DNA of 64,000 nucleotides, taken from positions 26,835 to 90,834 of the forward strand of contig CALKEQ010000001.1 in NCBI GenBank assembly GCA_938084905.1, read 5' to 3'. Source of the stretch: an uncultured bacterium (GTDB taxonomy: Bacteria; Desulfobacterota; Syntrophorhabdia; Syntrophorhabdales; JANXAF01). The notes under the pieces were generated by a model that did not search any database, was not told the DNA's origin, and was given only the letters and a program-made list of their open reading frames with translations. Position numbers and translations under genes: made by a program. Position 1 is the first letter of the stretch, and each line of letters starts with the position of its first letter. Positions 1 through 64,000 of this stretch are shown here, one piece after another.

Positions 1-579
1 CCTGAAGAGGCTCCTGATGAGCCTACCTACCTGGAGATATCCTTTGAGGACGGATCTCCTGTGGCTGTAAATGGTGAGAGGATGTCTCCAGCAAAGCTTA
101 TCTACCATCTAAACAGGATAGGAGGGGAAAATGGGATTGGAAGGATCGATATTGTCGAAAACCGTTTTGTTGGTATGAAATCGAGAGGTGTGTATGAGAC
201 GCCAGGTTGTACCATACTTCACGTGGCTCACCGTGCGATAGAATCGATAACAATGGACAGAGAGGTAATGAGGATAAGGGACAGTCTCATACCTAAGATC
301 TCCGAACTTATATACTATGGGTTCTGGTTCTCCCCCGAGATGGAATGCTTGAAGGAGTTCATTGAGAAATCACAGAAGGGAGTGACAGGTACTGTAAGGC
401 TCAAGCTCTATAAAGGTGGATGCTACGTGGTTGGAAGAAAATCTGATAGTTCCCTTTACATGAAAGATCTTGCCACATTTGAGAGGGGGAGGTTCTACGA
501 ACAGAAGGATGCAACTGGCTTCATAAAACTGAATTCCTTAAGACTAAGAGTGCAGAGCATGGTGAAAAAAGGGAGGTAA
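1..579 (+). CDS. argG: argininosuccinate synthase, C-terminal part (5' end outside window)
   Basis: Frame 1 is open from base 1 ([26 protein letters not shown]...). [22 protein letters not shown] is a typical ArgG motif. Confidence 0.9.
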
Positions 580-580
580 G

Positions 581-3058
581 ATGAGGAGTTACGATCCCTC
601 TAAAATAGAGGAGAAGTGGCAGAAGATCTGGGAGGAAAAAAAGCTTTTCAAGGCTACAGAAAAAAGCACAAAGGAGAAGTTCTACATACTAGAGATGTTC
701 CCATACCCTTCGGGAAGGATTCATATGGGACATGTGAGAAATTATTCCATCGGAGATGTACTTGCCAGATACAAGTGGATGAAGGGGTATAATGTCCTTC
801 ACCCAATGGGATGGGACGCTTTCGGAATGCCAGCTGAAAATGCAGCGATGGAGCACGGAATACATCCCGCTCAGTGGACTTACCAGAACATAGATTACAT
901 GAGAAAACAGCTCAAGCGCCTAGGTTTCAGTTACGACTGGGACAGAGAAATAGCGACCTGTGATGTGGATTACTATAAGTGGGAACAGTGGTTTTTTCTA
1001 AAAATGTACGAAAGAGGTCTCGTCTATAGAAAAAAGGCACCTGTTAACTACTGTGAAAGATGCACGACCGTACTTGCGAACGAACAGGTCCTAAACGGAA
1101 GGTGCTGGAGATGTGGGGAGATTGTAACTCAGAAAGAACTTACCCAGTGGTTTTTTGCGATAACAAAATACGCCGATGAACTTTACGATTTTTGCGACAA
1201 GCTTGAGGGTTGGCCGGAGAAGGTAAGACAGATGCAGAAGAACTGGATAGGAAAGAGCGAGGGTGTGGAAGTCGATTTTTACGTGGAGGATGGAACACCA
1301 TTGAAAATATTCACAACAAGGCCAGATACCTTATTCGGTGTAACTTTTATGGTTTTAGCTCCTGAACATCCACTTTCGGAAATACTACCAAGAGGGACGG
1401 AGTACGAAGAGGAAGTAAGGGCATTTATAGAGAGAATTAGATCTCAGGACAGAAGTTTTAGGGGAGAGGGGGCTTTGGAAAAGGAAGGTGTTTTCACTGG
1501 AAGATACGCCATAAACCCGGTAAATGGCAAAAGGGTTCCCATATTCATTGGAAATTTCGTTCTTATGGAATATGGAACGGGTGCTATAATGTCCGTGCCA
1601 GCCCACGACCAGAGGGATTTCGAGTTTGCAAAAAAATACGGTCTTCCCTTGGTTTTGACAATAATGCCCTATGATAGAGTCCTGGATCCTAATGAAATGG
1701 AATCCGCATATGAGGGAGACGGATACCTTGTAAATTCAATGGAATTTAACGGAATGGAAAACAGAAAAGCTATCCCGAAGATAATAGAGTATCTTGAGAA
1801 GAAGGGGATTGGAAGGAGAAGAACGTATTACAGATTGAGAGATTGGGGAATATCGAGGCAAAGGTACTGGGGGACTCCCATCCCAATGGTACATTGTGAA
1901 GACTGCGGGGTGGTACCGGTTCCCTACGAAGACTTGCCTGTAGTCCTCCCTCTTGACCTTGAAGTAAAACTTGTTGGAAAATCTCCCCTTGCTGAAAAGA
2001 GAGAGTTTTACGAGACAAGTTGTCCAAAATGTGGCAAATTGGCAAAAAGAGAGACAGATACCATGGACACTTTCGTTGAATCATCCTGGTACTTCTTAAG
2101 ATTCACGTGTCCAGATTACAAAGATGGGGCCCTCGACAAAGACCTTGTAAACTACTGGATGCCTGTCGATCAGTACATAGGGGGGATAGAACATGCCATT
2201 TTACACTTGCTTTACTCCAGGTTTTTCAACAGGGTTCTAAATGAGCTTGGTTTTGTAGAAGTTAGAGAGCCCTTCAAAAACCTCTTGACCCAGGGAATGG
2301 TTATCAAGGATGGAGCAAAGATGAGTAAGTCGAAGGGTAACATTGTTGACCCAGATTACCTTATCGAGAGGTACGGAGCTGACACAACTAGACTTTACTG
2401 TCTCTTTGCAGCTCCTCCGGAGAAGGACCTTGACTGGTCTGATAGGGGTGTGGAGGGGTGTTACAGGTTTCTAAACAGGCTATGGAGGTTCATCTCAGAA
2501 AGGGAAAATCAGCTAAAGAACACAAAGGAGATTCTCTTTGCTTATGAGGAAACTGAAAGGGACAGAGAACTGACTCAGAGGATGCACAGGACTATAAAGA
2601 AGGTCACAGATGACATAGAGAGGTTTCATCTGAACACGGCAATTGCCTCGATTATGGAATTTTTAAATTTCCTTTACAGATTGCAGGAGGAAAAGACACT
2701 GGAAAATATCCATCCCCCATTGCTCAAAGGTTGTTGTCTTATCATGCTTAAGCTACTTTACCCATTTACTCCACACATTTGCTGTGAGTTATGGGATGTA
2801 GTTGGAGAGAGATTTGAGGAACTTCTAGACGGCTGGCCAGAATATGATCCAAAATACATAGTTGAGGAGAGTGTTACTATCCCAGTCCAAATAAACGGAA
2901 AACTAAGGGACACTCTTGTTGCAAAAAGAGGTTTAGATGAAGAGGAAATAAAAAGACTCGTTTTCTCTCTCGATAAGGTCAAAAAACACCTTGAAGGGAA
3001 GGAAGTAAAAAAAGTAATAGTGCTACGAGACAAGCTAGTGAACATAGTATGCCAATGA
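581..3058 (+). CDS. leuS: leucine--tRNA ligase
   Basis: 825 aa. HIGH-type motif PYPSGRIHMGH and KMSKS motif (AKMSKSKGN); class Ia LeuS architecture with a CP1 editing region. Confidence 0.97.
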   Translation: MRSYDPSKIEEKWQKIWEEKKLFKATEKSTKEKFYILEMFPYPSGRIHMGHVRNYSIGDVLARYKWMKGYNVLHPMGWDAFGMPAENAAMEHGIHPAQWTYQNIDYMRKQLKRLGFSYDWDREIATCDVDYYKWEQWFFLKMYERGLVYRKKAPVNYCERCTTVLANEQVLNGRCWRCGEIVTQKELTQWFFAITKYADELYDFCDKLEGWPEKVRQMQKNWIGKSEGVEVDFYVEDGTPLKIFTTRPDTLFGVTFMVLAPEHPLSEILPRGTEYEEEVRAFIERIRSQDRSFRGEGALEKEGVFTGRYAINPVNGKRVPIFIGNFVLMEYGTGAIMSVPAHDQRDFEFAKKYGLPLVLTIMPYDRVLDPNEMESAYEGDGYLVNSMEFNGMENRKAIPKIIEYLEKKGIGRRRTYYRLRDWGISRQRYWGTPIPMVHCEDCGVVPVPYEDLPVVLPLDLEVKLVGKSPLAEKREFYETSCPKCGKLAKRETDTMDTFVESSWYFLRFTCPDYKDGALDKDLVNYWMPVDQYIGGIEHAILHLLYSRFFNRVLNELGFVEVREPFKNLLTQGMVIKDGAKMSKSKGNIVDPDYLIERYGADTTRLYCLFAAPPEKDLDWSDRGVEGCYRFLNRLWRFISERENQLKNTKEILFAYEETERDRELTQRMHRTIKKVTDDIERFHLNTAIASIMEFLNFLYRLQEEKTLENIHPPLLKGCCLIMLKLLYPFTPHICCELWDVVGERFEELLDGWPEYDPKYIVEESVTIPVQINGKLRDTLVAKRGLDEEEIKRLVFSLDKVKKHLEGKEVKKVIVLRDKLVNIVCQ

Positions 3059-3552
3059 AGAGATTGCCCCTTTTTTTTCTCATTCTCCTTTTTCTTTCCT
3101 CATGTGGCTACAAAATAGTTCGGGAAAAGGGAATAAACCGCGGAGAGATAAGGTCTATATATGTCTCCGCCTTCAAAAATAGCACATTCGAGCCCCATAT
3201 CAGCATGTACGTGACAGACGCGATTGTCTCAGAGCTTATTTCCCTTGGCCTCTTCGAAATAAACAGACCCAATTACGAGGCAACTCTTGAGGGCGTCATA
3301 AGCAAAATTAAGGTACGTCCTCAATCTTTGGATAAAAAGGGTTTTGCAGTTGAAAAAAAAGTGGAGGTGGAAGTCGACATTTTCCTCAAGAGGGCATCTG
3401 GTCAACTTATAAAAAAATGGTCACTTGTGGAGAATGAGACCTTCAGGTCTGACAATCCCAATTACGAGGATTACAACAAAAGGGAAGCGATAAAAAGGGC
3501 GGCAGAGAAAATTGCGAGACGCCTTTGTTCGCTCCTTTTTATGGAGCATTGA
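3049..3552 (+). CDS. lptE: LPS-assembly lipoprotein LptE-like
   Basis: Signal peptide plus lipobox (LSSCGYKI). About 165 aa, overlaps the leuS stop by 10 nt, matching the conserved leuS-lptE synteny. Confidence 0.6.
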   Translation: MPMKRLPLFFLILLFLSSCGYKIVREKGINRGEIRSIYVSAFKNSTFEPHISMYVTDAIVSELISLGLFEINRPNYEATLEGVISKIKVRPQSLDKKGFAVEKKVEVEVDIFLKRASGQLIKKWSLVENETFRSDNPNYEDYNKREAIKRAAEKIARRLCSLLFMEH

Positions 3553-3562
3553 GATTTTCGCC

Positions 3563-3841
3563 TCACGCACTCTTTTGCAGGAGCTTATTTACCCTTTTTG
3601 TGAATCTTGAGATTTTTCTCGAGGCAGTTCTCTTATGAATCGCTCCCTTCGATGCAGCCTTATTTATCACAGAAATTGCCTTCCTTACACATTCGTCTAT
3701 AACTGAAGGATCCTTTTTCTCCTCAATGGCCTGAAGCGCCTTTTTTATGTAAGTCTTCATCATGGATTTTAAGCTAGAATTTCTTATTCTCCTCTTCTCC
3801 GCCTGTCTTGCCCTTTTTATCGCCGATTTATTTTTCTTCAA
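3563..3841 (-). CDS. rpsT: 30S ribosomal protein S20
   Basis: 92 aa basic protein with N-terminus KSAIKRARQAEKRR. TTG start with a GGAGGG RBS 6 nt upstream. Confidence 0.93.
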   Translation of the reverse strand: MKKNKSAIKRARQAEKRRIRNSSLKSMMKTYIKKALQAIEEKKDPSVIDECVRKAISVINKAASKGAIHKRTASRKISRFTKRVNKLLQKSA

Positions 3842-3859
3842 TTAGCCCTCCGTTTCCGG

Positions 3860-3888
3860 TGTATACCATTATCTTTGGCCTTTGTCAA
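3860..3888 (-). promoter_or_regulatory. sigma70-like promoter for rpsT
   Basis: On the minus strand: TTGACA (3888-3883), 17-nt spacer, TATACA (3865-3860), about 20 nt upstream of the rpsT start. Confidence 0.5.
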
Positions 3889-4170
3889 TTACTTCCTCGC
3901 GCTCCTCTTTGACGCTTTAAGCGGATTTATCTTCTGCTCCTCCTGTTTCACGACCTTCTTTACGTGAGTTGCCATAGGGCAAATTCCTGAAAGCCACTTC
4001 TGAGCCGGATAGGGAAAAGCAAGGCAGTACTTTCCCGAATCGAATTCCTTTACTCTTGCGCAACCTTCGCACTTATCCACTATTGGATGACATGTTCCTC
4101 CGTTGTAAGAACATCCTGTCTTTTTCATAAAGACACATTCCACTCCTTTTTTCACAGTCTGACAAACCAT
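3889..4170 (-). CDS. small cysteine-rich protein, PxxKW-type motif
   Basis: 93 aa with 9 Cys (CEGC, CPMA) and motif YPAQKWLSGICP. Lys-rich tail. Confidence 0.6.
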   Translation of the reverse strand: MVCQTVKKGVECVFMKKTGCSYNGGTCHPIVDKCEGCARVKEFDSGKYCLAFPYPAQKWLSGICPMATHVKKVVKQEEQKINPLKASKRSARK

Positions 4171-4311
4171 TGGTACCTCCCTATTCGATTTTTCTTAAAT
4201 TTAAACCAGAAGAAAGCTGGCCTGTTATTAAACAAAATTTTTTTTAAAATGTCAATCCCAAATGGCGAGAACCTCAGCTAGCATGGGCTAGATTCTCAAG
4301 TTAAAATTTTT

Positions 4312-4340
4312 TTGACAATCCGTTCTCATTCAGTTATCAT
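4312..4340 (+). promoter_or_regulatory. sigma70-like promoter abutting the start codon of the CoA-binding protein gene
   Basis: TTGACA (4312-4317), 17-nt spacer, TATCAT (4335-4340). The ATG at 4344 is only 3 nt downstream. Confidence 0.4.
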
Positions 4341-4343
4341 TCC

Positions 4344-4772
4344 ATGGCCGTGCCGATCCTTGAGAAGGACAGTGAAGTTCAGAGGATTCTCAAAGAAAGC
4401 AAAAATATAGCTGTCTTTGGGATAAGCAAGAATCCAGAAAAACCAGCATATTACGTTCCAAAAGCTTTGATCGAAAAGGGATTTAAAATTTTCGGTGTTA
4501 ATCCAAAATACTCCGGGGAGGAGATACTCGGAACCAGAATTTACTCCTCCCTTCTTGAGATCCCTGAAGAAATAGACGTGGTTTTAGTTTTCAGACCTCC
4601 TTCTGAACTTCCGCAGATCCTTTCTCAAGCCTATCTTAAAGGGTTTAAGACCTTCTGGATGCAACCTGGTACCTTAAATGAGGATGTGAAGAATGAGCTG
4701 AACATGAAGGGGTATAACGTCGTTTTTGAGAGATGTATGAAGAAGGAATCTGAAAAATACATCAAGCCATGA
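4344..4772 (+). CDS. CoA-binding domain protein (YccU/YneT-like)
   Basis: 142 aa. NIAVFGISKNPEKPAYYV Rossmann-like CoA-binding signature. Confidence 0.8.
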   Translation: MAVPILEKDSEVQRILKESKNIAVFGISKNPEKPAYYVPKALIEKGFKIFGVNPKYSGEEILGTRIYSSLLEIPEEIDVVLVFRPPSELPQILSQAYLKGFKTFWMQPGTLNEDVKNELNMKGYNVVFERCMKKESEKYIKP

Positions 4773-4800
4773 TAGTACCATAAGATTCTGAGGTTCTCAG

Positions 4801-5778
4801 GTGTCAATGGTACTTGGAATAATGGGCAGTCCGAGAAGGAATGGGACCTCCGAAAGGCTCCTTCGCGTTTTTATGGAAAAGTTAGAAAAAGAGTCTCTAA
4901 AAAGAGAGATCATAAGTATCTCAGATTTTAGGATCTACCCATGTCAGGGTTGTAGGTTCTGCGAAGAAACAGGGTTTTGTAAAATCGCGGACGACATGGA
5001 AAAGATCTACTATCTACTAAAGGAAGCGGATCTCATTGTTCTTTCAGCGCCTGTCTTCTTTTACAACTTCCCCTCTCAGCTTAAGGCCATGATCGACAGA
5101 TCACAGGCTTTATGGGCAAGGCGCTATAGACTAGGACTAAAAGATCCAAAGGAAAAGTCTAGAAGAGGATTCGTAATTTCCGCTGGGGCAACAAAAGGTT
5201 CCAATCTATTTACCGGAATTCATCTTACGGCAAAGTACTTCTTTGATGCGCTAGGAGCCATATTTGAAGGTGTCCATGGTTTAAGAAATGTGGAAAAACC
5301 GGAAGACATTGATCTTTTCCCAGAGGATGTTTTTAGGTTGGAGGCTAAGGCAAAAGATCTTTCCGATTCCCTATTAGCAAAGAAAAAAATCTGTTTTGTC
5401 TGCAGAGAAAACTCCTGTAGGAGTCAGATGGCTGAGGCCCTTTTTCAAAGTGAGGCTGAAGGCCTCTTCTCTGTAATGAGTGCGGGGGATGACCCTGCAA
5501 AAGAATTAAACCCAATCGCAGTTGAAGTTATGGCTGAGATAGGTCTAGATATAAAGTTTCAGAGACCAAAAAGCCTAGACGATATAAAGATCTATTTGCC
5601 TTTCGATCTTGTTGTAACAATGGGCTGTGAGACCCACTGTCCCTCGGTATACGCAAAAAAAATCGAGACATGGGAGATTGAGGACCCGAAAGGAAAACCA
5701 AAAGAAAAGTTCAGGGAAGTAAGGGATGTAATATACGGAAAAGTAAAGGAACTTTTATCAACCTTACGAAAAGATTAA
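4801..5778 (+). CDS. fusion protein: iron-sulfur flavoprotein / NADPH-dependent FMN reductase domain + ArsC / low-molecular-weight phosphotyrosine phosphatase domain
   Basis: N-terminal half: GSPRRNGTS flavodoxin-like loop and compact CQGCRFCEETGFC (CX2CX2CX5C) cluster motif. C-terminal half: CX5R P-loop CRENSCRS (5401-5424), GCETHCP and EDPKGK. Confidence 0.75.
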   Translation: MSMVLGIMGSPRRNGTSERLLRVFMEKLEKESLKREIISISDFRIYPCQGCRFCEETGFCKIADDMEKIYYLLKEADLIVLSAPVFFYNFPSQLKAMIDRSQALWARRYRLGLKDPKEKSRRGFVISAGATKGSNLFTGIHLTAKYFFDALGAIFEGVHGLRNVEKPEDIDLFPEDVFRLEAKAKDLSDSLLAKKKICFVCRENSCRSQMAEALFQSEAEGLFSVMSAGDDPAKELNPIAVEVMAEIGLDIKFQRPKSLDDIKIYLPFDLVVTMGCETHCPSVYAKKIETWEIEDPKGKPKEKFREVRDVIYGKVKELLSTLRKD

Positions 5779-5909
5779 TTTAAGACTGCAAATCAAATTT
5801 TCTTGACAAAAGTACGACCTCTAGTGTAAACGTTAAAAAAATTGTATACAAAAGTCTGAAGGGGGGAGAGATGACAAAGGATAGACAAATCAAAAAAAGG
5901 GAGGTTGCG

Positions 5910-6935
5910 ATGAAAAGGTTTTTATGCGCTTTTTTTGTTCTAAGCTTTCTCCTTTTTATGCAGGTAGGGGCTCCAAAGATTAGTTTGGCTCAGCAGATCA
6001 CTCTCAAATATGCCAATTTCCCTCCTGCGACCACATTCCCATGTGTCCAGATGGAAAGATGGGCAAGGGAAGTTGAAAAAAGAACAAACAATAAGGTCAA
6101 AGTCCAGACATTTCCAGGTGGAACTCTCCTTTCCGCAAAGAACATGTTTGACGGAGTCGTGGCTGGCACAGCCGATATCGGTTGTCTTGCGATGGGTTAC
6201 CAGCCTGGAAGATTCCCAGTATCTGAAGCTATCGATCTTCCAATAGGCTTTACAAGTGCAAGAGCCGCAAGCATGGCTCTCCTTGACCTCCTTGAGAAGT
6301 ATAAACCGAAGGAATTTGAGCAGGTGAAGGTTTTGACCGCATTTACTTGTCCGCCTGCCGACTTTATGACGAAGACCCCTGTCCGTTCGTTAAAAGACTT
6401 AAAGGGAATGGAACTTCGTGCTTCAGGTGTGGCAACGGAGATTCTGAAGAGACTTGGTGCAGTTCCCGTTGGAATGCCACAGTCTGAAGCCCCTGAAGCA
6501 ATACAGAAAGGTGTTGTGAAGGGAAATGTCTCCTCAATGGAAATTCTAAAAGACTTCAATTTTGCAGCCTACCTCCCTTATGCCACTGAGGCTAAACTAT
6601 TTGTTGTGAGCTTTGCAGTGGTTATGAATAAGGACAAGTGGGATTCTCTCCCTTCAGATGTGAAGAAGGTTATGGACGATCTAAAAAGGGAGCATGCAGA
6701 ATGGACAGCAACTTATGTGGATAACCACGTTCTGGAAGCTTTAAAATGGTCGAAAGAAAAGTACAATCATCAGGTTTTCAAGTTCCCACCTGAAGATCTA
6801 GAGGAGATAAAGAGGCTTACAAGACCAATTATCGATGACTACATAAAGAGAGTCACTGCTCAAGGATTGCCAGGAAAGCAAATAATCGAGGACGTTTTCA
6901 AATTCAAGGAAAAATACGAAAAGATATACAAGTAG
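5910..6935 (+). CDS. TRAP transporter substrate-binding protein (DctP family)
   Basis: Signal peptide MKRFLCAFFVLSFLLF, with a GGGAGG RBS before the ATG at 5910. The ORF-track start at 5871 is a likely over-extension. Followed by dctQ and dctM. Confidence 0.85.
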   Translation: MKRFLCAFFVLSFLLFMQVGAPKISLAQQITLKYANFPPATTFPCVQMERWAREVEKRTNNKVKVQTFPGGTLLSAKNMFDGVVAGTADIGCLAMGYQPGRFPVSEAIDLPIGFTSARAASMALLDLLEKYKPKEFEQVKVLTAFTCPPADFMTKTPVRSLKDLKGMELRASGVATEILKRLGAVPVGMPQSEAPEAIQKGVVKGNVSSMEILKDFNFAAYLPYATEAKLFVVSFAVVMNKDKWDSLPSDVKKVMDDLKREHAEWTATYVDNHVLEALKWSKEKYNHQVFKFPPEDLEEIKRLTRPIIDDYIKRVTAQGLPGKQIIEDVFKFKEKYEKIYK

Positions 6936-6941
6936 TGAGCA

Positions 6942-6972
6942 CCGCGGAGGTTATCCTCCGCGGATCTTTCTT
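6942..6972 (+). terminator. GC-rich intercistronic hairpin (attenuator or mRNA stabiliser) between dctP and dctQ
   Basis: CCGCGGAGG-TTAT-CCTCCGCGG perfect 9-bp stem (6942-6963), followed by a T-rich ATCTTTCTT. Confidence 0.55.
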
Positions 6973-6986
6973 CCTGAGGAGGACAG

Positions 6987-7463
6987 ATGGGTCCATTAGG
7001 GAAATTCGTTTTGAGCTTGGACAGGGTCTGTGCTTTTTTAAGTGGGATTTCGATTCTAGTTCTCACCTCAATTGCCGCTGGAAACATGCTTATGAGAATG
7101 GTTTACAAGCCAATACACGGTTCTTATGAGCTCATAGGTTTTTTTGGAGCCACTTCAGTCGGATTAGCCTTAGGTTACAGTCAGATAAGAAAGGATCACA
7201 TAGTAGTCACAATAATAACCGAAAGATTCAGTGAAAAGGCAAAAAGGATCTTGGACAGAATCTCGTATTTTTTGAGCACTATTTTCTTCTTAATCTGTGG
7301 ATGGCAGACGTTCATGTGGGGATTTAAGCTACTCAAGGCTGGAGAACTCTCAGAAACTTTGAAAATAATATACTACCCTTTCGTTTTCCTTTTATCTTTC
7401 GGCTTTTTCGTTCTTGCGCTAACACTTATTTTTGATTTTATAAACACTTTCCAGAGGAAATAA
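6987..7463 (+). CDS. TRAP transporter small permease (DctQ)
   Basis: 158 aa with four hydrophobic segments, between the DctP and DctM genes. Confidence 0.85.
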   Translation: MGPLGKFVLSLDRVCAFLSGISILVLTSIAAGNMLMRMVYKPIHGSYELIGFFGATSVGLALGYSQIRKDHIVVTIITERFSEKAKRILDRISYFLSTIFFLICGWQTFMWGFKLLKAGELSETLKIIYYPFVFLLSFGFFVLALTLIFDFINTFQRK

Positions 7464-7466
7464 GTT

Positions 7467-8771
7467 ATGACCCCAATAGATGGTGCCATATGGACTATAC
7501 TTATGCTTTGTGCAATGCTCCTTCTCAGAATTCCCGTCGGTTTTCTGATGGGAATAGCTGGGTTTTTGGGCATAGGATACGCCGTCTCATGGAAGGCTGC
7601 TTTAAACACTGTGGCAACAGATATCTGGCAAACTTTCTCAGCTTACGGACTTACCGTTATTCCAATGTTCGTACTCATGGGTCAGATCTGTTTTTACTCT
7701 CAGGTGAACGAGAGGCTTTACAGAACTGCCTACAAGTGGTTCGGAAGTATAAGGGGGGGATTGGCTATTACAACTATCATGGCATGTGCGGGCTTTGCGG
7801 CAATATGTGGTTCAAATACAGCTACGGCTGCTACCATGACAGCTGTGGCCCTCCCTGAAATGAAAAAGTACAGGTACGATCCCCTTATAATTTCTGGCTC
7901 TATTGCAGCTGGTTCAACTTTGGGGGTAGTAATTCCACCAAGCGTTGTACTCGTTGTCTACGGAATATACACCGGATCTTCCATAGGAAAGCTATTTTTC
8001 GGAAGTTTTCTGCCAGGCCTTATTCTTGCAGGATTTATGGCTATAACATCCTTTTTGATGTGCTCAATGAAGACCGAACTTGGCCCAAAAGGACCAAAAA
8101 CTTCAATGTTTGAGAAGATCAAGTCCCTACCAGACGCTCTAGATATGGTTCTCCTCTTCGCCATTATAATGGTGAGTCTCTATGCGGGCATATTTACACC
8201 TTCTGAGGCTGGTGCTGCTGGCTCAGTTGTGGCAATAATAATATCCATTTTAAGAAGAAGGTTGACCCTTAAAGGTTTTTTTGATGCGGTAATTGACACA
8301 TTAAGGGTTTCTTGTCTTATCTTCGTTCTGGTTGCTGGAGCAACTCTCTTCGGAAGATTCATAGCTGTAACGAGGTTACCGTATGTGGCTGCAGAGTGGG
8401 TCGGTTCCCTTCCCTATCCAGGATGGGTCATTCTCTGGTCGATGCTCGTAATTTACATTATTGGCGGATGTGTTATGGACGCTCTTGCCTTTCTCCTTAT
8501 AACGGTACCCATATTCTTCCCCGTTGCGCTGAAACTCGGATACGATCCAATCTGGTTTGGGGTTGTGCTCACAGTTGTAACAACTATGGGTGCTGTTACA
8601 CCTCCTGTGGGGATATCGGCCTACGTCGTTTCAGGGATGTCGAAAGAGATTCCGCTTTCCACAGTCTTTAAAGGGGTTATCTTCTTCCTTCCATCTTACG
8701 TTTTCACTCTCATCTTGATTAATCTCTTTCCTGAGCTGGTCACGTTCCTTTCGGGTCTTGTGAGGTATTAG
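7467..8771 (+). CDS. TRAP transporter large permease (DctM)
   Basis: 434 aa polytopic membrane protein with DctM-type glycine-rich helices. Confidence 0.9.
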   Translation: MTPIDGAIWTILMLCAMLLLRIPVGFLMGIAGFLGIGYAVSWKAALNTVATDIWQTFSAYGLTVIPMFVLMGQICFYSQVNERLYRTAYKWFGSIRGGLAITTIMACAGFAAICGSNTATAATMTAVALPEMKKYRYDPLIISGSIAAGSTLGVVIPPSVVLVVYGIYTGSSIGKLFFGSFLPGLILAGFMAITSFLMCSMKTELGPKGPKTSMFEKIKSLPDALDMVLLFAIIMVSLYAGIFTPSEAGAAGSVVAIIISILRRRLTLKGFFDAVIDTLRVSCLIFVLVAGATLFGRFIAVTRLPYVAAEWVGSLPYPGWVILWSMLVIYIIGGCVMDALAFLLITVPIFFPVALKLGYDPIWFGVVLTVVTTMGAVTPPVGISAYVVSGMSKEIPLSTVFKGVIFFLPSYVFTLILINLFPELVTFLSGLVRY

Positions 8772-9277
8772 ACGGTTTTAATGTAGGTAGGAGCTCGATC
8801 CTGAGTTTTACCTCCTTTAATCTTTTGGTAATACTGGTACGTCATTGGGTCTCCCTCACCAGTTATTTCTGCCTCCGCCACCCTTCCCAAAAAGAGCGTG
8901 TGGGTTAAGACATCTACCTTCCTTTCAAGAGTGCATTCCATATACCCCACTACGTATTCGAGTACGACAGGCACTCCAGTTCTTCCTATTTTGTATTCCA
9001 AATTTTCGAATTTGTTTAGCTCCCTTCCACTTCTGAATCCAAAACGACCTATAAACTCTAGCGGTGCATCTGTAGAAAGGACTGAGATAGAAAATACCTT
9101 GCTTGATTCTATGAACTCGTGAGTTAAGTTCCTCTTGTTTATGGATACTGCAAAGATAGGGGGGTCGGAGGTAATCTGAAAGACAGTATTAGCGATCTGT
9201 CCGTTGAGCGAATCATCCTTCTTTGATGCGACTATGTATAACCCGTAGCTTATTTTTTGGAAAGTCCTTACATCCAT
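8768..9277 (-). CDS. flavin reductase-like domain protein
   Basis: 169 aa. ISYGLYIVASKKDDSLNGQIANTVFQITSDPP matches the flavin reductase-like FMN-binding fold. Confidence 0.7.
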   Translation of the reverse strand: MDVRTFQKISYGLYIVASKKDDSLNGQIANTVFQITSDPPIFAVSINKRNLTHEFIESSKVFSISVLSTDAPLEFIGRFGFRSGRELNKFENLEYKIGRTGVPVVLEYVVGYMECTLERKVDVLTHTLFLGRVAEAEITGEGDPMTYQYYQKIKGGKTQDRAPTYIKTV

Positions 9278-9290
9278 AGATCACTCCTTT

Positions 9291-10922
9291 CTAAAGAGAG
9301 TGGAGAAAATCCTGGATTAAGAGATTTATAAAATCTTCTCCCATCTCTTCCTTAAGGACAGGTGTGGCGATAACTCCAAAGACTCTCTCCGGAATTGGAC
9401 CTTTGCCTTTCTGGATAAAACCATACCATACCCTTTTCCTTTTGTCGATTATCTTTAGCCTTCCTCCACTTTCATAGATTCTCTCAGGAAAGAGAAGTAT
9501 TCTCGGAGGCGGATTCCCCGGTCCAAATGGACCGAGAAGCTCAAAGCTATCCAAAACTTCTCTGCTTAGCTCGTCAAAATCCGCATCCGTATCGTATTTT
9601 TTGATCTCTTCCCCAGATGTGTAAGAGCCAACCAAAGAATCGAAAGATTGAGAAAAAAGCTCAAGGTTTTCCCTTTGAAGGGAAAGACCGCATGCGTATT
9701 TGTGACCACCGTATTTGAGAAGGAGAGGTGAGAGAGCACAAAGGCACTCGTAAAGGTTCAATTTTTCAGTTCCTCTTCCAGAACCTTTTATTACACCGTC
9801 TACTGAAGTAAGAACTATCGCAGGCTTTCCGTAAGATTCAACGATTCTCTGAGCCACTATCCCCAAGACACCAATATGCCAGTTCTCACTAAAAAGGACG
9901 AGTCCCTTTTTCTGCGAGATTGCCCCCTCTGATAGATGGGCCTCTATCTCTTCTAGAATCTTTTCCTCAATCTTCTGCCTTTTTCTATTTGCCTCGTCCA
10001 GTTCTCTAAGAAGGGAAAGGGAAGCCAAAGGATCTTCCTCTGTCAAAAAATGGAGCGATCTTTTAGCATCGAGTATTCTTCCAGGTGCGTTTATACGTGG
10101 AATGATTACAAAGTTGAGTGAGTAATTGTCAAGTCTGCCGTCCGGAAGTATCTTTGAGAGATAAAAGGACTTTAACCATTGTCTTGGCCACCTTTTCATC
10201 ATCTCCAGACCAAATTTTGTGAGCAGTCTATTATCCCCAACGAGAGGTACCATATCAGCCAACGTGCCAAGTGTCACAAGATCGAGCTCTTTTTTCAGAT
10301 TTATGTGAAAATCGAGAATCTTCCTTTTTGCAAGTTCCCTGCGTAGGGCTATAAGGAAGAAGAAAGTAACACCGCATGCTGCAAGTTCCCTTGTGGGAAA
10401 AAGAGAATCTTCTCTTTTTGGATTGACAAATGCGAAAGCGGGAGGATAGACATTCTTCACCTCATGATGATCTATGACTATAGTATCGATTCCTAGGCTT
10501 TTTGCAAAGGATATCTCTTCAAAATTGGTAGTCCCCAAATCTAAGGCTATAAGTAAGCTTATCCCTTTTTCTTTCAGTTTCTCCAAAGATTTCCGATTGA
10601 TTCCGTAACCTTCCTCTCTTGTGGGAATGTAGAACTCTAAAGGTCTGTTTAAGGATCTAAAAAAATTGGCCGTTATTGCACAGGAAGAGACCCCATCCGC
10701 ATCGTAGTCACCATAAACACATATCTTTTCTCCCTTAGAGATTGCCTCCACTACCCGTAGCACCGCTTGTTCCATGTCGGGAAGGAGATATGGGTCAGAT
10801 AGGTCTTTAAGCTCAGGATATAGAAAGCTCTTTGCATCCTCAACAGTCCTTATACCTCTTGAGAAAAGAATTCTGGCGGTAAGTGGTGGTATTCCAAGTT
10901 CTTCTACAAATCTCTCTTCCAT
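9291..10922 (-). CDS. recJ: single-stranded-DNA-specific exonuclease RecJ
   Basis: 543 aa. DHH-family motifs YGDYDADGVSS and VIDHH, plus a DHHA1-like region. Confidence 0.9.
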   Translation of the reverse strand: MEERFVEELGIPPLTARILFSRGIRTVEDAKSFLYPELKDLSDPYLLPDMEQAVLRVVEAISKGEKICVYGDYDADGVSSCAITANFFRSLNRPLEFYIPTREEGYGINRKSLEKLKEKGISLLIALDLGTTNFEEISFAKSLGIDTIVIDHHEVKNVYPPAFAFVNPKREDSLFPTRELAACGVTFFFLIALRRELAKRKILDFHINLKKELDLVTLGTLADMVPLVGDNRLLTKFGLEMMKRWPRQWLKSFYLSKILPDGRLDNYSLNFVIIPRINAPGRILDAKRSLHFLTEEDPLASLSLLRELDEANRKRQKIEEKILEEIEAHLSEGAISQKKGLVLFSENWHIGVLGIVAQRIVESYGKPAIVLTSVDGVIKGSGRGTEKLNLYECLCALSPLLLKYGGHKYACGLSLQRENLELFSQSFDSLVGSYTSGEEIKKYDTDADFDELSREVLDSFELLGPFGPGNPPPRILLFPERIYESGGRLKIIDKRKRVWYGFIQKGKGPIPERVFGVIATPVLKEEMGEDFINLLIQDFLHSL

Positions 10923-11773
10923 CTTCCCTCTTTGTACCTTCTTTTAAGTTCCTTTATCACTTTAGGGATCGTATTCGGATCGACAAAGGTTGCAGTTCCA
11001 ATCTGGACTGCCTTTGCTCCTGCGAGAAAGAAATCTAGAGCGTCATTTGCGTTCATTATCCCTCCTGCGCCTATTATCGGAATGGGGAGTCTTTTTGCAC
11101 ATTCGTAGACGGCCTTAAGGGCAAAAGATTTCAAAAAAGGTCCAGAAATTCCACCTCTTATAAATTTTCCTCCATCATTTACAACCCCAGGTATTGTGTT
11201 GATCAGAGTGAGGCCGTCAACCCCGCCTTCATAGGCAGCCTGTGCGACTTCAACTATATCTTTCACCTCTTGTGATAGCTTGGCTATTACCGGGATATCG
11301 GTCTCAGATTTTATCCCACGAATTATTCTTCTTACAACCTCAGGGTCCTTTCCAAAACTTATACCACCTTGTTTCACATTTGGACATGAGAGATTTACCT
11401 CTATGGCGAGGACAACTGAAGTATGGCCGATTACCCTTGCACACTCAAAGTACTCCTCTTCCGTAAATCCGAAGATGTTCACAATAATTGGAGTCCTTCT
11501 TCTCCTGAAAAATTGAGAATACTCCTCCATGAACCTCTTTATCCCTATGTTTTGAAGTCCGATGGAGTTAAGCATTCCGTATCCCAAATCCCAAATCCTT
11601 GGCTGGGGATTTCCGTGGTGAGGCCGAACGGAGAGCCCTTTGGTTACAAAGGCACCAAGTAGACTTATCTTCCAAAGTCTCTCTATCTCCTTTCCGTAAC
11701 CCAACGTACCCGATGCGTTCATCACAGGATTTCTGAGTTTTTTCCCGAACAGTTCTACAGAGATATTTCCCAT
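10904..11773 (-). CDS. pyrD: dihydroorotate dehydrogenase, class 1B catalytic subunit
   Basis: 289 aa. NPVMNASGT and SCPN motifs; paired with pyrK upstream. Confidence 0.9.
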   Translation of the reverse strand: MGNISVELFGKKLRNPVMNASGTLGYGKEIERLWKISLLGAFVTKGLSVRPHHGNPQPRIWDLGYGMLNSIGLQNIGIKRFMEEYSQFFRRRRTPIIVNIFGFTEEEYFECARVIGHTSVVLAIEVNLSCPNVKQGGISFGKDPEVVRRIIRGIKSETDIPVIAKLSQEVKDIVEVAQAAYEGGVDGLTLINTIPGVVNDGGKFIRGGISGPFLKSFALKAVYECAKRLPIPIIGAGGIMNANDALDFFLAGAKAVQIGTATFVDPNTIPKVIKELKRRYKEGRWKRDL

Positions 11774-12513
11774 AAGCTGAATGCCGGACCTTCAAAACAT
11801 ACCCTTTTTTCAGGATCCGATTCGTCATTTGTCTTAACAACGCATCCAAAACAGAGTCCCATTCCGCACCCCATTCTTTCCTCCCACAGAATCTGGCACG
11901 CAAAACCGTACTTGGAAAGGAGTTCTTTGAGGCTTCTGTACATTTCTTTAGGCCCACATGCAAAAACCTCCAAATCCTTCCCTAAAAAACCGTCTATTTT
12001 CTCCCTCAGAGAGGATACCACATCTCCCCTGTAACCGTAACTTCCATCCATAGTTGAAATTACAGGTTCGTAATCCATAAGATCCTTAACCAGTGAGACA
12101 CCTAAAGAAGAAGAGGTTCCGTAGAAGAGTTTAGCCTTCTTACCTATTCTTTTCATGAGAAGATGGACACCAGCGATACCTATTCCACCAGCTATAACCA
12201 GATAAAAATCCCTTTTTCCTATGTGGAACCCCCTACCAAGAGGACCAAGTATAGACAGTTTCTGCCCTTTTTTCATTCTGCTTAAAACCATGGTCCCACG
12301 ACCCCGGACCTTATACATAATCGAAAGAAGGTCCCCTCTTTGGTCGTAGACTGTGAATGGTCTCCTGAGAAATACCTCTCTATCCTCGATTCTTACCATG
12401 AAAAACTGGCCGGGTGTGATCTTTGGAATCCTTCCTTTGACCCTTACGTTGAGAATGTAATGGTTTTCTATGATCTCTTCATTTTTCTCTATTATGGACT
12501 CCATATCCCTCAT
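11755..12513 (-). CDS. pyrK: dihydroorotate dehydrogenase electron-transfer subunit
   Basis: 252 aa. RRPFTV FAD motif and C-terminal CGMGLCFGC 2Fe-2S motif. Confidence 0.88.
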   Translation of the reverse strand: MRDMESIIEKNEEIIENHYILNVRVKGRIPKITPGQFFMVRIEDREVFLRRPFTVYDQRGDLLSIMYKVRGRGTMVLSRMKKGQKLSILGPLGRGFHIGKRDFYLVIAGGIGIAGVHLLMKRIGKKAKLFYGTSSSLGVSLVKDLMDYEPVISTMDGSYGYRGDVVSSLREKIDGFLGKDLEVFACGPKEMYRSLKELLSKYGFACQILWEERMGCGMGLCFGCVVKTNDESDPEKRVCFEGPAFSLWEISL

Positions 12514-12521
12514 GGTCGACT

Positions 12522-12977
12522 TTAAAGTGAAAGATGCATAACGATGGCGTCCTCTCCTGTATCCTCGTAATATCTTTTTCTCCTTCCCACAGCCTTAAAA
12601 CCGAACTTAAGATAGAGTTTGATAGCGGCTAGATTACTCTCTCTAACTTCAAGATAAACCTCTCTTATCCCTTTTTCCCTCAGTATGGAAAGGGCGGATG
12701 AGAAAAGTTTCGATCCGTAACCTTGTCTTCTGAACTTGGGATCTATAGCAAGGTTCAGAACGTGACATTCATCTTTTGAGATAAGACACATTATGTATCC
12801 AACGACAACTCCATCCGCCTCTATAAGGAGGTTAAAGGCAAAGGGTGATAAGATCTGGACTTTTAGCGCCTCCTTTGACCAGGGGGTTGGAAATGAGGCC
12901 CTCTCTATCTCAATTAGCCTCGATAGATCGAAGGGAAGTATTTCCCTCACTTTGAGGGACTTTTCTTCCTCTCTCAT
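12522..12977 (-). CDS. rimI: ribosomal-protein-alanine N-acetyltransferase
   Basis: 151 aa GNAT fold with RRQGYGSKL acetyl-CoA motif. Confidence 0.8.
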   Translation of the reverse strand: MREEEKSLKVREILPFDLSRLIEIERASFPTPWSKEALKVQILSPFAFNLLIEADGVVVGYIMCLISKDECHVLNLAIDPKFRRQGYGSKLFSSALSILREKGIREVYLEVRESNLAAIKLYLKFGFKAVGRRKRYYEDTGEDAIVMHLSL

Positions 12978-13576
12978 TCCATGAGGGTTTGGGAGAATTT
13001 TTCTAACTCCTCCTTTGTATTTATGTTCGCAAATACGGATGTTCCCCTATTGTAAAAGGAAGGATTGTCTTCCACAATCTTCACCTCAAGGAATGGAAAA
13101 ACGGTTTGTATTTTCATAAATCCCAAATCGAGCATTTTCAGAAAAAAAGGTATGCACCTTTTTCCGTAAATTGCGTGAAGCGGTTCAAAACCCTTTTTTG
13201 TCTGTGGAACTACTATATCCTCATTTTTCAGATTTCCTATAACGCACCTTAGGCTTTCTTCCGTTATGAAAGGCATATCGCATGCAACAACAAAGGTATA
13301 CTCTTTTGAACTCTTAATAAGGGAAGTCAAAATACCAACCATTGGACTTCCCAATGGCATAATGTCTCTATAGATTTTTACCGGTATTCCTTCGGGACTT
13401 CTCCCATCCTTTGTAATTACCATCACCTCGTCGAAGATTCCTTTTGCAATGTCGTAAACGTGTCTTATCAAGGCCTTACCATTGAAGATGACTGTCGCCT
13501 TATCAAGCCCCATTCTTGTACTAGATCCTCCAGCTAGGATCGCACACGACACTTTCATAAGACCTTTTTTTAGCAT
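12974..13576 (-). CDS. mobA: molybdenum cofactor guanylyltransferase
   Basis: 200 aa. ILAGGSSTRMGLDKA nucleotide-binding motif. Confidence 0.85.
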   Translation of the reverse strand: MLKKGLMKVSCAILAGGSSTRMGLDKATVIFNGKALIRHVYDIAKGIFDEVMVITKDGRSPEGIPVKIYRDIMPLGSPMVGILTSLIKSSKEYTFVVACDMPFITEESLRCVIGNLKNEDIVVPQTKKGFEPLHAIYGKRCIPFFLKMLDLGFMKIQTVFPFLEVKIVEDNPSFYNRGTSVFANINTKEELEKFSQTLME

Positions 13577-13598
13577 CTTTTAAGTTCCGAGTAAAGGA

Positions 13599-13628
13599 TT
13601 GACAAATGCTCAAATAAGGTCGTACTAT
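13599..13628 (+). promoter_or_regulatory. sigma70-like promoter for the TIGR04076-like gene
   Basis: TTGACA (13599-13604), 18-nt spacer, TACTAT (13623-13628). GAGGAGGG RBS before the ATG at 13648. Confidence 0.45.
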
Positions 13629-13647
13629 TCTGGAAAGAGGAGGGAAT

Positions 13648-13923
13648 ATGGCAAAGGATCCAAAGATCGGATATAAAATCACAGGGCAGATAGTAAGAGT
13701 CAAAGGCAATTGCCTTGCAGGCCATTATGTGGGCGAGAGTTTCGAGATCTCATGTCACAATCCGGCAGGGCTATGTGGTTTCTTTTACCACGACATATTT
13801 CCAGCTCTCTTTACCTTTCAGTTCGGTGGTTCGGCACCATGGTGGCACGGAGATGAGATAGAACTCTCATGTCCGGATAAGGAGAATGAGGTTGTGATCA
13901 AACTGGTAAGATCTAAAAGATAA
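13648..13923 (+). CDS. TIGR04076-like small conserved protein
   Basis: 91 aa. Pattern C..GH..G..F......P.G.C...........GG..PW........CPD..N.V is as I recall for that family. Confidence 0.65.
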   Translation: MAKDPKIGYKITGQIVRVKGNCLAGHYVGESFEISCHNPAGLCGFFYHDIFPALFTFQFGGSAPWWHGDEIELSCPDKENEVVIKLVRSKR

Positions 13924-13943
13924 ACCTAGAAGTTCTCCTTTTA

Positions 13944-13969
13944 CTTTGGACGCCCAAAGGTTTTATCTT
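13944..13969 (+). terminator. possible intrinsic terminator
   Basis: CTTTGG-ACGC-CCAAAG hairpin followed by GTTTTATCTT, 21 nt after the stop codon. Confidence 0.4.
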
Positions 13970-13992
13970 ACTGCCCCTTTTGGCCATTCTGC

Positions 13993-14021
13993 TTGACTTT
14001 AGGTAGAAATTTTCATATTCT
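13993..14021 (+). promoter_or_regulatory. sigma70-like promoter for the tRNA pair
   Basis: TTGACT (13993-13998), 17-nt spacer, TATTCT (14016-14021), 13 nt before tRNA-Lys. Confidence 0.45.
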
Positions 14022-14034
14022 TTTTGGACCGCAA

Positions 14035-14108
14035 GGGCCGTTAACTCAGCCAGGTAGAGTATCTGCCTTTTAAGCAGAGAGTCGGAGGTTCGAGTCCTCC
14101 ACGGCCCA
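14035..14108 (+). tRNA. tRNA-Lys (anticodon UUU)
   Basis: Manual cloverleaf: acceptor GGGCCGT/ACGGCCC, anticodon stem TCTGC/GCAGA with loop CTTTTAA, T-arm GGAGG-TTCGAGT-CCTCC. No encoded CCA. Confidence 0.93.
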
Positions 14109-14111
14109 TAA

Positions 14112-14186
14112 GTCCCCATCGTCTAGTCAGGCCCAGGACACCGGTCTTTCAAGCCGGCAACGGGGGTTCAAATCCCCCTGGGGACG
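14112..14186 (+). tRNA. tRNA-Glu (anticodon UUC)
   Basis: Acceptor GTCCCCA/TGGGGAC, anticodon stem CCGGT/GCCGG with loop CTTTCAA, T-arm GGGGG-TTCAAAT-CCCCC. Closely resembles canonical bacterial tRNA-Glu. Confidence 0.92.
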
Positions 14187-14221
14187 GTTCTTTCCATAAG
14201 AGGCGATCCCTCAAATTCTCG

Positions 14222-14250
14222 TTGACAAAGCTGCCTTTTTGGGATAAAAG
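14222..14250 (+). promoter_or_regulatory. sigma70-like promoter for the etf-fdh operon
   Basis: TTGACA (14222-14227), 17-nt spacer, TAAAAG (14245-14250). AAGGAGGG RBS precedes the ATG at 14289. Confidence 0.45.
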
Positions 14251-14288
14251 ATTGTGAAATTTTTAATTAAGTGGCAAAGGAGGGCAAA

Positions 14289-15086
14289 ATGAAGGTCGTA
14301 GTCTGCGTAAAGCAGGTGCCAGATACGGAGGCGGAAATAAAGTGGGATGTGGAGAAAGGGGTTCTAAAAAGAGACTCCATGGATCCTATAACCAACCCGT
14401 TCGACGAATTTGCCGTTGAGGAAGCGTTGCTTACCCGCGAAAAATACGACTGCGAGATATACGCTATTTCAATGGGACCTGAAAGAGCCCAGGAGGTTCT
14501 AAGGAACGCCTTGGCCTTAGGTGTAAATGGCGTGTACCATATACTGGACCCCCAACTTTCCGGATCTGATACATTTGGAACAGCATATGCCCTTGCGAAA
14601 GCAATAATGAAGATAGGAGATGTGGACATAGTCTTTATGGGCAGGCAGTCAACAGATGGAAATACTGGAGTTGTTCCTGGAGAAGTAGCCGCCATTTTAG
14701 GATACACCCCTCTTACCTACGTTTCAAAGATTAGAGAGATAGATTTTCAGGGGAAAAGGATAGTTGTGGAAAGGGCCATAGAAGGTGGGTTTGAAGTTGT
14801 TGAAGCCAAATTACCGGCTGTTGTTTCCGTAATAAAAGGCATAAATGAGCCAAGACTTCCCAATCTGATGGGTATTAGAAGGGCCGCAAAAATGGAGATA
14901 CCTAAGTGGACATGTGACGATCTGGGCTTAGATAAGGATAAGGTTGGACTTTCAGCCTCCTCTACCAGAGTTGTGGAAATATCCGTTCCGCCACCTAAGG
15001 CTCAGGGCGAGATCCTAAAAGGTGATCTTGATGAGGTTGCGGAACAGCTTGCCTCCAGGCTATTAGATCTGAAGATTATAAAATAA
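14289..15086 (+). CDS. etfB: electron transfer flavoprotein beta subunit
   Basis: MKVVVCVKQVPD N-terminus and NEPRLPNLMGI motif. The ATG at 14289 with RBS is preferred over the track's GTG at 14271. Confidence 0.9.
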   Translation: MKVVVCVKQVPDTEAEIKWDVEKGVLKRDSMDPITNPFDEFAVEEALLTREKYDCEIYAISMGPERAQEVLRNALALGVNGVYHILDPQLSGSDTFGTAYALAKAIMKIGDVDIVFMGRQSTDGNTGVVPGEVAAILGYTPLTYVSKIREIDFQGKRIVVERAIEGGFEVVEAKLPAVVSVIKGINEPRLPNLMGIRRAAKMEIPKWTCDDLGLDKDKVGLSASSTRVVEISVPPPKAQGEILKGDLDEVAEQLASRLLDLKIIK

Positions 15087-15097
15087 AGGAGGAACAC

Positions 15098-16081
15098 ATG
15101 GGAGACGTATGGGTATATATAGAACATAGAGAAGGTTCAACTTCGCCCCTCTCCTTCGAACTTCTTGGCATTGGGAAAAAGCTTGCCCAGGAAAGAGGGG
15201 GGAAAGTTTGTGCTTTGGTAATAGGAGAGAGTGTGGACCAGATAGCTAAAGAGGCCATCGAATACGGTGCTGAGAAGGTATACGCTTTAACAGGCGGTGT
15301 TTTTAAAAACTTCAGGAGCGATGTATACACAAAGGCCGCATGCCAGCTCATAGAAAAATACGGTCCAGACATTATACTCTTCAGATCTACAACGCAAGGT
15401 ACTGATCTTTCCTCAGGGATCGCTGGGAAATTAAACGTTGGAATCTGCGCTGACGCTATATCCGTATATCACGAAAATAACGTCTTAAAAATGGTAAGGG
15501 CCGCATTCGGCGGAAGATTCAACGTAACAGTGGTAAACGAGAGGGCAACCCCCAAACTTATAACAGTGAGACCGAAGGCTTTTGAGATGCCAGAAAAGAA
15601 GGATGGTCAAAAGGGGGAAATTATAAGTGAGAGTGTGGGAGTTTCCGATTCTGATTCGATGATGAAAGTCGTCGACTTCGTTAAGTCCGCTGTTACAGTC
15701 AATCTCGTGGAAGCAGATATAATAGTCTCAGGCGGAAGGGGTCTTGGCAAACCAGAAGGGTTTAACCTTCTTAGGGAGTTTGCAGATCTAATAGGTGCTG
15801 CTTTAGGTGCCTCAAGGGCTGCTGTTGACTCAGGATGGATCCCGTACGAGCACCAGGTTGGCCAGACAGGAAAGACTGTCAAACCAAAACTGTACATCGC
15901 ATGCGGAATCTCAGGGGCCATCCAGCATCTTGCCGGAATGAGAACTTCAGATTGCATAGTTGCGATAAATAAAGACCCAGATGCACCCATATTCAAGATC
16001 GCAACTTTCGGAATCGTTGGCGACCTCTACCAGGTAATACCGAAGCTTATCGAAAAATTCAAAGCAAAGCTCGGAAAATAA
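15098..16081 (+). CDS. etfA: electron transfer flavoprotein alpha subunit
   Basis: 327 aa. C-terminal FAD-binding region IVSGGRGLG...YIACGISGAIQHLAGM. Confidence 0.9.
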   Translation: MGDVWVYIEHREGSTSPLSFELLGIGKKLAQERGGKVCALVIGESVDQIAKEAIEYGAEKVYALTGGVFKNFRSDVYTKAACQLIEKYGPDIILFRSTTQGTDLSSGIAGKLNVGICADAISVYHENNVLKMVRAAFGGRFNVTVVNERATPKLITVRPKAFEMPEKKDGQKGEIISESVGVSDSDSMMKVVDFVKSAVTVNLVEADIIVSGGRGLGKPEGFNLLREFADLIGAALGASRAAVDSGWIPYEHQVGQTGKTVKPKLYIACGISGAIQHLAGMRTSDCIVAINKDPDAPIFKIATFGIVGDLYQVIPKLIEKFKAKLGK

Positions 16082-16090
16082 GAGGCTATC

Positions 16091-16579
16091 ATGGAAAGCC
16101 ACGATTTCGATTTTACCGAACTCAAAAGGTTTATAGAGGAGTCGAAAGGGGAAAAGGGCATACTTATAAAGACCCTTTACAAGGCTCAGAGTTTATTTGG
16201 ATATCTGCCTATTGAGGTCCAATCCTTTATAGCAAAGGAGCTTAATCTAAAGTTTTCTCAGGTCTACGGGGTCGTGACTTTTTACAACTTCTTCCGGATG
16301 GAGCCTGTGGGAAAACACCTGATAAACGTGTGCCTTGGAACTGCATGCCATGTAAAGGGGGCTGAAGATGTCCTTTCCTCCATTTCCCAGGAGCTAAACG
16401 TAAAGGTAGGAGGAACAACCAGTGATAGATTGTTTACCCTTTCAACTGCCAGGTGCTTTGGCGGTTGTGGACTCGCTCCCTGCATAATGATTGACGAAGA
16501 GGTCTACGGCAGGCTAAATCCGAAGAAGGTTGTGCAGATATTAAGGGAAATCAGGGAGAAGGAAAATGAAAAGGGATGA
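16091..16579 (+). CDS. NuoE/FdsG-like thioredoxin-fold [2Fe-2S] subunit
   Basis: 162 aa. Cys pattern CLGTAC...CFGGCGLAPC is typical of NuoE/HydC. Confidence 0.85.
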   Translation: MESHDFDFTELKRFIEESKGEKGILIKTLYKAQSLFGYLPIEVQSFIAKELNLKFSQVYGVVTFYNFFRMEPVGKHLINVCLGTACHVKGAEDVLSSISQELNVKVGGTTSDRLFTLSTARCFGGCGLAPCIMIDEEVYGRLNPKKVVQILREIREKENEKG

Positions 16580-19500
16580 TCTCTTTAGGATAAAAGAGGA
16601 AAGGCAAAGGAAAGCGAAAGAGGCAAAATACGAGGTTTTTACGTGTTCTGGAGCTTCATGTATATCTTCAAGAAGCCTTGAAATTAAGGAGGCCCTCCTT
16701 CATGGCCTAAAGAAAGATAATCTCATGGACAGAGTCAAAATAATAGAAACTGGATGCATGGGGCCATGTCAGGAGGGGCCACTTCTTTACGTTAAGCCTG
16801 AGGAGATATACTACGTCAGATTAACAAAAGAAGACATCCCCGAAATAATTGGAACCCACATCAAAGAAGGAAAGATAGTTGAGAGATTGGTATGGCGTAA
16901 TGAGAGTTCTTTTTTCGAAAAACAGAAAAAAGTGGTCCTTTCTAATTCTGGAAGGATAGATCCGGAGGACATAGAGGCCTACATAGAGAAAGACGGTTAT
17001 TTTGCTCTCCTTAAAGTCCTTGAAGAGATGACACCGGAGAAGGTTATTGAGGAGATTTTAAAATCAGGACTGAGGGGAAGAGGAGGAGCAGGATTTCCAA
17101 CAGGTCTAAAGTGGAAACTTGCAAGGGAGAGAGAGGCGGATGAAAAATTCGTAATATGTAACGCAGATGAAGGAGATCCCGGTGCATTCATGGACAGGGC
17201 AGTGCTGGAGGGTGATCCCCATGCCGTACTTGAAGGAATGGCTATTGCCGCTTACGCAATTGGCGCAAAAAAGGGGTATATATACGTAAGGGCGGAGTAT
17301 CCACTCGCAATAAAAAGGCTTGAGATAGCCATAAGCCAAGCAAGAAATTACGGACTTCTTGGTAGAAATATACTTGAAAAAAACTTCGATTTTGACGTGG
17401 ACCTAAGAATAGGGGCAGGAGCTTTTGTCTGTGGAGAGGAGACTGCCTTAATCGCCTCTATTGAAGGAAAAAGGGGGATGCCAAGACCAAGGCCTCCTTT
17501 TCCGGTTGAAAGGGGTCTTTGGGGAAAACCAACAGTAATTAACAATGTAGAGACTTTTGCGACAGTACGACACATAATTCTCAATGGAAGCTCCTGGTTT
17601 TCTTCAATTGGGACAGAAAATAGCAAAGGAACCAAGATTTTTGCCCTCTCTGGAAAGGTTGAAAATACCGGACTCGTTGAAGTCCCTATGGGAATAACAC
17701 TTGGCGAGATCGTTTTTGACATAGGAGGAGGAACTCCGAAGGGTAAAAAGTTTAAAGCAGTTCAGACTGGAGGACCATCAGGCGGCTGCATACCTCCTTC
17801 ACTCCTCAACTTACCCGTTGATTACGAGTCACTGAAAGAGGCTGGTGCCATTATGGGCTCTGGAGGAATGATAGTTCTCGATGAGGATAACTGCATGGTG
17901 AACATGGCGAAGTACTTTGTGGAATTCACAATGTCCGAATCTTGTGGTCAGTGCACTCCCTGTCGAGTTGGGCTTAAACATCTTTACGATATCCTAGACA
18001 GAATTACAAAAGGCAAAGGCAAACCGGATGACCTAATTAGACTCGAGAAGATCGCAAAAGAAGTTAGAGATTCGTCCCTATGCGGTCTTGGACAGACAGC
18101 TCCAAATCCTATCCTTTCGACCCTTGATTATTTCAGGGACGAATACGAGGACCACATATTGAGAAAAAGATGTAAGGCCTCAGTTTGTGCTTCCCTTTTT
18201 TTTGCACCTTGCAGTAACACCTGTCCGGCGGAAGTTGATGTGAGTAGATACGTGGCTTATGTGTGTGAGGGAAAACTTGAAGAGGCCTTTTTAACTCATA
18301 TGGAGAACAACCCCTTTCCCGCGAGTTGTTCAAGGATTTGTCCAGCATTCTGTGAGGGCAAGTGCGAAAGGGGAAAGATGGACGATCCGATCTCTATAAG
18401 AGAAATTAAAAGGATATTTGCTGATTACGCACTAAAAAAGGATATAAGGTTTGACCCACCAAAAAGAGAGAAGAAAGAAAGGGTAGCAATCATAGGTGGT
18501 GGACCGTCAGGTCTATCTCTCGCTTTTTATCTCACCCGTCTCGGTTACAGACCGACCCTTTTCGAAGAGAGTGAAAAGCTCGGCGGTATGATGAGATACG
18601 GCATCCCTCCTTACAGGTTACCTAAGAGGATCCTCGACCTGGAGATAAGTAGGATAGTCGATGCTGGGGTGGATGTGAGGCTTAAAAAAAGGGTAAGTAG
18701 TGTTCGAGAGCTTCTCTCCCAGGGCTTCGATGCGGTATACGTTTCAATTGGAGCATCTTTATCTCAAAGACTGAATGTGGAAGGAGAAAGATCACCTTCC
18801 GTTTTAGACGGAATAGAATTTCTGAGAAGGATTAACGAAGGAGAAAAGATCGATCTTCAAGGGAAAAGGGTCCTTGTTGTGGGTGGCGGTTCTACAGCCA
18901 TGGATGCGGCAAGGGTTGCGTTAAGACTTAAAGCAAAGGATGTGTTTTTATCTTACAGAAGGACAAGACTCGAGATGCCTGCCCAGAAAGTCGAAGTCGA
19001 GGAAGCTGAAGAAGAGGGTGTAAAAATGCTATTCTTAACAAACCCCGTTGCTTTTAGAACTAATGGGGGAGGACTTGAAGTTGAGTTTGTCAAAATGGGA
19101 CTTAAAGGGTTCGACAGAATGGGCAGGAGAAATCCCTATCCGATCGAGGGATCCCAGTTTTCAATGCCATTCGACATCGCCATTTTATGCATCGGCCAGA
19201 AACCTAACTCCCAAATCTTTTCAGAGGAACTGGAGATTGAAAAGGATGGGACCTTTAAAGTCGACCCTGATACGCTTATGACTTCCATTCCTGGAGTCTT
19301 TGCAGGAGGGGATGCGGTTCTCGGTCCTGCAACCGTCGTAGAGGCCATCGGTCACGGAAGGAAGGCTGCAATCTCAATAGATAAGTACTTTGGGTATTCC
19401 GGTGAGCTCCCCTTTGGGGAGAGGCAGGAGGTAAAGACAACTTACAATGAGGAAGAGTTCCTGAAAGAAACGAGAAGGAAAAAACCGAATCTTAAAGCAG

Positions 19501-19616
19501 TAGCCGAACGGATCACCTCCTTTGTTGAAGTTAACGAGGGTCTATCCCTGGAAGATGCCATATTTGAGGCGAGAAGATGCCTCCACTGTGATAGGGGGAA
19601 AAGGGTTGTAAGATAG
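16566..19616 (+). CDS. fusion: NuoF/FdsB-like NADH-FMN-[4Fe-4S] subunit + GltD/NfnB-like FAD NAD(P)H oxidoreductase
   Basis: 1016 aa. N-terminal 2Fe-2S domain (CSGASC...CMGPC). NuoF core (GLRGRGGAGFPTGLKW, ESCGQCTPCR). GltD part (NPFPASCSRICPAFCEGKC, RVAIIGGGPSGL, GIPPYRLPK, VLVVGGGSTAMDAAR). Confidence 0.85.
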   Translation: MKRDDLFRIKEERQRKAKEAKYEVFTCSGASCISSRSLEIKEALLHGLKKDNLMDRVKIIETGCMGPCQEGPLLYVKPEEIYYVRLTKEDIPEIIGTHIKEGKIVERLVWRNESSFFEKQKKVVLSNSGRIDPEDIEAYIEKDGYFALLKVLEEMTPEKVIEEILKSGLRGRGGAGFPTGLKWKLAREREADEKFVICNADEGDPGAFMDRAVLEGDPHAVLEGMAIAAYAIGAKKGYIYVRAEYPLAIKRLEIAISQARNYGLLGRNILEKNFDFDVDLRIGAGAFVCGEETALIASIEGKRGMPRPRPPFPVERGLWGKPTVINNVETFATVRHIILNGSSWFSSIGTENSKGTKIFALSGKVENTGLVEVPMGITLGEIVFDIGGGTPKGKKFKAVQTGGPSGGCIPPSLLNLPVDYESLKEAGAIMGSGGMIVLDEDNCMVNMAKYFVEFTMSESCGQCTPCRVGLKHLYDILDRITKGKGKPDDLIRLEKIAKEVRDSSLCGLGQTAPNPILSTLDYFRDEYEDHILRKRCKASVCASLFFAPCSNTCPAEVDVSRYVAYVCEGKLEEAFLTHMENNPFPASCSRICPAFCEGKCERGKMDDPISIREIKRIFADYALKKDIRFDPPKREKKERVAIIGGGPSGLSLAFYLTRLGYRPTLFEESEKLGGMMRYGIPPYRLPKRILDLEISRIVDAGVDVRLKKRVSSVRELLSQGFDAVYVSIGASLSQRLNVEGERSPSVLDGIEFLRRINEGEKIDLQGKRVLVVGGGSTAMDAARVALRLKAKDVFLSYRRTRLEMPAQKVEVEEAEEEGVKMLFLTNPVAFRTNGGGLEVEFVKMGLKGFDRMGRRNPYPIEGSQFSMPFDIAILCIGQKPNSQIFSEELEIEKDGTFKVDPDTLMTSIPGVFAGGDAVLGPATVVEAIGHGRKAAISIDKYFGYSGELPFGERQEVKTTYNEEEFLKETRRKKPNLKAVAERITSFVEVNEGLSLEDAIFEARRCLHCDRGKRVVR

Positions 19617-19624
19617 GAGGGAAA

Positions 19625-22321
19625 ATGGAAGTCGAAATTACAATAGATGGGAAAAAAATAAAGGCTCAGAAAAATGAAAACCTTCTGAGGGTAGCGAAAA
19701 AAAACGGGATATACATTCCCAGCCTCTGCTACTATGAAAAAATTTCTCCTACAGGGGTTTGTAGACTCTGTCTTGTAAAAGTGGAAAACATGAGAGGGCT
19801 TGTTCCGGCGTGTGCGACTTTTGTCACAGACGGGATGAAGGTCATTGCAAATGATGAGGAACTCTTCGAGCTTAGACGTGACATACTCGACATGCTTCTT
19901 TCAGAGCACAACGCCGATTGCATAGCCTGTGACAAAAACGGTTCCTGCGAGCTTCAGGATCTTGCCTATAGATTCGGCCTCGAATTGAAAAACAGAAAAT
20001 TCAGACCTCTCTGGCATGAACTGGAATTAAGAAGGGACGAATCCTCCTATGTCCTCTCCTTTGACAGTTCCAAGTGCGTTAAATGTCAGAGATGTATAAA
20101 GGCCTGCTACGAGATTCAGGGAAAGGGGGTCCTTTCATTTGCAAAAAGGGGTATGGAAACGTATCTTGTGGCAGGTTTCGGAACCTGGAAAGACTCTGAA
20201 TGTGACGCCTGCGGAGAGTGTGTTCAGGCATGTCCAGTAGGCGCGATAGTTGAAAAACCGGTCTTTGAAAGGGTACGAGCGATCGATGTGGAAAAAAAGG
20301 TGGAAACAACATGCCCTTACTGTGGAGTTGGATGCCAAATAGAACTCTGGGTGAAGGAAGGAAAAATTGTGAAAGTAAGAGGTCTCGATGAGAAACCTAA
20401 CAACGGCTCATTGTGTGTTAAGGGAAGGTTCGGTTTTTCTTTTGTCCATTCGGAAGAAAGGCTAAAATCTCCTCTCCTTAGAGAGGGAAACCAGTTTAAA
20501 GAGATAGGGTGGGATGAGGCAATAAGGATTTTTGTAGAGAGAATAAAAGAGATCAAGGAAAAATACGGACCAGAAAGCATAGCAGTCCTTGCTTCTGCTA
20601 AAATCACAAATGAGGAGAACTACCTTCTTCAGAAGTTTACGAGGGTTGTCCTGGGAACTAATAACATTGACCACTGTGCCAGACTTTGACATGCACCGAC
20701 CGTCGCAGGTCTTGCGGCGGCTTTTGGTTCAGGGGCAATGACAAACTCTTTAGAGGAACTTGAGTATGCGGATTGTATTCTCCTTACAGGCTCAAATACA
20801 ACTGAGACCCACCCTGTTACCGCCACATTCATAAAAAGGGCCGTACTTTTACATGGTGCCAAGCTCATTGTTGTCGATCCAAGGGAGATCGAGCTCGCCA
20901 AATACGCAAATATCTACCTTCAGCCCAGAAACGGGACCGATGTGGCATGGATAAATGGGATGATGCATGTAATACTTAAAGAGGGGCTTCACAACAAAAA
21001 ATTTATAGAAGAGAGGACAGAAGGCTTCGAGACGATAATCCCAATTATAGAAAAATTCACTCCTGAGAAGGTTGAGGAAATAACTGGTATCCCGAGGGAA
21101 AAGCTGATCGAAGCGGCAAGGATCTTTGCAACGGCGAAGAATGGCTCCATAGTCTACGCAATGGGAATAACCCAGCATATAACTGGAACGGACAATGTAC
21201 TGTCCCTTGCCAATCTCGCTATGATCACGGGAAATGTGGGAAAGGAGTTTTCGGGTGTAAATCCTCTAAGAGGTCAGAACAACGTTCAGGGTGCATGCGA
21301 TATGGGTTGCCTCCCGTCTTTCTTGCCTGGTTATGCAAGAGTGGAAGATGCTCAAGCAAGGAAAAGGTTTGAGGATTTTTACGGAGTGCCTCTTCCAGAA
21401 AAGGCAGGACTTACAGTTGTTGAAATGATGGAGGCTGCTATAGAGGGGAAAGTAAAAGCCATGTACGTAGTTGGTGAGAATCCCCTCCTTACGGATCCGA
21501 ATATCCCTCACGTTGAGAAGGCTTTAAAAAATCTTGAATTCCTCGTAGTTCAAGACATGTTTATGACAGAGACCGCAAAATGTGCTGATCTCGTTTTACC
21601 GTCCGCTTCCTTTGCGGAAAAAGAGGGTACATTCACGAACACTGAGAGGAGAGTATTGCCTGTAAGACCCGCTTTTGAACCACTCTACGGCTCAAAAACA
21701 GATCTGGAAATTATCTCTCTTCTTTGGAGAGCCATGGGAGGGGAAATCCGGATCAGTTCATCGAAGGATGTCCTCGATGAGATAAACAGGGTAGTCCCAT
21801 CGTACCGAGGAATAACGTATGAGAGGATAAAGTCTGGAGAGAGGATTCAGTGGCCCTGTCCAGATGTTAATCACCCTGGAACAAAGTACCTGCATAAGGA
21901 TGTTTTCGCAAGAGGGAAGGGTAAATTTCATCCCGTTGACTTTATCCCGCCTAATGAGTTGCCTGATGAAGAATATCCATTTTTGCTTTCAACGGGTAGA
22001 ATCATGTTTCACTACCACACTGGTTCAATGACAAGAAAGGTCTCTTCCCTTGAACTCTTCGCTCCAGAGCCATTTGTTGAGATTAGTGACAAGGATCTCA
22101 AAAGACTCAATGTAAAGGATGGGGAGATGGTAAAGGTCATTTCCAGAAGAGGAGAAATTACTCTTAGGGCCAAAAGGAGTGAACGAGTATTTGAAGGCTC
22201 AGTCTTTATCCCATTTCATTATGCGGAGGCTTCAGCAAACATACTGACCAACGACGCTCTCGATCCTATATCGAAGATTCCAGAGTTTAAGGTTGCTGCC
22301 GTAAGGATTGAAAAAATTTAG
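19625..22321 (+). CDS. fdhA: formate dehydrogenase catalytic subunit, selenocysteine-containing, with NuoG-like N-terminal Fe-S domains
   Basis: Track ORFs 19625-20689 and 20738-22321 share one frame. The UGA at 20687-20689 sits in [14 protein letters not shown], the canonical Sec/Cys Mo-ligand position. 2Fe-2S, HX3CX2CX5C, two CX2CX2CX3CP and CPYCGVGC motifs lie upstream. Confidence 0.9.
20695..20728 (+). promoter_or_regulatory. SECIS-like hairpin directing Sec insertion at UGA 20687
   Basis: Upper stem CCGTCGCA/TGCGGCGG (20700-20707 / 20713-20720, one G-U pair) with apical loop GGUCU. Lower stem ACCGA/TTGGT (20695-20699 / 20724-20728). Starts 6 nt after the UGA. Confidence 0.7.
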
Positions 22322-22372
22322 CACATTTAACTGGAGCTTAAATTTGGTCTTTAAGCCTCTCCACATATGTGG

Positions 22373-22378
22373 TATTAT
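22373..22378 (+). promoter_or_regulatory. extended -10 element (TGgTATTAT) just upstream of the TPR gene
   Basis: TATTAT at 22373-22378 preceded by TGG at 22370-22372. The ATG at 22387 is 8 nt downstream. The -35 (TTTAAG) is weak. Confidence 0.3.
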
Positions 22379-22386
22379 GATCTCAA

Positions 22387-24069
22387 ATGAAAAGACTTTT
22401 TCTCATCGTATTTTTAGTCCTGCCGCTTCTCTCTCACTCCTCTGATTTCTCACAGGCCATCTACTATTACTTAAGGGGCATGGACAAGATGGCCCGTGGC
22501 CTCCTTTTTGATGCAATTTACGAGATGGAGAATGCTCTTAAATTTGACCCTTCTTCCTCCACTTTGAGGACTGAACTTGCAAATCTTTTTCTCCGCACAG
22601 GCCAGTTGGAGAAGGCGGAGGAGGTCTTACTGGAGGCTATAGAGATAAATCCAAAAAACAGAGCAGCATACCTTATCCTTGGAGGTCTTTACGCGGCCAA
22701 AGGAGACAATGAAAGTGCAAAAAGGACTTACCTAAAATGTGTAGAGGCCCTTGAAGAGGATACTGAATGTTACATTCACCTTGCTTCCATCTTTTTGATG
22801 GAAGGTAATTTTGAAAGGGCGAGAGAAATATATCAGAAGATTCTGAGCTCCGACCCTGAAAATCTTATAGCCCTTTACTATCTCGGTCGGATAGGGGCAG
22901 AGATGAAGGATTATGAAACTGCAAAGAAATATTTTTTTAAGGTTTTGGAGGTGAGGCCCAATTTTGAAATTGCCCTTTTCGACCTTGCAACTGTTTATGA
23001 GATGGAAGGTGAGATAAGAAAGGCAAAGGAGATATACGAGAAGATCTTACTTTTAAACCCCGCAAATAGAACGGCAAGGTCTAGGATTGCGAATATATAC
23101 GTGAGGGAAAAGGAGTACGAAAGAGCCATCTCAGAATTTGAAAAGTTATCTAAGATGGATGAAAAGGATCTTTCCATAAGGGTGAAAATTGGTCTCCTAA
23201 AGATGGAGATGGGAAATTTCGATGACGCAATCAGGGAGTTTAATCTTTACCTCGCATCTGATCCAAATAACAGCACTGTCAGGACGTACTTGGGCTTTGC
23301 ATTGAAAGAAAAAGGTCTTTTCAGAAACGCCATAGACGAATTTTTAAAGGTACCTGTAGACTCGGCCGAATTCCCAATAGTCCTGAGGAACTTAACATTT
23401 CTTTTCGTAAAGGCCGATCTCGTTGATGAAGGGATCGAAAGGCTCAAATCCTTTCTAGATAAGGTGAAAGATAAGAAGGATGTATACGTTCTCCTTTCAG
23501 TCCTTTACGAGGAAAAGGGTGATCTTAAGTCTGGAATAGAGATGCTAGAAGAGGCTCTAAGAATAGATCCTCAGAACCTGGACACCCTTTACAGTATTGG
23601 CATGCTCCATGAAAGGGCGGGAAATACGGACGAAGCAATAAAATACATGCAAAGAATCCTCGATCAGGACCCTGAACATCCTGAGGCATTAAACTTCATA
23701 GGTTATACGTGGGCAGAAAAGAACATGAACCTTGATGAAGCCGAAGAAATGATAAAAAAGGCCCTTTCTAAAAAGCCAAACGCAGGCCATATAATAGATA
23801 GCCTTGGGTGGGTCTATTTCCGAAAAGGAAAACTAAAGGAGGCTCTTGAACAGCTACTTAGAGCTTATGAACTCATTCCGGACGACCCAACGATCTGTGA
23901 GCACCTCGGAGACATTTACGAAGCGATCGGTGAATACCAGAAGGCAGTTGAGTACTTTGAAAAATCAATAAAGGCTGAAAAAAAAGAGGAAAAGAGAAGG
24001 GAAGTGGAAAAAAAGCTTTTGGAGCTCAAAAGAAAAATTGAGAGAAAAATGGACCCCTCCGTCAGATGA
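22387..24069 (+). CDS. secreted tetratricopeptide-repeat protein
   Basis: 560 aa with a signal peptide and more than 10 TPR-like 34-aa units (A..Y..AL..DP.N...). Confidence 0.8.
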   Translation: MKRLFLIVFLVLPLLSHSSDFSQAIYYYLRGMDKMARGLLFDAIYEMENALKFDPSSSTLRTELANLFLRTGQLEKAEEVLLEAIEINPKNRAAYLILGGLYAAKGDNESAKRTYLKCVEALEEDTECYIHLASIFLMEGNFERAREIYQKILSSDPENLIALYYLGRIGAEMKDYETAKKYFFKVLEVRPNFEIALFDLATVYEMEGEIRKAKEIYEKILLLNPANRTARSRIANIYVREKEYERAISEFEKLSKMDEKDLSIRVKIGLLKMEMGNFDDAIREFNLYLASDPNNSTVRTYLGFALKEKGLFRNAIDEFLKVPVDSAEFPIVLRNLTFLFVKADLVDEGIERLKSFLDKVKDKKDVYVLLSVLYEEKGDLKSGIEMLEEALRIDPQNLDTLYSIGMLHERAGNTDEAIKYMQRILDQDPEHPEALNFIGYTWAEKNMNLDEAEEMIKKALSKKPNAGHIIDSLGWVYFRKGKLKEALEQLLRAYELIPDDPTICEHLGDIYEAIGEYQKAVEYFEKSIKAEKKEEKRREVEKKLLELKRKIERKMDPSVR

Positions 24070-24554
24070 AAAAAAACCTTTTTCTTATACTCCTTTCACT
24101 CCTCTCCTTTTCCTGTTCTTCCGCTGCTTATAGATTCAGTTGGCCAGAGACCGCACAAACTGTAAGAGCCTACTGTGAGTTAGATATTTCCTCGCGCCTC
24201 TTCTCTTTCAGCGGTTATGCCACACTGAGAATGGATCCCTCTCAGTTCTACGCAGAAATACTCGATTCTTTTTCCACTACTCTCATGATCTTGAAAAAGG
24301 AAGGTGACAAAACCACTTTGGTTTCAGCAGATGAAATGATTTCCGAGGCATTCGGCACTCTTCTTTTTCCTTTTGAGGACGTGATAGAGGATATTCGGAA
24401 AGCCCAATTTTATCTGACAAAGGGAGAGAGAGTATCCCTTGATAAGAAATATTACAGAGTGACCTACGATCCAACAAAAAGGAAACCTTCCATATGCTGG
24501 AATAGGGAAGATGGAAGCATGTGCATTACCTTTCTTGATGTGCAGAAAATCTGA
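24066..24554 (+). CDS. lipoprotein of unknown function (possibly LolB/DUF4292-like)
   Basis: Lipobox LLSFSCSS. 162 aa, with a 4-nt overlap onto the TPR gene. Confidence 0.45.
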   Translation: MKKNLFLILLSLLSFSCSSAAYRFSWPETAQTVRAYCELDISSRLFSFSGYATLRMDPSQFYAEILDSFSTTLMILKKEGDKTTLVSADEMISEAFGTLLFPFEDVIEDIRKAQFYLTKGERVSLDKKYYRVTYDPTKRKPSICWNREDGSMCITFLDVQKI

Positions 24555-24566
24555 ACCTTTTCCAAC

Positions 24567-25442
24567 TTATTCGGCGAGAATTCTTATTATCTCCGGGAAT
24601 ATGTATTCAGCCACATCTTTCCTTTTTCCGCCATGGGTTATAATGATGTACCTTCCTCCGCAGACTTCTTCTGTAAAACCCTTTACCTTTCGAGCCAATT
24701 TCAAGAAAAAATCCTCCGATAATCCCCTATCCCCATAGTCCCCCCTGCACGTGTCGTGTCCAAAGTTGTGAAAGAGAAGATAGGGTTTAAAATTCTTGAA
24801 CCTTGGATAGAACTCATGATCTATAAGCTCTAGATATTTCTCGTCAGTTGTCGTCAAACCAACATCTACGTCGATCTTTTCTCCATCCACCTTGTTTAAG
24901 GAACAGAAGCAAACGTGAAGGACATCCTTTTCGTTTCTAAATATCTCTCTTGTTCCATTTCCATGGTGGCTATCAGTATCAAGTATGGCAAATCTTTCAC
25001 GACCGTACTTCTTCCAGTAAGAGTAAATCGCCGGACCACAACATGAGAGGTAGGTACCTCCCCAGCCGGAGCCCCTTTCAGCATGGTGTCCTGCCGCACA
25101 GGAAAAGACAAAAGCCCGATCTATTATCCCCTCCTTTATCATTTTTAGAGCCATGTGCGTTCCAGATACAGAAAGAGAAGCACCTCTGTAAAACCAGGCT
25201 TTTTTTAGAGAATCCAGGTAAGAACGGTCATGTACGAGAAGAATAAGATCCTCTTCTGCTTCAGGTGGTTCTACTATAACTACGTTCTTTTCGTGGGAGA
25301 GCCCTTTTAAGATTTCTGCGAAATTTTCGTACTTTCTCCCTATTACTGGCCAGTCATGCTCAGAAAAGTGTGGATGGAAGAAGACCCCTACCCTCACAAA
25401 TAAAATTTTAAAAAAAGTCGACAAAAATGTCGACCTCTTCAT
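24567..25442 (-). CDS. histone deacetylase-family (arginase/deacetylase superfamily) protein
   Basis: Motifs AAGHHAERGSGWG and LDTDSHHGNGTREIF. The true start may be the GTG at 25397 (VRVGVFFHP...). Confidence 0.8.
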   Translation of the reverse strand: MKRSTFLSTFFKILFVRVGVFFHPHFSEHDWPVIGRKYENFAEILKGLSHEKNVVIVEPPEAEEDLILLVHDRSYLDSLKKAWFYRGASLSVSGTHMALKMIKEGIIDRAFVFSCAAGHHAERGSGWGGTYLSCCGPAIYSYWKKYGRERFAILDTDSHHGNGTREIFRNEKDVLHVCFCSLNKVDGEKIDVDVGLTTTDEKYLELIDHEFYPRFKNFKPYLLFHNFGHDTCRGDYGDRGLSEDFFLKLARKVKGFTEEVCGGRYIIITHGGKRKDVAEYIFPEIIRILAE

Positions 25443-25506
25443 TACTACTTCGACAAAATTTACCTAATCTCATCTTAAACCCCATCTTTCACCTTTGTTT
25501 TTTTTA

Positions 25507-25522
25507 TGGCATGGCCCTTGCT
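25507..25522 (+). promoter_or_regulatory. sigma54 (-24/-12) promoter
   Basis: TGGCAT-GGCCC-TTGCT with exact GG-N10-GC spacing, 29 nt upstream of the ATG at 25551. A sigma54 activator is encoded in the same cluster. Confidence 0.7.
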
Positions 25523-25550
25523 ATAGAAAAGAAAAAAAAAGGAGGTTAAA

Positions 25551-25955
25551 ATGAGGCGAAGAATCCTTATCGTCTTTATGTCATTTGCACTTCTACTTAT
25601 TGGAACACACGCGGCTTTTGCAAAATGTCCAGCATTCGGTTTTGGGCTTCCCCTATACCAGGATCTGTCTAAAGAACAGGCTGAAAGGCTTTACCAGATA
25701 AGAGAAAAGTTCAGAAGTGAGACAGAAGATCTAAGGAGGGAGATCTTTCTTAGGCGCCTTGAACTCAACCAGCTTTACAGGGATCCAAATGCCACTGAAG
25801 AAAAGATCAAATCAAAGCAAAAAGAACTGAGCTCTTTACTTGAGAAACTCTCTGAAAAGATCCTAGAACGGAGACTTGAAGAGAGGAAGGTTCTGAGTCC
25901 TAATCAGCTAAAAAGAGGTATCCCTCCCTACCGTATTTTCTGTGGTTGCAGGTAA
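25551..25955 (+). CDS. periplasmic Spy/CpxP/ZraP-family protein
   Basis: 134 aa with a signal peptide and helical LSxEQ/LSPNQL (LTXXQ-like) motifs. Confidence 0.65.
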   Translation: MRRRILIVFMSFALLLIGTHAAFAKCPAFGFGLPLYQDLSKEQAERLYQIREKFRSETEDLRREIFLRRLELNQLYRDPNATEEKIKSKQKELSSLLEKLSEKILERRLEERKVLSPNQLKRGIPPYRIFCGCR

Positions 25956-26038
25956 AAAAGGAGACTAGAATCCTCTATGCTTTTTTTGCGGGTTATCCGC
26001 GTTAGAAGATTTTTTAGCAGGGGAGAAGTTCGAGAAAA

Positions 26039-26473
26039 ATGGGTTCCCCAAAAAGAGTAATTTATCTTCTTCTTATCCCCTTTTTCTTTTCCCTTTGGGG
26101 CCCTCTTTTCGCGAAGGAAAAATTCGAAGACCTCGAGAGGGAGCTCAATTTTGATTTGGAACAGAAAATAAAAGCTGATCAGATAAGAAAGAAGTACATG
26201 GAGGAGATTCTTGCAACTCGGGAAGAAATTCTGAAAAAAAGGCTAGAGCTTCTGAGTGAGGCAAAAAAAGAACATCCTGACCCTGAAAAGGTAATTAGAA
26301 TAAGAAAGGAAATTGAGGATCTAAAAATGAGAACTTTTTTTCTCATAGAGAAGTATCGGGAAGAGTTGAGAGAAGTTCTGAGTGACGAACAAAAAAGGCG
26401 ACTGGACGATTACTGGAGAAAGGAGAGAAAAAGGATGAAAAGATTCCTGGAGTGGAAATGCCGTGATCAATAA
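26039..26473 (+). CDS. periplasmic Spy/CpxP/ZraP-family protein (second copy)
   Basis: 144 aa with a signal peptide and LSDEQKRRL motif. Charged helical repeats. Confidence 0.6.
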   Translation: MGSPKRVIYLLLIPFFFSLWGPLFAKEKFEDLERELNFDLEQKIKADQIRKKYMEEILATREEILKKRLELLSEAKKEHPDPEKVIRIRKEIEDLKMRTFFLIEKYREELREVLSDEQKRRLDDYWRKERKRMKRFLEWKCRDQ

Positions 26474-28025
26474 AAAGAGGCTTGTGTACCTCTCCTCGGT
26501 TTTCGGAATTTTTTTCATCATCATCGGACTAACAGGATATTTCCAGGTATCGGTCATTAAAAGAAACATGTGGTCACTTTTAGAAAAGGAGGCTGAGCTT
26601 GCCTATGGACATTTAAAAAGGGAAATAGATATAAATCTTGAATACCTCGATCTTGCTGACCGGTCGGTATTTGATGTGACGCCAGGTTTCCTTACGGCCA
26701 TAACATACGAAGATGAAGTTATTGAGGATCTTGTTGAAAGGATTCTGGTTTCACCTGAAAAAAGTTTGAAGGAAATTTCTCCTTTGGGATATGCCATCTT
26801 CGACAAGAAAGGGAATTTGGTGGACAAAAGAGGATTAATCCAAGAAGATCAAAAATTGCTTCGTTCCCTTCTTTCCGGAAAAGAAAGGATAATAACAAAA
26901 CCTCGCTCACAAGGCGGTGAGAATCTTACTTTTGGACTTCGTCTAAATGATGGGGCAGTTATAGTTACATTCACAAAAGAACAGATGAAGGACTTAAAAA
27001 GAAAGTACGTTCTTAGAGAGATAGGAGAACAAGAAAAGGAAAGATTGAAGCTCGTTGGAATCAACGTCTACGACCCAGATGGAAATCCGTACTATATGTC
27101 CCAAAATCCGAACGGAAACTATTTCAGATTCAAAAAAATGATGGACAGTAGATACCTTCCAGGCTACTATTTGGAAGTGCTTCTTTCTAGAAGCTTACTA
27201 GACGAGGTTCTTCAAAGGACGATTCTCTACCTTCTTTTTACTCTATTACTTTTGATCACCTTTGGTGCACTTACCGGATACACAGTTTTCCTCGTGGAAA
27301 GAAAGCTGGAAAAAAGAATGGTACAATTTGAGAGAGAGATGGCTAAGAATGAGAGACTTCTCTCACTTGGTATGCTGTCATCAAGTATGGCTCACGAAAT
27401 CCGAAACCCCCTAAACGCAATATCACTTTCTCTGCAAAGGTTGAAAAGGGATTTTGTTCCAGCTGATTCGCGGAAGGAGGAGTATGAGCAATTTTTGAAC
27501 GTTGTTGGAAAGGAGATAACAAGGATAAACCGGATAGTAGAAGACTTTCTTTTGCTTTCCAGGCCAGAACCCCAATACGAACAGATTAATTTAAATGGCA
27601 TGCTTGACGAGATTTTCACGATCTTAAAGGAAAAAGCGGAAAGTAAGGGGGTAAGACTTCTAAATCTGGTAAATCCTGAGATAAACGTAACTGGTTATAA
27701 GGAAAAATTGAAGCAGGCTCTCTTCAACATAGTCCTTAATGGTATTGAGGCAATTGATGGTGAGGGGCAGGTCAAAGTCGAAGCTGAGGAATTTGATGAG
27801 AAGGTAAGGATCTCTGTAGAGGATAATGGATCAGGTATAAAGGAAGGTGAGATCGAAAGGATATTTGAATACCATTACACAACCAAGCAGAGGGGAGTTG
27901 GATTGGGGCTTCCGATTTCCTATATGATCGTGAAAGACCATGATGGGAAGATAGATGTTGAGAGCAAACCAGGAAAGGGAACAATCGTGAGAATCACAAT
28001 TCCAAAAAAGAGAGAAAAGAAATGA
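26463..28025 (+). CDS. membrane sensor histidine kinase (ZraS/AtoS-like)
   Basis: 520 aa. Two TM segments flank a periplasmic domain. H-box SSMAHEIRNPLN, N box and G boxes (DNGSGI, GLGL). Confidence 0.88.
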   Translation: MINKKRLVYLSSVFGIFFIIIGLTGYFQVSVIKRNMWSLLEKEAELAYGHLKREIDINLEYLDLADRSVFDVTPGFLTAITYEDEVIEDLVERILVSPEKSLKEISPLGYAIFDKKGNLVDKRGLIQEDQKLLRSLLSGKERIITKPRSQGGENLTFGLRLNDGAVIVTFTKEQMKDLKRKYVLREIGEQEKERLKLVGINVYDPDGNPYYMSQNPNGNYFRFKKMMDSRYLPGYYLEVLLSRSLLDEVLQRTILYLLFTLLLLITFGALTGYTVFLVERKLEKRMVQFEREMAKNERLLSLGMLSSSMAHEIRNPLNAISLSLQRLKRDFVPADSRKEEYEQFLNVVGKEITRINRIVEDFLLLSRPEPQYEQINLNGMLDEIFTILKEKAESKGVRLLNLVNPEINVTGYKEKLKQALFNIVLNGIEAIDGEGQVKVEAEEFDEKVRISVEDNGSGIKEGEIERIFEYHYTTKQRGVGLGLPISYMIVKDHDGKIDVESKPGKGTIVRITIPKKREKK

Positions 28026-29389
28026 CAGATCTCAACATACTTGTAGTCGAGGATGAGAAGTTTCAGAGGGAACTCCTCTCCGAATTGCTAAGAAAGGAAG
28101 GTTATTCTGTTTACGAGGCGGAGAACTCAAAGTGCGCTCTTGAGATCATGGAAAAGAGACCCATAGATATCTGTATTCTAGACCTTAAGCTGCCCGATAT
28201 GGACGGAGTAAGTTTACTCAGAGAAATGAAAAAAAGGGATCCAGAAGTAGACATCATAATCATAACCGCTTATGGAAGCATAGAAACTGCAATAGACGCG
28301 TTAAAATCGGGAGCTGAGGACTATTTGACCAAGCCTATAAGTTTCGAAGACCTTCTGATACGGCTAAAAAAGATAAAAAACAAGAGGACCTTACTTTCGG
28401 AAAATAAGATCCTGAAGGAGACACTCAAAGAGAGGCTAAAATCGGAGGATTTTATCTTTGCAAGTGAAAAAATGCAGGAAGTTGCGAGTCTTATAGTTAG
28501 AGTGGCAAAAACCGACTCCACATGTGTCATAGAAGGGGAAAGCGGGGTGGGTAAAGAGATCGTAGCTAACTTAATCCACGCGTATAGCGCCAGACGAGAA
28601 TTTCCCCTTGTAAAAGTCAACTGCGCCGCTATACCTGAGACTCTCCTTGAGAGTGAGCTTTTCGGGTACGAAAAGGGTGCCTTTACTGGCGCTTATCAGA
28701 GAAAGCCCGGAAAGTTTGAAATCGCAGATGGAGGAACAATTTTTCTGGACGAGATAGGAGAGGTTCCTCTCTCCGTTCAGGCCAAACTCTTAAGGGTAAT
28801 CCAGGAAAAAGAGTTCGAGCGTTTGGGGGGTCTCAAACCTGTGAAGGTAGACGTGAGAATCGTGGCTGCGACAAACAGGAGGCTTGATGAACTGGTAAAA
28901 AAAGGTATGTTTCGCGAGGATCTTTACTACAGGCTAAACGTACTGAGGATATTCATACCACCCTTAAGAGAGAGGAAGGAGGACATCCCGCTCTTAATTG
29001 ACCATTTTATAAAGAAGTACAGTCTCAGACACAAAAAGGAGATAAAAGGAATAACGAAGGAAGCGAGGGATCTGTTGATAAAATACGACTATCCTGGAAA
29101 TGTGAGAGAACTGGAGAATATCATAGAGCGGGCTGTAGTTCTTGCAAGAGGGGAATACATAACCACAGAGGATATAGCTGGCATCCCCTCCGGCCAAAGG
29201 GAAAGTGAGAGTTTATCCATGAGGGGTATGATCGAGTCCATAGAAAAGAGCATGATTCTGGAAGCTCTCGAAAAAAACAATTGGATCCGTACAAAAGCAG
29301 CCTCTTTCCTCGGTTTGAGCGAGAGGATGTTGAGGTACAAGATGAAGAAATACAAAATAGAGAAGGAAGACCTAGATAATCAACGATGA
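28022..29389 (+). CDS. sigma54-dependent response regulator (NtrC/ZraR family)
   Basis: Receiver domain, AAA+ domain with GESGVGKE and GAFTGA (EKGAFTGA), and a C-terminal HTH. Confidence 0.92.
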   Translation: MTDLNILVVEDEKFQRELLSELLRKEGYSVYEAENSKCALEIMEKRPIDICILDLKLPDMDGVSLLREMKKRDPEVDIIIITAYGSIETAIDALKSGAEDYLTKPISFEDLLIRLKKIKNKRTLLSENKILKETLKERLKSEDFIFASEKMQEVASLIVRVAKTDSTCVIEGESGVGKEIVANLIHAYSARREFPLVKVNCAAIPETLLESELFGYEKGAFTGAYQRKPGKFEIADGGTIFLDEIGEVPLSVQAKLLRVIQEKEFERLGGLKPVKVDVRIVAATNRRLDELVKKGMFREDLYYRLNVLRIFIPPLRERKEDIPLLIDHFIKKYSLRHKKEIKGITKEARDLLIKYDYPGNVRELENIIERAVVLARGEYITTEDIAGIPSGQRESESLSMRGMIESIEKSMILEALEKNNWIRTKAASFLGLSERMLRYKMKKYKIEKEDLDNQR

Positions 29390-29709
29390 GAGACCAGTTT
29401 TTTGTGATCTGGTGAATCGACCCTGAATTCAACAACAAGACCTTTTCTTCCCACCGCTTCGCGCGCGTCTTCCGCGTTTGCGTACACACCGTCGAAAGTG
29501 TAACAGTCGTAAAGTTCATAATAGTGATAGGCAACATAAACAAAATCGTCTTCTAATCTTTCCCCACAAAGCTCAACCCTCTTTATCTCCCATTGGCAGA
29601 ACAGGTCCTGGATTTTACTTGCATGTCCATAAGCCAGATCTGAACGTGAAAAGACACCAAATACTCCTCTTCCAAAAAAAGCGGAATCAATAAGAACATA
29701 AAGGTCCAT
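29380..29709 (-). CDS. hypothetical protein
   Basis: 109-aa ORF with plausible amino-acid composition and no recognisable motif. Its 3' end overlaps the regulator gene by 10 nt. Confidence 0.45.
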   Translation of the reverse strand: MDLYVLIDSAFFGRGVFGVFSRSDLAYGHASKIQDLFCQWEIKRVELCGERLEDDFVYVAYHYYELYDCYTFDGVYANAEDAREAVGRKGLVVEFRVDSPDHKKLVSHR

Positions 29710-29729
29710 GGTATAAGATTTTTATACCA
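29709..29729. promoter_or_regulatory. perfect 8-bp inverted repeat, candidate operator
   Basis: TGGTATAA-GATTT-TTATACCA in the divergent region between the hypothetical gene and the 2-oxoacid oxidoreductase operon. Confidence 0.4.
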
Positions 29730-29769
29730 TATAACATCTCAAAAAGGCCAGGTCCAATTTGTCCTGTAT

Positions 29770-30363
29770 TTGATAAAGGTGATTTTAGATTTTTTAATTG
29801 ACAGTTATGTGCAACTGGGGTACAGTATACAAGTGATAGAAATAAAGTTCACTGGAAGGGGCGGTAATGGCGTTGTCGTAGCCGCGCAGATGCTGGCAAA
29901 AGCTTTTTTCCTCAGCGGATTTTATCCTCAGTGCTTTTCGCTTTTTGGTGGGGAAAGAAGGGGGGCACCGGTAAAGAGTTTTTTAAGAGTCAACTCCAGT
30001 AAGATATTGCTCAAATGTGAGATAAAAAAAGCCGACCATCTAATTGTAATGGCAGCCGACCTCCTCCCTGAAGAACCGCTAACAGAGAACCTTAAGAACG
30101 GAGGATTAGTACTCATAAACGCTGACAGGCCTTTTAAGGTTGAAGGACCATTTAAAGTGGCATACGTTGATGCCCAAAAGATAGCAAGGGAATGTAGACT
30201 CGGTAACATAATAAATACAGCCATGCTCGGGGCCTACGCCCGAATCAGCGAGATTCTGTCACTCAACTATCTTGAGAAGGCAGTAAGAGAATACGTGCCT
30301 TCAAAGTTGGATGAAAATCTGAGAGCATTGAGAAGAGCTTATGAAGAAGCACGGACTTTTTGA
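29770..30363 (+). CDS. 2-oxoacid:ferredoxin oxidoreductase gamma subunit
   Basis: IEIKFTGRGGNGVVVAAQMLAKA is typical of PorG/KorC. The true start may be the GTG at 29833. Confidence 0.85.
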   Translation: MIKVILDFLIDSYVQLGYSIQVIEIKFTGRGGNGVVVAAQMLAKAFFLSGFYPQCFSLFGGERRGAPVKSFLRVNSSKILLKCEIKKADHLIVMAADLLPEEPLTENLKNGGLVLINADRPFKVEGPFKVAYVDAQKIARECRLGNIINTAMLGAYARISEILSLNYLEKAVREYVPSKLDENLRALRRAYEEARTF

Positions 30364-32062
30364 TGAGATAATGCCTGTATCAAAAACCCCCACAAGTGCA
30401 CATAAGACAGGGCTTTGGGGAAATCTGAAGCCTCTATACAAGGAAGCTACCAGTCCGTGCAGGGAATCCTGCCCACTTAATACAGATATTCCTCTCTTCA
30501 TCTTCCATATGAAGGAAAAAGATCTAAAAAGAGCAAAAGAGGAGATCCTCCTAGAGAATCCCTTTCCTGGAATATCCGGCAGGGTCTGCCACCACCCCTG
30601 TGAGGACGCCTGTAATAGAAGAGAACTTGATTCATCGGTCTCTGTTAGGGCCCTCGAGAGGTTTTTGGGAGATTACCCCTTCTACGAAGTTCCTGTATCT
30701 GAAAACAGAAGCCCAAAAAAAGTGGCAATAGTTGGCTCTGGTCCGGCAGGTCTTTCCTGTGCTTACTTTCTTTTGAGACTAGGACACAAGGTCACCATAT
30801 TCGAGAAGGAAAGTGATGTGGGTGGTCTTCTACTATTCGGCATTCCTCCGTACAGACTACCAAAAAATGTACTTCGGAGGGATCTACATGTTCTTTTAGC
30901 CCTCAAACCTCAAATAAGACTAAATTTTGAACTGACGGGAGATAATATTTTCTCCCTTCTTGGGTCCTTTGACTATGTGTTTCTCGCTCCAGGCATGGGA
31001 GAATCGAAAAGGCTACAAGTTGCAGGTGAAAATAAAAAGGGGGTTTACTACGGAGTTCAATTCCTAAAGGAAGTAAAGTCGATTGAGGATGAAATAAGAA
31101 GAGCAATAGTTATCGGCGGTGGGGATGTTGCAATGGACGTGGCAAGAACGATAAGAAGACTTAAGCCCGATGCAAAGGTAAGTATCTTTGCACCTGAGAA
31201 AGTGGAAGACCTACCTGCATTAAGAGAAAACGTCGCGGAGGCCCTCGAAGAAGGGATAGATTTAATCTGCGGGTATCTGCCCCTTTATTTTGAAGGAAAA
31301 AAGAGGATTGAAGCGGTAATTTTTCAAAGGACTGAGGTTAAAAAGGATGAAAAAACTGGAAAGTTCCTGTTCATTCCCCTAAATGAAAAAAGGGAGGAGG
31401 CCGCAGATATGGCGGTTGTTTGTATAGGACAGAAGCCTCTGGAGGCAAGTAAACTTAGGGAGATTGCGGAAGAGGAGGGGTATATTCTGGTTGACCATAG
31501 AGGAAGAACTAAAATCGAAAGGATCTATGCGGGAGGTGACATCATTGGACAGAAAGCCACTGTTTCTTTGGCATCATCCTCCGGAAAAAGAGCGGCCATA
31601 TGCATAGATATGGATGCAAAACGCCTCGATTTGCCACTAGATGAGCTCTATGTGGGAAGCAAAGGGTTTCTGTCATTTAAAAAATACTTGAAGCTCGAGA
31701 AAAAGGAGACTAGGAAGGTGGTAGGATTTTCTGACCTTAACACGCTACCTCATGAAAAGATCCCCAGGGTAGATGCAAAAAAAGAGGAACCTCTTGAGAG
31801 ATTAAAGGATTTTCGCGAGATCGGATACACCTATACAAAGGAAGAGGCGGAAAAGGAATCGGATAGATGCCTCTCATGTGGACAGTGTATGAGGTGTAAT
31901 CTTTGCTTCTATCTATGCCCAGATGTCTCTATAAGGAGAAAAGCAGATGGGCTATACGAGGTGGACGAAGATTACTGCAAGTCCTGCGGAGTATGTGCAA
32001 AAACGTGTCCCTCAAATGTAATAGAAATGGTAGAAAAAGATGGCGGAGCTTTTATCAGGTAA
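30341..32062 (+). CDS. fusion: GltD/NfnB-like FAD NAD(P)H oxidoreductase + 2x[4Fe-4S] delta-ferredoxin subunit of 2-oxoacid:ferredoxin oxidoreductase
   Basis: 573 aa. NPFPGISGRVCHHPCEDAC, KVAIVGSGPAGL, GIPPYRLPK, VIGGGDVAMDVAR. C-terminal CLSCGQCMRCNLC...CKSCGVCAKTCP. An alternative start is the ATG at 30371. Confidence 0.85.
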   Translation: MKKHGLFDEIMPVSKTPTSAHKTGLWGNLKPLYKEATSPCRESCPLNTDIPLFIFHMKEKDLKRAKEEILLENPFPGISGRVCHHPCEDACNRRELDSSVSVRALERFLGDYPFYEVPVSENRSPKKVAIVGSGPAGLSCAYFLLRLGHKVTIFEKESDVGGLLLFGIPPYRLPKNVLRRDLHVLLALKPQIRLNFELTGDNIFSLLGSFDYVFLAPGMGESKRLQVAGENKKGVYYGVQFLKEVKSIEDEIRRAIVIGGGDVAMDVARTIRRLKPDAKVSIFAPEKVEDLPALRENVAEALEEGIDLICGYLPLYFEGKKRIEAVIFQRTEVKKDEKTGKFLFIPLNEKREEAADMAVVCIGQKPLEASKLREIAEEEGYILVDHRGRTKIERIYAGGDIIGQKATVSLASSSGKRAAICIDMDAKRLDLPLDELYVGSKGFLSFKKYLKLEKKETRKVVGFSDLNTLPHEKIPRVDAKKEEPLERLKDFREIGYTYTKEEAEKESDRCLSCGQCMRCNLCFYLCPDVSIRRKADGLYEVDEDYCKSCGVCAKTCPSNVIEMVEKDGGAFIR

Positions 32063-33197
32063 TCACGCCATAGCAGAGGCTGTGAGACTCTCAAAGGTCG
32101 ATTTTGTTGCCGCTTATCCCATTACTCCTCAGACACCAATTTATGAAAAGATAGCTGAGATGATCTCGGAGGGAAAAATGTGCGGCCAGATGATGAGAGC
32201 GGAATCTGAGCACTCCGCAATGGCTGCCTGCATATCCGCGTCCCTTGCCGGCGTGAGAGTATTTACCGCCAGTTCTTCCCAGGGAATAGCGTACATGCAC
32301 GAGATGCTCCATTTTGCATCAGGTTGCAGGGTTCCAATTGTAATGGCGTGTGTAAACAGGGTCGTTTCTGCTCCGTGGGCCTTTGGAACTGATCAAACCG
32401 ATACCCTCTCTCAGAGGGATACTGGATGGATACAGCTCTACTGTGAGGACGGCCAAGAGGCACTAGATACGGTGATTATGGCTTACAAGGTCTCGGAAAC
32501 CATATTTCTTCCTGTAATGGTTATAATAGATGGGTTTTACACTTCCCATTTCATAGAACCTGTTGAGATTCCGGAACAAACACTCATCGATCAGTACCTA
32601 CCGAAAAGGAATCTGCCAAACAGATTCGATCTTTCAAATCCTGCTTTTTTGCAGAATGTTGTTGATCCTCCTAACTATACCCGGTTTAAAAAGAGGCAAT
32701 TTGACGACACTTTAAAAGCCAGAAGGTTGCTAATTGAGGCGGACAAAGAATTTGGCGAGCTTTTCGGAAGATCGTATGGAGTCGTTGAGCCATTAGAACT
32801 CGCTGATGCAGAAATAGGGATAGTAACAGCAGGTTCCATGACGTCTTGTGCGAGGATTGCGGTTAGGACTTTAAGGAGTAAAGGAATAAAAGCAGGGCTT
32901 TTAAAAATAAAGCTTTTTAGACCATTCCCCTACAATGAGGTGGCAAGATATTTGGGGACTCTTGAAAAAGTGATCGTTATAGATAGAAACGTTTCAAGTG
33001 GAAAGGGAGGGATATTCTGCGACGAGCTTAAGGCTTCAATGTACAACCTAAAGAATAGGCCGGAGATTTACGGTTTTATTGGAGGGCTCTGCGGGGAGGA
33101 TCTGCCCCCTGAAAAATTTGAGAAAATAACACTCTCCGTTCTTAGGGCAAAAAAACCTTGGGATGTACCAAAATGGATACACAGGATGAGATTTTAA
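32040..33197 (+). CDS. 2-oxoacid:ferredoxin oxidoreductase alpha subunit
   Basis: 385 aa. GNHAIAEAVRLSKVDFVAAYPITPQT is the PorA/KorA N-terminal signature. Confidence 0.9.
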   Translation: MAELLSGNHAIAEAVRLSKVDFVAAYPITPQTPIYEKIAEMISEGKMCGQMMRAESEHSAMAACISASLAGVRVFTASSSQGIAYMHEMLHFASGCRVPIVMACVNRVVSAPWAFGTDQTDTLSQRDTGWIQLYCEDGQEALDTVIMAYKVSETIFLPVMVIIDGFYTSHFIEPVEIPEQTLIDQYLPKRNLPNRFDLSNPAFLQNVVDPPNYTRFKKRQFDDTLKARRLLIEADKEFGELFGRSYGVVEPLELADAEIGIVTAGSMTSCARIAVRTLRSKGIKAGLLKIKLFRPFPYNEVARYLGTLEKVIVIDRNVSSGKGGIFCDELKASMYNLKNRPEIYGFIGGLCGEDLPPEKFEKITLSVLRAKKPWDVPKWIHRMRF

Positions 33198-34045
33198 GAA
33201 AAGGACATTACGCATGCCCGGGGTGCGGTTTGGCCATAGCCATGAGACTCGTTCTCCGCGCCGTCGGGAGAAAGGCAATAGCTGTGATTGTACCATCGTG
33301 CGAGGCAGTAATAAGTGGCACGTATCCCTTTTCCGCACTGGAAGTACCTGCATTTCACTCCGCCTTTGCAATTGCAGCACCAACTGCCGCTGGCATTTCC
33401 CGCGCTCTAAAGATAAGAAAGGAGACTGACGTAACAGTTCTCGCATTTGCCGGTGATGGCGGAACTTACGATATAGGCTTACAGTCTCTCTCAGGCGCTG
33501 CTGAAAGAAATGAAGATTTTATCTATGTTTGCCTTGACAATGAAGCCTACATGAACACTGGAATACAGGCGAGCTCCTCAACTCCTCCCTTGTCCTGGAC
33601 AGTAACTACACCGAAAGGAAAGGTAGAGAAAAAGAAGAGGCTTATGGAAATAATCGTTGCTCATTCGGTTCCCTATGCTGCCACAGCCACGATTGGTTAT
33701 CCTCAGGACCTCATGGAAAAGGTAAAAAGGGCAAAGGAGTTTCAAGGAACAAAATTCATACATGTTCTGACACCCTGCCCTACAGGATGGAAGATGAAGG
33801 AGGAACTAACAGGAGTTATTGCTATGCTTGCCTTCGAAACGAAGGTCTTCCCCTTGTACGAGGTTATAAACGGGGAAATCTACAGAATCACAAAGGTTCC
33901 GAAGGGACTTCCGGTTAGGGATTACCTCTCAATCCAGGGTAGATTTTCCCACCTCAGTGAAGATGAAATAGAAAAAATCCAACAGGAAGTGGACATAGAA
34001 TGGGAAAGGCTCATTTACCTAGCTAAAAGACATGAAAAGGTTTAG
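33158..34045 (+). CDS. 2-oxoacid:ferredoxin oxidoreductase beta subunit (TPP-binding)
   Basis: 295 aa. CPGCG motif and TPP motif GDGGTYDIG...N. Confidence 0.9.
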   Translation: MGCTKMDTQDEILRKGHYACPGCGLAIAMRLVLRAVGRKAIAVIVPSCEAVISGTYPFSALEVPAFHSAFAIAAPTAAGISRALKIRKETDVTVLAFAGDGGTYDIGLQSLSGAAERNEDFIYVCLDNEAYMNTGIQASSSTPPLSWTVTTPKGKVEKKKRLMEIIVAHSVPYAATATIGYPQDLMEKVKRAKEFQGTKFIHVLTPCPTGWKMKEELTGVIAMLAFETKVFPLYEVINGEIYRITKVPKGLPVRDYLSIQGRFSHLSEDEIEKIQQEVDIEWERLIYLAKRHEKV

Positions 34046-34688
34046 CATCACGGACACGGAATCGATTAGAAGGAAGGTTTACAAAAAGATAAGAGAGATG
34101 ATACTTAAGGGAGAGCTTGCCCAGGGAGAAAGGATCTACGAGGAAAAAATCGCAAAAAAAATAGGGGTCTCAAGGACACCCGTAAGGGAAGCACTTCACG
34201 CACTCGAGCATGAAGGACTGCTTATTTCAAAGCCAAGAAGCGGGTACATTGTAAAGCCAATGAGTAAGGAGGAAGTTTACGAAATATGCGAATTGAGAAA
34301 AGTTGTGGAGGGTCTCGGATTAAGGTGGGCAATAGATAGGAATAGGGAGAAGCTCATTTCTGAGCTTAAAAAAAACATAGAGCTCTCCGAAATAAAACTC
34401 AAAAAGGGTGATATCAGATCTTTCATCAATTTGGATGCTAAATTTCACGAAACAATAGCGAGACTCAGTGGGAGTAAAAGACTTCTTGAGCTTGCAATGA
34501 CCTTAAGACGACATATGTTGAGGTATAGGATAGAAAGTATATACCTTAAGGACAACGTGGAGAGAGCAATAGAAGGGCACAAAAGAATCGTGGACGCTAT
34601 AGAGAACGGTAGGAATGATAAGGTAGACGAAGCCCTAATAGCCCACATAGATACGTCGAGGGAGGACATTTTGAAGTATGCCTTCTGA
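34032..34688 (+). CDS. GntR-family transcriptional regulator (FadR/FCD subfamily)
   Basis: 218 aa. wHTH KIGVSRTPVREAL plus a helical FCD-like C-terminal domain. Confidence 0.88.
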   Translation: MKRFSITDTESIRRKVYKKIREMILKGELAQGERIYEEKIAKKIGVSRTPVREALHALEHEGLLISKPRSGYIVKPMSKEEVYEICELRKVVEGLGLRWAIDRNREKLISELKKNIELSEIKLKKGDIRSFINLDAKFHETIARLSGSKRLLELAMTLRRHMLRYRIESIYLKDNVERAIEGHKRIVDAIENGRNDKVDEALIAHIDTSREDILKYAF

Positions 34689-35187
34689 TCGCCACGCGAA
34701 GGGACTTTTCGACAGGATTTTGAATTTCTTCTTCTATTTCTCTTGCGCAATCGTGGCTTTTATTGCCATTTCTGTCTGCTACAATGTTTTCATGAGGTAC
34801 TTTCTCAAGTCACCGCCACTATGGGTGGTACAGGCAACAGAATATTCCCTTTTGTGGATTGTCTTTCTTTCTGCTTCTTACCTTTTGAGGGAAGGTGGGC
34901 ATATCTCCATTGACTTAATTTACGGGAGTCTGAAGGGTAAAAAAAAGGTGATTGTTGACCTTTTGATCAACTTTCTTTGCTCTTTCTTCATGGGGATTTT
35001 GACCCTTTTCAGTTCTTTTTATTTCTTTGAGTGTCTTTCCTTAAAAGTGACGGATGTGAGGACGTACACAGTACCGAAGTGGATACTTTTTTCGGTTATC
35101 CCATTCGGTTCTTTCTTTTTGACTGTGCAATTTTTAAGACTCTTCTTTAAGGAAGTGAAAAGCCTGTGGAGTGGTACCATACGCTAG
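34678..35187 (+). CDS. TRAP transporter small permease (DctQ)
   Basis: 169 aa with four TM segments, immediately upstream of dctM. Confidence 0.82.
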   Translation: MPSDRHAKGLFDRILNFFFYFSCAIVAFIAISVCYNVFMRYFLKSPPLWVVQATEYSLLWIVFLSASYLLREGGHISIDLIYGSLKGKKKVIVDLLINFLCSFFMGILTLFSSFYFFECLSLKVTDVRTYTVPKWILFSVIPFGSFFLTVQFLRLFFKEVKSLWSGTIR

Positions 35188-36479
35188 TAATCCTTTTTTC
35201 CTCTCTTGTTTTCCTTTTTCTTCTCGGCGTACCTGTCGCATTCTCCTTCCTAATTGTGAATCTTGTAGCAGCTTACCTTTTAATGGGCGGAGTAAACGGG
35301 ATAATGGGCCTAGTTGCTGGTGTTTTTACATCGATTACTACTTTTGCACTCGTTCCTGTGCCACTGTTTGTCCTCATGGGTTCCATTATATTCCACAGCG
35401 GACTTGGATTTGACGCTATAAACGTCCTTGACAAATGGCTAGGGAAAATCAAGGGCAGACTATCCATACTAGCCATTCTCATGGGCATAATCATCGGCGC
35501 TCTAAGTGGTTCGACTATTGCCACTTGTGCTCTTCTGGGAACAACATTGCTTCCGGAAATGCTGAAAAGGGGCTACAGTAAGCGTATGAGTTTAGGGCCA
35601 ATTATGGGGATCGGAACCGTTGATGCTCTCATACCTCCAAATGCGCTTACAGTCGTTCTTGCCAGTCTCGCTAAGGTAGATGTTGGGAAGTTGCTAATAG
35701 CAGGGATAATTCCCGGGATTTTTATGTCCGCACTTTATCTTTTGTACGTACTTCTTTTCGTCCATCTAAAACCCCACGAGGCACCGAGCTACGATGTTGA
35801 GAAAGTGCATTTTTCGGAAAAGATCAAACTCACTTTTAAATATTTGGTCCCACTCGGTTTCATAGTTTTTATGGTCATAGGGCTCATTTTTTTGGGAGTC
35901 GCCACACCTACGGAGGCGGCCGCAACAGGTGTTCTTGGCTCCTTTTTCCTTGCTGCTATATACGGGAAGATGGACTCTCGGGTCCTTAAAAGATCGATTT
36001 CCGACTCGGCCAAGATAACGACTATGATTTTTATGATAATTATCGTTTCTGACACTTACAGTGCAATTCTAGCTTTTACTGGTACCGCATCAAAATTGAT
36101 CGAATTTGTCACGCAGATGCAGGTTTCCCCTTACACGGTTCTAATCGCTATGATGGTTACCATCGTCATACTCGGTTGCTTCATGGAAACTGTTGCGATG
36201 ATGATGATTACGGTTCCAATATTTATGCCTGTTGCTCAGGCCCTTGGATTTGATCCTCTCTGGTTCTGTGTCCTCATGCTCATAAACATGGAAACTGGTT
36301 TACTTACCCCACCCTTCGGAGTAACTCTCTTTGTAATGAGAGGTGTGAGTCCTAAAGAGATCACGATGGCGGACATATGGAAGGCAGCTATTCCTTTCGC
36401 GCTAGTGGACTACCTATGTTTGACGTTTGTCATTCTCGTTCCCAAAATTGCAACTTATCTCCCCTCCATTATGAAATGA
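35166..36479 (+). CDS. TRAP transporter large permease (DctM)
   Basis: 437 aa polytopic protein, paralogous to 7467-8771. Confidence 0.9.
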   Translation: MEWYHTLVILFSSLVFLFLLGVPVAFSFLIVNLVAAYLLMGGVNGIMGLVAGVFTSITTFALVPVPLFVLMGSIIFHSGLGFDAINVLDKWLGKIKGRLSILAILMGIIIGALSGSTIATCALLGTTLLPEMLKRGYSKRMSLGPIMGIGTVDALIPPNALTVVLASLAKVDVGKLLIAGIIPGIFMSALYLLYVLLFVHLKPHEAPSYDVEKVHFSEKIKLTFKYLVPLGFIVFMVIGLIFLGVATPTEAAATGVLGSFFLAAIYGKMDSRVLKRSISDSAKITTMIFMIIIVSDTYSAILAFTGTASKLIEFVTQMQVSPYTVLIAMMVTIVILGCFMETVAMMMITVPIFMPVAQALGFDPLWFCVLMLINMETGLLTPPFGVTLFVMRGVSPKEITMADIWKAAIPFALVDYLCLTFVILVPKIATYLPSIMK

Positions 36480-36514
36480 GAGGGGAGAAATTAATAAAAA
36501 GGAGGTGTAAAGCC

Positions 36515-37504
36515 ATGTTTAAAAAGATTTCCCCTTTGGTAGTTCTTCTTTTGATTCTTTGGCCAATCTTTTCTGTTTGGGGCCAAGGTATAACTCTAAA
36601 AGCGGTCACGGCCTGGCCAAAAAATGCGACGGATAACAGGGCCTTTTTCATCTTCACAGAGCTCGTGGAAGAAATGGTCTCTAAAAAATACCCGGGACAG
36701 CTGAAAATCAATTACGTTGGAGGACCGGAAACAATAAAAAGTACAGACCAGGCTCAGGCAGTTCAGAGGGGAATTGTGGATATGGCTTTTTTAACAACCG
36801 CATATTACCTCTCAATTCTACCGGAGGTGGACGCTATTAAGCTGTCAGAGTTTTCTGCTCCAGAAGAGAGACAAAGAGGAGCTACCAAATTCATCAACGA
36901 GCTTCACGAGAACAAACTTGGTATCACTTACCTTGGAAGGCTTGGACTGGACATAAAGTTCTATCTGTATTTAAAAAAACCCATTCGGACAGCAGATCTT
37001 AAGGGCTTAAACATAAGGGTTTCGCCTATGTACCTTCAGGCAATAAAAGGTCTCGGCGGAAACCCTGTTGTCATTCCTCCCACGGACGTGTTCCTTGCAC
37101 TGGAGAGGGGTGTTGTGGATGGATATTGCTGGCCGGAAGTCGGAATAAGGGATTGGGGCTGGGAAAAGCATACAAAGTACATAGTAGAGCCTGGGTTTTA
37201 CAGGGTTCCCAATCCTTTAATCATGAATAGGAGGGTCTTTTCCTCACTTCCCAAACACTTAAGGGATCTGCTCGTCGAGGCAACAATTGAAGCTGAAAAG
37301 AGAACGCACAAGCTTTTCCAGGACCTTGCTAAAAAGGAAAGACCAGAGCTTGAAAAAATCGGTATACAGGTAATAGAACTGCCCCCACCCGAGAAGGAGA
37401 AGTTTCTGAAGGTCGCTTACGAAGAGGGCTGGAAAGATATAATCCAGAAAGTGCCGAAGGAAGGAGCCGAGCTTAAAAAATATCTCACCAGGGAGGGAAA
37501 ATGA
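36515..37504 (+). CDS. TRAP transporter substrate-binding protein (DctP family)
   Basis: ATG at 36515 with an AAGGAGG RBS, and signal peptide MFKKISPLVVLLLILWPIF. The track start at 36377 overlaps dctM and is rejected. Confidence 0.85.
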   Translation: MFKKISPLVVLLLILWPIFSVWGQGITLKAVTAWPKNATDNRAFFIFTELVEEMVSKKYPGQLKINYVGGPETIKSTDQAQAVQRGIVDMAFLTTAYYLSILPEVDAIKLSEFSAPEERQRGATKFINELHENKLGITYLGRLGLDIKFYLYLKKPIRTADLKGLNIRVSPMYLQAIKGLGGNPVVIPPTDVFLALERGVVDGYCWPEVGIRDWGWEKHTKYIVEPGFYRVPNPLIMNRRVFSSLPKHLRDLLVEATIEAEKRTHKLFQDLAKKERPELEKIGIQVIELPPPEKEKFLKVAYEEGWKDIIQKVPKEGAELKKYLTREGK

Positions 37505-38793
37505 TAAAAAGATCCTACATAAACTATGAGGACAGGAGGGTGTATTTCACCCTCCCTGACCAATGGGATGTGGAGGTGATAGAAGGTAAAGCACCACCTG
37601 AGCCGTGTCAGGACCAAGACAAAGAAATAAGAAGAGCACTTGATAATCCGATTAGATCGAGAAAGCTAGAAGAGCTCTCAAAATACGCATCAGAAGTGGC
37701 CATACTGTTTGATGACTCCCAGCGAAACACTCCATGTGAGACCATTCTGCCCCATCTGATTGAAAGGTTAAACGAAGGGGGCGTACCAGACAAAAGAATA
37801 AGGCTTGTCTGTGCAGTCGGCACGCACCCAGTAGCGTCAGATGAGGATCTAAGGAAAAGGGTCGGGGAAGCGATCTATGGAAGGTTCAAGGGCGCTATTT
37901 TTTCTCATGACCCGTTTGGCGAGCACGTATTCATTGGAAAAACCAGAAGAGGAACTCCGGTAGAGATAAATAAGATTGTCCACGAAGCTGATCTCGTAAT
38001 CGGCGTAGGAACATGCGCCCCCCATCCCTCATCTGGATACGGAGGAGGCTATAAGATCCTTATGCCAGGTGTTACCTCCTACCGAACAACTGAAAAACAT
38101 CATATTGTTTTTCTAAGGAACAAACGGAGCATGGTCGGGATGTTGAGGGGAAATCCTTTCTTCGAAGACATAAGGGATATAGGGGAGATGGCCAACCTCA
38201 TGTTCAAAGTAGACGTTATAATGGATGAAAAAAAAAGACTGATTAAAGTTTTCGCCGGTCATCCCTATTTTGAGCATGTGGCCGCATCCAGCTATGCGGA
38301 AATGCTACAGGAAGTAAAAATAAATGGCCTTTCTGAAGTAACTATAATTTCAGCCCATCCTCTTGAAATAGGGGTCCAGGCTACCAAGGCATTGCTTCTT
38401 GCCCGGCATGTGACGAAAAGGGGAGGAATCATAATATGGGTTGCTCCCCATAAAAAGCCGGGAGGCATTCGTCCACTTCTTGAAGAAATGGAAAAACCCC
38501 TCACCGCTGATCAATGGCACAGAATACTTCTTGAAAAGGGAATCCCCGAACATCTTAAGAATCTCGGTGTCTCCTATGTTATGCAGGTAGTTCACTTCAA
38601 AGAAATAGCTGAAAGATTCACAGTTATCCACGTTACCGACGGATTGGAAGAAGAGGAGGTCCGAAAGATGGGCTTTGTTTATGCAAGTACAATGGAGGAG
38701 GCATTGGACATGGCAAAAAGGCGAATACCTCAAGGCAAGGTCCGCATCTTTCCTTCAGGAGGCACCATCCTTCCAAAAATAACTCACCCATAG
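37501..38793 (+). CDS. larA: LarA-family nickel-pincer-cofactor-dependent 2-hydroxyacid racemase/epimerase
   Basis: 430 aa. DDSQRNTP, AVGTHP and APHPSSGYGGGYKILMPG...KHH resemble the LarA catalytic His, NPN-tethering Lys and Ni-ligand His regions. Confidence 0.75.
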   Translation: MIKRSYINYEDRRVYFTLPDQWDVEVIEGKAPPEPCQDQDKEIRRALDNPIRSRKLEELSKYASEVAILFDDSQRNTPCETILPHLIERLNEGGVPDKRIRLVCAVGTHPVASDEDLRKRVGEAIYGRFKGAIFSHDPFGEHVFIGKTRRGTPVEINKIVHEADLVIGVGTCAPHPSSGYGGGYKILMPGVTSYRTTEKHHIVFLRNKRSMVGMLRGNPFFEDIRDIGEMANLMFKVDVIMDEKKRLIKVFAGHPYFEHVAASSYAEMLQEVKINGLSEVTIISAHPLEIGVQATKALLLARHVTKRGGIIIWVAPHKKPGGIRPLLEEMEKPLTADQWHRILLEKGIPEHLKNLGVSYVMQVVHFKEIAERFTVIHVTDGLEEEEVRKMGFVYASTMEEALDMAKRRIPQGKVRIFPSGGTILPKITHP

Positions 38794-38932
38794 TCTGTGA
38801 CAAAATCTACCATTTGACTCGGTGGAAGGAAGCTTAAAGAGCTCGTTATAAGCGAACTTTGATTTCCTTAAAGAAAGGGTAATCCAAAATCACAAGAGAA
38901 GCAAAGGCCTGTTCGTAGTAGACTGGGAAAGG

Positions 38933-39958
38933 TTAATTTATGAATACTCTTTTGTACTTCTTCATATCCTCCAAGGCACGCCCCGCTCCCATGACCACGG
39001 AGGTGAGAGGGTCATCCGATACGGAAACCGTAATCCCTGTCTCAAACTCAATTCTTTCCTTCAAACCTTTAAGAAGGGCCCCACCTCCAGTGAGGACCAT
39101 CCCAGACTCATTTAGATCGGAGACAAACTCAGGTGGAAGTTTTTCCAGAGCCCTCCTTATAGCATCTATTATTGCTGAAACAGGCTCTTCTATTGCTTCC
39201 GCAATCTCTCTTTTCGATATCTTTATGCTCCTTGGAGCGCCGGTCAAAATGTCCTTACCCACAACGTTTATCTCCTCGTCGGAAGTTGGATAGAGGGAAG
39301 CATGGTCAATTTTGAGCTTTTCAGCAGCTATAAGACCAATCGACAACTGGTGCTTTCTCTGGAGATACCGGACTATGGATTCATCGAGTTCATCTCCCGC
39401 CACTCTTAAAGATTCGCTGTAAGCGATAGCAGAAAGACTTATTATCGCAACCTCTGTGGTTCCTCCTCCAATGTCTACGATCATATTCCCTCTTGGAAGT
39501 TCAATTGGCATATCTGAACCTATTGCAGCTGCCATAGGCTCTTCAATAAGGTATATACTCCTTATTCCCACCTGAAGACAGGCATCTATAACTGCCTTTT
39601 TCTCAACCTGGGTGATACCTGAGGGTACACCAACTACCATTTTTGGCCTGGAAACCTTCTTCTCCTTTCTCACCCTTTCCAGGAAATATTTAATCATCGC
39701 CCTTGCCACATCGAAGTCTGCAATTACCCCGTCTTTGAGAGGCCTTACCGCACTTATATTTGGTGGGGTCCTCCCAATGTACTCTTTTGCCTGTCTTCCA
39801 ACCGCGATCACACGGCCCGCACTGTTGTCAACGGCGACAACGGATGGCTCATTAAGAACTATCCCTTCGCCCTTCAAATAAATGAGAGTATTTGCAGTTC
39901 CCAAATCCATTGCCATATGTGAGGTAAAAAGTCCTAAGAGCTTCTCAATTATACCCAT
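38933..39958 (-). CDS. mreB: rod shape-determining protein MreB
   Basis: 341 aa. MAMDLGTANTLIY and DIGGGTTEVA actin-fold phosphate motifs. Confidence 0.95.
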   Translation of the reverse strand: MGIIEKLLGLFTSHMAMDLGTANTLIYLKGEGIVLNEPSVVAVDNSAGRVIAVGRQAKEYIGRTPPNISAVRPLKDGVIADFDVARAMIKYFLERVRKEKKVSRPKMVVGVPSGITQVEKKAVIDACLQVGIRSIYLIEEPMAAAIGSDMPIELPRGNMIVDIGGGTTEVAIISLSAIAYSESLRVAGDELDESIVRYLQRKHQLSIGLIAAEKLKIDHASLYPTSDEEINVVGKDILTGAPRSIKISKREIAEAIEEPVSAIIDAIRRALEKLPPEFVSDLNESGMVLTGGGALLKGLKERIEFETGITVSVSDDPLTSVVMGAGRALEDMKKYKRVFIN

Positions 39959-39967
39959 CCTTCCCCC

Positions 39968-41335
39968 CTATGCATCTGTCTTTTCAAGAAGGGTGCATAA
40001 TTCTACACCATCTTCCGGAAAGAAAGCCACCCTCGAATATACTCCATCTTCTTTTTTTGAAAACTTCGTTTTTCCATCGTAGTTCTCGTAGATACCCTTA
40101 AAAAGGGTGTACTCTATCATTCTGACTAGATTCTTCACAGCCTGCGGGTCTCTTCTCGGCAAAATCACGTAAAACCTGCCTCCTCCTTTTCTTGCAACAA
40201 AGGATGCCTCCCCAGATGTATGTTTTATAAGATGATAAGCCCTTCTTATGAAGTCGTCGGTAAAATCGAGCCCCTTTTCTCGATTGAAAACGTTAAGCTT
40301 GAGAAGTTTCACCATTATTAGACCGAACTTTGTTTTCTTCTTTATCAAATCCTCTCCTATTCTGAGAAAATAATGAAACTGTAAAGCACCAGTCAAAGGA
40401 TCAAGACCCTTTAGCCTTTCTAGGTACTCCTTCGACCATAAAGCAGAGTAGTAAAGTGAAAGCATAACCGAAATGTCTCTTAAGGTTCTGATGGACTCCT
40501 CTGAAAGGGGATGGTCTCCCAAGGAAGCAAAACCTGCTACTCCAAACACAACATCATCTATGAAAAGGGGAAAACCAAAGAATTGCCTTGCCTGAAATGT
40601 CTCTCCAAGGTAAATGAGGGGTTTCTCCTTTAGGTATCCAGTATTGAAAGGAAGGAGAAGCTCACTTCCCGATTCTATTACGCTTGAGGCAATACTTTCG
40701 CCAATTGGGCAGGTCCTTGCCAAACATTCAGTTGCTTTGAGACCCACTGCATCCTTTATTTTCAGTTTTCCTTTGTCCTCCATTCCTATAAAACACATAT
40801 CCGCACCCGAAATCCTCAAAGTCTCATTTAGGACTTCCTGAATGGTTACCCTCCCTGAGAGAAGATCCTTGAAGATGGAGAATATGAAGTGTTTTGTGTT
40901 CAACTCATTCAACCTTTCCTCAAAATCCGAACCTTTATCATCCTGACCTATTTCCTGAAGAATTAAAGGGACGAAGCTTTTTAAGTTTTTCTTCTCTTTA
41001 TCCGTGAATGAGTACTTCTTTTTGCTGTCGATGCATATAACCCCGTTCCCTTCAACTGGATAACCCATGAAGGATTTTATATCCTCATCCCTCTCATAAT
41101 ACCCAAGCGTTTCAGTTTCTTTGTCGAAATTGGGTATTATAAGGGGTTCTCTGTGTTTGACCACCCAGCCGGGTAGTGTTTCATCGATTGGAAGCAACCT
41201 ACTTCCGGAGAAGTTCTTAGAAAGTGTGAGGAAAGACATGCATCTTAAAAAGTCGCCTTCCCTCTTGTAGACTGCGACTGTGTAAGCCTCATAAAAGTTG
41301 AAAATGATCTGACATATGTCTTCCAGTCTCTTCAT
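39968..41335 (-). CDS. GAF-domain protein with degenerate GGDEF domain
   Basis: 455 aa with two GAF-like regions. C-terminal DPLTGAL...ARKGGGRFYVIL carries GGGRF in place of GG[DE]EF. Confidence 0.65.
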   Translation of the reverse strand: MKRLEDICQIIFNFYEAYTVAVYKREGDFLRCMSFLTLSKNFSGSRLLPIDETLPGWVVKHREPLIIPNFDKETETLGYYERDEDIKSFMGYPVEGNGVICIDSKKKYSFTDKEKKNLKSFVPLILQEIGQDDKGSDFEERLNELNTKHFIFSIFKDLLSGRVTIQEVLNETLRISGADMCFIGMEDKGKLKIKDAVGLKATECLARTCPIGESIASSVIESGSELLLPFNTGYLKEKPLIYLGETFQARQFFGFPLFIDDVVFGVAGFASLGDHPLSEESIRTLRDISVMLSLYYSALWSKEYLERLKGLDPLTGALQFHYFLRIGEDLIKKKTKFGLIMVKLLKLNVFNREKGLDFTDDFIRRAYHLIKHTSGEASFVARKGGGRFYVILPRRDPQAVKNLVRMIEYTLFKGIYENYDGKTKFSKKEDGVYSRVAFFPEDGVELCTLLEKTDA

Positions 41336-42270
41336 CGCAAAAAACTGTACTCTCTGTAGACAATCGATCCGGAGGGATTAACCCTTTCCAGAAGTGAACA
41401 GAAGAAACACTTTTCTCCAGAGGCGGGATAGTTGCATGAGATGCAGTATTTTACAGGTTTTTCATCCCTTTTTTCTTCCCCTACCTTTCCCGACCTTTTC
41501 AAAAAGCCCTTCAAAAAGTTCAGTTTAGTTCCAGGTGAATCCTCTTCTATCATGTTTAAAATCTCCTTGTAAAGAAGGGTCTTTGCGCCGCGTGAGTGCG
41601 GACATTCCTCGTAAATGTAGTCTATCTGCGATATCACAGCATATGCCGCTATCTCCCTTTCTGAAACTAAAAAAAACGGTTTTACCTTTTTTACCAAATG
41701 TCCTTCCTCACTTTTGAGCACTATGCTTTTCCTTCGAAGGTAATCTTCCTTCCAATAGAGGAGGTTTCCCAGAAGGGAAGAAGCCTCATCATCGAGATTA
41801 TGTCCAGTAGCCAAAACTGTGTAACCCTTCTCTATTGATATTCTGTTCATTATGTATCTCTTTATCGCCCCACAGGCAGAGCAATAAGTCCTTCTTAGAG
41901 TGCGGGCCAAATCCAAAATTCCAAGATTCATAATTTCCTTCAAAAATACAACCCACAATCGGCCCTCCAATTTCTTTGCAAAAGAAAGAGCCTTATCAAG
42001 GGAAAGATCGGAATACCCATCTATTCCAAGATGTATGTAGAGACCATCAGCTTTGTATCCCATTTTTTTAAGTATTTGCCAGAGGGAGAGGCTGTCCTTT
42101 CCTCCAGATACAGCAACAAGTAGGGAATCATCCTTTTTGAAAAGGCCGTACTTTTCAATCGAATTTTTTACTCTCCTTTCAACGAAGGCTAAAAGATGAG
42201 AGGCGCACAGGGAGAGGTTGTGAGCTTTTAGCTTTATTACGGCTTTATCGTTGCAGAGTTTGCATTTCAA
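41332..42270 (-). CDS. ttuA: TtuA/Ncs6-type tRNA 2-thiolation PP-loop ATPase
   Basis: N-terminal CX2C...CX2H, PP-loop SGGKDS, cluster Cys CSACG and CPHS, C-terminal CISC...CFFC zinc finger. Confidence 0.8.
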   Translation of the reverse strand: MKCKLCNDKAVIKLKAHNLSLCASHLLAFVERRVKNSIEKYGLFKKDDSLLVAVSGGKDSLSLWQILKKMGYKADGLYIHLGIDGYSDLSLDKALSFAKKLEGRLWVVFLKEIMNLGILDLARTLRRTYCSACGAIKRYIMNRISIEKGYTVLATGHNLDDEASSLLGNLLYWKEDYLRRKSIVLKSEEGHLVKKVKPFFLVSEREIAAYAVISQIDYIYEECPHSRGAKTLLYKEILNMIEEDSPGTKLNFLKGFLKRSGKVGEEKRDEKPVKYCISCNYPASGEKCFFCSLLERVNPSGSIVYREYSFLR

Positions 42271-42470
42271 CCGCCGGAAACCACCCTTATAATTTTTACG
42301 CTTTCTGCGTTGCTAACTATCTCATCTTCTGTTACAAGTCTGCCATCTACCACAACAAGGTGGCCTTCCGAATTCAGAGAGAGTTTTTTTAGAAGCTCTT
42401 GAACTTTCAGAGGTTTTTCTATTTCGATCTTTTTTCCATCAATCTCTACGGGCATGACAATTGATAACAT
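42267..42470 (-). CDS. ttuB: ThiS/MoaD-family sulfur carrier (TtuB-like)
   Basis: 67 aa ending in ...RVVSGG. 4-nt overlap with ttuA. Confidence 0.75.
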   Translation of the reverse strand: MLSIVMPVEIDGKKIEIEKPLKVQELLKKLSLNSEGHLVVVDGRLVTEDEIVSNAESVKIIRVVSGG

Positions 42471-42503
42471 ATGAGACCGTTCATTTTCAAGGACTTACCC
42501 TCA

Positions 42504-43649
42504 TCAAAAGAGGTGTGGCTTCTTAAGAGCTATATTCCTTTCCCTGTACATGGCGTTGAAAGTGATCTCCTCCTCAATTTTCAAAAAATCCGGTATCTTT
42601 ACACATTCACTTTCTTCGGTCAAATCAAGACTTAAAACCTTAAGGTTTGGAAGTGGTTTAAGATACAGATCAAGTTTCAGGTACTGGTTCTCCCAGAAAA
42701 AGCAGTACCTAATTTTCCTTACGGGGACGGTCCTTTTATCCCTCATTCTGAACAATCTTAAATACTCCTCCTCGCTTATCATCCTCTCAGTCTCCCTTAG
42801 TAATGTACCGTCTTCCGCTAAGCTGCGCCTGACAACAAAGTAAAGCTGAGCATCCCTCTGTCCCCTTCTCTTTAACATTATCTCCTCATTGCTCGTTCTT
42901 TTCTGGAGATAATGCTCCTCTATTTCAATTTTTTCATGTTCGGGGAAAGATCGGAAGTCTACGCTCTCTACAATGTACTTCCTTGTCATTCCTTTTACGA
43001 CAGGTATTCCCAGCATTTTCGAGATTGATATGAATGTTCTTCTTATCTTTTCCTGAAAGTCCTCCTCATTTCCTATGATGCACATGTTAGGATGACCGAG
43101 CCAAGCCTGCCTTATCTTACGATCCAACATGCATGCAACATCCGGACTCTCTATCCTAGCACTGTTTCCCTCAAGCGTGTAGTACTCTCTCTTACCATCC
43201 GCGCATGTTACAAGATGTATAACCCCTGTGTACCTGCTTTTCACACTGTGCTGGTTCAAATTCCTCCTTTCAAGCATCTTTTCAAACTCCTCTTCATATC
43301 CTTCCGGCATAAAAGCCTTTATATCCATTATTCCTCTGTCTAGGAGCACAACTGGGGAGCACTTCGAGAATACCTCGTATACGGACCTCTCAACCCTTTC
43401 TTCTAAAAAGAGCTGGAGATCAAGGATGGCCTCTTCGTACTTTACTATCTGGGAACTCATCTTCATTCTTCTTCTGTCAATCCCACAATTGGTTATAATG
43501 GTGGCAGTTTCAGGAACCACAAAGACCGTGAATCCGTAGTCAGAAAGCCTCTCAACGAGGTGCGCTATAGAGCTTGTTTTTCCACTGCAGGGCCCTCCCG
43601 TAAGGACAAACTTTGGAATGGTTTTTATCTTCTTGGCTATCCCTTTCAT
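42504..43649 (-). CDS. fusion: P-loop NTPase (AAA_28/NadR-kinase-like) + CYTH (triphosphate tunnel)-like domain
   Basis: Walker A GGPCSGKTS. The C-terminal half starts with KIEIEEHYLQ, resembling the CYTH EXEXK strand (with H in place of K). Confidence 0.55.
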   Translation of the reverse strand: MKGIAKKIKTIPKFVLTGGPCSGKTSSIAHLVERLSDYGFTVFVVPETATIITNCGIDRRRMKMSSQIVKYEEAILDLQLFLEERVERSVYEVFSKCSPVVLLDRGIMDIKAFMPEGYEEEFEKMLERRNLNQHSVKSRYTGVIHLVTCADGKREYYTLEGNSARIESPDVACMLDRKIRQAWLGHPNMCIIGNEEDFQEKIRRTFISISKMLGIPVVKGMTRKYIVESVDFRSFPEHEKIEIEEHYLQKRTSNEEIMLKRRGQRDAQLYFVVRRSLAEDGTLLRETERMISEEEYLRLFRMRDKRTVPVRKIRYCFFWENQYLKLDLYLKPLPNLKVLSLDLTEESECVKIPDFLKIEEEITFNAMYRERNIALKKPHLF

Positions 43650-44446
43650 ACGTCTTTCTTCAATTCCCGAATAACGTTAAGCTCGGGAAAAGGTGAAGGC
43701 GTAAAGGAGAGAATGAAAATTAGGAGAATGATTAGGGCAAGGATCTTCCTTTTTCCATCTATCTCCGTTTCCATGTCGTAGGGTTCTGGGTGCTTCATAC
43801 CAAAGATAATAAGAAGAATAACTAGGGCCAGCCAACCTGGATTGTAAAAAAGTGAAAGGAAAAGCATAAAAAAAGTGGTGGCCAGGTAAACTATTCTGCT
43901 TTTTGCTCCAAATATGGCGTAGACAACATGTCCACCATCCAGTTGACCAACAGGTAGAAGATTCAAGGCTGTCACAAAAAGGCCTACCCACCCCGCGTAT
44001 CCGAAAGGGTGAAGGACAATATCGTAATTGGGGGGGAGCTCCCCATAGATAAACTTCTGAATGATCTTAAAAAGGTAAGGATCACCGAGTCTGATAAACC
44101 CCTGACCTTCCACAATCTTTTGTACCTTTGAAAGCTTCATTCCGATCACGGCAAATGGCAAAGAGGTAAGAAAGCTCATAATAGGCCCCGCAACGCCAAT
44201 ATCAAAAAGTGCCTTCTTGTTGATTATGATTCCTTGCATCTTTATTATTGCGCCGAAGGTGCCGAAAGGAGAAAGGGGGAAGGGGATAAAATACGGTAAA
44301 CTCGCGGGAATTCCGTATCTTCTGCTGACAAAAAAGTGGCCCATCTCATGTGCAAGGAGGATTGTCATTATGCCGAAACTGTAGTAGGGACCTCCCACAA
44401 GTGTTGTGGACAGGACTGTCAGAAAAAAGAGGATTATCTTAAGCAT
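43646..44446 (-). CDS. site-2 protease (M50) family membrane metalloprotease
   Basis: HEMGHF zinc motif and NLLPVGQLDGGH motif. Multiple TM segments. Confidence 0.85.
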   Translation of the reverse strand: MLKIILFFLTVLSTTLVGGPYYSFGIMTILLAHEMGHFFVSRRYGIPASLPYFIPFPLSPFGTFGAIIKMQGIIINKKALFDIGVAGPIMSFLTSLPFAVIGMKLSKVQKIVEGQGFIRLGDPYLFKIIQKFIYGELPPNYDIVLHPFGYAGWVGLFVTALNLLPVGQLDGGHVVYAIFGAKSRIVYLATTFFMLFLSLFYNPGWLALVILLIIFGMKHPEPYDMETEIDGKRKILALIILLIFILSFTPSPFPELNVIRELKKDV

Positions 44447-45395
44447 CCATAATCCTCAGGACAATCATTTCAAGCCTGGTTCGTTCAAATTTCGTTCCCG
44501 TTTTAATGAGAAAATCGTATTCGCTCAAGGATTTAAAGAACTCCTTGAGTCTGGAAAGGGAGATCCTTTTTGCACAATTAGTTATGCTGAGCGCGTATCT
44601 AGGTGCAAGATAGGGAAAGTAGTTCTTTTTTTCCCCTGGCACAAATGGAAAGAGGTTTTTCAAATCCGAAAATTTCCTTACGAAGGACCCCTCTGAATAG
44701 TAAGATTCTAGGAGATCCACAAATTCTTTGCTCTGGATGAGGAGCCTCACGAGTCTTTCAAGATAGGTATTGATCAGGAGGGGGTGAAACCCGCAGTCAA
44801 AAAGGTTATTCAAGACCTTAAGTATCTTTCTTTTATCCGTCTCCTTTATGATCTCAAAAAGAGAAAATAGAGTCGCTTCCTCTGTGCGAATTGTGATTTC
44901 TTCCACGTCTTTCGATCTTATCTGCTCTCTTTCTCCAACGTAGTTTACCAGTTTTAGGAGCTCATTTTCCACAAAGGCATCATCAGTAACATTCCGCGCG
45001 AATAGATTAAAGGCTTTATCCGTCATAGTCTTTCCAAAACCTTTAAGGAAGGAGAGAACCTTCTTTTTCAGCCTTCTTTCCCTCTCTTCCCCTAAATAAC
45101 CTTTTTTGGCTACTTTATCGGAGTGCTCAGTTTCACAGATAATTATCCAAATCTTTTTACTTAAATCGTACAGGCTCGATTCTATCTCTTTCAATGTCTC
45201 CTTTCGAGGATCAACAAGGACAAGAACAAGATCTTCCGGTGGAAAGAGAGAGGAAGATAAATTCCGAATCTCCCTCTTTATCTCCTCGCCCTCAACTGTG
45301 AGAACCTTACAAAACGGACTCAGTCTGCGCGCAGTCTCATGAATATCTGAAAGAAGCAAACTTCTCTCCACCTTCCTTACTAATATTCCACCCAT
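44439..45395 (-). CDS. holA: DNA polymerase III delta subunit
   Basis: 318 aa. Layout and motifs (ELLKLVNYVGEREQIRSKDVEEI, ATLFSLFEII, GFHPLLI) resemble HolA domains II-III. Confidence 0.6.
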   Translation of the reverse strand: MGGILVRKVERSLLLSDIHETARRLSPFCKVLTVEGEEIKREIRNLSSSLFPPEDLVLVLVDPRKETLKEIESSLYDLSKKIWIIICETEHSDKVAKKGYLGEERERRLKKKVLSFLKGFGKTMTDKAFNLFARNVTDDAFVENELLKLVNYVGEREQIRSKDVEEITIRTEEATLFSLFEIIKETDKRKILKVLNNLFDCGFHPLLINTYLERLVRLLIQSKEFVDLLESYYSEGSFVRKFSDLKNLFPFVPGEKKNYFPYLAPRYALSITNCAKRISLSRLKEFFKSLSEYDFLIKTGTKFERTRLEMIVLRIMDA

Positions 45396-45413
45396 AAATC
45401 TATCCTAAAATGC

Positions 45414-46244
45414 CTATTTTAGAGGAGGTATACGGACCAGAAATTTCGTCCCTCTACCTTCTTCGCTTTGAATCTTTATCTCTCCTTTAACACTGTCTAG
45501 TAAAGCCTTGACACAACTCAAACCGAATCCTAATCCTTCGATACATCCCTCATTTTTTAATCCTATACGGGCAAACCTCTTAAATACGCTCTCAGTTTTC
45601 TTCTTCGGTATTCCCGGGCCGTCGTCTTCAACACAAAGTAAAAGATCACTATCACCAGAAACTGAGATCTGAACCTTACTTCTTCTGTATTTCAGTGCAT
45701 TGCTGAAAAGATTCCTCATGACATGAACGACCTTTCTTCTGTCATGAGGAAAATTCTCAGTTGCGTACTTGCCCTGAATGGATACAAAAATGGAGGCCTC
45801 TTCCAGGTTTCTTTTGAACTCTTCTTCCCCTTCACATTTCATGAGTCTCTCCGCCAAATCTGGAGCGTATATATCCAGGACTTCCTTTAAGGTCTCCTTG
45901 AGTACCTCATTTACCGAAAAGTAGGAAATCTCAAACCTACCTTCTTCAGATTTTAGAGCTTCGACCATCTCGGAAAGAAGGGATTGGGCTTTTTTTGCGT
46001 TTCTTAAGGCTCTCTCAAGCACCCTCTTTTGCTCCTCTGTGAGTTTTCCATACCTATGTTCTTTCCGGAGAAGGTTATCTATGTCAGTGGTGAGAATGGA
46101 AAGTGGACCTCCAAGGTCATGGACAAGAAGGTCATGAAGGATAGACTTTCTTGGCACCGTGATTAATATGTTCCAAAATTCGCGAGATTTTGTCAACATA
46201 CACGTATTCAAAAGAACTGAAAAACGAAAAAGGCAAAGGCTCAA
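45414..46244 (-). CDS. cytoplasmic histidine kinase
   Basis: H-box VHDLGGPLS, N box NLFSNALKY, G boxes DDGPGI and GLGFGL. No TM segments. Confidence 0.8.
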   Translation of the reverse strand: MSLCLFRFSVLLNTCMLTKSREFWNILITVPRKSILHDLLVHDLGGPLSILTTDIDNLLRKEHRYGKLTEEQKRVLERALRNAKKAQSLLSEMVEALKSEEGRFEISYFSVNEVLKETLKEVLDIYAPDLAERLMKCEGEEEFKRNLEEASIFVSIQGKYATENFPHDRRKVVHVMRNLFSNALKYRRSKVQISVSGDSDLLLCVEDDGPGIPKKKTESVFKRFARIGLKNEGCIEGLGFGLSCVKALLDSVKGEIKIQSEEGRGTKFLVRIPPLK

Positions 46245-46316
46245 AGTGCAAAATAACCAAGAATCTTCTTGATCTCAACTTAGGAACCTGTTAGGCTTAG
46301 TCGGTCCCTTTTTCTA

Positions 46317-46973
46317 ATGATAAAAAAAGACGGACAGGACGGAAAAGCACTCTTAAGAAGGGCAAGCATTTTAGCTCTGATTACAATATTCTACAACCTT
46401 GCGGAAGGTGTCGTTTCAACCTACTTCGGTATAAGTGATGAGACTATTGCGCTCACGGGATTCGGGCTAGATTCCTTCGTTGAACTCCTCTCAGGATTAG
46501 GAATATTCCACATGATTGAGAGGATAAAGAAAGGCAAAAAAGAGGAGTATGGACGATTTGAAAGGACTGCTCTTACGATCACAGGAATTGCCTTTTACAT
46601 CCTGGCTATAGGCCTCGTCTTCTCCTCTATTCTAAACATCTACTTTGGAAGGACTCCCACTTCGACTTTCTGGGGCATTGTTATATCTTTGGTGTCCATA
46701 TCTGTAATGTGGATTCTCGTTAGGATGAAGCTGGAAATTGGCAGAAAACTGAATTCGGACGCCATAGTTGCGGATGCAAAATGCACAAAGGCCTGCATGT
46801 ACCTATCCTTAATACTCCTTTTTTCAAGTGCGGGCTATGAACTTACAGGGATCGGATACTTGGATTCACTTGGTGCTTTGGGGATTGCTTTCTGGTCATT
46901 CAAGGAGGGAAAAGAGGCACATGAAAAGGCAAAAAAACATGAAATTGAGCCAAATGAACGGGCTTTTGGCTAA
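46317..46973 (+). CDS. cation-efflux (CDF-like) membrane protein lacking the cytoplasmic domain
   Basis: 218 aa with six hydrophobic helices. Acidic/His positions (AEGVVS, LDSFVE, ADAKCT) resemble the CDF transmembrane domain. Confidence 0.55.
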   Translation: MIKKDGQDGKALLRRASILALITIFYNLAEGVVSTYFGISDETIALTGFGLDSFVELLSGLGIFHMIERIKKGKKEEYGRFERTALTITGIAFYILAIGLVFSSILNIYFGRTPTSTFWGIVISLVSISVMWILVRMKLEIGRKLNSDAIVADAKCTKACMYLSLILLFSSAGYELTGIGYLDSLGALGIAFWSFKEGKEAHEKAKKHEIEPNERAFG

Positions 46974-46974
46974 A

Positions 46975-47225
46975 TTAGGTACAAAGATTTTCGTAGTATG
47001 ATAAACCAGATCCGTTTGCACTTACTTTTTTTGGTATGCTATAAATTACTGCTTTCCAATGTACTTTTGTGGGTTGGGAGTTTTCAGAAGGCTTAAACTT
47101 ACCTTGGTTGCAAGACCACTTATCCAGGAACTTCCAAAAAAGTTCAACGAAACGACTTTTTTTGCCATAAAGGTAGGTGATTTGCCGAATATTGGAAATC
47201 ATTTTCTGACACTTTGCGTAGCTGG
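46975..47225 (-). pseudogene. IS4-family (DDE) transposase C-terminal remnant
   Basis: ITYLYGKKSRFVELFWKFLDKW...SENSQPTKVHWKAVIY resembles the conserved LYxKRWxIELFFKWIKQ...TSENAVKTQIW block. The upstream reading frame is broken. Confidence 0.45.
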
Positions 47226-47378
47226 GTTTGCAAACTCCTTAGATAGAAGAACTGCGGAATTTGGAGAAAACTTGAAGCTAGTTGCCCGTTCTTGCTTTGA
47301 GAGGATCCGTATCCGAGGTTGAAATCGTAAAGGGAGGGAATTATAAAATAAAAGACAAAAAATAAGGGGAGGAAAAAG

Positions 47379-48599
47379 GTGGAAAGGGAGAAAAAGAGGC
47401 TTCTATTTGTGATCTTTGTCATCTCCTTTATCTTGTTTACCATCTCTTCAGGTTTTCCAGCAGAGCAAAAGAAAAAGATCGAAGATTACGAAAAGATACC
47501 AGAGCGGTCACTTTCCATGGCAGCCGAATTTCCAGGAGTGGAGGTTCCGCCTGGAGAATCCGTGAATATGAACATCACCTTTTTTAACAGAGGTAGAAGG
47601 ACTGAGGCCTTAAAAGTAATGATCATTTCTAAACCTGAAAACTGGCGTGCAAGACTGAAAAGCGAAACGTACACAATTACAGGTGTATCCGTACCTTCTT
47701 TAGAGGATAAGACAATAGTCTTCGAAGCGGAACCGGATAAAACAGTAAAACCAGGTGAGTACGTCTTTGTTTTACAGGCGAAAACCATTGATGAACAGAT
47801 AACTTTGACACAGAACATAAATGTAAGGGTAAAGCCCCGTGAACCGGGAAGGGAAAGGGGAATAAGACTTACAACATCTTACCCTGTCCTTAAGGGTCCT
47901 TCAGATGCAAAATTTGAGTTTTCTGTTGAAGCTGAGAACAAGCTTGACAGAGATGCGGTCTTTAACCTATCCGCATACGCACCAGAGGGATGGGAAGTTA
48001 ATTTTAAACCCGCTTACGAATATAAAACCATATCGAGTCTAAAATTGAAGGCAAATCAGAGCCAAAGTATAACAGTCGAAATCACACCCTACAAAGATTC
48101 AAAGCCTGGAAGTTATCCAGTTATAGTTAGGGCATCATACGGAGACGTAAAAGCCGAGATCCCACTAACGGTTGTAATTACAGGAACCTATGCCATAGAA
48201 GCAGGTACACTTACAGGACTTTTAAGCCTTGACGCAAGGCAGGGTAAAAAGACGACCACAACCATCTTTCTTAAGAACACGGGAAGCGCCACTTTGAACA
48301 ACGTAAAACTCACGTCCTTTAAACCTGAAAACTGGAAGGTCGAATTTAACCCCGAATCTATACCTGTACTTGAGCCAAATCAGGTAAAACAGGTTGAAAT
48401 TTCGATTACACCTTACGAAGATGCACTTGTTGGAGATTATTCAGTTTCGGTTTATGTAGATGCGGGAAGGGCTTCGAAGAATCTGGAGTTCAGAGTAACA
48501 GTTCGGGCGGCAACAACATGGGGCTGGATAGGTGTGGGGATAATAGCCTTCGTGATTGTTGGACTCATGGTCTTATTTAGAGTTGTCGGGAGGAGGTAG
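47379..48599 (+). CDS. cell-surface protein with repeated Ig-like (NEW3/CARDB-type) domains and a C-terminal TM anchor
   Basis: 406 aa. Signal peptide, repeated beta-rich modules (PGEYVF..., PGSYPV..., VGDYSV...) and a terminal TM helix. GTG start with a GGGGAGG RBS. Confidence 0.6.
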   Translation: MEREKKRLLFVIFVISFILFTISSGFPAEQKKKIEDYEKIPERSLSMAAEFPGVEVPPGESVNMNITFFNRGRRTEALKVMIISKPENWRARLKSETYTITGVSVPSLEDKTIVFEAEPDKTVKPGEYVFVLQAKTIDEQITLTQNINVRVKPREPGRERGIRLTTSYPVLKGPSDAKFEFSVEAENKLDRDAVFNLSAYAPEGWEVNFKPAYEYKTISSLKLKANQSQSITVEITPYKDSKPGSYPVIVRASYGDVKAEIPLTVVITGTYAIEAGTLTGLLSLDARQGKKTTTTIFLKNTGSATLNNVKLTSFKPENWKVEFNPESIPVLEPNQVKQVEISITPYEDALVGDYSVSVYVDAGRASKNLEFRVTVRAATTWGWIGVGIIAFVIVGLMVLFRVVGRR

Positions 48600-49349
48600 A
48601 TGGGTAATCCAGTTATTGAGACCGAGGAACTTACAAAGGTTTACGGAAATCAAAAAGCCGTTGACAGTGTTACTTTTAGTGTATATGAGGGTGAGATATT
48701 TGGTCTTCTGGGTCCAAATGGTGCTGGTAAAACAACTGTTATACTTATGCTTTTAGGGCTAACCGAACCTACAAGCGGTAAGGCAAAAGTTCTAGGTGTT
48801 GACCCAACAAGGGATGCTATAAAGGTAAAAAGAATGATAGGTTATATGCCGGAAAATGTTGGATTTTACAACGACATGAATGCCATACAAAGCCTAAGAT
48901 TCATAGGAGAATTGAATTCCATCCCAGAAAAGGTACTTGAAGAGAGAATAGAAAAAGCACTTCAAATAGTCGGACTTGAGCAAGATGCAAAGAAAAAAGT
49001 TGGGGCCTATTCTAGGGGTATGAGACAGAGGCTCGCATTAGCAGAACTTTTAATAAAAGAACCAAAAGTTGCCCTCCTTGATGAGCCAACTTTGGGCCTT
49101 GACCCGGATGCCACATCCAAAATGATCGAACTGATTGAAGCCTTAAAAAAGGATAAGAACATGACCATCGTGCTTTGCTCCCATTATCTTGAAATGGTGC
49201 AAAAACTCTGCGACAGGGTGGGCATAATGATAAAGGGGAAGATGGTGGCGCAGGGAACTATAGAGACTTTAGCGAAGGAAAAGTTTGGAATGGGTCAGGA
49301 GGAATACACTCTGGAAGAGATTTACATGAAGTACTTTTTGGAGGCTTAA
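48600..49349 (+). CDS. ABC transporter ATP-binding protein
   Basis: Walker A GPNGAGKT, signature YSRGMRQRL, Walker B ALLDEPT. Confidence 0.92.
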   Translation: MGNPVIETEELTKVYGNQKAVDSVTFSVYEGEIFGLLGPNGAGKTTVILMLLGLTEPTSGKAKVLGVDPTRDAIKVKRMIGYMPENVGFYNDMNAIQSLRFIGELNSIPEKVLEERIEKALQIVGLEQDAKKKVGAYSRGMRQRLALAELLIKEPKVALLDEPTLGLDPDATSKMIELIEALKKDKNMTIVLCSHYLEMVQKLCDRVGIMIKGKMVAQGTIETLAKEKFGMGQEEYTLEEIYMKYFLEA

Positions 49350-49356
49350 AAAAGGA

Positions 49357-50313
49357 ATGGGCGGACTTAAAGTTGTCTTCAAAAAGGAGCTATCTGATCA
49401 TTTCACCAGTTATCGATTCCTCATAATCTTTTCCCTTATCTGGATGGTTAGTCTTCTCATAACTTACATGGTGGGAACCAGCATAAGGGAGGAACTTACA
49501 GGGATAGCCAAGCCCAGATACGTCTTTCTTTTGCTCTTTATGTCTTCTGGCGGTTTCTTCTCATTCATCCAGTTTGTTGCATTTTTTGGTCCTTTAATAG
49601 GGATCATCTTAGGATTCGATTTGATAAACAGGGAAAAGAACGAGGGAACACTTGGCAAGATTCTGGCTCAGCCGATTTACAGGGATGCGGTCATAAACGG
49701 TAAGTTTCTTGCAGGCGTTGTTACGATAAGCATCATGCTCACCTCTATTGTGCTCGTTATTACAGGGCTTGGGCTGAAAGTGGTAGGTGTGGTTCCCGGA
49801 ACAGATGAACTACTGAGAATAGCAATCTACCTCATTGTAAGTATTCTTTACGTTTCCTTCTGGCTTGGGATGGCCATTCTCTTCTCGATAATTTTCAGGA
49901 GTGTGACAACCTCGGCTTTGGCTTCCCTTGCCGCCTGGATATTTTTCACCTTCTTTGTCCCTCTTGGAGCTGGGATTGTGGCCAAATCCTTTGTACCCCA
50001 TGGAGAATCGGAAAAGACGGAAGCTATACTGAGGCAGCTCTCAATTCAAAGATCTGTTTCCCTTATGTCTCCAGTTTCACTTTATTCGGAGGCATCCTCC
50101 ACCATAATAGATCCCACAAAGAAGACAACGAGGGCTTACGTGCTTATGGGACCATTTGAAAAACTGTCAATTGAAAGATTCTCAGGCCCCCTCCCAATCT
50201 CCCAGAGCCTCCTCATTGTATTTCCATACATCATCTCCATAATAGCCATAACCACTATCCTTTTTGCGGTCTCTTATACGGTCTTTCTCAGGCAAGAAAT
50301 AAGGTCCCTGTAG
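49357..50313 (+). CDS. ABC-2-type transporter permease
   Basis: 318 aa with six or more TM segments, following the ATPase gene. Confidence 0.8.
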   Translation: MGGLKVVFKKELSDHFTSYRFLIIFSLIWMVSLLITYMVGTSIREELTGIAKPRYVFLLLFMSSGGFFSFIQFVAFFGPLIGIILGFDLINREKNEGTLGKILAQPIYRDAVINGKFLAGVVTISIMLTSIVLVITGLGLKVVGVVPGTDELLRIAIYLIVSILYVSFWLGMAILFSIIFRSVTTSALASLAAWIFFTFFVPLGAGIVAKSFVPHGESEKTEAILRQLSIQRSVSLMSPVSLYSEASSTIIDPTKKTTRAYVLMGPFEKLSIERFSGPLPISQSLLIVFPYIISIIAITTILFAVSYTVFLRQEIRSL

Positions 50314-51123
50314 GTGCGACTGAGAACCCTCCCTCTTTTTTTATCTTTTTTTCTATACTTTCTTCCCAGTTTCTCTTTACCTTCTGAGTACTCCCGATTC
50401 GGAATCATCGGTGATACTTCTATAGGAGAGAATGAGAAGGTCTTCGTCAGTTTTGTTCGTTACTTAGAGAAAGAAGGGATAAGGTACTTTTTCCACACAG
50501 GTGATGTGATTCATACTCCAGGATCAGAATCCCAATGGGACAGATTTTTGGAGATTAAAGGGCCCTTCCTCCAATTCCACATATCTCCCGGAAATCACGA
50601 TATAAACTCTATTCCGTCTCTCAACATGTACAGAAAAAAAACAAAAAAACCGCCTTTTTACTCATTTGAGACTCATGATACCCTCTTTATACTTCTTTGC
50701 ACGGAGCTTCCAGGTGAGACGGGGAAAGTAGCGGGGAACCAGCTGAACTGGCTTGTTCAGGAACTGAAAAAGGAGAAGAAATTCAAGTTCATTTTTCTCC
50801 ACAGGCCCCTATTCTCAACTGTCTTTGGCAAATCGTTACCCCCAGGCAGATATCAAAATGAAAGGGATAACCTTCATGGGCTTTTTCTGAGAAATGGCGT
50901 ATCCTGTGTTTTTTCTGGCCACGAACACGTATACGGCAGGATCAGTAAGGATGGGATCATCTATGTGACAACTGGGGGCGGTGGAGCAAAGCTTTTGCTG
51001 AACATTGAGGAATACGGAGGATTTCACCATTATATTGTTGCAAAAAAAAAGGAGTATGGATATATTTTTTCGGTTCTCGATATAAAAGGGCGTAAAAGGG
51101 ACGAATTTACGATCAATAGATGA
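50314..51123 (+). CDS. secreted metallophosphoesterase (calcineurin-like)
   Basis: GD (IGDTS), HTGD, GNHD and GHEH motifs. Signal peptide. GTG start. Confidence 0.8.
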   Translation: MRLRTLPLFLSFFLYFLPSFSLPSEYSRFGIIGDTSIGENEKVFVSFVRYLEKEGIRYFFHTGDVIHTPGSESQWDRFLEIKGPFLQFHISPGNHDINSIPSLNMYRKKTKKPPFYSFETHDTLFILLCTELPGETGKVAGNQLNWLVQELKKEKKFKFIFLHRPLFSTVFGKSLPPGRYQNERDNLHGLFLRNGVSCVFSGHEHVYGRISKDGIIYVTTGGGGAKLLLNIEEYGGFHHYIVAKKKEYGYIFSVLDIKGRKRDEFTINR

Positions 51124-51131
51124 GGTGAAAG

Positions 51132-51224
51132 ATGGGCAGCGTATTAAAGTGGAGAAGAAAGAAAATGAGAAAGCACAAGTATAGAAAACTAAGGAAGAGG
51201 ATGAGACATCAGAGGAAGAAGTAA
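51132..51224 (+). CDS. bS22-like (AURKAIP1/COX24-domain) small basic ribosomal protein
   Basis: 30 codons: MGSVLKWRRKKMRKHKYRKLRKRMRHQRKK. GAGGTGA RBS 4 nt upstream. Below the ORF-track length cut-off. Confidence 0.65.
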   Translation: MGSVLKWRRKKMRKHKYRKLRKRMRHQRKK

Positions 51225-52016
51225 GGACCTTACAGTTTCCATGTTTACCTTATCCATCTTTCCCATCTGAGGTGTCTCCATGATTGCACATAGGCTTTTT
51301 AGACGCGAATCATTTAGTATATGACGGAAAGTCTCTAATCCCATCTTTCCCCTTCCTATATGCCAGTGCCTGTCCACTTTACTGCCAAGATCTGTCTTAG
51401 AGTCATTTAAATGGATAAGTCCAATCTTTTCCCTCCCAAGGGTTCTCTCAACACTAGATAAAAATAGTTCCCATAAAGAACTGTCCCTTATATCGATTCC
51501 AGACTGGAAGAGGTGAGCGGTATCTATGCAGAGTTTGACCCTTTCCTTATCCTTTACTTTTTCGATGATCATAGAGATCTCCTCCAGAGTGCTGCCAATG
51601 GAATTTCCCTGCCCGGAGGAGTTTTCTATAAGAACATTTATAAAAAAATTCGCATGCGCAAGATTTATCACCTCTGAGACACGTCTTAACCCATCTCCTT
51701 TCCTTTCAGACGAACCACAGTGAACCACAATCGATTCTATTCCCAGTTGGAGCGAGAGCTCAATCTCTTCAAAAAATCCGGAAATATCCCGTTCATTACC
51801 TTTTGCAAGGTTTGGAAGGTAAGAAAGGTGGGAGAATTTGGGCACCGATGAAAATCTCTCTCTAAAGAGATTTATCTCCTCCTCCTTGAAACTCTTCTTT
51901 TTCCAAGATCTTGGATTCTTCACGAATATCTGTACACATTCGCATCCCAACTCAAGGACTTCCCTGTGCATCCTTTCTAATCCGCCAGATGTGCTCATGT
52001 GAAACCCTATTTTCAC
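51189..52016 (-). CDS. nfo: deoxyribonuclease IV (endonuclease IV)
   Basis: 275 aa TIM-barrel protein. Metal-ligand motifs HxSY, VVHCGS, ENSSGQG, CIDTAH, HLNDSK. Confidence 0.9.
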   Translation of the reverse strand: MKIGFHMSTSGGLERMHREVLELGCECVQIFVKNPRSWKKKSFKEEEINLFRERFSSVPKFSHLSYLPNLAKGNERDISGFFEEIELSLQLGIESIVVHCGSSERKGDGLRRVSEVINLAHANFFINVLIENSSGQGNSIGSTLEEISMIIEKVKDKERVKLCIDTAHLFQSGIDIRDSSLWELFLSSVERTLGREKIGLIHLNDSKTDLGSKVDRHWHIGRGKMGLETFRHILNDSRLKSLCAIMETPQMGKMDKVNMETVRSLLLPLMSHPLP

Positions 52017-52132
52017 ATCATATCTATACCAGATCTCTCTTTCTTCTCAAACATTCGAGTTCTCCGATTACAGAATCGGATTCTCAATAAGTTCTTGAAA
52101 TGGTCAGTTGAAATGTAATAAAAAGAGTATTC

Positions 52133-53380
52133 ATGCAGAAAAAAAAGCTAGCCATAATTGTCGGTGGAGGTCCAGCTCCTGGAATAAACGGCGTAATAAG
52201 CTCAGCCACAATTGAAGCACTAAACCATGGTCTTAAGGTTTTTGGAATTGTGGGAGGTTTCAAGACCCTCTTCGACGGAAATCTGAGCAACTTTAAACCC
52301 TTAACCATAGATGACGTCTCAAGGATCCACACAACGGGCGGATCCATATTGAAAACCTCCAGAGATAGACCTGAGAACGCTCACGAAAAGTTTAAAACAC
52401 TCCTCTCCACCTTATATAAGAGCGGAATCGACTATCTCATAACCATTGGTGGAGAAGGCACTCTTTTTATGGCTTCATGGATAGAAAGAGAGACAAGGGG
52501 TAAAATCTCGGTTGTTCACGTTCCCAAAACCATAGATAACGACATTCCCCTTCCCGGTGGTTTTTCCACATTCGGTTACCAGACTGCACGCCACGTGGGG
52601 GTCAACCTTGTAAAAAACATAATGGAAGATGCCAGGACAATGGAGAGATGGTACTTCATCACAACTATGGGAAGACACACAGGCCATCTTGCACTTGGAA
52701 TTGGAAAGGCAGCAGGGGCAACAATCACCCTTATACCTGAGGAATTCCCGGAAAAGAGACTCTCAGTGAGAAAGGTTGCTGATATACTCGCAGGTGCCAT
52801 AATAAAAAGGTGGTCCATGGGGAGACAGTACGGTGTTGCCATCCTCGCAGAAGGGATTGCGGAAAAGTTCGATATGACCGAACTATCAAGGATGGAGTTC
52901 ATTGAAAGGGACGAAGTATCAGGAAAAGTAAGAATATCGGATATCCAGTTAGGACGTATCTTAAAACCCTTTGTTATGGAGACATTGCGTGAGTGTGGGA
53001 TACAGACGAACATAGTTTCTATGAACATAGGATACGAACTGAGGGCTGCTGATCCCATCCCCTTCGATATAGAGTACACAAGAAATCTAGGTTACGGGGC
53101 TGTCAATCACCTGATAAAAGGTGGCACAGCGGCAATGATAACGGTTTATGAAGGAAGAATAATGGCTGTTCCATTTGTGGAGATGTTAGATTCAGGAGGA
53201 AATGTTAAGGTTAGGAAGGTTGAAATTGACTCTGAACTTTACAAAGTTGCAAGAGAGTATATGATAAGGCTTGAGGAGAGTGACTTAAGTGGTGAAACCT
53301 TAAAAAAACTTGCAGAGACAGCCAATATGAGTCCTGAAAGGTTCAGGGAACGTTTTGGGTACCTCTTTGGCCTCTCCTGA
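52133..53380 (+). CDS. pfk: 6-phosphofructokinase, long (about 415 aa) clade; phosphoryl donor uncertain (PPi or ATP)
   Basis: GGGPAPGINGVI, IGGEGT, PKTIDNDI and TMGRHTGHLAL motifs. Confidence 0.85.
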   Translation: MQKKKLAIIVGGGPAPGINGVISSATIEALNHGLKVFGIVGGFKTLFDGNLSNFKPLTIDDVSRIHTTGGSILKTSRDRPENAHEKFKTLLSTLYKSGIDYLITIGGEGTLFMASWIERETRGKISVVHVPKTIDNDIPLPGGFSTFGYQTARHVGVNLVKNIMEDARTMERWYFITTMGRHTGHLALGIGKAAGATITLIPEEFPEKRLSVRKVADILAGAIIKRWSMGRQYGVAILAEGIAEKFDMTELSRMEFIERDEVSGKVRISDIQLGRILKPFVMETLRECGIQTNIVSMNIGYELRAADPIPFDIEYTRNLGYGAVNHLIKGGTAAMITVYEGRIMAVPFVEMLDSGGNVKVRKVEIDSELYKVAREYMIRLEESDLSGETLKKLAETANMSPERFRERFGYLFGLS

Positions 53381-54650
53381 TGGGAACGAAGAAAACCCTC
53401 ATTTTTGATTCTTCAATGGCAAAAAGACCGGAGAGAATCTCAATCAAGGTCCTTCCCTCTTCCTTTTTTGCCTCAAGGAGGAAAGCGAATCTTTTTTTCC
53501 AGTTCTCCCCCTTTCTCTCATCAGTATAAAGACCGTAAAGGATGTTCAGTCCCCTCCAATCATCCTTTCTTTTATATTCCACAATTGAAAAGAGTGGGTT
53601 TATCAAGCTCTGGATGCGCTCAAATCTGAAAGGAAAAAGGAAGGGTAAACTAAAGCTCTTGGTGTTCTTTTTTTCCTCATATCCGAAAAGTGGCCAGACG
53701 TTGAAAAATGTCTCTTCCCCTTTTTTCGCGTACCTGTTTAATATGAGAAATCTCACATCGATCTCCTCTTCTCCTTCAAAGAACGATTCTTTTTTCGTGT
53801 AAAGAAAAGGCCAGAGAATCCCTTCTATTTCATATTCCTCCGTGACTAGATGTTTAAAAAAAGGAAAAATTGAGATTCCAACTTCCTTTCCATCTGATTT
53901 TGTAATGAAAGGCCAGAGGATGGACTCCTTCGTGCCCTCACGATTTTTGAAGTAGCAGTAAAGTGGAAAAAGTACGCAATAGGACTCGACTGATCTTGAT
54001 TCGTTTCTACCGGATAGATAAAAGGGCAGAAAATAAAAGGAGTAGTAAGGGTCTTCTGTGTCCATGTCCTTCTTTTCTAAATAAATTAATGGCCATAGAA
54101 AAAATCTCGATTTCTTTACCCCTTCGATTTCCCTTACTCCGTAAAGTGGAAAAACCTTGTATCCAGTCTCTTTACCACTGTACAAAGAAAAAAAGGGCCA
54201 TATAAAGTTCTCCTTTTTCTTCCCCTTGATTTCGCTTACCCCGTAAATTGGCCAAAGAAAAAAGCCAATTCTGTCCCTGCCGAATCTGTTTTTCATCTCT
54301 CCGTAGAAGGGAAAGATGCCAAAAAAAGTTTCATCCCCTTCCCTTCCATAAAATAGGAGAAAAAGGGAGAAGTAGCTCCTATCTATTTCCTTTGTGGCAG
54401 AGTAAAATGGGATAAAGTAGGATTTATCAGGCGAAAATTTTGCAAGGGGGTATGGAAACATGAGAGCCTTCTCCTCATGTATTAGAAAAAGGGGCCTTAT
54501 GATTTTTTCCTTTTTACCCTCCTTTTTTGAGAATGAGACAAGGGGACCGAATATCCTTTTTTCTTCCCCAAATTCATAAAAGACGGGCCAGAAGGCCTCA
54601 AGACTTAAAGGCAAAAGTAAAAAAAGAGTAAGGAGATACCTGTGCATCAA
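53343..54650 (-). CDS. secreted repeat protein of unknown function ([W/F]P[LFI][FY] repeats)
   Basis: 435 aa with a signal peptide and about 17 degenerate repeats (FLWPIYGV, FIWPFFSLY, FLWPLIYL, ILWPFITK, ILWPFLYT, VWPLFGY, IFPFYGE...). 4-nt overlap with the mlaD stop. Confidence 0.7.
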   Translation of the reverse strand: MMHRYLLTLFLLLPLSLEAFWPVFYEFGEEKRIFGPLVSFSKKEGKKEKIIRPLFLIHEEKALMFPYPLAKFSPDKSYFIPFYSATKEIDRSYFSLFLLFYGREGDETFFGIFPFYGEMKNRFGRDRIGFFLWPIYGVSEIKGKKKENFIWPFFSLYSGKETGYKVFPLYGVREIEGVKKSRFFLWPLIYLEKKDMDTEDPYYSFYFLPFYLSGRNESRSVESYCVLFPLYCYFKNREGTKESILWPFITKSDGKEVGISIFPFFKHLVTEEYEIEGILWPFLYTKKESFFEGEEEIDVRFLILNRYAKKGEETFFNVWPLFGYEEKKNTKSFSLPFLFPFRFERIQSLINPLFSIVEYKRKDDWRGLNILYGLYTDERKGENWKKRFAFLLEAKKEEGRTLIEILSGLFAIEESKMRVFFVPIRRGQRGTQNVP

Positions 54651-55672
54651 AAGAGAATCCCAAGGAGGGTTCCGAGAACCGTAATGGGTGTCATCTCCTG
54701 AATTCCTTCGGAGGCTCTCTGAATATCCTTTATCGCCTTTTTGGTCTCTGCGTATAGAGTTTCGTCTTTTGTAAGCTTGCCAATTGTGCCCTCCCCCTTA
54801 CTTACGGATTCTGTTATTTCCTTCAGATTCCTCACCGTATCTTTTGCCTCCACATATATGGATTCGTCTTTGAGGAGTCTACCAATAGTTCCTCTTCCTT
54901 CGTCGACTTCCTTTGCGATGTTTCTAATCGTTCCAACTGCCTCTTTTGCCTCGCTTATCATTGCCTTAGCATCTCTGTACACAGAATCATCTTTAAGGAG
55001 TAGTCCAAGGGTTCCTCTCCCCTCTTCCACCTCCTTAACTATTTTTTTTAGTCCTGATACTGCCTCATCAGCATTGGATATGAGCTTTATTACGTTTTCC
55101 TTGTTTTTTGATACAATGTCACTAAAATCGCCGCTTACGTTCTTTAAATTCTTCAAGCTCTCCTTTATGTTGACTTTCTCCTTTTCTCCAAATACGCCCT
55201 TAAGTTCACCCATTAACTCTCCAAAGCTAGATGCTGCCATATCTATCCTTTTAAACATCTCCTCAAAGGATGGGAAACTGACCACGTTTTCTATTACCCC
55301 GTTTTTAGGAAGATAAACCTTTTCCTTCCCTGGCAAAATTTCAATGTACCTATCTCCGAGGACACCCTCTGTTCTCACAACAACTAAACTGTCCTTCGGA
55401 ATCTTCACATCTTCCCTTATCATCATAACCACCTTTGCCCTGTAGTTCTCAAGGGTTACACTTTTCACCTTTCCGATTATAACCCCTGCCAGCTGAACAG
55501 AGGAACGGGTATCTATTCCCGATGCATTTTCAAGATATGCGGAAAGCTCGTAAAATTTCACCTTCATCACCCCGAACCTCTCAATCTTGAAGGAAATGTA
55601 AAAAAGGAGGATTATTCCAGCAAGAACAAGCAAACCAACCTTTAACTCAGGTCTCAATTTTTCCCTTTTCAT
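54647..55672 (-). CDS. mlaD: MCE/MlaD-family protein
   Basis: N-terminal TM helix plus MCE domain. C-terminal three-fold G(R)GT[LI]G.L.KD..[VIL]Y repeat. Confidence 0.85.
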   Translation of the reverse strand: MKREKLRPELKVGLLVLAGIILLFYISFKIERFGVMKVKFYELSAYLENASGIDTRSSVQLAGVIIGKVKSVTLENYRAKVVMMIREDVKIPKDSLVVVRTEGVLGDRYIEILPGKEKVYLPKNGVIENVVSFPSFEEMFKRIDMAASSFGELMGELKGVFGEKEKVNIKESLKNLKNVSGDFSDIVSKNKENVIKLISNADEAVSGLKKIVKEVEEGRGTLGLLLKDDSVYRDAKAMISEAKEAVGTIRNIAKEVDEGRGTIGRLLKDESIYVEAKDTVRNLKEITESVSKGEGTIGKLTKDETLYAETKKAIKDIQRASEGIQEMTPITVLGTLLGILF

Positions 55673-56430
55673 TTTTTACCCCCTATCTCCTTTATTCTTG
55701 CTGCTTCTAAAAACTGGGAGATTTCCTCAACGTCCATCGATATTATCTCTTCAGGTGTGCCATAAGCGATTATCTTTCCTCCTGATAGCATTGCCACCTT
55801 GTCTGCTATTCTGAACATTCCTATTATGTCATGACTTATAATTACGTACGTTTTCTTAAGTTTCCTCTGAGTATCCTGTATGAGCCTGAGGATTGTAAGT
55901 GCAGTAACAGGGTCGACACCTGCAGTCGGTTCGTCAAAAAGAACAACAGGAGGATCAAGTACAAGGGCCCTCGCAAGGCCAGCCCTCTTTTTCATACCAC
56001 CGGACACCTCGCTTGGAAGTTTGTCGTCGTGCCCAAATAAACCTACCTGCTCGAGTTTCTCATCAACTATCCTCTTTATCTCTTCCTTTCTCATCTTTGT
56101 CCTCTCAATCAGAGGAAATGCCACGTTCTCCCAGATGGTCATTGAATCGAAAAGTGCTGCTTCCTGGAAAAGCACCCCAAACTTAGTCCTCATCTTATTC
56201 AGCTCACTCTCATCAAGTCTTGTAATCTCGACTCCATCAACCCATATCTCACCGCTGTCTGGTTTCATCAGTCCAATTATGTGCTTAAGGAGCACACTTT
56301 TACCACTTCCACTTTTTCCAATAATAACCGTTATCTTTCCCCTTTCTACCTCAAGATTCACACCATCTAGGACCCTGTTATTCTCAAAACTCTTCTTAAG
56401 TTCCACTATCCTTATGACAACATCTTCCAT
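55669..56430 (-). CDS. mlaF: ABC transporter ATP-binding protein MlaF
   Basis: Walker A GKSGSGKS, signature VSGGMKKRAGLARAL, Walker B VLFDEPT. Start set at the ATG at 56430 (MEDVVIRIVEL), directly after the mlaE stop. Confidence 0.88.
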   Translation of the reverse strand: MEDVVIRIVELKKSFENNRVLDGVNLEVERGKITVIIGKSGSGKSVLLKHIIGLMKPDSGEIWVDGVEITRLDESELNKMRTKFGVLFQEAALFDSMTIWENVAFPLIERTKMRKEEIKRIVDEKLEQVGLFGHDDKLPSEVSGGMKKRAGLARALVLDPPVVLFDEPTAGVDPVTALTILRLIQDTQRKLKKTYVIISHDIIGMFRIADKVAMLSGGKIIAYGTPEEIISMDVEEISQFLEAARIKEIGGKK

Positions 56431-56431
56431 A

Positions 56432-57196
56432 CTAAAAAAGGAGAGAGGTAAGTATGTAGTCTGAAACGAGTATGGACACACACGAGGCAACAACGGCCTC
56501 GGTTGTGGCTTTTCCAACACCTTCCGCTCCACCTTTGGCATAGAAACCCTTACAACAACATATAAGACTAAATATGATCCCAAAGCATGCAGCTTTTACA
56601 AGGCCAACGTATATATCATGAAACTCAAGGTACCTGTACATCCTGTTCAGAAAGATCCCCTCTCCAACATCCAGTAATTTAACTGCCACAAAGTAGCCTC
56701 CCAAAATACCAAGGACGTCAGCAATTATAGTCAAAATTGGAAGCATAAGGAAAGAGGCGATAACACGTGGAACGATAAGGTACTTTACAGGATTCAATGC
56801 CATCACAACGAGTGCGTCAATCTGTTCAGTTACCCTCATTGTTCCAATCTCCGCAGCCATAGCTGAACCCGCTCTGCTTGCAACCATAAGTCCAGTAAGG
56901 ACAGGGCCAAGCTCTCGAGTCATACTAAGTGCTACGGTTACTCCTATAAGTCCTTCCGCTCCCACCTTCCTAAAGCCATAGTAACTTTGGAGTGCAAGCA
57001 CCATTCCAGTGAACGTACCTGTAAGAAACACAACAGGTAAGGACTTTACACCTACAAATTCCATCTGCCTTACTATGTAGTCGATTTTTAAAGGTCTCTG
57101 GAATGCCAGAAGGGCACACTGAAAGAAAAGGTATCCTACCATCCCAAGTTCTGAAACGAACCTACTCAGAGGTTTAAGGATCTCCTTTAGGTTCAT
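56432..57196 (-). CDS. mlaE: ABC transporter permease MlaE
   Basis: 254 aa. The MlaE-type motif ALSMTRELGPVLTGLMVASRAGSAMAAEIGTMRVTEQIDAL is highly conserved. Confidence 0.9.
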   Translation of the reverse strand: MNLKEILKPLSRFVSELGMVGYLFFQCALLAFQRPLKIDYIVRQMEFVGVKSLPVVFLTGTFTGMVLALQSYYGFRKVGAEGLIGVTVALSMTRELGPVLTGLMVASRAGSAMAAEIGTMRVTEQIDALVVMALNPVKYLIVPRVIASFLMLPILTIIADVLGILGGYFVAVKLLDVGEGIFLNRMYRYLEFHDIYVGLVKAACFGIIFSLICCCKGFYAKGGAEGVGKATTEAVVASCVSILVSDYILTSLLF

Positions 57197-58344
57197 AGGT
57201 AGTACCTTTTTACACTCTTTGATATTCCACAGAAGATCTCGTAAGGTATGGTTTTCAGTTTCTCTGCCAGTTCCCAGGCTGTTATTCTCTCCTTCCCTTC
57301 ACAGCCAAGGAAAATTACAGGATCACCTTTTTGAGCTTCTGTTTCTGTCACGTCTATCAGCGTCCAGTCCATGCATATTCTACCAACTACAGGGCATCTC
57401 TTACCTCTCACTATTACAGAGGCGCAATTGGAAAGTTCCCTCCTGTATCCCTCACCGTATCCAAAGGGAACAAAAGCGATCTTGGTTTTTCTGTTCGTTC
57501 TATACGTTCTTCCATAGCTCAGAAAAGAACCCTCTTCAAAATCCTTTAAAAATGCGATTCTTCCTTTCAAAGATAGGGCCTCCTCTATTGGGAGAGCCCC
57601 CTCCAAGTTCCTTGAGGGGTAAGTGCCGTAAATACCGATTCCAACTCTCACCATGTTAAAGTGGGATTCAGGGTAGTTTATAACTGCACCAGTGTTTGCC
57701 ATATGAACGTACTTCGGGTTTATTCCACTTAATCGAAAAAAGTCCACTATTTTGGAGAAAATTTCGATTTGACCTAAACCATAGGAATCTCTCTCCTCCG
57801 AACTGGAAAAATGGCTCATTATCCCGTCAACTAAAAGGGAACTCTCATTCCTTAAAAACTCCACAAGAGCTCCCGCTTCTTCCGGCATAAAACCAAGCCT
57901 TCCCATGCCTGTGTCAAACTTTATATGGAAGGGTATTTTTTTCCCTGATCTCTTTGCAAGACCGAGAAGTCTCTTTAGCCCTTCGATCTCGTGTACTACA
58001 GGAGTAAGGTCATACTTAAGTATTGACCTTTCTCCATCAAAAGGGAGAATCCCTCCGAGAACGAGGATCCTTCCCCCTATCTTAGCCTTTCTCAGTTCTA
58101 TCCCCTCTTCTATGGTTGATACGCCAAAAAAATTACAGCCTGCCAAAGAAAGCCTCCTCGAGACCTCAATTATACCGTGACCGTAGGCGTCGGCCTTAAC
58201 AACCGCGAGAACATCCACTTCCTTTCCTACTTTCCCCTTTATGAGATTGTAGTTTCTCTCTATTTTTCCTAGGTCAATTTCGACAAAAATCCTCTCCTTC
58301 TCTTTAGCTCGAGAGTCTTTTGAAGACCTTCTCATAAGCTTCAA
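57193..58344 (-). CDS. alr: alanine racemase
   Basis: AVVKADAYGHG PLP-lysine motif. 383 aa. The exact start is uncertain because it overlaps the hemL 3' end. Confidence 0.88.
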   Translation of the reverse strand: MKLMRRSSKDSRAKEKERIFVEIDLGKIERNYNLIKGKVGKEVDVLAVVKADAYGHGIIEVSRRLSLAGCNFFGVSTIEEGIELRKAKIGGRILVLGGILPFDGERSILKYDLTPVVHEIEGLKRLLGLAKRSGKKIPFHIKFDTGMGRLGFMPEEAGALVEFLRNESSLLVDGIMSHFSSSEERDSYGLGQIEIFSKIVDFFRLSGINPKYVHMANTGAVINYPESHFNMVRVGIGIYGTYPSRNLEGALPIEEALSLKGRIAFLKDFEEGSFLSYGRTYRTNRKTKIAFVPFGYGEGYRRELSNCASVIVRGKRCPVVGRICMDWTLIDVTETEAQKGDPVIFLGCEGKERITAWELAEKLKTIPYEIFCGISKSVKRYYL

Positions 58345-59593
58345 TTGTGAAAGCTATCTCCTCTTCTCCGTGAGATAAAGTCAAAAAGGACGCCTCAAAT
58401 GGGCTTGGTGGGAAAAAAATACCCGAGTCGAGCATAAGCTTGAAGAATTTCTCATACATTCTTCTGTCGCTACTTTTCGCACTCTCGTAGTCATCTACCT
58501 CTCTTTCTGTGAAAAAGCCTGAAAACATCCCGCAAATTCCATTTACGGTATAAGGGATTCGGTACCTTTTAGCAAATTTTTCAGTCTCCTCCATTATCAG
58601 ATTCACCTTTTCGCTAAGATAAGTGTACGCCTCTTTGTGTTCCTCCAGATACTTTAGCACGTAAAGACCAGCTCTTACTGCAACAGGGTTTCCAGAGAGA
58701 GTTCCAGCCTGGTAAACACCTCCAAGGGGAGAGATACATTCCATTATCTCTCTTTTGCCTCCAAATGCTCCAACTGGAAAACCACCCCCTATTATCTTTC
58801 CCAGACATGTGATATGAGGATCAATCCCAAATATCGTTTGAGCACCACCATAGGTAACTCTAAATCCGGTGATTACCTCATCAAATATGAGTAGAATCCC
58901 ATTCTCCTTACAGATAGATTCCAATTCTCTTAAGAAATTGGCCTTAGGAAGAATAACACCCATATTTCCCATTATAGGTTCAACAATGATTGCGGCAATA
59001 TCCCTTTGTTGTTTTACGATCCTCCACACAGAGTCTATATTGTTGAAGTCTGCTACAAATGTGTTTCTTACATGTTCCTCAAGTACCCCTCTGCTTTCCG
59101 GCTGGGACATCTCAGCCATCCCCGATCCGCCGCTTGTCAGGAGAAAATCTGCATGGCCATGGTAAGCTCCTCTGAACTTTACTATGTTTTTTCTGCCCGT
59201 AAATCCCCTCGCAAGCCTTATAGCACTCATCGTAGCTTCAGTACCGGAGTTTGTAAGTCTAAGGAGCTCAATGGAAGGAAAGGCTGAGATGATCCTTTGG
59301 GCAAGTTCAACCTCATACGGATGACAGGCACCGTAGCTGGTGCCCTCATCTAATGCCTTTTTTACTTCAGCGACAAGCCCCGGATCGGCATGGCCGAGGA
59401 TTATAGCCCCAAAGGAGGCAACGTAATCTAAGTATCTATTTCCATCAATATCGAAGAGATAAGCCCCCTTTGCCTTCTCTACGTAAAAAGGCGTGCCATT
59501 TACAGAGATGAAGGATCTGACCGGACTATTTACCCCTCCTGGGATGATTTTTTTTGCCCTTTCAAAAAGTTTATAGGACTTTTCCCTATTCAT
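58304..59593 (-). CDS. hemL: glutamate-1-semialdehyde 2,1-aminomutase
   Basis: 429 aa. GGVNSPVRSF N-terminal motif and class III aminotransferase fold (DEVITGFR). Confidence 0.93.
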   Translation of the reverse strand: MNREKSYKLFERAKKIIPGGVNSPVRSFISVNGTPFYVEKAKGAYLFDIDGNRYLDYVASFGAIILGHADPGLVAEVKKALDEGTSYGACHPYEVELAQRIISAFPSIELLRLTNSGTEATMSAIRLARGFTGRKNIVKFRGAYHGHADFLLTSGGSGMAEMSQPESRGVLEEHVRNTFVADFNNIDSVWRIVKQQRDIAAIIVEPIMGNMGVILPKANFLRELESICKENGILLIFDEVITGFRVTYGGAQTIFGIDPHITCLGKIIGGGFPVGAFGGKREIMECISPLGGVYQAGTLSGNPVAVRAGLYVLKYLEEHKEAYTYLSEKVNLIMEETEKFAKRYRIPYTVNGICGMFSGFFTEREVDDYESAKSSDRRMYEKFFKLMLDSGIFFPPSPFEASFLTLSHGEEEIAFTIEAYEKVFKRLSS

Positions 59594-60062
59594 TTTTCAG
59601 AGAGAGACCGGTTTTTTTAAATTCCCTTTTGCTCAGAAATACCCTGTACTCCTTAATCCCTGTTTTTTCTGATATCTCCTTTACTTTTTCGAAGAATTCT
59701 CTCTCGTTTTTTGTGTGGATCATGGTGTAAAGGTTGTAATCCCAGAATCCAGACTTCTCCCTCTCGTAGCAATGGCTCACCTCAGGGTATGAGGCCATTA
59801 TCTTTCCCTTCTCCTCAACCTCCTCCTCCTTTACCTTCCAGACAACCATCCCATTGTAAAGATAGGATACCTTTCTATGGTTAAGAATGGCAGCGATCCT
59901 TCTCAATTTCCCATCTTCCCTCATCTGTCTTAAGATCCCAATAAGATCCTTCTCCTCCATCCCAGCATTTTCTGCTATGATCCCGTAAGGTCTCTCCACA
60001 AGGGGAAAATCTGACGGTATCTTTTTTAAGATCTCTTTCTCGTCCACAAGGGATAGTTTCAC
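59586..60062 (-). CDS. siroheme decarboxylase subunit (AhbA/AhbB, NirDLGH family)
   Basis: 158 aa Lrp/AsnC-like protein. FPLVERPY and NHRKVSY..NGMVVWKV motifs are typical of AhbA/B. Adjacent to hemL. Confidence 0.75.
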   Translation of the reverse strand: MKLSLVDEKEILKKIPSDFPLVERPYGIIAENAGMEEKDLIGILRQMREDGKLRRIAAILNHRKVSYLYNGMVVWKVKEEEVEEKGKIMASYPEVSHCYEREKSGFWDYNLYTMIHTKNEREFFEKVKEISEKTGIKEYRVFLSKREFKKTGLSLKNE

Positions 60063-60097
60063 ATATAAAGGTTGAGCTTTTCAAGCTAAAAGGTGTG

Positions 60098-60111
60098 TTT
60101 TTTTTTTTTTT
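60098..60111. repeat. T14 homopolymer flanked by GTGTG on both sides
   Basis: GTGTG-T14-GTGTG in the 79-bp divergent intergenic region between the ahb-like gene and the hybrid kinase gene. Confidence 0.9.
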
Positions 60112-60141
60112 GTGTGTTATACTTAAATTACTACCTATTGA

Positions 60142-63100
60142 ATGAGCGCGCAATCCAGACAAAAAAGATCAAAAAAATCGGGGATAATCTCAACCTTCTT
60201 CGATTCCATCCCAGAATCCTTACTACTGGTTGATGGCGAAGGTAGGGTCCTTTTTGCGAACAAGGGGTTTGCAAAAAGGGTGGGTAGACCCCTAGAAAAG
60301 ATAATCGGTTTTACCTTGTTCGACCTCTTTCCCAAGAATGTGGCAGAATTACGAACATCCCATATAAAGAGGGTCTTTGAGACTAGGTCTATTCAGATTT
60401 TCGAAGACGAAAGAGAAGGAAGGTACTACAAGGCTTACATGATCCCCATTTTTAATAGAAAAGGTGAAGTACACCTAGTTGGAATTTACGCAGCTGACGT
60501 AACTGAGGAGAAGAAAACATTAGAGCTCCTAAGGATGGAAAAGGAGCAAATGATCTCAATTTTCAATAGTCTAGATCACCCAATCTACGTCAGTGACATG
60601 GATACCTTCGATGTGCTCTTCGCAAACGATTATTTAAAAAGGATGCTAGGTAGGGACCCGACTGGAGGTAAGTGTTTTAGGGAATTTCAAGGCTTTGAAA
60701 GTCTCTGCGACTTCTGTCCAAATTCCACACTACGTGAACTTAAAGGAGAACCTTACAGATGGGAGTACTATAATCCAGTTCTGAAAAGGTACTTTGACAT
60801 AACTGACAAGGTTATAAGATGGTACGACGGTAGGGATGTAAAACTTGAAGTGGCGATTGACATAACTGAAAGAAAAAATGCCGAGATGGCATTGAAACTG
60901 AGTGAGGAGATCTTTAGATCCTCTATAGCCAATCTCCGTGAGGGATTTGTACGGTTGACCCTTGATGGAAAGATAGTCTTTGTAAATTCCGCTTACGCCA
61001 GAATCTACGGGTTCCTTTCACCAGAGGAGATAACAAGGTCAGAAAAAAACTTCTTCAAAGATCTCTTCGTCAATCAGAAAGACGGGGAAAGACTATTGGA
61101 GCTTTTGAAAAAAGAGGGTCAGATTGAAAACTTTGAATCTGAAAGAAAAAGAAAAGACGGGCAAAGAATCTGGGTATCAACAAATGCAAGGGTTGTAAAA
61201 GGCGAATATGGGGAGATCTCCTTCATCGAGGCAACAGAGGTTGATGTAACGGAGAAGAAAAAAGCGGAAGAGACTTTGGAGGAGGAAAGGAGGAAGTTCT
61301 CCGTTCTTGTTGAGAATCTACCATTTGGCGTTGTTCTCTGTGATATTAGTGGTAAATACCTTTATGTGAATCCAAAATTCACAGAGATTACAGGTTACAC
61401 AATAGAGGATGTACCAGACGGAAGGACCTTTTTGAAAAAGGCCTATCCTGACAAAGGTTTAAGGCAAGAGGCTTCATCTCTCTGGAAAAAAGACGTAGAA
61501 AAAATGAGGATCGGAGAATCCACACCTAGAACCTTTTCCGTAACGTGTAAAGATGGTACTGTAAAAAGGTTTACAATTACAACTGTGTATGTGGCAGAAG
61601 GTCTTTTCGTGATGTCCTTTGAGGACGTGACAGAAAAGGAGAGGAACGAAATTCTTCTCCGCGAGAGCGAAAAGAGATTCAGATCCATATTTGAGAACGC
61701 CCAGGAAGGCATCTTCCAGTCCACAATAGATGGAAAGATCCAGATCGCCAATCCAAGGCTCGTAGAAATGCTTGGCTATTCCTCATTTGAGGAATTAAAA
61801 GAATCCATTAAAGATGCAAGAACCCAAGTTTACGTCAACCCTGAAGATAGGGATAGGCTAATTCGGACAATTGAAAGAGAAGGAAAGGTAGTTAACTTTG
61901 AAACCCAGCTTTTAAGGAAGGATGGAAAGATAATCTGGGTCAATATTAGCGCCTGGCCTGTATATGACGAAAATGGCAATTTAGTTTCCATTCAAGGAAT
62001 ACAGGAGGATGTAACGGGAAGGAAAAAGAAGGAGGAGGAGCTAAACTCACTTAGGGAGCAGTTTTTACAGGCCCAAAAGATGGAGGCAATAGGACGCCTT
62101 GCAGGAGGCATAGCTCATGACTTCAGTAACATCCTCACAGTCATAATTGGTACATGTCAGCTCGCACTTATGGATCTAAAAAATGAGGAAAGGATCAAAA
62201 AAAGTCTTGAGAAGATAATCAATTCGGCAGAGAAGGCTTCATCTCTCACAAAGCAGCTTCTCGCCTATAGCAGAAAGCAGCTTATGCAGCTCAGGATAAT
62301 AGATCTTAACGAGCTTCTGGGAGATATGGAAGAGATGATAAGGAGACTACTCGGTGAGGATATAGAGGTGATAACTTACCTTTCTCCCGATTTAGGAAGA
62401 GTAAAAGCAGATCCAACTCAGTTGCAGCAGGTAATACTGAACCTCGTTGTAAACGCCAAAGACGCCATGCCTCAAGGTGGAAAACTGATAATTGAGACCT
62501 ACAACGTGGAACTTACTGAGGATTACGCAAGAACCCATTTTGGCGTAAGTCCTGGCAAATACGTAATGCTTTCCATAACGGATACAGGCTGCGGGATACC
62601 AAAGGATATCATGCCCCATATTTTCGAACCTTTCTTTACAACAAAGGGGAAAGGGGAAGGAACCGGTCTTGGACTCTCGACCGTTTACGGAATTGTAAAA
62701 CAACTCTCAGGGCATATATACGTCTACAGTGAAGAAGGAAGGGGAACAACATTCAAGATATATCTGCCCAGTGTAAAAGAAAAAGAAGATGTCAAAGAAA
62801 AAGAGGAGATTCAAGAAAGGGTTGTTCTTCCCTCCAATGTGAATCTCCTCCTTATTGAGGACGATGAGGAAGTACTGAAAGTAACATCTGAAATGCTGAG
62901 AAATTCTGGATTTAAAGTACTTGAGGCTAAAAATGAAGATGAGGCTCTAAAGGTGGCATCTGATTTTAAGGAAAGGATCGACGTTATTGTTACTGACGTT
63001 GTTATCCCTGGAATAAAGGCTCCAGCACTCGTTGCGAAAATAAAAAAGATCCATCCTGAGGCAAAGATCCTATACATGTCCGGATACACTGAGAACGTCA

Positions 63101-63204
63101 TATCTCATCAGGGAATCGTCTTTCCGGGAGTAAATTTCATTCAAAAGCCTTTTGCCTTGGAAGATTTAAAAACGAAGATAATTGAACTCCTCAAGAAGGG
63201 TTAG
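60142..63204 (+). CDS. multi-PAS hybrid sensor histidine kinase with C-terminal receiver domain
   Basis: 1020 aa with at least five PAS/PAC units, H-box GGIAHDFSN, HATPase (DTGCGI, GTGLGLS) and a receiver (LLIEDDEE...DVVIPG). Confidence 0.9.
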
Positions 63205-63868
63205 ACTTAAGGATTATAATTTCTATCCTTCTGTTCAATGCCCTCCCCTCAGGAGTCTCATTATCTGCGATAGGTTTAAATTCGGCGTATCCCGCGGCTG
63301 AGAGTCTCGAAGGAGGAATCTGAGCTGTTTCAATAAGGTACCTCACTACTTCAGTTGCCCTTCTCACTGAAAGTTCCCAGTTCGATTTAAACTCCGCATT
63401 GTGTATAGGCACATTGTCTGTGTGACCTTCAACCCTTATGTGATTCGGTATCCTCTTTACGATTGGTGCTATCTTATCTATGGTCTTTCTTGCGTTCTCC
63501 TTAAGGTCGGCCTTTCCCTCGTCAAAAAAAGCCTTGTCAAGGATTCTTATAACCACACCTCTTTCATCAACAATTACTGAGATGGCTCCCTTTCCCTCAT
63601 CTAACTTTCCTATCTCATTTTGTAGATCACTTTTTAGAATCTCCTCAGCATCGAGTATTCCACTCTTTCCCTCTGTAATTCCAGAACCAGCAACAAAAAT
63701 GGACCTAAGCTGGCGTGAAAAACTTCTGTACTTTTCCGCATCCTGCTTCGATACTGCGTACATCATGATGAAAAAGGCAAGAAGCAGGGTTATAAGATCT
63801 GCGTACGTGATCAACCACCTTTCCACATTTTCGTTTTCTTCCCGTATCCTTCTTTTACTCATCCTCAA
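63191..63868 (-). CDS. motB: flagellar motor stator protein MotB (OmpA-like C-terminus)
   Basis: N-terminal TM helix with WLITYADLITLLLAFF (conserved Asp). C-terminal OmpA-like NRRIEI. The likely true start is the ATG at 63862. Confidence 0.85.
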   Translation of the reverse strand: MRMSKRRIREENENVERWLITYADLITLLLAFFIMMYAVSKQDAEKYRSFSRQLRSIFVAGSGITEGKSGILDAEEILKSDLQNEIGKLDEGKGAISVIVDERGVVIRILDKAFFDEGKADLKENARKTIDKIAPIVKRIPNHIRVEGHTDNVPIHNAEFKSNWELSVRRATEVVRYLIETAQIPPSRLSAAGYAEFKPIADNETPEGRALNRRIEIIILKSNPS

Positions 63869-64000
63869 ACCTCACCTCTCTTATCAGGCAAAAGGAAGGA
63901 CAAAAGCTTCATTTTAGTCACCCTTGGGTTTTCGCCAGCGGCAATTGAGATTACTCCTTCCTTTATAAGTTCAAGGTGAAGGGCTTCTTCCTGATGCTTC
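63865..64000 (-). CDS. motA: flagellar motor stator protein MotA, C-terminal 44 codons (rest outside window)
   Basis: Minus-strand frame gives KHQEEALHLELIKEGVISIAAGENPRVTKMKLLSFLLPDKRGEV*. The GENPR motif is typical of MotA/PomA. Its stop overlaps the motB start. Confidence 0.75.
   Translation of the reverse strand, partial: KHQEEALHLELIKEGVISIAAGENPRVTKMKLLSFLLPDKRGEV

Follow-up and report, generated by a model that had tools for sequence, protein, structure and literature searches.

A selenocysteine-containing formate dehydrogenase operon encoding a BfuB-type NuoF subunit fused to a Stn/NfnA-type NADPH-FAD module

Introduction

Modules related to NuoE, NuoF and GltD form the StnABC/NfnABC complexes of Sporomusa ovata, Caldicellulosiruptor saccharolyticus and Thermococcus sibiricus (PDB codes 8oh5, 9bov and 9n5u), a proven NADH/NADPH/ferredoxin transhydrogenase (PMC10482914, PMC11829005, PMC12018979). 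The GltD module of these complexes is inserted in StnC/NfnA, their NuoG-like subunit, and passes electrons to cluster B1; the BfuB subunit retains its B3/B4 domain. The FAD of StnC is non-bifurcating (PMC10482914; PMC12018979). The lysine of S. ovata StnC that is equivalent to K170 of C. saccharolyticus NfnA is a cluster ligand and is strictly conserved in StnC (PMC10482914). A homologous FAD/NADPH fold with two [4Fe-4S] clusters is found in NfnAB/NfnSL of Thermotoga maritima (4ylf) and Pyrococcus furiosus (5jca), where NfnL exhibits a Glu-ligated proximal cluster, a bifurcating FAD, an N-terminal CxxC and an NfnS partner.

With regard to formate dehydrogenases (FDHs), the NAD-dependent FdsABG of Rhodobacter capsulatus (6tg9) and Cupriavidus necator (6vw7) consists of NuoE-like, NuoF-like and alpha subunits, FdsB being a non-bifurcating NuoF without hinge histidine, C-terminal redox domain or NADPH site. 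The Fdh-Bfu enzymes (predicted type 1 of Carboxydothermus hydrogenoformans; HylABC-FdhF2 of Gottschalkia acidurici) combine a BfuBC-like core with a selenocysteine (Sec) FDH; their BfuB is canonical, B3/B4 included, and ferredoxin serves as a redox partner (PMC9304861). In type 1, the catalytic subunit is a NuoG-FdhA fusion. The NADP-dependent FdhAB of Moorella thermoacetica is also a Sec FDH, and its beta subunit, as described in PMC5736913, comprises FeS clusters and an NADP-binding domain without a NuoF/FMN/NADH module.

The domain order closest to the one reported here was named "sub-type I BfuB" in 2024, in a purely bioinformatic description of Hydrogenedentota in which the only partner is an [FeFe]-hydrogenase (PMC11406978). 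It comprises B5, FMN, B1, a DPD_II domain with two [4Fe-4S] clusters, and an FAD/NAD(P) module replacing B3/B4. We analysed a 64,000-nucleotide stretch of DNA from an uncultured bacterium (GCA_938084905.1 CALKEQ010000001.1:26835-90834; hereafter, the window), where a fusion protein with this identical order is encoded beside a Sec-containing FDH and downstream of an electron-transferring flavoprotein (ETF) that most resembles bifurcating ETFs.

Results

The five genes of the operon are arranged in the order etfB-etfA-nuoE-fusion-fdhA, all on the plus strand. The gene of EtfB (14271..15086; Pfam ETF domain, 138 bits) probably has its true start at 14289, and that of EtfA (15098..16081) has its stop codon 9 nt ahead of the nuoE start. 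NuoE (16091..16579) is a NuoE/HoxE/BfuC-like [2Fe-2S] subunit carrying the C1 cluster (2Fe-2S_thioredx, 165 bits; HoxE, NuoE and FdsG models), and its gene extends 14 nt into the fusion gene. FdhA (19625..22321) consists of a NuoG-like N-terminus followed by a molybdopterin/tungstopterin FDH, which is also the layout of type 1 Fdh-Bfu. Its 898 codons include an in-frame UGA at 20687-20689, within the Sec site motif ..HCARL-U-HAPTV... A SECIS-like hairpin with a 9-bp stem (20700..20720, plus strand) begins 11 nt past the UGA; as an Rfam search gave no family match, its assignment is structural only. The full-length protein scores 749 bits against 9wxb_B and 737 bits against 6tg9_A, both FdsA-type alpha subunits, and TIGR01591 matches the C-terminal piece by itself with 659 bits. 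The MGD-binding fold and the Sec within ..CARL-U/C-H.. are likewise those of FDH alpha subunits (TIGR01591; FdsA-like). As judged by homology, the partner enzyme of the fusion is an FDH, in agreement with the preliminary description of this DNA, which had passed over etfBA, the NuoE gene and the selenocysteine.

The fusion gene (16566..19616, plus strand) is one open reading frame from ATG to TAA, and its product is a 1016-residue subunit of the selenium-containing FDH. It comprises, in order, a thioredoxin-like [2Fe-2S] domain, the NuoF FMN/NADH core, a DPD_II domain with two [4Fe-4S] clusters, and an FAD and NADPH fold. Pfam matches are 2Fe-2S_thioredx at residues 18-96 (26.4 bits, barely exceeding the cut-off of 24.8), Complex1_51K at 165-335 (164 bits), SLBB at 359-407, NADH_4Fe-4S at 447-530 (116 bits), Fer4_20 at 537-626 (80 bits) and Pyr_redox_2 at 639-931 (105 bits). 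With NCBIfam, nuoF_fam matches 133-531 (504 bits), and PRK12771, an "NAD(P)-binding protein" model, matches 499-1008 with 489 bits, which does not reach its curated cut-off of 516. The characteristic motifs are GRGGAGFPTGLKW (171-183), ESCGQCTPCR (458-467), AIIGGGPSGL (641-650) and VVGGGSTAMDAAR (771-783). The single reading frame, its domain order, its motifs and the GltD half had all been noted in the preliminary description, and the searches bear them out, as they do the presence of an NADH/FMN and an NADPH/FAD site in one polypeptide, both dinucleotide sites being intact. AlphaFold2 modelled the entire chain with a mean pLDDT of 90.8 and a pTM of 0.86.

Conservation was measured on an alignment of 62 homologues of the same architecture (52-82% identity). 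The glycine motifs withstand this alignment, being invariant, and so are the cluster ligands, save C27, C32 and C466, whose conservation is at least 90%. That the fusion arose from an error of assembly or a frameshift is excluded by more than 120 full-length homologues built alike (52-82% identity) and by the conservation of the junction H530...C553.

The N-terminal half begins with the [2Fe-2S] domain of the "B5" site (16617..16892, plus strand; Pfam, and NCBIfam NF041612 with 60 bits), whose ligands are C27, C32, C64 and C68. It is followed by the NuoF core (16962..18158, plus strand), with the FMN/NAD(H) site (G171-W183, D201-F208), SLBB and the B1 [4Fe-4S] cluster (C460, C463, C466 and C506). 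The solved bifurcating BfuB chains 7t2r_B, 7q4v_B, 9n5u_B, 9bov_B, 8oh5_B, 8a6t_B and 7p5h_B score 593-741 bits against this half, compared with about 380-397 bits for the non-bifurcating FdsB/Nqo1, and Foldseek returns the same chains with a TMt of 0.84-0.95. This half also contains the BfuB "B2" zinc-hinge motif H530-x5-C536-x4-C541 (18153..18188, plus strand; alignment to solved BfuB chains), the fourth ligand being C443 (nt 17892-17894). The hinge matches "EAHIRDKKCPAxxC" in the alignment of five solved bifurcating BfuB chains. Its four residues are invariant in the 62 homologues and align with the hinge ligands C437, H524, C529 and C534 of T. sibiricus NfnB (PMC12018979). [quoted passage not shown] At the level of homology, the N-terminal half is a BfuB core of the bifurcating type (HydB/StnB/NfnB) and not a plain diaphorase. 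The proposal that a diaphorase subunit had been fused to GltD thus holds for the fusion and fails for the simple diaphorase, given the scores and the hinge. The preference of its FMN site for NAD or NADP would be assigned by homology only.

With membership of BfuB taken after Schut et al. 2022 and Xiao et al. 2025 (Bfu family), the fusion locus exhibits the FMN/NAD(H) and B1 core, the Zn hinge, the B5 domain and adjacent BfuC/BfuA-like genes. The ferredoxin-like B3/B4 domain is not in the fusion, and no CX2CX2CX3CP motif occurs anywhere in its sequence. Most alignments to solved BfuB chains stop at about residue 545-554; that of 7t2r_B reaches 599 and is weak past about 545. The post-hinge sequence is Fer4_20 and Pyr_redox_2 (Pfam). 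In the fusion, the B3/B4 ferredoxin-binding domain of BfuB is replaced by the NADPH module, rather than the module being added to it.

The C-terminal half starts with the DPD_II/Fer4_20 domain (18174..18443, plus strand), which binds two [4Fe-4S] clusters. The cluster ligands of C. saccharolyticus NfnA are C104, C108, C147, C151, C155 and K170 (PMC11829005), and the proximal-cluster ligands C553, C592, C596 and K615 of the fusion align with its C108, C147, C151 and K170. The distal cluster is probably bound by C549, C600, C1005 and C1008. In the alignment, NfnL of T. maritima and P. furiosus carries glutamate at the position of K615. As this lysine stands in place of the glutamate of bifurcating NfnL, it argues against a bifurcating FAD in the fusion. 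The dinucleotide folds (18480..19358, plus strand) consist of an FAD fold, G644-x-G646-x-x-G649, and an NADPH fold, G773-G-G775-x-x-A778 with Y797-R798-R799...M804-P-A806; the NADPH-type GxGxxA and YRR...MPA motifs are invariant across the 62 homologues.

The best solved relatives of this module are 9n5u_A (376 bits) and 9bov_A (373 bits), compared with 310 bits for the NfnL chain 4ylf_B. Residues 547-1008 align with the GltD domain of C. saccharolyticus NfnA (102-566), and T. sibiricus NfnA aligns over residues 546-942. By these scores and alignments, the module is of the Stn/NfnA/PRK12771-like type; its earlier classification as an NfnB/SudA-type fold is not upheld, K615 corresponding to the lysine of StnC and not to the glutamate of NfnL (PMC10482914). 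The C-terminal tail ERITSFVEVNEGLSLEDAIFEARRCLHCD (19467..19592, plus strand) has its counterparts in 5jca_L 14-46, 5vj7_A 13-46 and C. saccharolyticus NfnA 540-566. On this alignment, it is the N-terminal CxxC segment of canonical NfnL/GltD, relocated behind the flavin domains. A PRK12771-type protein encoded elsewhere in the window likewise carries its CxxC segment after the flavin domains. R1004, C1005, L1006, C1008 and D1009 of the tail are invariant in the 62 sequences, and AlphaFold2 gives the tail a pLDDT of 90-96.

Two other identities of the module were rejected. It is not the large subunit of NfnSL/NfnAB (NfnL/NfnB, SudA), given the lysine instead of glutamate, the CxxC at the C-terminus and the lack of an NfnS gene, no NfnS-like [2Fe-2S]/FAD partner being encoded in the operon. 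Nor is it the glutamate synthase small subunit GltD: the GltD-specific NCBIfam models score far under their cut-offs and GltB is unmatched, there being no Pfam match to glutamate-synthase large-subunit families among all ORFs at about 9.3-28 kb and selected larger ORFs elsewhere in the window.

The fusion architecture is not rare, and one earlier publication describes it, as sub-type I BfuB of hydrogenases (PMC11406978). The search across genomes, as had been suggested, returned more than 120 full-length homologues of about 1000-1030 aa; the architecture is spread over many phyla of bacteria and also occurs in two MAGs of archaea. Loci were compared in 56 species-level genomes, where the partner is an FeFe-hydrogenase in 19, an FDH in 13 and a NiFe-hydrogenase in 5. 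The NuoE-fusion pair lies beside FDH genes, in either orientation, in 13 species-level genomes other than that of the window. In 52 of the 56 loci, a NuoE gene precedes the fusion gene at a short distance, and in the remaining 4 the contig starts too near the fusion gene. The operons of the nearest relatives beyond the close clade (57-64% identity) also encode a hydrogenase and another NuoE/NuoF pair, so the fused subunit may have a role other than the one proposed below. The literature searched contains no characterised member of the family.

Discussion

The fusion has the Zn hinge in common with StnABC/NfnABC, as well as a lysine ligand of the proximal cluster and an RCLxC segment located behind the flavin domains. 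In contrast to these complexes, where the module is embedded in the NuoG-like subunit and feeds B1, it sits at the C-terminus of NuoF/BfuB in place of B3/B4, and the NuoG-like subunit bears the FDH. Compared with Fdh-Bfu, the NADPH/FAD module takes the place of the ferredoxin-linked B3/B4 domain, and compared with FdsB, the fusion possesses the hinge histidine, a C-terminal redox domain and an NADPH site. Unlike NfnL, it has a lysine ligand, a relocated CxxC and no NfnS; unlike the described sub-type I BfuB, its locus includes a Sec-containing FDH and, upstream, an ETF closest to bifurcating ones.

With moderate confidence, we propose an enzyme in which CO2/formate is coupled to NAD(H) as well as NADP(H) independently of ferredoxin, with a non-bifurcating FAD and any energetic coupling at B1-FMN-C1. 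FdhA, NuoE/BfuC and the BfuB-like fusion as flavoprotein subunit would form a cytoplasmic Sec-containing FDH complex. The B3/B4 domain of canonical BfuB passes low-potential electrons to ferredoxin, and the fusion has an NADP(H) module there; the three two-electron couples CO2/formate, NAD+/NADH and NADP+/NADPH would be joined without ferredoxin. The wiring, direction and coupling of electron transfer and the nucleotide specificities of the complex would be as follows. CO2/formate would enter via FdhA and cluster B1, NAD+/NADH would be exchanged at FMN, and NADP+/NADPH at FAD, reached from the flavobicluster via cluster C1 of NuoE, which is mobile, and both DPD_II clusters. Rather than providing another site of bifurcation, the FAD would act, as in StnC, as a simple two-electron/one-electron converter; energetic coupling, if any, would take place at B1-FMN-C1. 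Two stoichiometries could be envisaged: 2 formate + NAD+ + NADP+ <-> 2 CO2 + NADH + NADPH, or 2 NADPH + NAD+ + CO2 <-> 2 NADP+ + NADH + formate. The latter is Nfn-like, with CO2 replacing ferredoxin. As NuoE, NuoF and GltD-like modules form the StnABC/NfnABC transhydrogenase, it is reasonable to infer that NAD(H) and NADP(H) are linked within the fusion, and in this inferred sense the path may be called transhydrogenase-like. Besides the operons of the nearest relatives outside the close clade, two points speak against our proposal: the NADPH module is on the opposite (C1/hinge) side, and not, as in Stn/NfnABC, on the B1 side via NuoG-like clusters; and with a low-potential branch ending at NADP+ (about -380 mV) there is hardly any thermodynamic incentive for bifurcation, except at low formate concentrations.

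The intactness of both dinucleotide sites would also suit an uncoupled dual-cofactor FDH, in which formate electrons leave independently via FMN to NAD+ or via FAD to NADP+. The NADP-dependent FDH of M. thermoacetica with its GltD-like beta subunit (PMC5736913) and a single exit for FAD, as in StnC, point the same way. We nevertheless consider this rather unlikely: an NADH/NADPH short-circuit would collapse the separate pyridine-nucleotide pools of the cell, and the N-terminal half has bifurcating-type features (Zn hinge histidine, N-terminal cluster, score ranking). In such an enzyme coupling would not be obligatory; the fusion would widen cofactor use, with transhydrogenation as a side reaction. 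A second, NfnSL-like bifurcating flavin in the GltD half, with ferredoxin as a substrate docking on the DPD_II clusters, was proposed as a possibility for sub-type I BfuB by the authors of PMC11406978 and is consistent with the homology of the fold to NfnL. It seems very improbable here, as the proximal ligand is the lysine of non-bifurcating StnC/NfnA, the module scores closer to NfnA/StnC than to NfnL, and the operon offers no NfnS-like partner. A relic function of the GltD half, structural or regulatory and with no part in redox chemistry, would resemble the A4/A5 dead end in C. saccharolyticus NfnA and is scarcely credible: relic domains are known in the same enzyme family (PMC11829005), but the cofactor ligands of this half and both glycine motifs are invariant in 62 sequences at 52-82% identity, and its AlphaFold2 fold is confident.

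The EtfAB pair could be a stoichiometric part of a five-subunit EtfAB-NuoE-fusion-FdhA complex, adding ferredoxin or flavodoxin via the bifurcating ETF flavin. Formate, NAD(H) and NADP(H) would be connected in such a complex. Among solved structures, the five closest to EtfB and EtfA all come from bifurcating ETF complexes (7koe, 6fah, 4kpu, 5ol2 and 7qh2); by score, EtfB reaches 186-130 bits against these and at most 107 against non-bifurcating ETFs, and EtfA 306-229 and at most 180 bits. The 9-nt gap between etfA and nuoE contains no terminator-like site, and the linkage is retained in four of five close relatives (L081, L086, L088 and L090), one of them with different flanking genes. However, the fifth (L087) and each of the 56 other fusion loci lack the ETF, whose nearest relatives follow ORFs resembling thiolase and crotonase, a context of beta-oxidation type seen from N-terminal sequences only. 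Moreover, a bifurcating ETF would have no obvious high-potential acceptor here. Related genomes also have etfBA adjoining the TPR/lipoprotein pair without the FDH cassette, which suggests that the cassette was inserted between them. We therefore hold the five-subunit complex to be quite unlikely. The genetic linkage of the fusion to this ETF, probably of the bifurcating type, is restricted to the small clade of the window.

Domain architecture of the fusion protein

The fusion is encoded by a single unbroken ORF of 1016 codons (16566-19616, forward strand). Six Pfam domains were identified, namely 2Fe-2S_thioredx (residues 18-96, a weak match at 26.4 bits), Complex1_51K (165-335, 164 bits), SLBB (359-407), NADH_4Fe-4S (447-530, 116 bits), Fer4_20 (537-626, 80 bits), and Pyr_redox_2 (639-931, 105 bits). 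This is the order proposed in the preliminary description, whose four quoted motifs were all recovered (residues 171-183, 458-467, 641-650, and 771-783), and the matches support the GltD half. NCBIfam divides the protein in two: nuoF_fam covers residues 133-531 (504 bits) and the PRK12771 "NAD(P)-binding protein" covers residues 499-1008 (489 bits). The same architecture is found in more than 120 proteins of approximately 1000-1030 residues with 52-82% identity, the closest named relative being a Thermosulfidibacter takaii MAG protein (61% identity). As these homologues are of equal length and the fusion junction is conserved in an alignment of 62 fusion proteins, an overlooked stop codon and a chimera of the assembly were both rejected as the source of the fusion. 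The AlphaFold2 model of the whole chain has a mean pLDDT of 90.8 and a pTM of 0.86.

The N-terminal half resembles the B subunit of bifurcating enzymes

When residues 23-599 were compared with all PDB sequences, the B subunits of proven enzymes of the bifurcating Bfu family (NiFe-HydABCSL, FeFe-HydABC, StnABC/NfnABC, and WOR-Bfu) scored 741-593 bits, whereas the non-bifurcating FdsB and Nqo1/NuoF reached just 397-380 bits. Foldseek searches with the AlphaFold2 model agreed (TMt 0.84-0.95 to the bifurcating B subunits). The N-terminal four-Cys [2Fe-2S] site is also retained, and the BfuB Zn hinge (B2) is reproduced residue for residue by C443 and the motif E-x-H530-x5-C536-x4-C541. C443, H530, C536, and C541 are invariant in all 62 aligned fusion proteins. 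By analogy with the DPD pattern C-x2-C-x4-C-x3-C, C536 and C541 were considered as ligands of the DPD_II clusters, i.e., the two [4Fe-4S] clusters of the Fer4_20 domain, and this was dropped given their exact fit to the Zn-hinge motif. The Zn hinge ligands in NfnB of Thermococcus sibiricus are C437, H524, C529, and C534 (PMC12018979). By the score ranking, the Foldseek result, the Zn hinge, and the [2Fe-2S] site, the N-terminal half is a BfuB core and not a plain diaphorase.

The C-terminal half resembles the Stn-type NADPH-FAD module

In canonical BfuB, the hinge is followed by a ferredoxin-like domain carrying clusters B3 and B4 in two CX2CX2CX3CP motifs, the putative ferredoxin site (PMC9304861, PMC12018979). 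This domain is missing from the fusion. Its place is taken by a stretch (residues 547-1008) that matches the GltD-like domain in Caldicellulosiruptor saccharolyticus NfnA (residues 102-566, 373 bits), and T. sibiricus NfnA aligns over residues 546-942 (376 bits), while NfnL of the NfnSL enzyme scores lower (310 bits). A residue-level alignment, read with the published structures, assigns the proximal [4Fe-4S] cluster to C553, C592, C596, and K615. K615 pairs with the lysine ligand K170 of C. saccharolyticus NfnA, which is also the ligand in Sporomusa ovata StnC; bifurcating NfnL has a glutamate at this position. StnC, whose FAD is non-bifurcating, shows strict conservation of the proximal-cluster lysine (PMC10482914, PMC12018979).

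The last 42 residues (ERITSFVEVNEGLSLEDAIFEARRCLHCD) align with the N-terminal segment of canonical NfnL (5jca_L, 14-46) and with the post-flavin segment of C. saccharolyticus NfnA (540-566); relative to GltD and NfnL, the module is thus permuted. C1005 and C1008 of this tail most probably complete the distal cluster with C549 and C600. The tail has a pLDDT of 90-96 in the AlphaFold2 model, and the other PRK12771-type protein of the window (30341-32062) shows the same tail arrangement. Two motifs of the NADPH type, GxGxxA and YRR...MPA, do not vary among the 62 fusion proteins. R677 was rejected as the FAD-N5 arginine: the relevant S. ovata residue, R239, aligns with the invariant R684, a residue that does not distinguish NfnL from StnC. 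With its lysine ligand and relocated CxxC segment, the C-terminal half is, as judged from these alignments, a Stn-type module. The initial description was thus accurate and its interpretation broadly reasonable but imprecise, missing among other points the BfuB core and the replacement of B3/B4 by a Stn-type module.

Gene neighbourhood and a selenocysteine formate dehydrogenase

The fusion gene belongs to a co-oriented run comprising etfB (14271-15086), etfA (15098-16081), nuoE (16091-16579), the fusion, and fdhA (19625-22321). The upstream edge is marked by tandem tRNA-Lys(UUU) and tRNA-Glu(UUC) genes (14035-14186), which sit between a TIGR04076-family ORF (13648-13923) and etfB. The nuoE and fusion genes overlap by 14 nt.

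Because of an in-frame TGA (20687-20689), fdhA appears as two listed ORFs. The TGA lies within the motif HCARL-U-HAPTV, and a 9-bp hairpin (20700-20720) starts 11 nt 3' of it, where a SECIS element would be expected in bacteria. The Rfam scan of the whole window returned the two tRNAs only and no SECIS family, and the fold of the 65-nt stretch around the hairpin is unremarkable (z = -1.4); on the basis of the hairpin, we call this element SECIS-like. Given the UGA in this motif and the downstream hairpin, fdhA therefore encodes a selenocysteine formate dehydrogenase (FDH) that is split by ORF lists and gene callers, and it is split likewise in four related loci (L081, L086, L087, and L088). 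Read through the TGA, FdhA has 898 residues, and alpha subunits of FdsA-type FDHs match it from end to end (749 and 737 bits); against TIGR01591, the C-terminal piece by itself reaches 659 bits. A MobA-like NTP transferase of the molybdenum cofactor guanylyltransferase family is encoded near the FDH operon (12974-13576, reverse strand), and MobA-like matches also occur near FdhA in loci L058 and L067. This would fit a role in providing the MGD cofactor.

Distribution and catalytic partners

With one genome scanned for each species, at least 56 full-length fusion loci were recovered. The 56 listed loci include Chloroflexota, Desulfobacterota, Bacteroidota, Bacillota, Spirochaetota, Acidobacteriota, Verrucomicrobiota, Planctomycetota, Omnitrophota, Nitrospirota, Armatimonadota, Gemmatimonadota, and others; the family spans more than 15 bacterial phyla plus two archaeal MAGs. 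Of the two archaeal loci, L037 comes from Promethearchaeota archaeon Loki_b31 and L051 from a MAG titled "uncultured archaeon"; neither showed a hydrogenase or an FDH within 10 kb of the fusion. After the fusion in the Asgard locus L037 comes a short ORF of 237 aa, whose only Pfam match is 2Fe-2S (Fer2_4).

A NuoE gene lies shortly upstream of the fusion in 52 of the 56 listed loci, and in the other four the contig starts too near the fusion gene. The partner is a FeFe-hydrogenase HydA in 19 of these loci, an FDH in 13, and a NiFe HoxYH-like hydrogenase in five, with no partner assigned in the remaining 19. The nearest examined relatives beyond the close clade are the fusion proteins P0006, P0013, and P0087 (57-64% identity), whose operons (L082, L083, and L084/L085) comprise NuoE, an ORF of approximately 120 aa, the fusion, NuoE2, NuoF2, and a FeFe- or NiFe-hydrogenase. 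Genes with DRTGG, HATPase, and PHP domains are found upstream of these operons, and the L082 upstream region also holds a gene with a FeFe-hydrogenase-like domain.

This architecture was named "sub-type I BfuB" in 2024 in FeFe-hydrogenases of Hydrogenedentota, and its FAD was suggested as a possible second bifurcation site (PMC11406978). The fusion is one member of this widespread, previously noticed BfuB variant. The literature searched contained just this hydrogenase-linked description, with no FDH-linked NuoF::GltD form, ETF-FDH operon, or biochemical study of any fusion member. The new elements here are the selenocysteine FDH partner, the Stn-type module assignment, and the clade-specific ETF linkage.

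Linkage to the electron-transferring flavoprotein genes

EtfB and EtfA are closest to the ETFs of solved bifurcating complexes (7koe, 6fah, 4kpu, 5ol2, and 7qh2). EtfB scores 186-130 bits against these and at most 107 bits against non-bifurcating ETFs; the corresponding values for EtfA are 306-229 and at most 180 bits. The five gene products could form one supercomplex, in which a bifurcating-type ETF flavin, a Bfu flavobicluster, and the NADPH-FAD module would couple CO2/formate to NAD(H), to NADP(H), and, via ETF, to ferredoxin or flavodoxin. Besides the common orientation of the genes, this is favoured by the gap of only 9 nt between the etfA stop and the nuoE start, in which no terminator-like site was seen, and by the etfBA-nuoE linkage, kept in four of five close relatives (82%, 78%, and 74% identity, plus a 2-kb metagenome contig). 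One of the relatives keeping it has other flanking genes and an inserted ThiS-like ORF, and the linkage is missing from the relative with 76% identity. A comparable combination of bifurcation modules was not found in the literature searched.

However, an ETF stands beside the fusion in none of the 56 other listed loci, and we rejected ETF as a general partner of the fusion outside the clade of the window. Moreover, the next-closest ETFs (64-70% identity) come after ORFs that are thiolase-like and crotonase-like, judged by their N-terminal sequences. The genes 3' of fdhA (22387-24554) encode a TPR protein of 560 aa and a protein of 162 aa whose N-terminus is lipoprotein-like. In related genomes (loci L098, L100, L116, L130, and L131), the same pair (approximately 50% and 30-35% identity) is found at a distance of 4-6 kb from etfBA, encoded on the other strand, with no FDH genes in between. 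This suggests an insertion of the nuoE-fusion-fdhA cassette, or a rearrangement of the region, in the clade of the window, and the etf-FDH adjacency may therefore reflect cassette insertion. We regard the supercomplex as improbable, and participation of ETF in the FDH complex as a minority hypothesis.

Proposed mechanism and implications

From the directly observed inventory of ligands and cofactor sites, the homologies, and the operon, we infer an electron wiring for the three-subunit FDH. Electrons would pass from FdhA through its NuoG-like clusters to B1 and the FMN, where NAD(H) would bind. Opposite to this, the two DPD_II clusters and the FAD, with NADP(H) bound there, would be connected through C1, the mobile cluster of NuoE, which in the canonical Bfu enzymes connects to B3/B4 and ferredoxin instead. 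Because of the lysine ligand, the FAD would be a plain converter, and any coupling would then lie at B1-FMN-C1. Under physiological conditions, the potentials are approximately -280 mV (NAD), -380 mV (NADP), and -420 mV (formate), as listed in Table 1 of PMC9304861. Two reactions near equilibrium are possible: 2 formate + NAD+ + NADP+ <-> 2 CO2 + NADH + NADPH, or 2 NADPH + NAD+ + CO2 <-> 2 NADP+ + NADH + formate. Dilution of formate raises its potential, by our own Nernst estimate. The sequence cannot choose between the two reactions, and uncoupled use of both cofactors by the FDH complex, which is likewise compatible with it, is also possible.

In the current view, electrons in Bfu-type enzymes are bifurcated to NAD+ and ferredoxin, and leave for ferredoxin through the C-terminal B3/B4 domain. 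The fusion family exchanges this exit for an NADP(H)-FAD module, with three partners: FeFe-hydrogenase, NiFe-hydrogenase, and FDH. If the low-potential branch ends at NADP+, its members would couple H2 or formate to both pools of pyridine nucleotides without ferredoxin. This would constitute a new reaction class and bear on NADPH supply, CO2 fixation, and formate/H2 syntrophy in anaerobes. With only three core subunits and without a second NuoEF pair, the FDH version in the window is a compact candidate for biochemistry and cryo-EM, and would allow the location of bifurcation within the B1-FMN-C1 site to be tested directly.

A second GltD-like locus

The window also encodes a PRK12771-type GltD-like flavoprotein of 573 aa (30341-32062), which combines a Fer4_20 domain and an FAD/NAD(P)H fold with a PorD-like dicluster domain at the C-terminus. 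Directly 3' of it, a subunit of a 2-oxoacid:ferredoxin oxidoreductase is encoded (POR_N/PFOR_II, 32040-33197), and two more overlapping ORFs complete the group (30341-34688), which suggests an NAD(P)H-linked 2-oxoacid oxidoreductase.

Follow-up and report, generated by a model that had tools for sequence, protein, structure and literature searches.

The nine-gene cluster found in the 64,000-nucleotide stretch of uncultured bacterial DNA analyzed here (the window) is a genuine operon that is kept in dozens of uncultured anaerobes. Its component parts are already familiar, and their joint occurrence in one operon appears to be undescribed. The first-pass annotation had known of no such combination, and none of the 25 groups in the published table of LarA genomic contexts was associated with oxidoreductase COGs. 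We consider it probable that the cluster is a single substrate-inducible operon through which a monocarboxylic 2-hydroxy or 2-oxo acid is catabolized whose side chain is hydrophobic and carries no charge, and aromatic acids of this kind are our leading guess for the substrate class. The features are as follows.

29798 to 29826, plus strand: sigma-70-type promoter, with -35 TTGACA at 29798-29803, a 17-nt spacer, and -10 TACAGT at 29821-29826.
29816 to 29830, plus strand: candidate operator TGGGGTACAGTATAC for the GntR/FCD regulator, overlapping the -10 hexamer.
29833 to 30363, plus strand: porG, gamma subunit, 176 aa if started at GTG 29833, with TTG 29770 as an in-frame alternative.
30341 to 32062, plus strand: gltD::porD, 573-aa fusion, with Pfam and NCBIfam matches.
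32040 to 33197, plus strand: porA, alpha subunit, 385 aa, with POR_N and PFOR_II.
33173 to 34045, plus strand: porB, beta subunit, 290 aa if started at ATG 33173, with TTG 33158 as an in-frame alternative.
34032 to 34688, plus strand: gntR, GntR/FCD regulator, 218 aa, with GntR and FCD domains.
34678 to 35187, plus strand: dctQ, TRAP small membrane subunit (PF04290, E value of 3E-27).
35166 to 36479, plus strand: dctM, TRAP large membrane subunit (PF06808, E value of 5E-78; TIGR00786, 307 bits versus a cutoff of 268).
36515 to 37504, plus strand: dctP, TRAP periplasmic solute-binding protein, 329 aa, with a signal peptide (PF03480).
37501 to 38793, plus strand: larA homologue, 430 aa, with Lar_N and LarA_C domains.

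The order of the nine co-directional ORFs (porG, gltD::porD, porA, porB, gntR, dctQ, dctM, dctP, and larA) is as first listed, and their domain content agrees with the names given to them. The junctions overlap by 23, 23, 40, 14, 11, and 22 nt as first annotated. The sole gap is the 35 nt between dctM and dctP, after which dctP opens at ATG 36515 with a signal peptide and meets larA in a 4-nt ATGA overlap. All of these values were reproduced, and only the porA/porB overlap is more likely to be 25 nt than 40, since orthologous PorB proteins, whose N-termini begin MDT, have their first residue where the window has ATG 33173. The operon start had been placed at 29709, but this position is not in the porG frame and is where an ORF of 109 aa on the minus strand (29380-29709) starts. 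TTG 29770 opens the frame of porG, and the N-termini of orthologues of 176 to 188 aa align with GTG 29833. This alignment makes GTG 29833 the most likely start and gives an operon span of 29833-38793.

The promoter matched 10 of 12 consensus positions and was the top promoter-like match in the region, and the TTGACA-N17/18-TACAGT arrangement upstream of the first gene was kept in most orthologous loci. Only 6 nt separate the -10 hexamer from the porG start codon (a distance of 7 nt counted from the last hexamer base), so the operon mRNA is probably leaderless; leaderless translation starting at GTG is unusual, which counts against the main reading. The 15-base TGGGGTACAGTATAC is separated from the first start codon by 2 nt in the window type and by up to about 4 nt in others. 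It was identical in L001, L002, and L003, and in relatives it forms the perfect palindrome GGGGTAC-A-GTACCCC. With at most two mismatches, the motif had 41 matches in 1.37 Mb of orthologous loci, whereas 30 permuted motifs averaged 1.5 matches and reached 7 at most. Roughly 30 of these 41 matches preceded GntR, PorG, or LarA by no more than 100 nt, and the motif co-occurred with the GntR orthologue across loci. We read 29816-29830 as a candidate GntR operator on a leaderless operon, at which the operon-encoded GntR/FCD protein is probably the repressor. Within the cluster there was no excess over shuffled sequence of promoter-like sites (11 versus 14.3) or terminator-like sites (12 versus 10.5), and the one conserved promoter/operator stands before the first gene.

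Conservation of the linkage was assessed in 83 non-redundant loci carrying a LarA orthologue at 45 to 72% identity. A GltD::PorD-type oxidoreductase was present in 43 and a PadEFGHI-like five-subunit oxidoreductase instead in 4, so that 47 of the 83 showed the linkage in differing gene orders, which exceeds chance. A GntR orthologue was found in 41 and an orthologous TRAP transporter in 35. Among the loci with full flanks (n = 39), the oxidoreductase was present in 23 and both oxidoreductase and TRAP in 18; the roughly 40% without the oxidoreductase count against the main reading. Gene order was shuffled between loci (divergent or co-directional, with larA first or mid-cluster), and larA was often immediately beside porB. 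One locus, L089, had the nine-gene order of the window with a fusion protein at merely 40% identity. In another, L017, orthologous TRAP, GntR, and LarA were kept together with a five-subunit enzyme best matching NCBIfam PadE/F/G/H/I. The host MAGs are mainly Syntrophorhabdus, Syntrophaceae, and Desulfatiglandales. The association of LarA homologues with an oxidoreductase and a TRAP system is thus conserved over many species, and this, together with the lack of internal promoters or terminators above the shuffled level, supports the route of uptake, stereo-inversion, and oxidative decarboxylation that had been proposed.

Regarding the oxidoreductase, PorG matched PF01558 (E value of 1.8E-34) and TIGR02175 (166 bits, above the 81-bit cutoff). 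PorA contains POR_N (E value of 9E-64) and PFOR_II (E value of 2E-25), with a YPITP motif visible in the translation; its top NCBIfam matches were PorA_Arch (386 bits) and Vor alpha (349 bits), all under the equivalog cutoffs. PorB is a TPP-binding, [4Fe-4S] beta subunit with a TPP_enzyme_C match, scoring 374 bits against the Vor beta model NF008818 and 355 bits against the PorB model, each versus a cutoff of 405. The catalytic subunits were nearest to Por/Vor models and not Pad models, which counts against the main reading. From N to C terminus, GltD::PorD comprises a 2x[4Fe-4S] domain (Fer4_20), an FAD- and NAD(P)H-binding flavoprotein (Pyr_redox_2), and a PorD-type 2x[4Fe-4S] delta domain (residues 512-566). 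Its full-length match to NF009410 was 445 bits, under the 516-bit cutoff, and residues 514-566 matched TIGR02179 PorD. The nearest solved chains were NfnA/NfnB-type and Stn-type GltD modules, with the PFOR delta subunit 9bt4_G closest to residues 515-565, and the Cys, FAD, and NAD(P) motifs were invariant among 20 homologues. Because delta is fused to a GltD/NfnB-like flavoprotein, whose nearest structures are of the NADPH-binding NfnB type, the domain architecture suggests that the electrons go to NAD(P)+ and not to free ferredoxin. Of the 2-oxoacid:ferredoxin oxidoreductase originally annotated, the subunits and the GltD fusion stand; it is the acceptor that the fusion calls into question.

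The larA product is predicted to be a nickel-pincer-nucleotide-dependent 2-hydroxyacid racemase. Its catalytic and NPN positions (H109, H175, K185, H201, R75, D72, Q293, and K296) are conserved and were invariant in all loci. The window has no larB, larC, or larE, which counts against the main reading in that a supply of the cofactor is assumed. Every curated LarA-family model was under its cutoff, the best being LarAH6 (271 versus 500). The specificity positions across loci were P176, S/I/V177, Y359, and V/I360. These fit none of the published signatures for lactate (F,F,W,E/Q), malate (H/Q,K), or 2-hydroxyglutarate (Y,F,H/Q,T), and since pocket and gene neighborhoods alike point to a hydrophobic, possibly aromatic, substrate, those three acids were rejected as first choices. 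In the same study, F or Y at the W358 position goes with hydrophobic 2-hydroxyacid racemases (PMC11770544), and judged by its residues the pocket fits the hydrophobic-substrate type.

In the proposed pathway, one sigma-70 promoter would drive the operon under a palindromic operator over the -10 box, with the GntR/FCD protein as presumed repressor, and the DctPQM TRAP system would bring the acid into the cell. The LarA homologue with its nickel-pincer nucleotide would convert the 2-hydroxy acid between its D and L forms, making both enantiomers usable, and a stereospecific 2-hydroxyacid dehydrogenase encoded elsewhere would produce the 2-oxo acid. The TPP/[4Fe-4S] four-subunit enzyme (PorG, PorA, PorB, and the delta domain) would then convert 2-oxo acid and CoA to acyl-CoA and CO2. 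Electrons would pass along the internal cluster chain of the delta/GltD fusion to FAD and on to NAD(P)+, bypassing free ferredoxin. As the first-pass annotation had noticed, the operon has no linking dehydrogenase; none was found among the scanned window ORFs, which were those with 150 aa or more, nor recurrently in the orthologous clusters. The step from hydroxyacid to oxoacid is therefore assumed, and the route is not self-contained as had been claimed. The first candidate substrates would be mandelate/phenylglyoxylate, with benzoyl-CoA as the product, or aryl-lactate/aryl-pyruvate, with aryl-acetyl-CoA as the product, and the second would be aliphatic branched or short 2-hydroxy acids.

By far the nearest solved structure to DctP (AF2 model pLDDT of 88.7) was Bpro_4736 of Polaromonas sp. 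JS666 (4mnc/4mni; E value of 3E-54 versus 1E-15 for the next), with 34% identity and a TM-score of 0.83 to 0.92. The title of this structure entry presumably ends "with bound benzoyl formate." A plasmid relative, the pBAM2 bbdB TRAP system, also at 34% identity, adjoins an aromatic ring-hydroxylating dioxygenase and has been proposed to take up 2,6-dichlorobenzoate (PMC8460812). These closest structural and sequence relatives of DctP are both tied to aromatic carboxylates, pBAM2 by gene context and that proposal and Bpro_4736 by the presumed ligand, but at just 34% identity they belong to aerobic Proteobacteria and to unrelated pathways. In a sister LarA clade of Acidobacteriota, larA adjoins a 2-hydroxyacyl-CoA dehydratase, its activator, and a family III CoA-transferase. 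Together with the host taxa, these are hints of an aromatic or hydrophobic substrate.

Some neighbors are instead suggestive of branched-chain or small acids: class IV aminotransferases (family c27) occur in five loci, in L038 directly downstream of larA, and in L002, L004, L005, and L076 the cluster adjoins genes for sCache_2 sensors or chemoreceptors. Domains of the sCache_2 type usually sense small carboxylates. The same scheme could serve 2-hydroxyisovalerate, 2-hydroxyisocaproate, or 2-hydroxybutyrate through an NAD(P)-linked, VOR-like 2-oxoisovalerate-type enzyme, in keeping with these aminotransferases, with the Vor beta subfamily as the best match of PorB, and with a hydrophobic LarA pocket of the kind whose characterized racemases use such acids. 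More distant GltD-fused oxidoreductases also adjoin an aminotransferase and glutamate dehydrogenase. We nevertheless judge this rather unlikely, given the four loci with a Pad-like replacement, the ties of the nearest TRAP relatives to aromatic acids, and the UbiD-type decarboxylase neighbors in a few loci, none of which is decisive.

Utilization of D/L-lactate appears improbable. In this scheme lactate would enter through the TRAP system, LarA would be a true lactate racemase, an unlinked lactate dehydrogenase would form pyruvate, and the oxidoreductase, acting as a pyruvate:NAD(P)+ oxidoreductase, would make acetyl-CoA. The operon would then correspond to the lct or luo lactate clusters, with a TRAP system and an oxidoreductase as its variant parts. 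PorA and PorB do score nearly as well on pyruvate-synthase as on Vor models, the sCache_2 genes would suit it, lactate-binding TRAP proteins exist (2zzv was among the DctP structural matches), and for lactate, clusters of racemase, regulator, and transporter are well documented (PMC8914356). However, LarA scored 222 bits versus a cutoff of 460 on the lactate-racemase equivalog and is missing the F,F,W,E/Q signature, DctP shares 22 to 23% identity with the lactate-binding protein versus 34% with Bpro_4736, and a Pad-like enzyme takes the oxidoreductase's place in four loci. The hosts include Syntrophorhabdus, whose cultured member is not known to grow on anything but aromatic compounds.

It is highly improbable that the LarA homologue is itself a hydride shuttle or dehydrogenase, giving the 2-oxo acid to the oxidoreductase and the hydride from the nickel-pincer cofactor to another acceptor. 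In favor of this, none of the 47 oxidoreductase-linked clusters has a 2-hydroxyacid dehydrogenase, larA is frequently next to porB, and intermolecular hydride transfer has been shown for an NPN enzyme, though on an unrelated aldo-keto-reductase scaffold (PMC13524815). Against it, both racemase-typical catalytic histidines are invariant, all activities reported in the consulted LarA-family papers are racemization or epimerization with none showing oxidase-like product release, and a dehydrogenase encoded elsewhere is simpler.

Catabolism of a hydrophobic 2-hydroxy or 2-oxo acid, the reading we prefer, has its closest parallels in the following known systems and in the DctP relatives described above. 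The lct cluster of Acetobacterium woodii and Anaerobutyricum (lctA regulator, lactate permease, D-iLDH, EtfAB, and LarA-type lactate racemase; PMC8914356) likewise groups a regulator, a transporter, and a LarA-family racemase, with which an anaerobe catabolizes both enantiomers of a 2-hydroxy acid. In contrast, the window operon is without the dehydrogenase/Etf module, has a TRAP system in place of the lactate permease, adds a downstream 2-oxoacid oxidoreductase, and encodes a LarA without the lactate-racemase signature. Characterized LarA homologues include the lactate racemase LarA1, the malate racemases Mar1 and Mar2, Hgr, GntE, and the hydrophobic LarAH10/52/66 (PMC7583248, PMC11770544). 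The window LarA shares their fold, the catalytic His pair, and the Lys/His/Arg for the nickel-pincer nucleotide, and has the Tyr of the hydrophobic class at the W358 position; it differs in forming a distinct clade (178 bits to Mar2, under every curated cutoff) whose oxidoreductase, GntR, and TRAP context is absent from the 25-group table. PorABDG and VorABDG, the best family matches, share the alpha, beta, and gamma subunits, the delta dicluster domain, and the YPITP and GDG TPP motifs, whereas the window delta domain is found at the C terminus of an NAD(P)-binding flavoprotein of 573 aa with NF009410-type architecture. Since the window oxidoreductase misses all equivalog cutoffs, the family models assign it no substrate. 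The NADH-dependent phenylglyoxylate dehydrogenase PadEFGHI, the subunits of which are named by the NCBIfam equivalogs NF045762-NF045766, comes from Azoarcus/Aromatoleum. The window enzyme has four genes rather than five, a GltD/NfnB-type flavoprotein fused to delta rather than a separate PadH, and a beta subunit without the N-terminal Fe-S extension, and all Pad models were far under cutoff. PadEFGHI is nonetheless a TPP/Fe-S 2-oxoacid oxidoreductase of the same Por/Vor lineage that reduces NAD+ through its own flavoprotein, and a Pad-like enzyme sits in the same place in four orthologous clusters.

The operon comprises nine ORFs, all co-directional on the forward strand, whose products were identified from matches to Pfam and NCBIfam profiles. 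The gene order, strand and content given in the first-pass annotation were recovered with matching domains and, judged from these, every part of the operon belongs to a known family. The GltD::PorD fusion also matched the NF009410 architecture over its full length, with 445 bits, which is below the 516-bit cut-off.

Operon, the ORF preceding it, and domains of the operon products
29380-29709 (-): ORF of 109 aa, weak match to DUF7336
29833-38793 (+): porG, gltD::porD, porA, porB, gntR, dctQ, dctM, dctP, larA
PorG: PF01558; TIGR02175, 166 bits
GltD::PorD, 573 aa: Fer4_20 at 37-112, Pyr_redox_2 at 126-414, PorD-type dicluster at 512-566
PorA: POR_N and PFOR_II
PorB: TPP_enzyme_C
GntR: N-terminal winged helix (GntR, PF00392) and C-terminal FCD (PF07729)
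DctQ, DctM, DctP: PF04290, PF06808 and PF03480, respectively
LarA: Lar_N (PF09861, E value of 6.8e-54) and LarA_C (PF21113, E value of 4.5e-9), together spanning the full length

The overlaps of 23, 23, 14, 11, 22 and 4 nt and the 35-nt gap between genes were as described, and the porA/porB overlap, given as 40 nt, is more likely 25 nt since PorB orthologues begin at the position of ATG 33173. The start placed at 29709 was in error: it lies in a different frame from porG and is the start codon of the reverse-strand 109-aa ORF, which explains the wrong coordinate. The porG frame opens at TTG 29770, and its orthologues of 176-188 aa start at the residue of GTG 29833. By position and length, a 109-122-aa gene in a like position accompanies a sigma-54 response regulator, and not the oxidoreductase cluster, in three orthologous loci (L001, L003 and L004).

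A protein search with LarA returned relatives in two groups, a small one at 63-72% identity and a very large one at approximately 50%. The same nine genes were present in L001 and L004, the cluster without TRAP genes was present in L002 and L003, and in L005, from a Syntrophaceae MAG, larA was divergent from gntR-porG-gltD::porD-porA-porB. Taking one genome per species, a scan produced 80 loci, every one from a MAG, with hosts mainly from Syntrophorhabdus, Syntrophaceae and other Thermodesulfobacteriota and some from Acidobacteriota. For the linkage counts, every ORF of each locus was scored against the nine proteins of the window.

Linkage of larA to the other operon genes
83 non-redundant loci: fusion-type oxidoreductase 43, five-subunit Pad-like oxidoreductase 4, GntR orthologue 41, orthologous TRAP 35, oxidoreductase plus TRAP 29
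39 loci with 9 kb or more on each side: fusion-type 23, Pad-like 0, GntR 21, TRAP 20, oxidoreductase plus TRAP 18

The comparison of LarA neighbourhoods that had been proposed thus placed an oxidoreductase in 47 and an orthologous TRAP transporter in 35 of the 83 loci, and the cluster holds together as a conserved module in no fewer than 47 loci. Gene order varies widely across these loci, which favours functional coupling over inherited synteny, and the persistence of linkage despite such extensive shuffling led us to reject two unrelated neighbouring operons. The identical nine-gene arrangement was found even in L089, though its fusion protein is just 40% identical. Fusions at 38-39% identity were also found without LarA, adjoining an aminotransferase and glutamate dehydrogenase, so the fusion architecture is wider than its link to LarA.

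The next commonest neighbour families in the 83 loci were a secreted 223-aa protein (20 loci), a 207-aa molybdopterin-domain protein (12 loci) and a DUF4388 protein (11 loci). The secreted protein has no Pfam match; in 20 orthologous clusters it recurs where the TRAP genes end, and the window is without it. A DUF4388/HTH protein is frequently the next one along, with a CoA-transferase A/B pair following in L005 and L076. The remaining neighbours were heterogeneous (efflux ABC/HlyD, URO-D-like, methylmalonyl-CoA mutase, hydantoinase, nitrogenase-like and SufBD).

Examples of the secreted 223-aa protein
L039, 1020-1691 (-)
L005, 3520-4197
L017, 735-1403

No internal promoters or terminators splitting the cluster were detected beyond the frequency in shuffled sequence (promoter-like matches, 11 versus 14.3; terminator-like matches, 12 versus 10.5), in line with the single operon originally described. 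The best promoter match was directly 5' of porG, with TTGACA at 29798, a 17-nt spacer and TACAGT ending at 29826; GTG 29833 starts 6 nt past this -10 hexamer (7 nt from its last base). The 15-mer TGGGGTACAGTATAC (29816-29830) was identical among the aligned close relatives L001-L004, within surrounding non-coding DNA that has diverged. With at most 2 mismatches allowed, the 1.37 Mb of orthologous loci contained 41 copies of the element, against an average of 1.5 and at most 7 for 30 permuted motifs, and about 30 of the 41 copies lay no more than 100 nt upstream of GntR, PorG or LarA. Its distance to the start codon was 2 nt for porG in window-type loci and typically 4 nt for GntR in the more distant Syntrophaceae/Syntrophorhabdus-type loci. 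In the latter the element reads as a perfect palindrome, GGGGTAC-A-GTACCCC, with a TTGACA lying ahead of it, 17-18 nt from TACAGT, and the conserved palindrome co-occurs with the GntR gene. Its domains and this palindromic candidate operator place the cluster regulator in the FadR/FCD subfamily of the GntR family. We propose a sigma-70 promoter in which the -10 box overlaps the putative operator (TGGGGTACAGTAYNC) of the cluster's own GntR/FCD protein, and a start codon at the predicted transcription start, which would yield a leaderless mRNA. The operon would then be autoregulated and is probably leaderless, where both GntR binding to the element and the 5' end of the mRNA are inferred. Scanned against Rfam, the window gave only two tRNA matches, with neither a riboswitch nor a leader RNA 5' of the operon.

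An operator-like element, TGGGGTACAGTACCC, at 19548 also precedes a second PorA/PorB pair in L038, suggesting that the regulon may reach past one operon. Sigma-54 control by the kinase and regulator encoded upstream (26463-29389) was rejected: there is no TGGCAC-N5-TTGC-like site in 29389-29833, and the pair is located elsewhere, unlinked to the cluster, in L003 and L004. In relatives, the upstream trio that includes this pair lies beyond a conserved mreB block, on the opposite side, making control of the operon unlikely.

Features named in connection with transcription, and a gene pair near mreB
L038, 17076-19560 (-): second PorA/PorB pair
14035-14186 (+): two adjacent tRNA genes
26039-29389 (+): periplasmic LTXXQ/Metal_resist protein, histidine kinase, NtrC-type sigma-54 activator
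41332-42470 (-): TtuA-like PP-loop 2-thiouridine synthetase, then a 67-aa ORF with a counterpart in relatives annotated ThiS/SAMP2-like; the pair is syntenic downstream of mreB

The window LarA aligned over its full length to 6d6z and 5huq. [quoted passage not shown] The first five were invariant in 29 homologues and all eight in the 83 loci. Domains and catalytic residues together place it in the LarA superfamily of NPN-dependent 2-hydroxyacid racemases and epimerases. Every curated LarA-family model scored below its cut-off. A malate racemase of the LarAH6 or LarAH5 type was rejected (271 versus 500 and 233 versus 462 bits), with Y and V instead of H/Q and K at LarA1 positions 358 and 359. 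A lactate racemase sensu stricto (NF033504) was rejected with 222 bits against a 460-bit cut-off and no F, F, W, E/Q at LarA1 positions 175, 176, 358 and 359. Specificity has been predicted from F175, F176, W358 and T359 of LarA1, with F or Y at the W358 position associated with racemases of hydrophobic 2-hydroxyacids (Urdiain-Arraiza et al., PMC11770544). At these positions the window LarA has P176, S177 (I/V in most relatives), Y359, which is of this F/Y type, and V360 (I in most), a set that fits no lactate, malate, 2-hydroxyglutarate or gluconate signature. These residues support an uncharacterised LarA clade with a hydrophobic pocket. Of the cofactor biosynthesis genes larB, larC and larE, none was found in the window when essentially all of its ORFs of 150 aa or longer were scanned.

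The nearest LarA clade, at 45% identity, was found in two Acidobacteriota loci. From its gene content, that arrangement pairs a racemase of the same kind with another way of consuming a 2-hydroxy acid.

Acidobacteriota loci of the sister clade
L078, 2028-6831, and L080, 1822-12583: LarA adjoining a 2-hydroxyacyl-CoA dehydratase (HGD-D), a BcrAD/BadFG-type activator and a family III CoA-transferase

The occurrence together of alpha (POR_N and PFOR_II), beta, gamma and delta modules, with the YPITP motif in alpha and GDG in beta visible in the translations, marks a four-subunit Por/Vor-type enzyme, although all Por/Vor equivalog cut-offs were missed (PorA_Arch, 386 versus 550; Vor beta, 374 versus 405; PorB, 355 versus 405). 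The last 55 residues of the fusion match the PFOR delta subunit, and its GltD-like part is nearest to the NADPH-binding subunits, with FAD and two [4Fe-4S] clusters, of Nfn- and Stn-type enzymes. Across 20 homologues there was no variation in the Cys ligands, in G132-x-G134-x-x-G137 (the FAD motif) or in G259-G-G261-x-x-A264 (the second dinucleotide motif). Such fusion of delta to an FAD- and NAD(P)H-binding module suggests NAD(P)+ over free ferredoxin as the acceptor, and the oxidoreductase is probably NAD(P)-linked. The operon encodes the GltD-like module and no PyrK-like ([2Fe-2S] plus FAD) small subunit of an NfnAB-type transhydrogenase, from which we infer that two electrons are simply delivered to NAD(P)+, without bifurcation. 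Searching with the 573-aa fusion returned more than 7,000 proteins at an E value of at most 1e-40, a count that takes matches regardless of the delta domain; no relevant literature on the fusion was found. Three ways of joining a GltD-like flavoprotein to a 2-oxoacid oxidoreductase stand side by side in L087.

Oxidoreductase types in L087, 3994-18079, flanked by aminotransferase and glutamate dehydrogenase genes
separate GltD plus PorG::PorD
GltD::PorD
997-aa protein with POR_N, TPP-binding and GltD-like parts

The NADH-dependent phenylglyoxylate dehydrogenase (PadEFGHI) is a known precedent for an NAD-linked enzyme in the Por/Vor lineage. It has five subunits, with a separate PadH flavoprotein and an N-terminal Fe-S extension on PadI, whereas the window enzyme is encoded by four genes. 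Identity with PadEFGHI was rejected on scores (PadE, 104 versus 300; PadG, 286 versus 700; PadI, 225 versus 700), the PadI match spanning model positions 146-439 only. In L011, L013, L017 and L081 a five-subunit enzyme takes the place of the fusion enzyme, with best matches to PadE/F/G/H/I just under the cut-offs; the LarAs linked to it carry the same specificity signature, and L017 retains the orthologous TRAP, GntR and LarA.

A DctP with a signal peptide, together with DctQ and DctM, indicates a DctP-type TRAP transporter, and the DctP model gave TM-scores of 0.7-0.9 against TRAP binding proteins. By a wide margin, the nearest solved TRAP binding protein was Bpro_4736 of Polaromonas (4mnc/4mni; E value of 3e-54 versus 1e-15 for the next; 34% identity; TM-score up to 0.92), an entry that we take to be a benzoylformate complex. 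Arg168 of DctP is invariant within an NIRVSP motif and would be the counterpart of the carboxylate-binding Arg147 of SiaP. Plasmid-borne relatives (30-36% identity) include the pBAM2 TRAP of Aminobacter MSH1, which adjoins an aromatic ring-hydroxylating dioxygenase and has been proposed to import 2,6-dichlorobenzoate (PMC8460812). Among the orthologous loci, UbiD-type decarboxylases occur in a few, a class IV aminotransferase family in 5 (directly downstream of larA in L038), and sCache_2 sensors flank a few clusters. The nearness of DctP to Bpro_4736, the pBAM2 relative, the host range, the UbiD neighbours and the dehydratase context of the sister clade favour an aromatic or hydrophobic acid. 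Catalytic subunits more Por/Vor-like than Pad-like, the class IV aminotransferase and the sCache_2 sensors point away from an aromatic one; the UbiD, aminotransferase, CoA-transferase and sCache_2 neighbours are weak hints. Taken as a class, an acid with an uncharged, hydrophobic side chain is moderately supported. A second TRAP system is encoded elsewhere in the window.

Second TRAP system and the gene before it
4801-5778 (+): FMN-reductase::low-molecular-weight phosphatase fusion
5871-8771 (+): TRAP system in P-Q-M order

As the first-pass annotation had noted, the dehydrogenase linking the hydroxyacid to the oxoacid is absent from the operon; none was found among window ORFs of 150 aa or longer (essentially all scanned), nor is there one in the neighbour families that recur across the 83 loci, 47 of them oxidoreductase-linked. 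The simplest explanation is that it is encoded elsewhere. The 47 oxidoreductase-linked clusters may instead have no dehydrogenase because none is needed, if the LarA-clade enzyme performed a net oxidation, in which the adjacent oxidoreductase would receive the 2-oxo acid and another acceptor, perhaps the GltD-type flavoprotein, would take the nickel-pincer hydride. We regard this non-canonical oxidative role as unlikely, indeed as a long shot; if true, it would be the first LarA-fold dehydrogenase or hydride shuttle. In a milder version, a LarA-type mandelate racemase would feed an NAD(P)-linked phenylglyoxylate oxidoreductase, amounting, if true, to an anaerobic mandelate pathway.

The uptake, stereo-inversion and oxidative decarboxylation route first put forward is supported and sharpened, and, save for the start coordinate, the underlying observation was real. 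About half of the LarA superfamily is still without an assigned substrate (PMC11770544), and the context here is unusually informative and widely conserved, the transporter, the regulator with its recognisable operator and the oxidoreductase being three independent handles on the LarA substrate. The cluster also gives a physiological setting to a very common Por/Vor architecture with delta fused to a GltD/NfnB-like flavoprotein, for which no characterisation was found. If the enzyme delivers electrons to NAD(P)+ in place of ferredoxin, models of syntrophic and sulfate-reducing Thermodesulfobacteriota would need different redox accounting; if the substrate is aromatic, the cluster would give methanogenic consortia an unrecognised way into the benzoyl-CoA pathway. 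The operon is of value chiefly as a well-defined and testable means of reaching a new LarA substrate and of learning what GltD-fused 2-oxoacid oxidoreductases do.

We found no description of the combination of oxidoreductase, GntR, TRAP and LarA in the literature, in agreement with the earlier impression; a published context table of 25 LarA groups has no oxidoreductase COGs and ties TRAP genes solely to a sugar-acid group. Among described systems, the closest analogue is the lct lactate cluster (PMC8914356), in which an NAD-independent lactate dehydrogenase and EtfAB stand beside a racemase, permease and regulator. The operon, in contrast, has neither dehydrogenase nor Etf; the Etf genes of the window (14271-16081) are 13 kb away, within a formate dehydrogenase cluster.

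Formate dehydrogenase cluster of the window
14271-22321 (+): EtfB, EtfA, NuoE-like [2Fe-2S] protein, 1016-aa NuoF-like::GltD-like fusion and formate dehydrogenase alpha, its frame split by an in-frame TGA (20687-20689) in ...CARL-U-HAPTV...

That cluster looks like an NAD(P)/ferredoxin-linked formate dehydrogenase complex, possibly electron-bifurcating, in which the TGA is likely a selenocysteine codon. Relative to lct, what the operon adds is the 2-oxoacid oxidoreductase and the TRAP transporter.

Follow-up and report, generated by a model that had tools for sequence, protein, structure and literature searches.

In the 64-kb window considered here (the whole stretch of DNA analysed, 64,000 nucleotides), genes for OFOR gamma, alpha and beta subunits flank a gene in delta position whose product, which we call delta-prime, is 573 aa long, whereas stand-alone PorD/VorD proteins have ~80–105 aa (~85 for the type represented by 9bt4 chain G). 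An earlier note had read this gene as a fusion of the delta subunit to a GltD/NfnB-like flavoprotein, and had proposed that the enzyme either couples 2-oxoacid oxidation directly to NAD(P)+ or splits electrons between acceptors. The locus raises the question of whether delta-prime is a single real protein, how its parts are arranged, and where electrons from a 2-oxoacid would go.

The operon around delta-prime

The genes from gamma to the LarA-like enzyme are as follows.

29833..30363, + strand: OFOR gamma subunit (PorC-like), 176 aa from GTG 29833; Pfam POR, 119.9 bits
30341..32062, + strand: delta-prime, 573 aa; PorD interrupted by a circularly permuted FAD/NAD(P)H module of NfnB/GltD type
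32040..33197, + strand: OFOR alpha subunit, 385 aa; POR_N, 215.8 bits; PFOR_II, 89.3 bits
33173..34045, + strand: OFOR beta subunit; TPP_enzyme_C, 78.9 bits
34032..34688, + strand: GntR/FCD-family regulator, homologous to GntR+FCD genes in the same position in the related loci L084, L088 and L001
34678..35187, + strand: TRAP transporter DctQ, by tblastn match to the annotated DctQ of L088
35166..36479, + strand: TRAP transporter DctM, by tblastn match to the annotated DctM of L088
~36515 (likely start)..37504, + strand: TRAP transporter DctP, by tblastn match to the annotated DctP of L088
37501..38793, + strand: LarA-family enzyme (nickel-pincer-nucleotide 2-hydroxyacid racemase type), 430 aa; Lar_N, 182.6 bits; LarA_C, 36.8 bits

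The OFOR genes run in the order gamma, delta-prime, alpha, beta, with overlapping reading frames. The mechanical ORF for gamma begins at TTG 29770, and reading of the sequence makes GTG 29833 the likelier start; the TIGR02175 (PorC_KorC) match to this ORF (166 bits) begins at residue 22, and the gamma orthologue in L084 has 176 aa. Similarly, the beta ORF opens at TTG 33158, with ATG 33173 the likelier start. The alpha subunit carries a YPITP motif, and its best NCBIfam matches, PorA_Arch and VorA, are all under their cut-offs. The beta subunit has the TPP motif GDG...NxxxxN and a TPP-proximal [4Fe-4S] site of four cysteines, and scores 374 bits against NF008818 and 355 bits against PorB, both below the cut-off of 405. 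We observed no separate delta gene among the neighbours of the OFOR operon, leaving delta-prime as the sole delta candidate, and the operon contains neither an NfnA-like (PyrK-like, [2Fe-2S] plus FAD) partner nor a second flavoprotein. The sole DHODB_Fe-S_bind protein of the window adjoins a dihydroorotate dehydrogenase gene, at 10904..12513.

The transporter as a whole spans 34678..37504 (+), and its gene order, DctQ-DctM-DctP, is identical in L088. For the LarA-like protein, the best NCBIfam match was the LarAH6 malate racemase model (271 bits, below the cut-off of 500) and the best PDB match was the malate racemase Mar2 (6d6z; E 3e-51), whose 'GYH', 'GGHK' and 'EKNH' align with 'GTH', 'GGYK' and 'EKHH' of the window protein.

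Architecture of delta-prime

The 573-aa ORF was confirmed on the + strand with an ATG start, and every motif previously quoted for it was located in the translation: GRVCHHPCEDAC (residues 80–91), VGSGPAGL (131–138), GIPPYRLPK (167–175), IGGGDVAMDVAR (258–269), CLSCGQCMRC (510–519) and CKSCGVCAKTCP (546–557). Among the matches listed there are at least 120 homologues, with ~97% of delta-prime covered, and 50 homologues with 36–66% identity align with it end to end. We counted conservation in an alignment of 51 sequences, in which invariance extends to all 15 predicted cluster cysteines (C40, C44, C83, C87 and C91; C510 and C513; C516, C519, C522 and C526; C546, C549, C552 and C556), to E106 and R172, and to the glycine motifs for FAD and NAD(P). 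The AlphaFold2 monomer model has a pLDDT of 89.7 and a pTM of 0.89, with a pLDDT of ~94 over the linker region (residues 430–510). The protein divides into the following segments.

30383..30439, + strand: PorD-type N-terminal arm, residues 15–33, 'KTPTSAHKTGLWGNLKPLY'; match to 9bt4_G
30449..30676, + strand: Fer4_20 domain, residues 37–112; Pfam, 70.8 bits, above cut-off
30716..31582, + strand: FAD and NAD(P)H Rossmann domains, residues 126–414; Pfam Pyr_redox_2, 105 bits, above cut-off
31613..31771, + strand: linker back from the flavoprotein body to the Fe-S domains, residues 425–477; conserved in two alignments
31772..31879, + strand: relocated 'N-terminal' NfnB/GltD segment, residues 478–513, '...LERLKDFREIGYTYTKEEAEKESDRCLSC'; alignment to the NfnB N-terminus
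31880..32038, + strand: PorD ferredoxin core, residues 514–566; match to 9bt4_G residues 32–82, E 2.7e-13

The earlier note was right that one polypeptide occupies the delta position, but the two parts are not joined end to end; instead, the flavoprotein is inserted into PorD. A profile built from 26 family N-termini matched only 9bt4_G (a PFOR delta subunit), at residues 11–28, among 177,635 PDB sequences (E 6.5e-5). Since the arm matches residues 11–28 of this subunit and the C-terminus matches residues 32–82, the flavoprotein module (residues 36–513) lies between PorD arm and PorD core. Delta-prime thus shares with PorD/VorD the arm motif KTGxW...P, two CxxCxxCxxxCP motifs (C516/519/522/526 and C546/549/552/556) and the gene slot between gamma and alpha, and differs in having ~480 flavoprotein residues between the arm and the first cysteine. 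In the monomer model this arm is predicted with low pLDDT, which is normal for a segment whose binding partners are other subunits. The NCBIfam PorD_KorD model (TIGR02179) gave 58.6 bits against a cut-off of 60.05, aligning residues 514–566 to model positions 25–77 only; Pfam Fer4 (residues 539–562) passed its cut-off, and Fer4_21 (residues 515–563) reached 28.6 against a cut-off of 35. When the C-terminal fragment was compared with NCBIfam, the five matches that followed NF009410 were all OFOR delta families.

The inserted module resembles NfnB, Xfn, GltD and DPD in fold (Foldseek TM 0.62, query-normalised, and 0.76, target-normalised; E 1e-35 to 5jca_L), and shares with NfnB, GltD and DPD the Fer4_20 and Pyr_redox_2 domains, a Glu-ligated proximal cluster and the GIPxYRLP flavin-site motif. 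In those proteins, however, the segment with the first two distal-cluster cysteines precedes the flavoprotein body. We did not find this canonical order in delta-prime, where the segment follows the body, aligning to residues 7–42 of T. maritima NfnB (4ylf_B), 11–45 of P. furiosus NfnI-L and 12–50 of GltD (7mfm_I), as well as to the post-linker residues 525–567 of 9bov_A and 525–566 of 8oh5_C. The module is circularly permuted, so that C510 and C513 correspond to NfnB C39 and C42, with which they align. The C-terminus had been described as a canonical 2x[4Fe-4S] PorD end; both motifs are indeed present, but C510 and C513 are additions to the first one, which is thus not a pure PorD motif. Ligands were assigned from the NfnB numbering in PMC7596348 and from alignments. 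C44, C83, C87 and E106 are the predicted proximal-cluster ligands, and C40 and C91 are two of the four predicted for the distal cluster, which homology and invariance indicate is probably completed by C510 and C513. The predicted cofactor content of delta-prime is FAD and four [4Fe-4S] clusters.

The earlier note had also raised the prospect of a frameshift artefact; there is practically no chance that sequencing or assembly fused two genes, since we found no point in favour of this reading, more than 100 independent assemblies carry it as one ORF, at 36–66% identity and with the linker conserved, no simple frameshift yields a PorD arm and core on opposite sides of a module, and the structure model is confident throughout, linker included, so that the comparative data already refute it.

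Relatives and distribution

The best PDB matches of delta-prime, by sequence and by fold, were StnC and the large subunit of NfnABC (8oh5_C, 9bov_A, 9n5u_A), in which the same permuted cassette is inserted in a host Fe-S protein. The alignment spans the linker and 'RCxxCG', and the linker superposes on the equivalent NfnABC/StnC stretch (TMq 0.76, versus 0.62 for NfnB alone). The host is NuoG/FdhA-like in StnC/NfnABC and PorD in delta-prime, which ends seven residues past the PorD core and has OFOR subunits as neighbours. E106 is replaced by Lys in StnC/NfnABC (LKRF, versus LERF in delta-prime), and these enzymes depend on a HydBC-like bifurcating module that is absent beside delta-prime. The StnC cassette is a non-bifurcating entry point for NADPH into a linear Fe-S chain (PMC10482914). 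NfnB and GltD have NfnA and GltB partners, respectively, neither of which accompanies delta-prime. The operon departs from the NfnAB transhydrogenase in lacking NfnA and in having A-P-E at the Y-R-R site.

The closest characterised relative of delta-prime is DsrL, which has been shown experimentally to be an NAD(P)H:acceptor oxidoreductase serving an Fe-S enzyme in the Dsr sulfur system (PMC7596348). The DsrL proteins of A. vinosum, C. tepidum and D. amilsii have the same domain order, namely a partial N-terminal Fe-S domain, FAD with an embedded NAD(P) domain, a linker and a two-cluster C-terminal ferredoxin (PMC7596348), with a linker of ~100 residues compared to ~90 in delta-prime. NF009410 (PRK12771, 'NAD(P)-binding protein') is the best NCBIfam model for both, at full length: delta-prime scores 445.3 bits over profile positions 28–565 of 566, missing the cut-off of 516, and a DsrL encoded between dsrK and dsrJ in a dsrMK-L-JOP locus (L057) passes it with 729.7 bits. 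The latter also shares the 'RCxxCGxCxxCxxCxxxCP' string with delta-prime, and the DsrL family is likewise split into YRR (NADP) and non-YRR (NAD) forms. Nonetheless, identity to DsrL is only ~28%, the PorD-type arm is absent from DsrL, and the partner genes are dsrAB for DsrL but OFOR alpha, beta and gamma for delta-prime; we found no dsr genes among the annotated genes of the window. Loffler et al. 2020 met POR/VOR-linked DsrL-like genes and explicitly excluded them from DsrL (PMC7596348). Their definition covers genes not adjoining those for pyruvate/ketoisovalerate:ferredoxin oxidoreductase, and delta-prime, flanked by gamma, alpha and beta, falls outside it.

OFOR-type enzymes that reduce NAD(P)+ are known, including the 2-oxoglutarate:NADP+ oxidoreductase of Azoarcus evansii and the pyruvate:NADP+ oxidoreductase of Euglena, the latter with a P450-reductase-type domain rather than a GltD-like one. 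A further OFOR-type NAD+ reducer is the phenylglyoxylate:NAD+ oxidoreductase PadEFGHI of A. evansii (Hirsch et al. 1998, as given in PMC5109826). These embody the same functional idea, a TPP/Fe-S OFOR ending at NAD(P)+ via an added flavoprotein; however, delta (PadF, a 78-position model) and flavoprotein are separate subunits in Pad and one chain in delta-prime. The window gamma, alpha and beta subunits gave moderate matches to the PadE, PadG and PadI models, and all Pad scores were far under the cut-offs (alpha 286/700, beta 225/700, gamma 104/300, delta 34/150).

A search for the architecture, as the earlier note had suggested, showed that the design recurs, always beside OFOR alpha and beta genes, in at least 136 clusters at 50% identity and in five phyla. 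It is common in sequence databases, where JGI annotates it as 'GltD-like / PorD'; full-text searches turned up no biochemical study of this OFOR-linked subtype. OFOR genes were adjacent in all 12 genome-scan loci with a delta-like form (L004–L012, L014 and L022, with Syntrophorhabdus L001–L003) and in each of 10 more loci retrieved by protein identity. OFOR adjacency was almost never seen for GltD-like genes with a match beginning at residue 26 or beyond. The gamma gene is missing nearby in the relatives L001, L090 and L093, indicating that subunit composition varies. Gamma and delta-prime also occur as a single chain (Rosetta-stone fusions P0190, P0171, P0140 and P0262), and the same module is found within IorA-like alpha subunits (P0245, P0224 and a 997-aa gene in L089).

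Proposed electron path and competing mechanisms

Based on homology and gene context, we think it reasonably likely that the four genes encode a POR/VOR-type 2-oxoacid oxidoreductase with an NAD(P)H:Fe-S module integrated in its delta subunit. The direct coupling of 2-oxoacid to NAD(P)+ that had been inferred previously is plausible on the same basis and agrees with all of the present findings, whereas the alternative, electron splitting between acceptors, found no positive support. The reaction would be 2-oxoacid + CoA + NAD+ -> acyl-CoA + CO2 + NADH. Electrons would start from the TPP intermediate on alpha/beta, pass to the beta [4Fe-4S] cluster and on to the two PorD-core clusters (C516–C556), then enter the inserted module at its distal cluster (C40, C91, C510, C513) and reach FAD through the proximal cluster (C44, C83, C87, E106). 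After taking up two electrons, FAD would reduce the pyridine nucleotide by hydride transfer. Through the contiguous string C510-x2-C513-G-x-C516, the distal cluster would come to lie beside a PorD cluster, giving an electron wire without a gap. While the architecture, conservation, gene linkage and homologies come straight from the data, we infer the cofactor content, electron path, direction, nucleotide preference and substrate alike. No energy coupling is required for 2-oxoacid oxidation (~-500 mV) to drive the reduction of NAD(P)+ (-320 mV). As a counterpoint, sending low-potential electrons straight to NAD+ wastes energy that anaerobes usually conserve via ferredoxin.

Residues A284-P285-E286 stand at the position of the Y-R-R triad that forms the NADP 2'-phosphate site in NfnB (PMC7596348). 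With A-P-E in place of the phosphate-binding triad, the window's delta-prime probably uses NAD(H), and relatives that retain Y-R-R probably use NADP(H). The GntR/FCD, TRAP and LarA-like neighbours suggest that the 2-oxoacid is made from an imported 2-hydroxyacid, lactate/pyruvate and malate/oxaloacetate being the obvious candidates. We found no 2-hydroxyacid dehydrogenase in the window's operon, nor in its 61%- and 40%-identical counterparts; the operon thus lacks part of the pathway to which its context points.

The NfnB-type FAD might instead be a bifurcating or confurcating site that couples 2-oxoacid oxidation to two acceptors or two donors, either by reducing NAD(P)+ and ferredoxin together or by letting the low-potential electrons drive another oxidation that is uphill. 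The module folds like NfnB, shows two Fe-S arms at the sequence level, and keeps both E106 (the proximal-cluster Glu ligand) and R172 (the Arg near flavin N5), residues that have been discussed as relevant to bifurcation in NfnB (PMC10482914); as they also occur in bifurcating NfnB, the flavin chemistry may be more complex. However, the operon lacks an NfnA-like partner or other second flavoprotein, the Glu ligand is also present in non-bifurcating glutamate synthase (PMC8097209), and StnC, with the same permuted cassette, does not bifurcate at this flavin (PMC10482914). Moreover, both candidate acceptors are downhill of the oxoacid, so coupling is unneeded, and the two Fe-S 'arms' probably form a single linear wire that meets at C513/C516. 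We regard this mechanism as unlikely.

Alternatively, the enzyme could mainly reduce ferredoxin, with the module appended as a ferredoxin:NAD(P)+ oxidoreductase that keeps the two pools in balance in either direction and is not the obligatory electron outlet. Stand-alone GltD-like modules do act as NAD(P)H entry or exit points for many Fe-S partners (PMC8097209), and in L089 the OFOR is accompanied by a separate GltD-like gene beside a gamma-delta fusion, a looser association. Such a role is nevertheless quite unlikely: the insertion point is directly 5' of the first PorD Cys codon, the covalent C513-G-x-C516 junction would place the module where an external acceptor is expected to dock, and strict invariance of the whole wire in the 51 sequences argues for this wire being the main path. 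A far less probable reading is that the enzyme works backwards, oxidising NAD(P)H to make a 2-oxoacid by reductive carboxylation of an acyl-CoA. OFORs are reversible in principle, and DsrL-2 runs reductively with NADPH (PMC7596348), but without coupling NAD(P)H (-320 mV) is too weak a reductant for a -500 mV step, no coupling partner is encoded, the context is catabolic (uptake transporter, racemase, GntR/FCD regulator), and the window member lacks an NADP-type motif.

One more elaborate scheme, which we consider a long shot, has the delta-prime OFOR and the LarA-like enzyme form one machine that oxidises a 2-hydroxyacid fully to acyl-CoA by confurcation at the NfnB-type flavin. Low-potential electrons from the oxoacid and high-potential electrons or hydride from the hydroxyacid would merge at the flavin, both going to NAD+. 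This would explain the lack of a hydroxyacid dehydrogenase in the operon and its two counterparts, and the occurrence of LarA-like genes beside the non-YRR class only.

If direct coupling to NAD(P)+ is correct, many anaerobes and some Actinomycetota would have an oxygen-sensitive, ferredoxin-independent route from 2-oxoacid to acyl-CoA and NAD(P)H, a functional stand-in for 2-oxoacid dehydrogenase complexes. Metabolic reconstructions now record a 'POR/VOR' that produces ferredoxin and list a 'glutamate synthase small subunit' as unrelated to it, and correcting this would alter predicted redox balances for syntrophs and sulfate reducers. Delta-prime is also a clear-cut natural case of a single permuted NAD(P)H/FAD/Fe-S cassette placed in varied hosts (PorD, IorA, NuoG-like and probably DsrL), which is of use both for understanding and for engineering the electron wiring that links pyridine nucleotides with low-potential enzymes. 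Finally, the Y-R-R and x-P-E members of the family sit in different gene neighbourhoods, a split that would provide a simple testable rule for NADP versus NAD use.

The delta-prime gene and its operon

All of the motifs quoted in the earlier note for delta-prime, the PorD subunit with a GltD/NfnB-like flavoprotein module, were found in the translated 2-oxoacid oxidoreductase (OFOR) gene, at the residues listed here.

The delta-prime gene and its sequence motifs
30341..32062, + strand: delta-prime open reading frame, 573 amino acids
Delta-prime residues 80-91: GRVCHHPCEDAC
Delta-prime residues 131-138: VGSGPAGL
Delta-prime residues 167-175: GIPPYRLPK
Delta-prime residues 258-269: IGGGDVAMDVAR
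Delta-prime residues 510-519: CLSCGQCMRC
Delta-prime residues 546-557: CKSCGVCAKTCP

Pfam models matched residues 37-112 (Fer4_20) and 126-414 (Pyr_redox_2), both above cut-off, with 4Fe-4S matches at residues 515-563. The gene shares 23 nt with its upstream neighbour, which encodes OFOR gamma (POR domain), and 23 nt with its downstream neighbour, which encodes alpha (POR_N and PFOR_II) and is followed by the gene for beta (TPP_enzyme_C). Four-subunit POR/VOR enzymes classically have this gamma-delta-alpha-beta gene order, and no separate delta gene was found among the ORFs and Pfam matches of this operon.

A search for the -24/-12 pattern found no sigma-54 promoter ahead of the OFOR operon; the sole perfect match, at 25507..25522 (TGGCATGGCCCTTGCT), lies 5' of a different gene. 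That match precedes two small secreted-looking proteins (25551.. and 26039..), which are followed by a histidine kinase and a sigma-54 activator (26463..29389). We also observed a sigma-70-like promoter at 29798..29835 (TTGACA, 17 nt, TACAGT; 10 of 12 matches) that ends 7 nt 5' of the GTG at which gamma probably starts, so the operon transcript may have little or no leader, or gamma may start elsewhere.

The earlier note had considered that the fusion could be a frameshift artefact, and we rejected both this and an assembly artefact on comparative data. A search of 5.8 billion proteins listed at least 120 homologues that cover ~97% of delta-prime at 36-66% identity, several of which bear the JGI name 'GltD-like oxidoreductase / 2-oxoacid:ferredoxin oxidoreductase delta subunit'; close relatives carry labels of Desulfobacterota or Thermodesulfobacteriota MAGs. 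A 51-sequence alignment of delta-prime proteins shows no variation at any of the 15 predicted cluster cysteines, at E106 and R172, or in the glycine motifs for FAD and NAD(P). An AlphaFold2 model on the same alignment (pLDDT 89.7, pTM 0.89) is confident in the 90-residue linker and poor only at residues 1-23 and over the final six. In a library with one representative per 50%-identity cluster, the diagnostic string C-x2-C-G-x-C-x2-C-x2-C-x3-C-P occurs in 136 of the 150 best matches, most of which have a length of 530-610 amino acids and match delta-prime from end to end. The family is large and already catalogued, and its rarity had been overstated in the earlier reading.

Anatomy and relatives of the inserted module

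The C-terminal 52 residues of delta-prime match residues 32-82 of a solved PFOR delta subunit, 9bt4_G (E 2.7e-13); among NCBIfam models this fragment matches NF009410 first, and the next five matches are all OFOR delta models. A profile of 26 N-termini of the family, which share the conserved motif 'KTGxW...KP.Y', matched one chain only among 177,635 PDB sequences, again 9bt4_G, at residues 11-28 (GSTLANKTGGWRNFRPVY; E 6.5e-5). Because the N-terminal arm and the C-terminal core both match 9bt4_G, both parts of PorD are present, with ~480 residues between them. The proposal that a delta subunit is fused to a GltD/NfnB-like flavoprotein is right in outline, but a simple C-terminal fusion was rejected, since the PorD arm sits at the N-terminus of delta-prime: the module is inserted into PorD and not joined to it tail to head.

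Residues 478-513 of delta-prime (ending in LERLKDFREIGYTYTKEEAEKESDRCLSC) align with an N-terminal stretch of three proteins: T. maritima NfnB (residues 7-42), P. furiosus NfnI-L (11-45) and a GltD (12-50). Judged by these alignments, the module has undergone circular permutation with respect to NfnB/GltD. We assigned ligand equivalences using the NfnB ligand list as quoted in PMC7596348. On the ligands quoted there, C510 and C513 correspond to NfnB C39 and C42, and C40 and C91 to NfnB C47 and C100, the four together making up the predicted distal cluster, and the predicted ligands of the proximal cluster are C44, C83, C87 and E106. The canonical PorD motifs come straight after (C516/519/522/526 and C546/549/552/556), with just G514 and one further residue between C513 and C516. 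The distal cluster of the module is predicted to abut a PorD cluster, and we infer from the sequence that a single wire of four clusters would run from the OFOR core to FAD.

The top PDB matches of delta-prime, by both sequence and fold, were the NfnABC large subunits (9bov_A, 9n5u_A) and StnC (8oh5_C), for which the alignment continues through the linker and 'RCxxCG'; the query-normalised TM score was 0.76 versus NfnABC/StnC and 0.62 versus NfnB itself. In StnC the cassette lies within a NuoG-like protein and is a non-bifurcating NADPH port to a linear cluster chain (PMC10482914). The best NCBIfam model for delta-prime was NF009410, with a full-length match of 445 bits, below the cut-off of 516. 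The DsrL that a Hydrogenophilales genome encodes between its dsrK and dsrJ genes (L057, 7887..9845) scored 730 on this model and has the same string after the linker as delta-prime, 'RCxxCGxCxxCxxCxxxCP'. DsrL has been characterised by experiment as an NAD(P)H:acceptor oxidoreductase serving sulfite reductase, and its distal-cluster ligands have been assigned to N-terminal Ser/Thr and Cys/Arg (PMC7596348); they might instead come from the C-terminal Cys pair, as we propose for delta-prime. We rejected the identification of delta-prime as DsrL, NfnB, PorD or NF009410, since for each of them it lacks one or more defining features or scores below a curated cut-off. In delta-prime, a DsrL-like cassette interrupts PorD. 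The sole mention of this OFOR subtype that we found in the full-text literature is a remark in Loffler et al. 2020 (PMC7596348), which leaves such POR/VOR-linked genes out of DsrL, and we found no biochemical or structural study of it and no assay of any member. The new points of most use are how the module is inserted and permuted, the prediction of a four-cluster wire, the sequence rule for NAD or NADP, and the association with LarA.

Linkage to OFOR genes and the proposed reaction

We scanned species-representative genomes for GltD-like loci and obtained 80 loci among the matches listed, all with at most 34% identity to delta-prime. In 11 of these loci the match begins no later than query residue 23, and every one of the 11 adjoins OFOR genes; they are labelled Actinomycetota, Rhodocyclaceae, Gammaproteobacteria, Sulfotelmatobacter and Methylomirabilota. 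Listed loci with a match that begins at residue 26 or beyond have no OFOR neighbours, with the exception of a DsrL locus that has a weak alpha-like match 6 kb off. Delta-prime also adjoins alpha and beta in all of 10 further loci fetched by protein identity. No gamma gene adjoins delta-prime, alpha and beta in L001 (Syntrophorhabdus), L090 or L093, and the 540-nt upstream gap in L001 (7459..8001) is without any ORF of at least 60 amino acids.

In some lineages gamma (POR domain) is fused N-terminal to delta-prime (P0190, P0171, P0140 and P0262; 712-784 amino acids), and elsewhere the module is embedded in IorA-like alpha proteins with POR_N and TPP_enzyme_C (P0245 and P0224; ~1150 amino acids). 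A single metagenomic contig (L089, 2994..17079) carries three consecutive OFOR gene sets in which the GltD-like module is arranged differently each time: as a separate gene beside a gamma-delta fusion, as a delta insertion, and inside an IorA-like alpha encoded by a 997-amino-acid gene. Aminotransferase and glutamate dehydrogenase genes lie next to these sets. The OFOR linkage, the gamma fusions and the IorA-like embedding are strong circumstantial evidence for a joint function of module and OFOR.

Electron transfer from 2-oxoacids to NAD+ is thermodynamically downhill. We favour, with moderate confidence, the reading that gamma, delta-prime, alpha and beta form a CoA-acylating 2-oxoacid:NAD+ oxidoreductase, in which electrons from the TPP intermediate would reach FAD by way of five [4Fe-4S] clusters and exit as NADH. 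Precedents include the NADP-dependent 2-oxoglutarate oxidoreductase of A. evansii and the pyruvate:NADP+ oxidoreductase of Euglena. PadEFGHI, as cited in PMC5109826, is a functional precedent. Flavin-based bifurcation or confurcation, the module as an attached ferredoxin:NAD(P)+ balancing unit, and an enzyme operating in reverse are less likely readings of the sequence. We found no positive support for any of them, and no NfnA-like or HydBC-like partner among the ORFs and Pfam matches of the operon.

Nucleotide site, gene neighbourhoods and other window features

A Y-R-R triad binds the 2'-phosphate of NADP in NfnB and DsrL-2, and DsrL-1 enzymes, which are without the triad, use NAD (PMC7596348). 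At this position delta-prime has A284-P285-E286 (window 31190..31198). The 51-sequence alignment has x-P/L-E in 34 sequences and Y-R-R in 17; Y-R-R is the majority form among the 50%-identity representatives.

A LarA-like gene adjoins the OFOR genes in seven of nine x-P-E loci (the window, L084, L001, L087, L088, L086 and L093), and the remaining two (L091 and L092) have short-chain dehydrogenases (SDR) in its place. LarA was found in none of 13 Y-R-R loci; aminotransferase genes adjoin the OFOR genes in two of these (L089 and L090), with glutamate dehydrogenase (GDH) also in L089. The neighbourhoods split into x-P/L-E with LarA/TRAP/GntR/SDR and Y-R-R with aminotransferase/GDH. The delta-prime of L088 is only 40% identical to that of the window, yet the two loci have the same nine-gene order: gamma, delta-prime, alpha, beta, GntR, DctQ, DctM, DctP, LarA.

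For the LarA-like protein of the window (37501..38793), which resembles racemases of the nickel-pincer nucleotide family, the best alignments were to malate racemase Mar2 (E 3e-51) and to lactate racemase. Its 'GTH', 'GGYK' and 'EKHH' lie opposite 'GYH', 'GGHK' and 'EKNH' of Mar2, at positions that we take to be those of the LarA catalytic His and of the Lys and His that bind the cofactor. We rejected a substrate assignment from family models, in which alpha and beta reached no equivalog cut-off and scored about equally as POR and as VOR, and the LarA-like protein fell below every NCBIfam cut-off; we therefore claim no substrate. A 2-hydroxyacid dehydrogenase gene is absent from the OFOR operon of the window, and in the full-text literature we found no paper that connects LarA to OFORs.

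The window holds a second GltD-like fusion and a second TRAP transporter.

Other features of the window
14271..22321: cluster encoding, in order, EtfB, EtfA, a NuoE-like [2Fe-2S] protein, the 1016-amino-acid fusion and an FdhA/NuoG-like molybdopterin protein
16566..19616: fusion of NuoF, Fer4_20 and Pyr_redox_2, 1016 amino acids
5871..8771: second TRAP transporter, with DctP (5871..6935), probable DctQ (6987..7463) and DctM (7467..8771)

The FdhA-like gene appears as two ORFs in one frame (19625..20689 and 20738..22321), split by a TGA at 20687..20689 within 'NNIDHCARL*HAPTVAG'. The TGA falls at the selenocysteine site of formate dehydrogenases, and the two ORFs are probably one selenoprotein gene.
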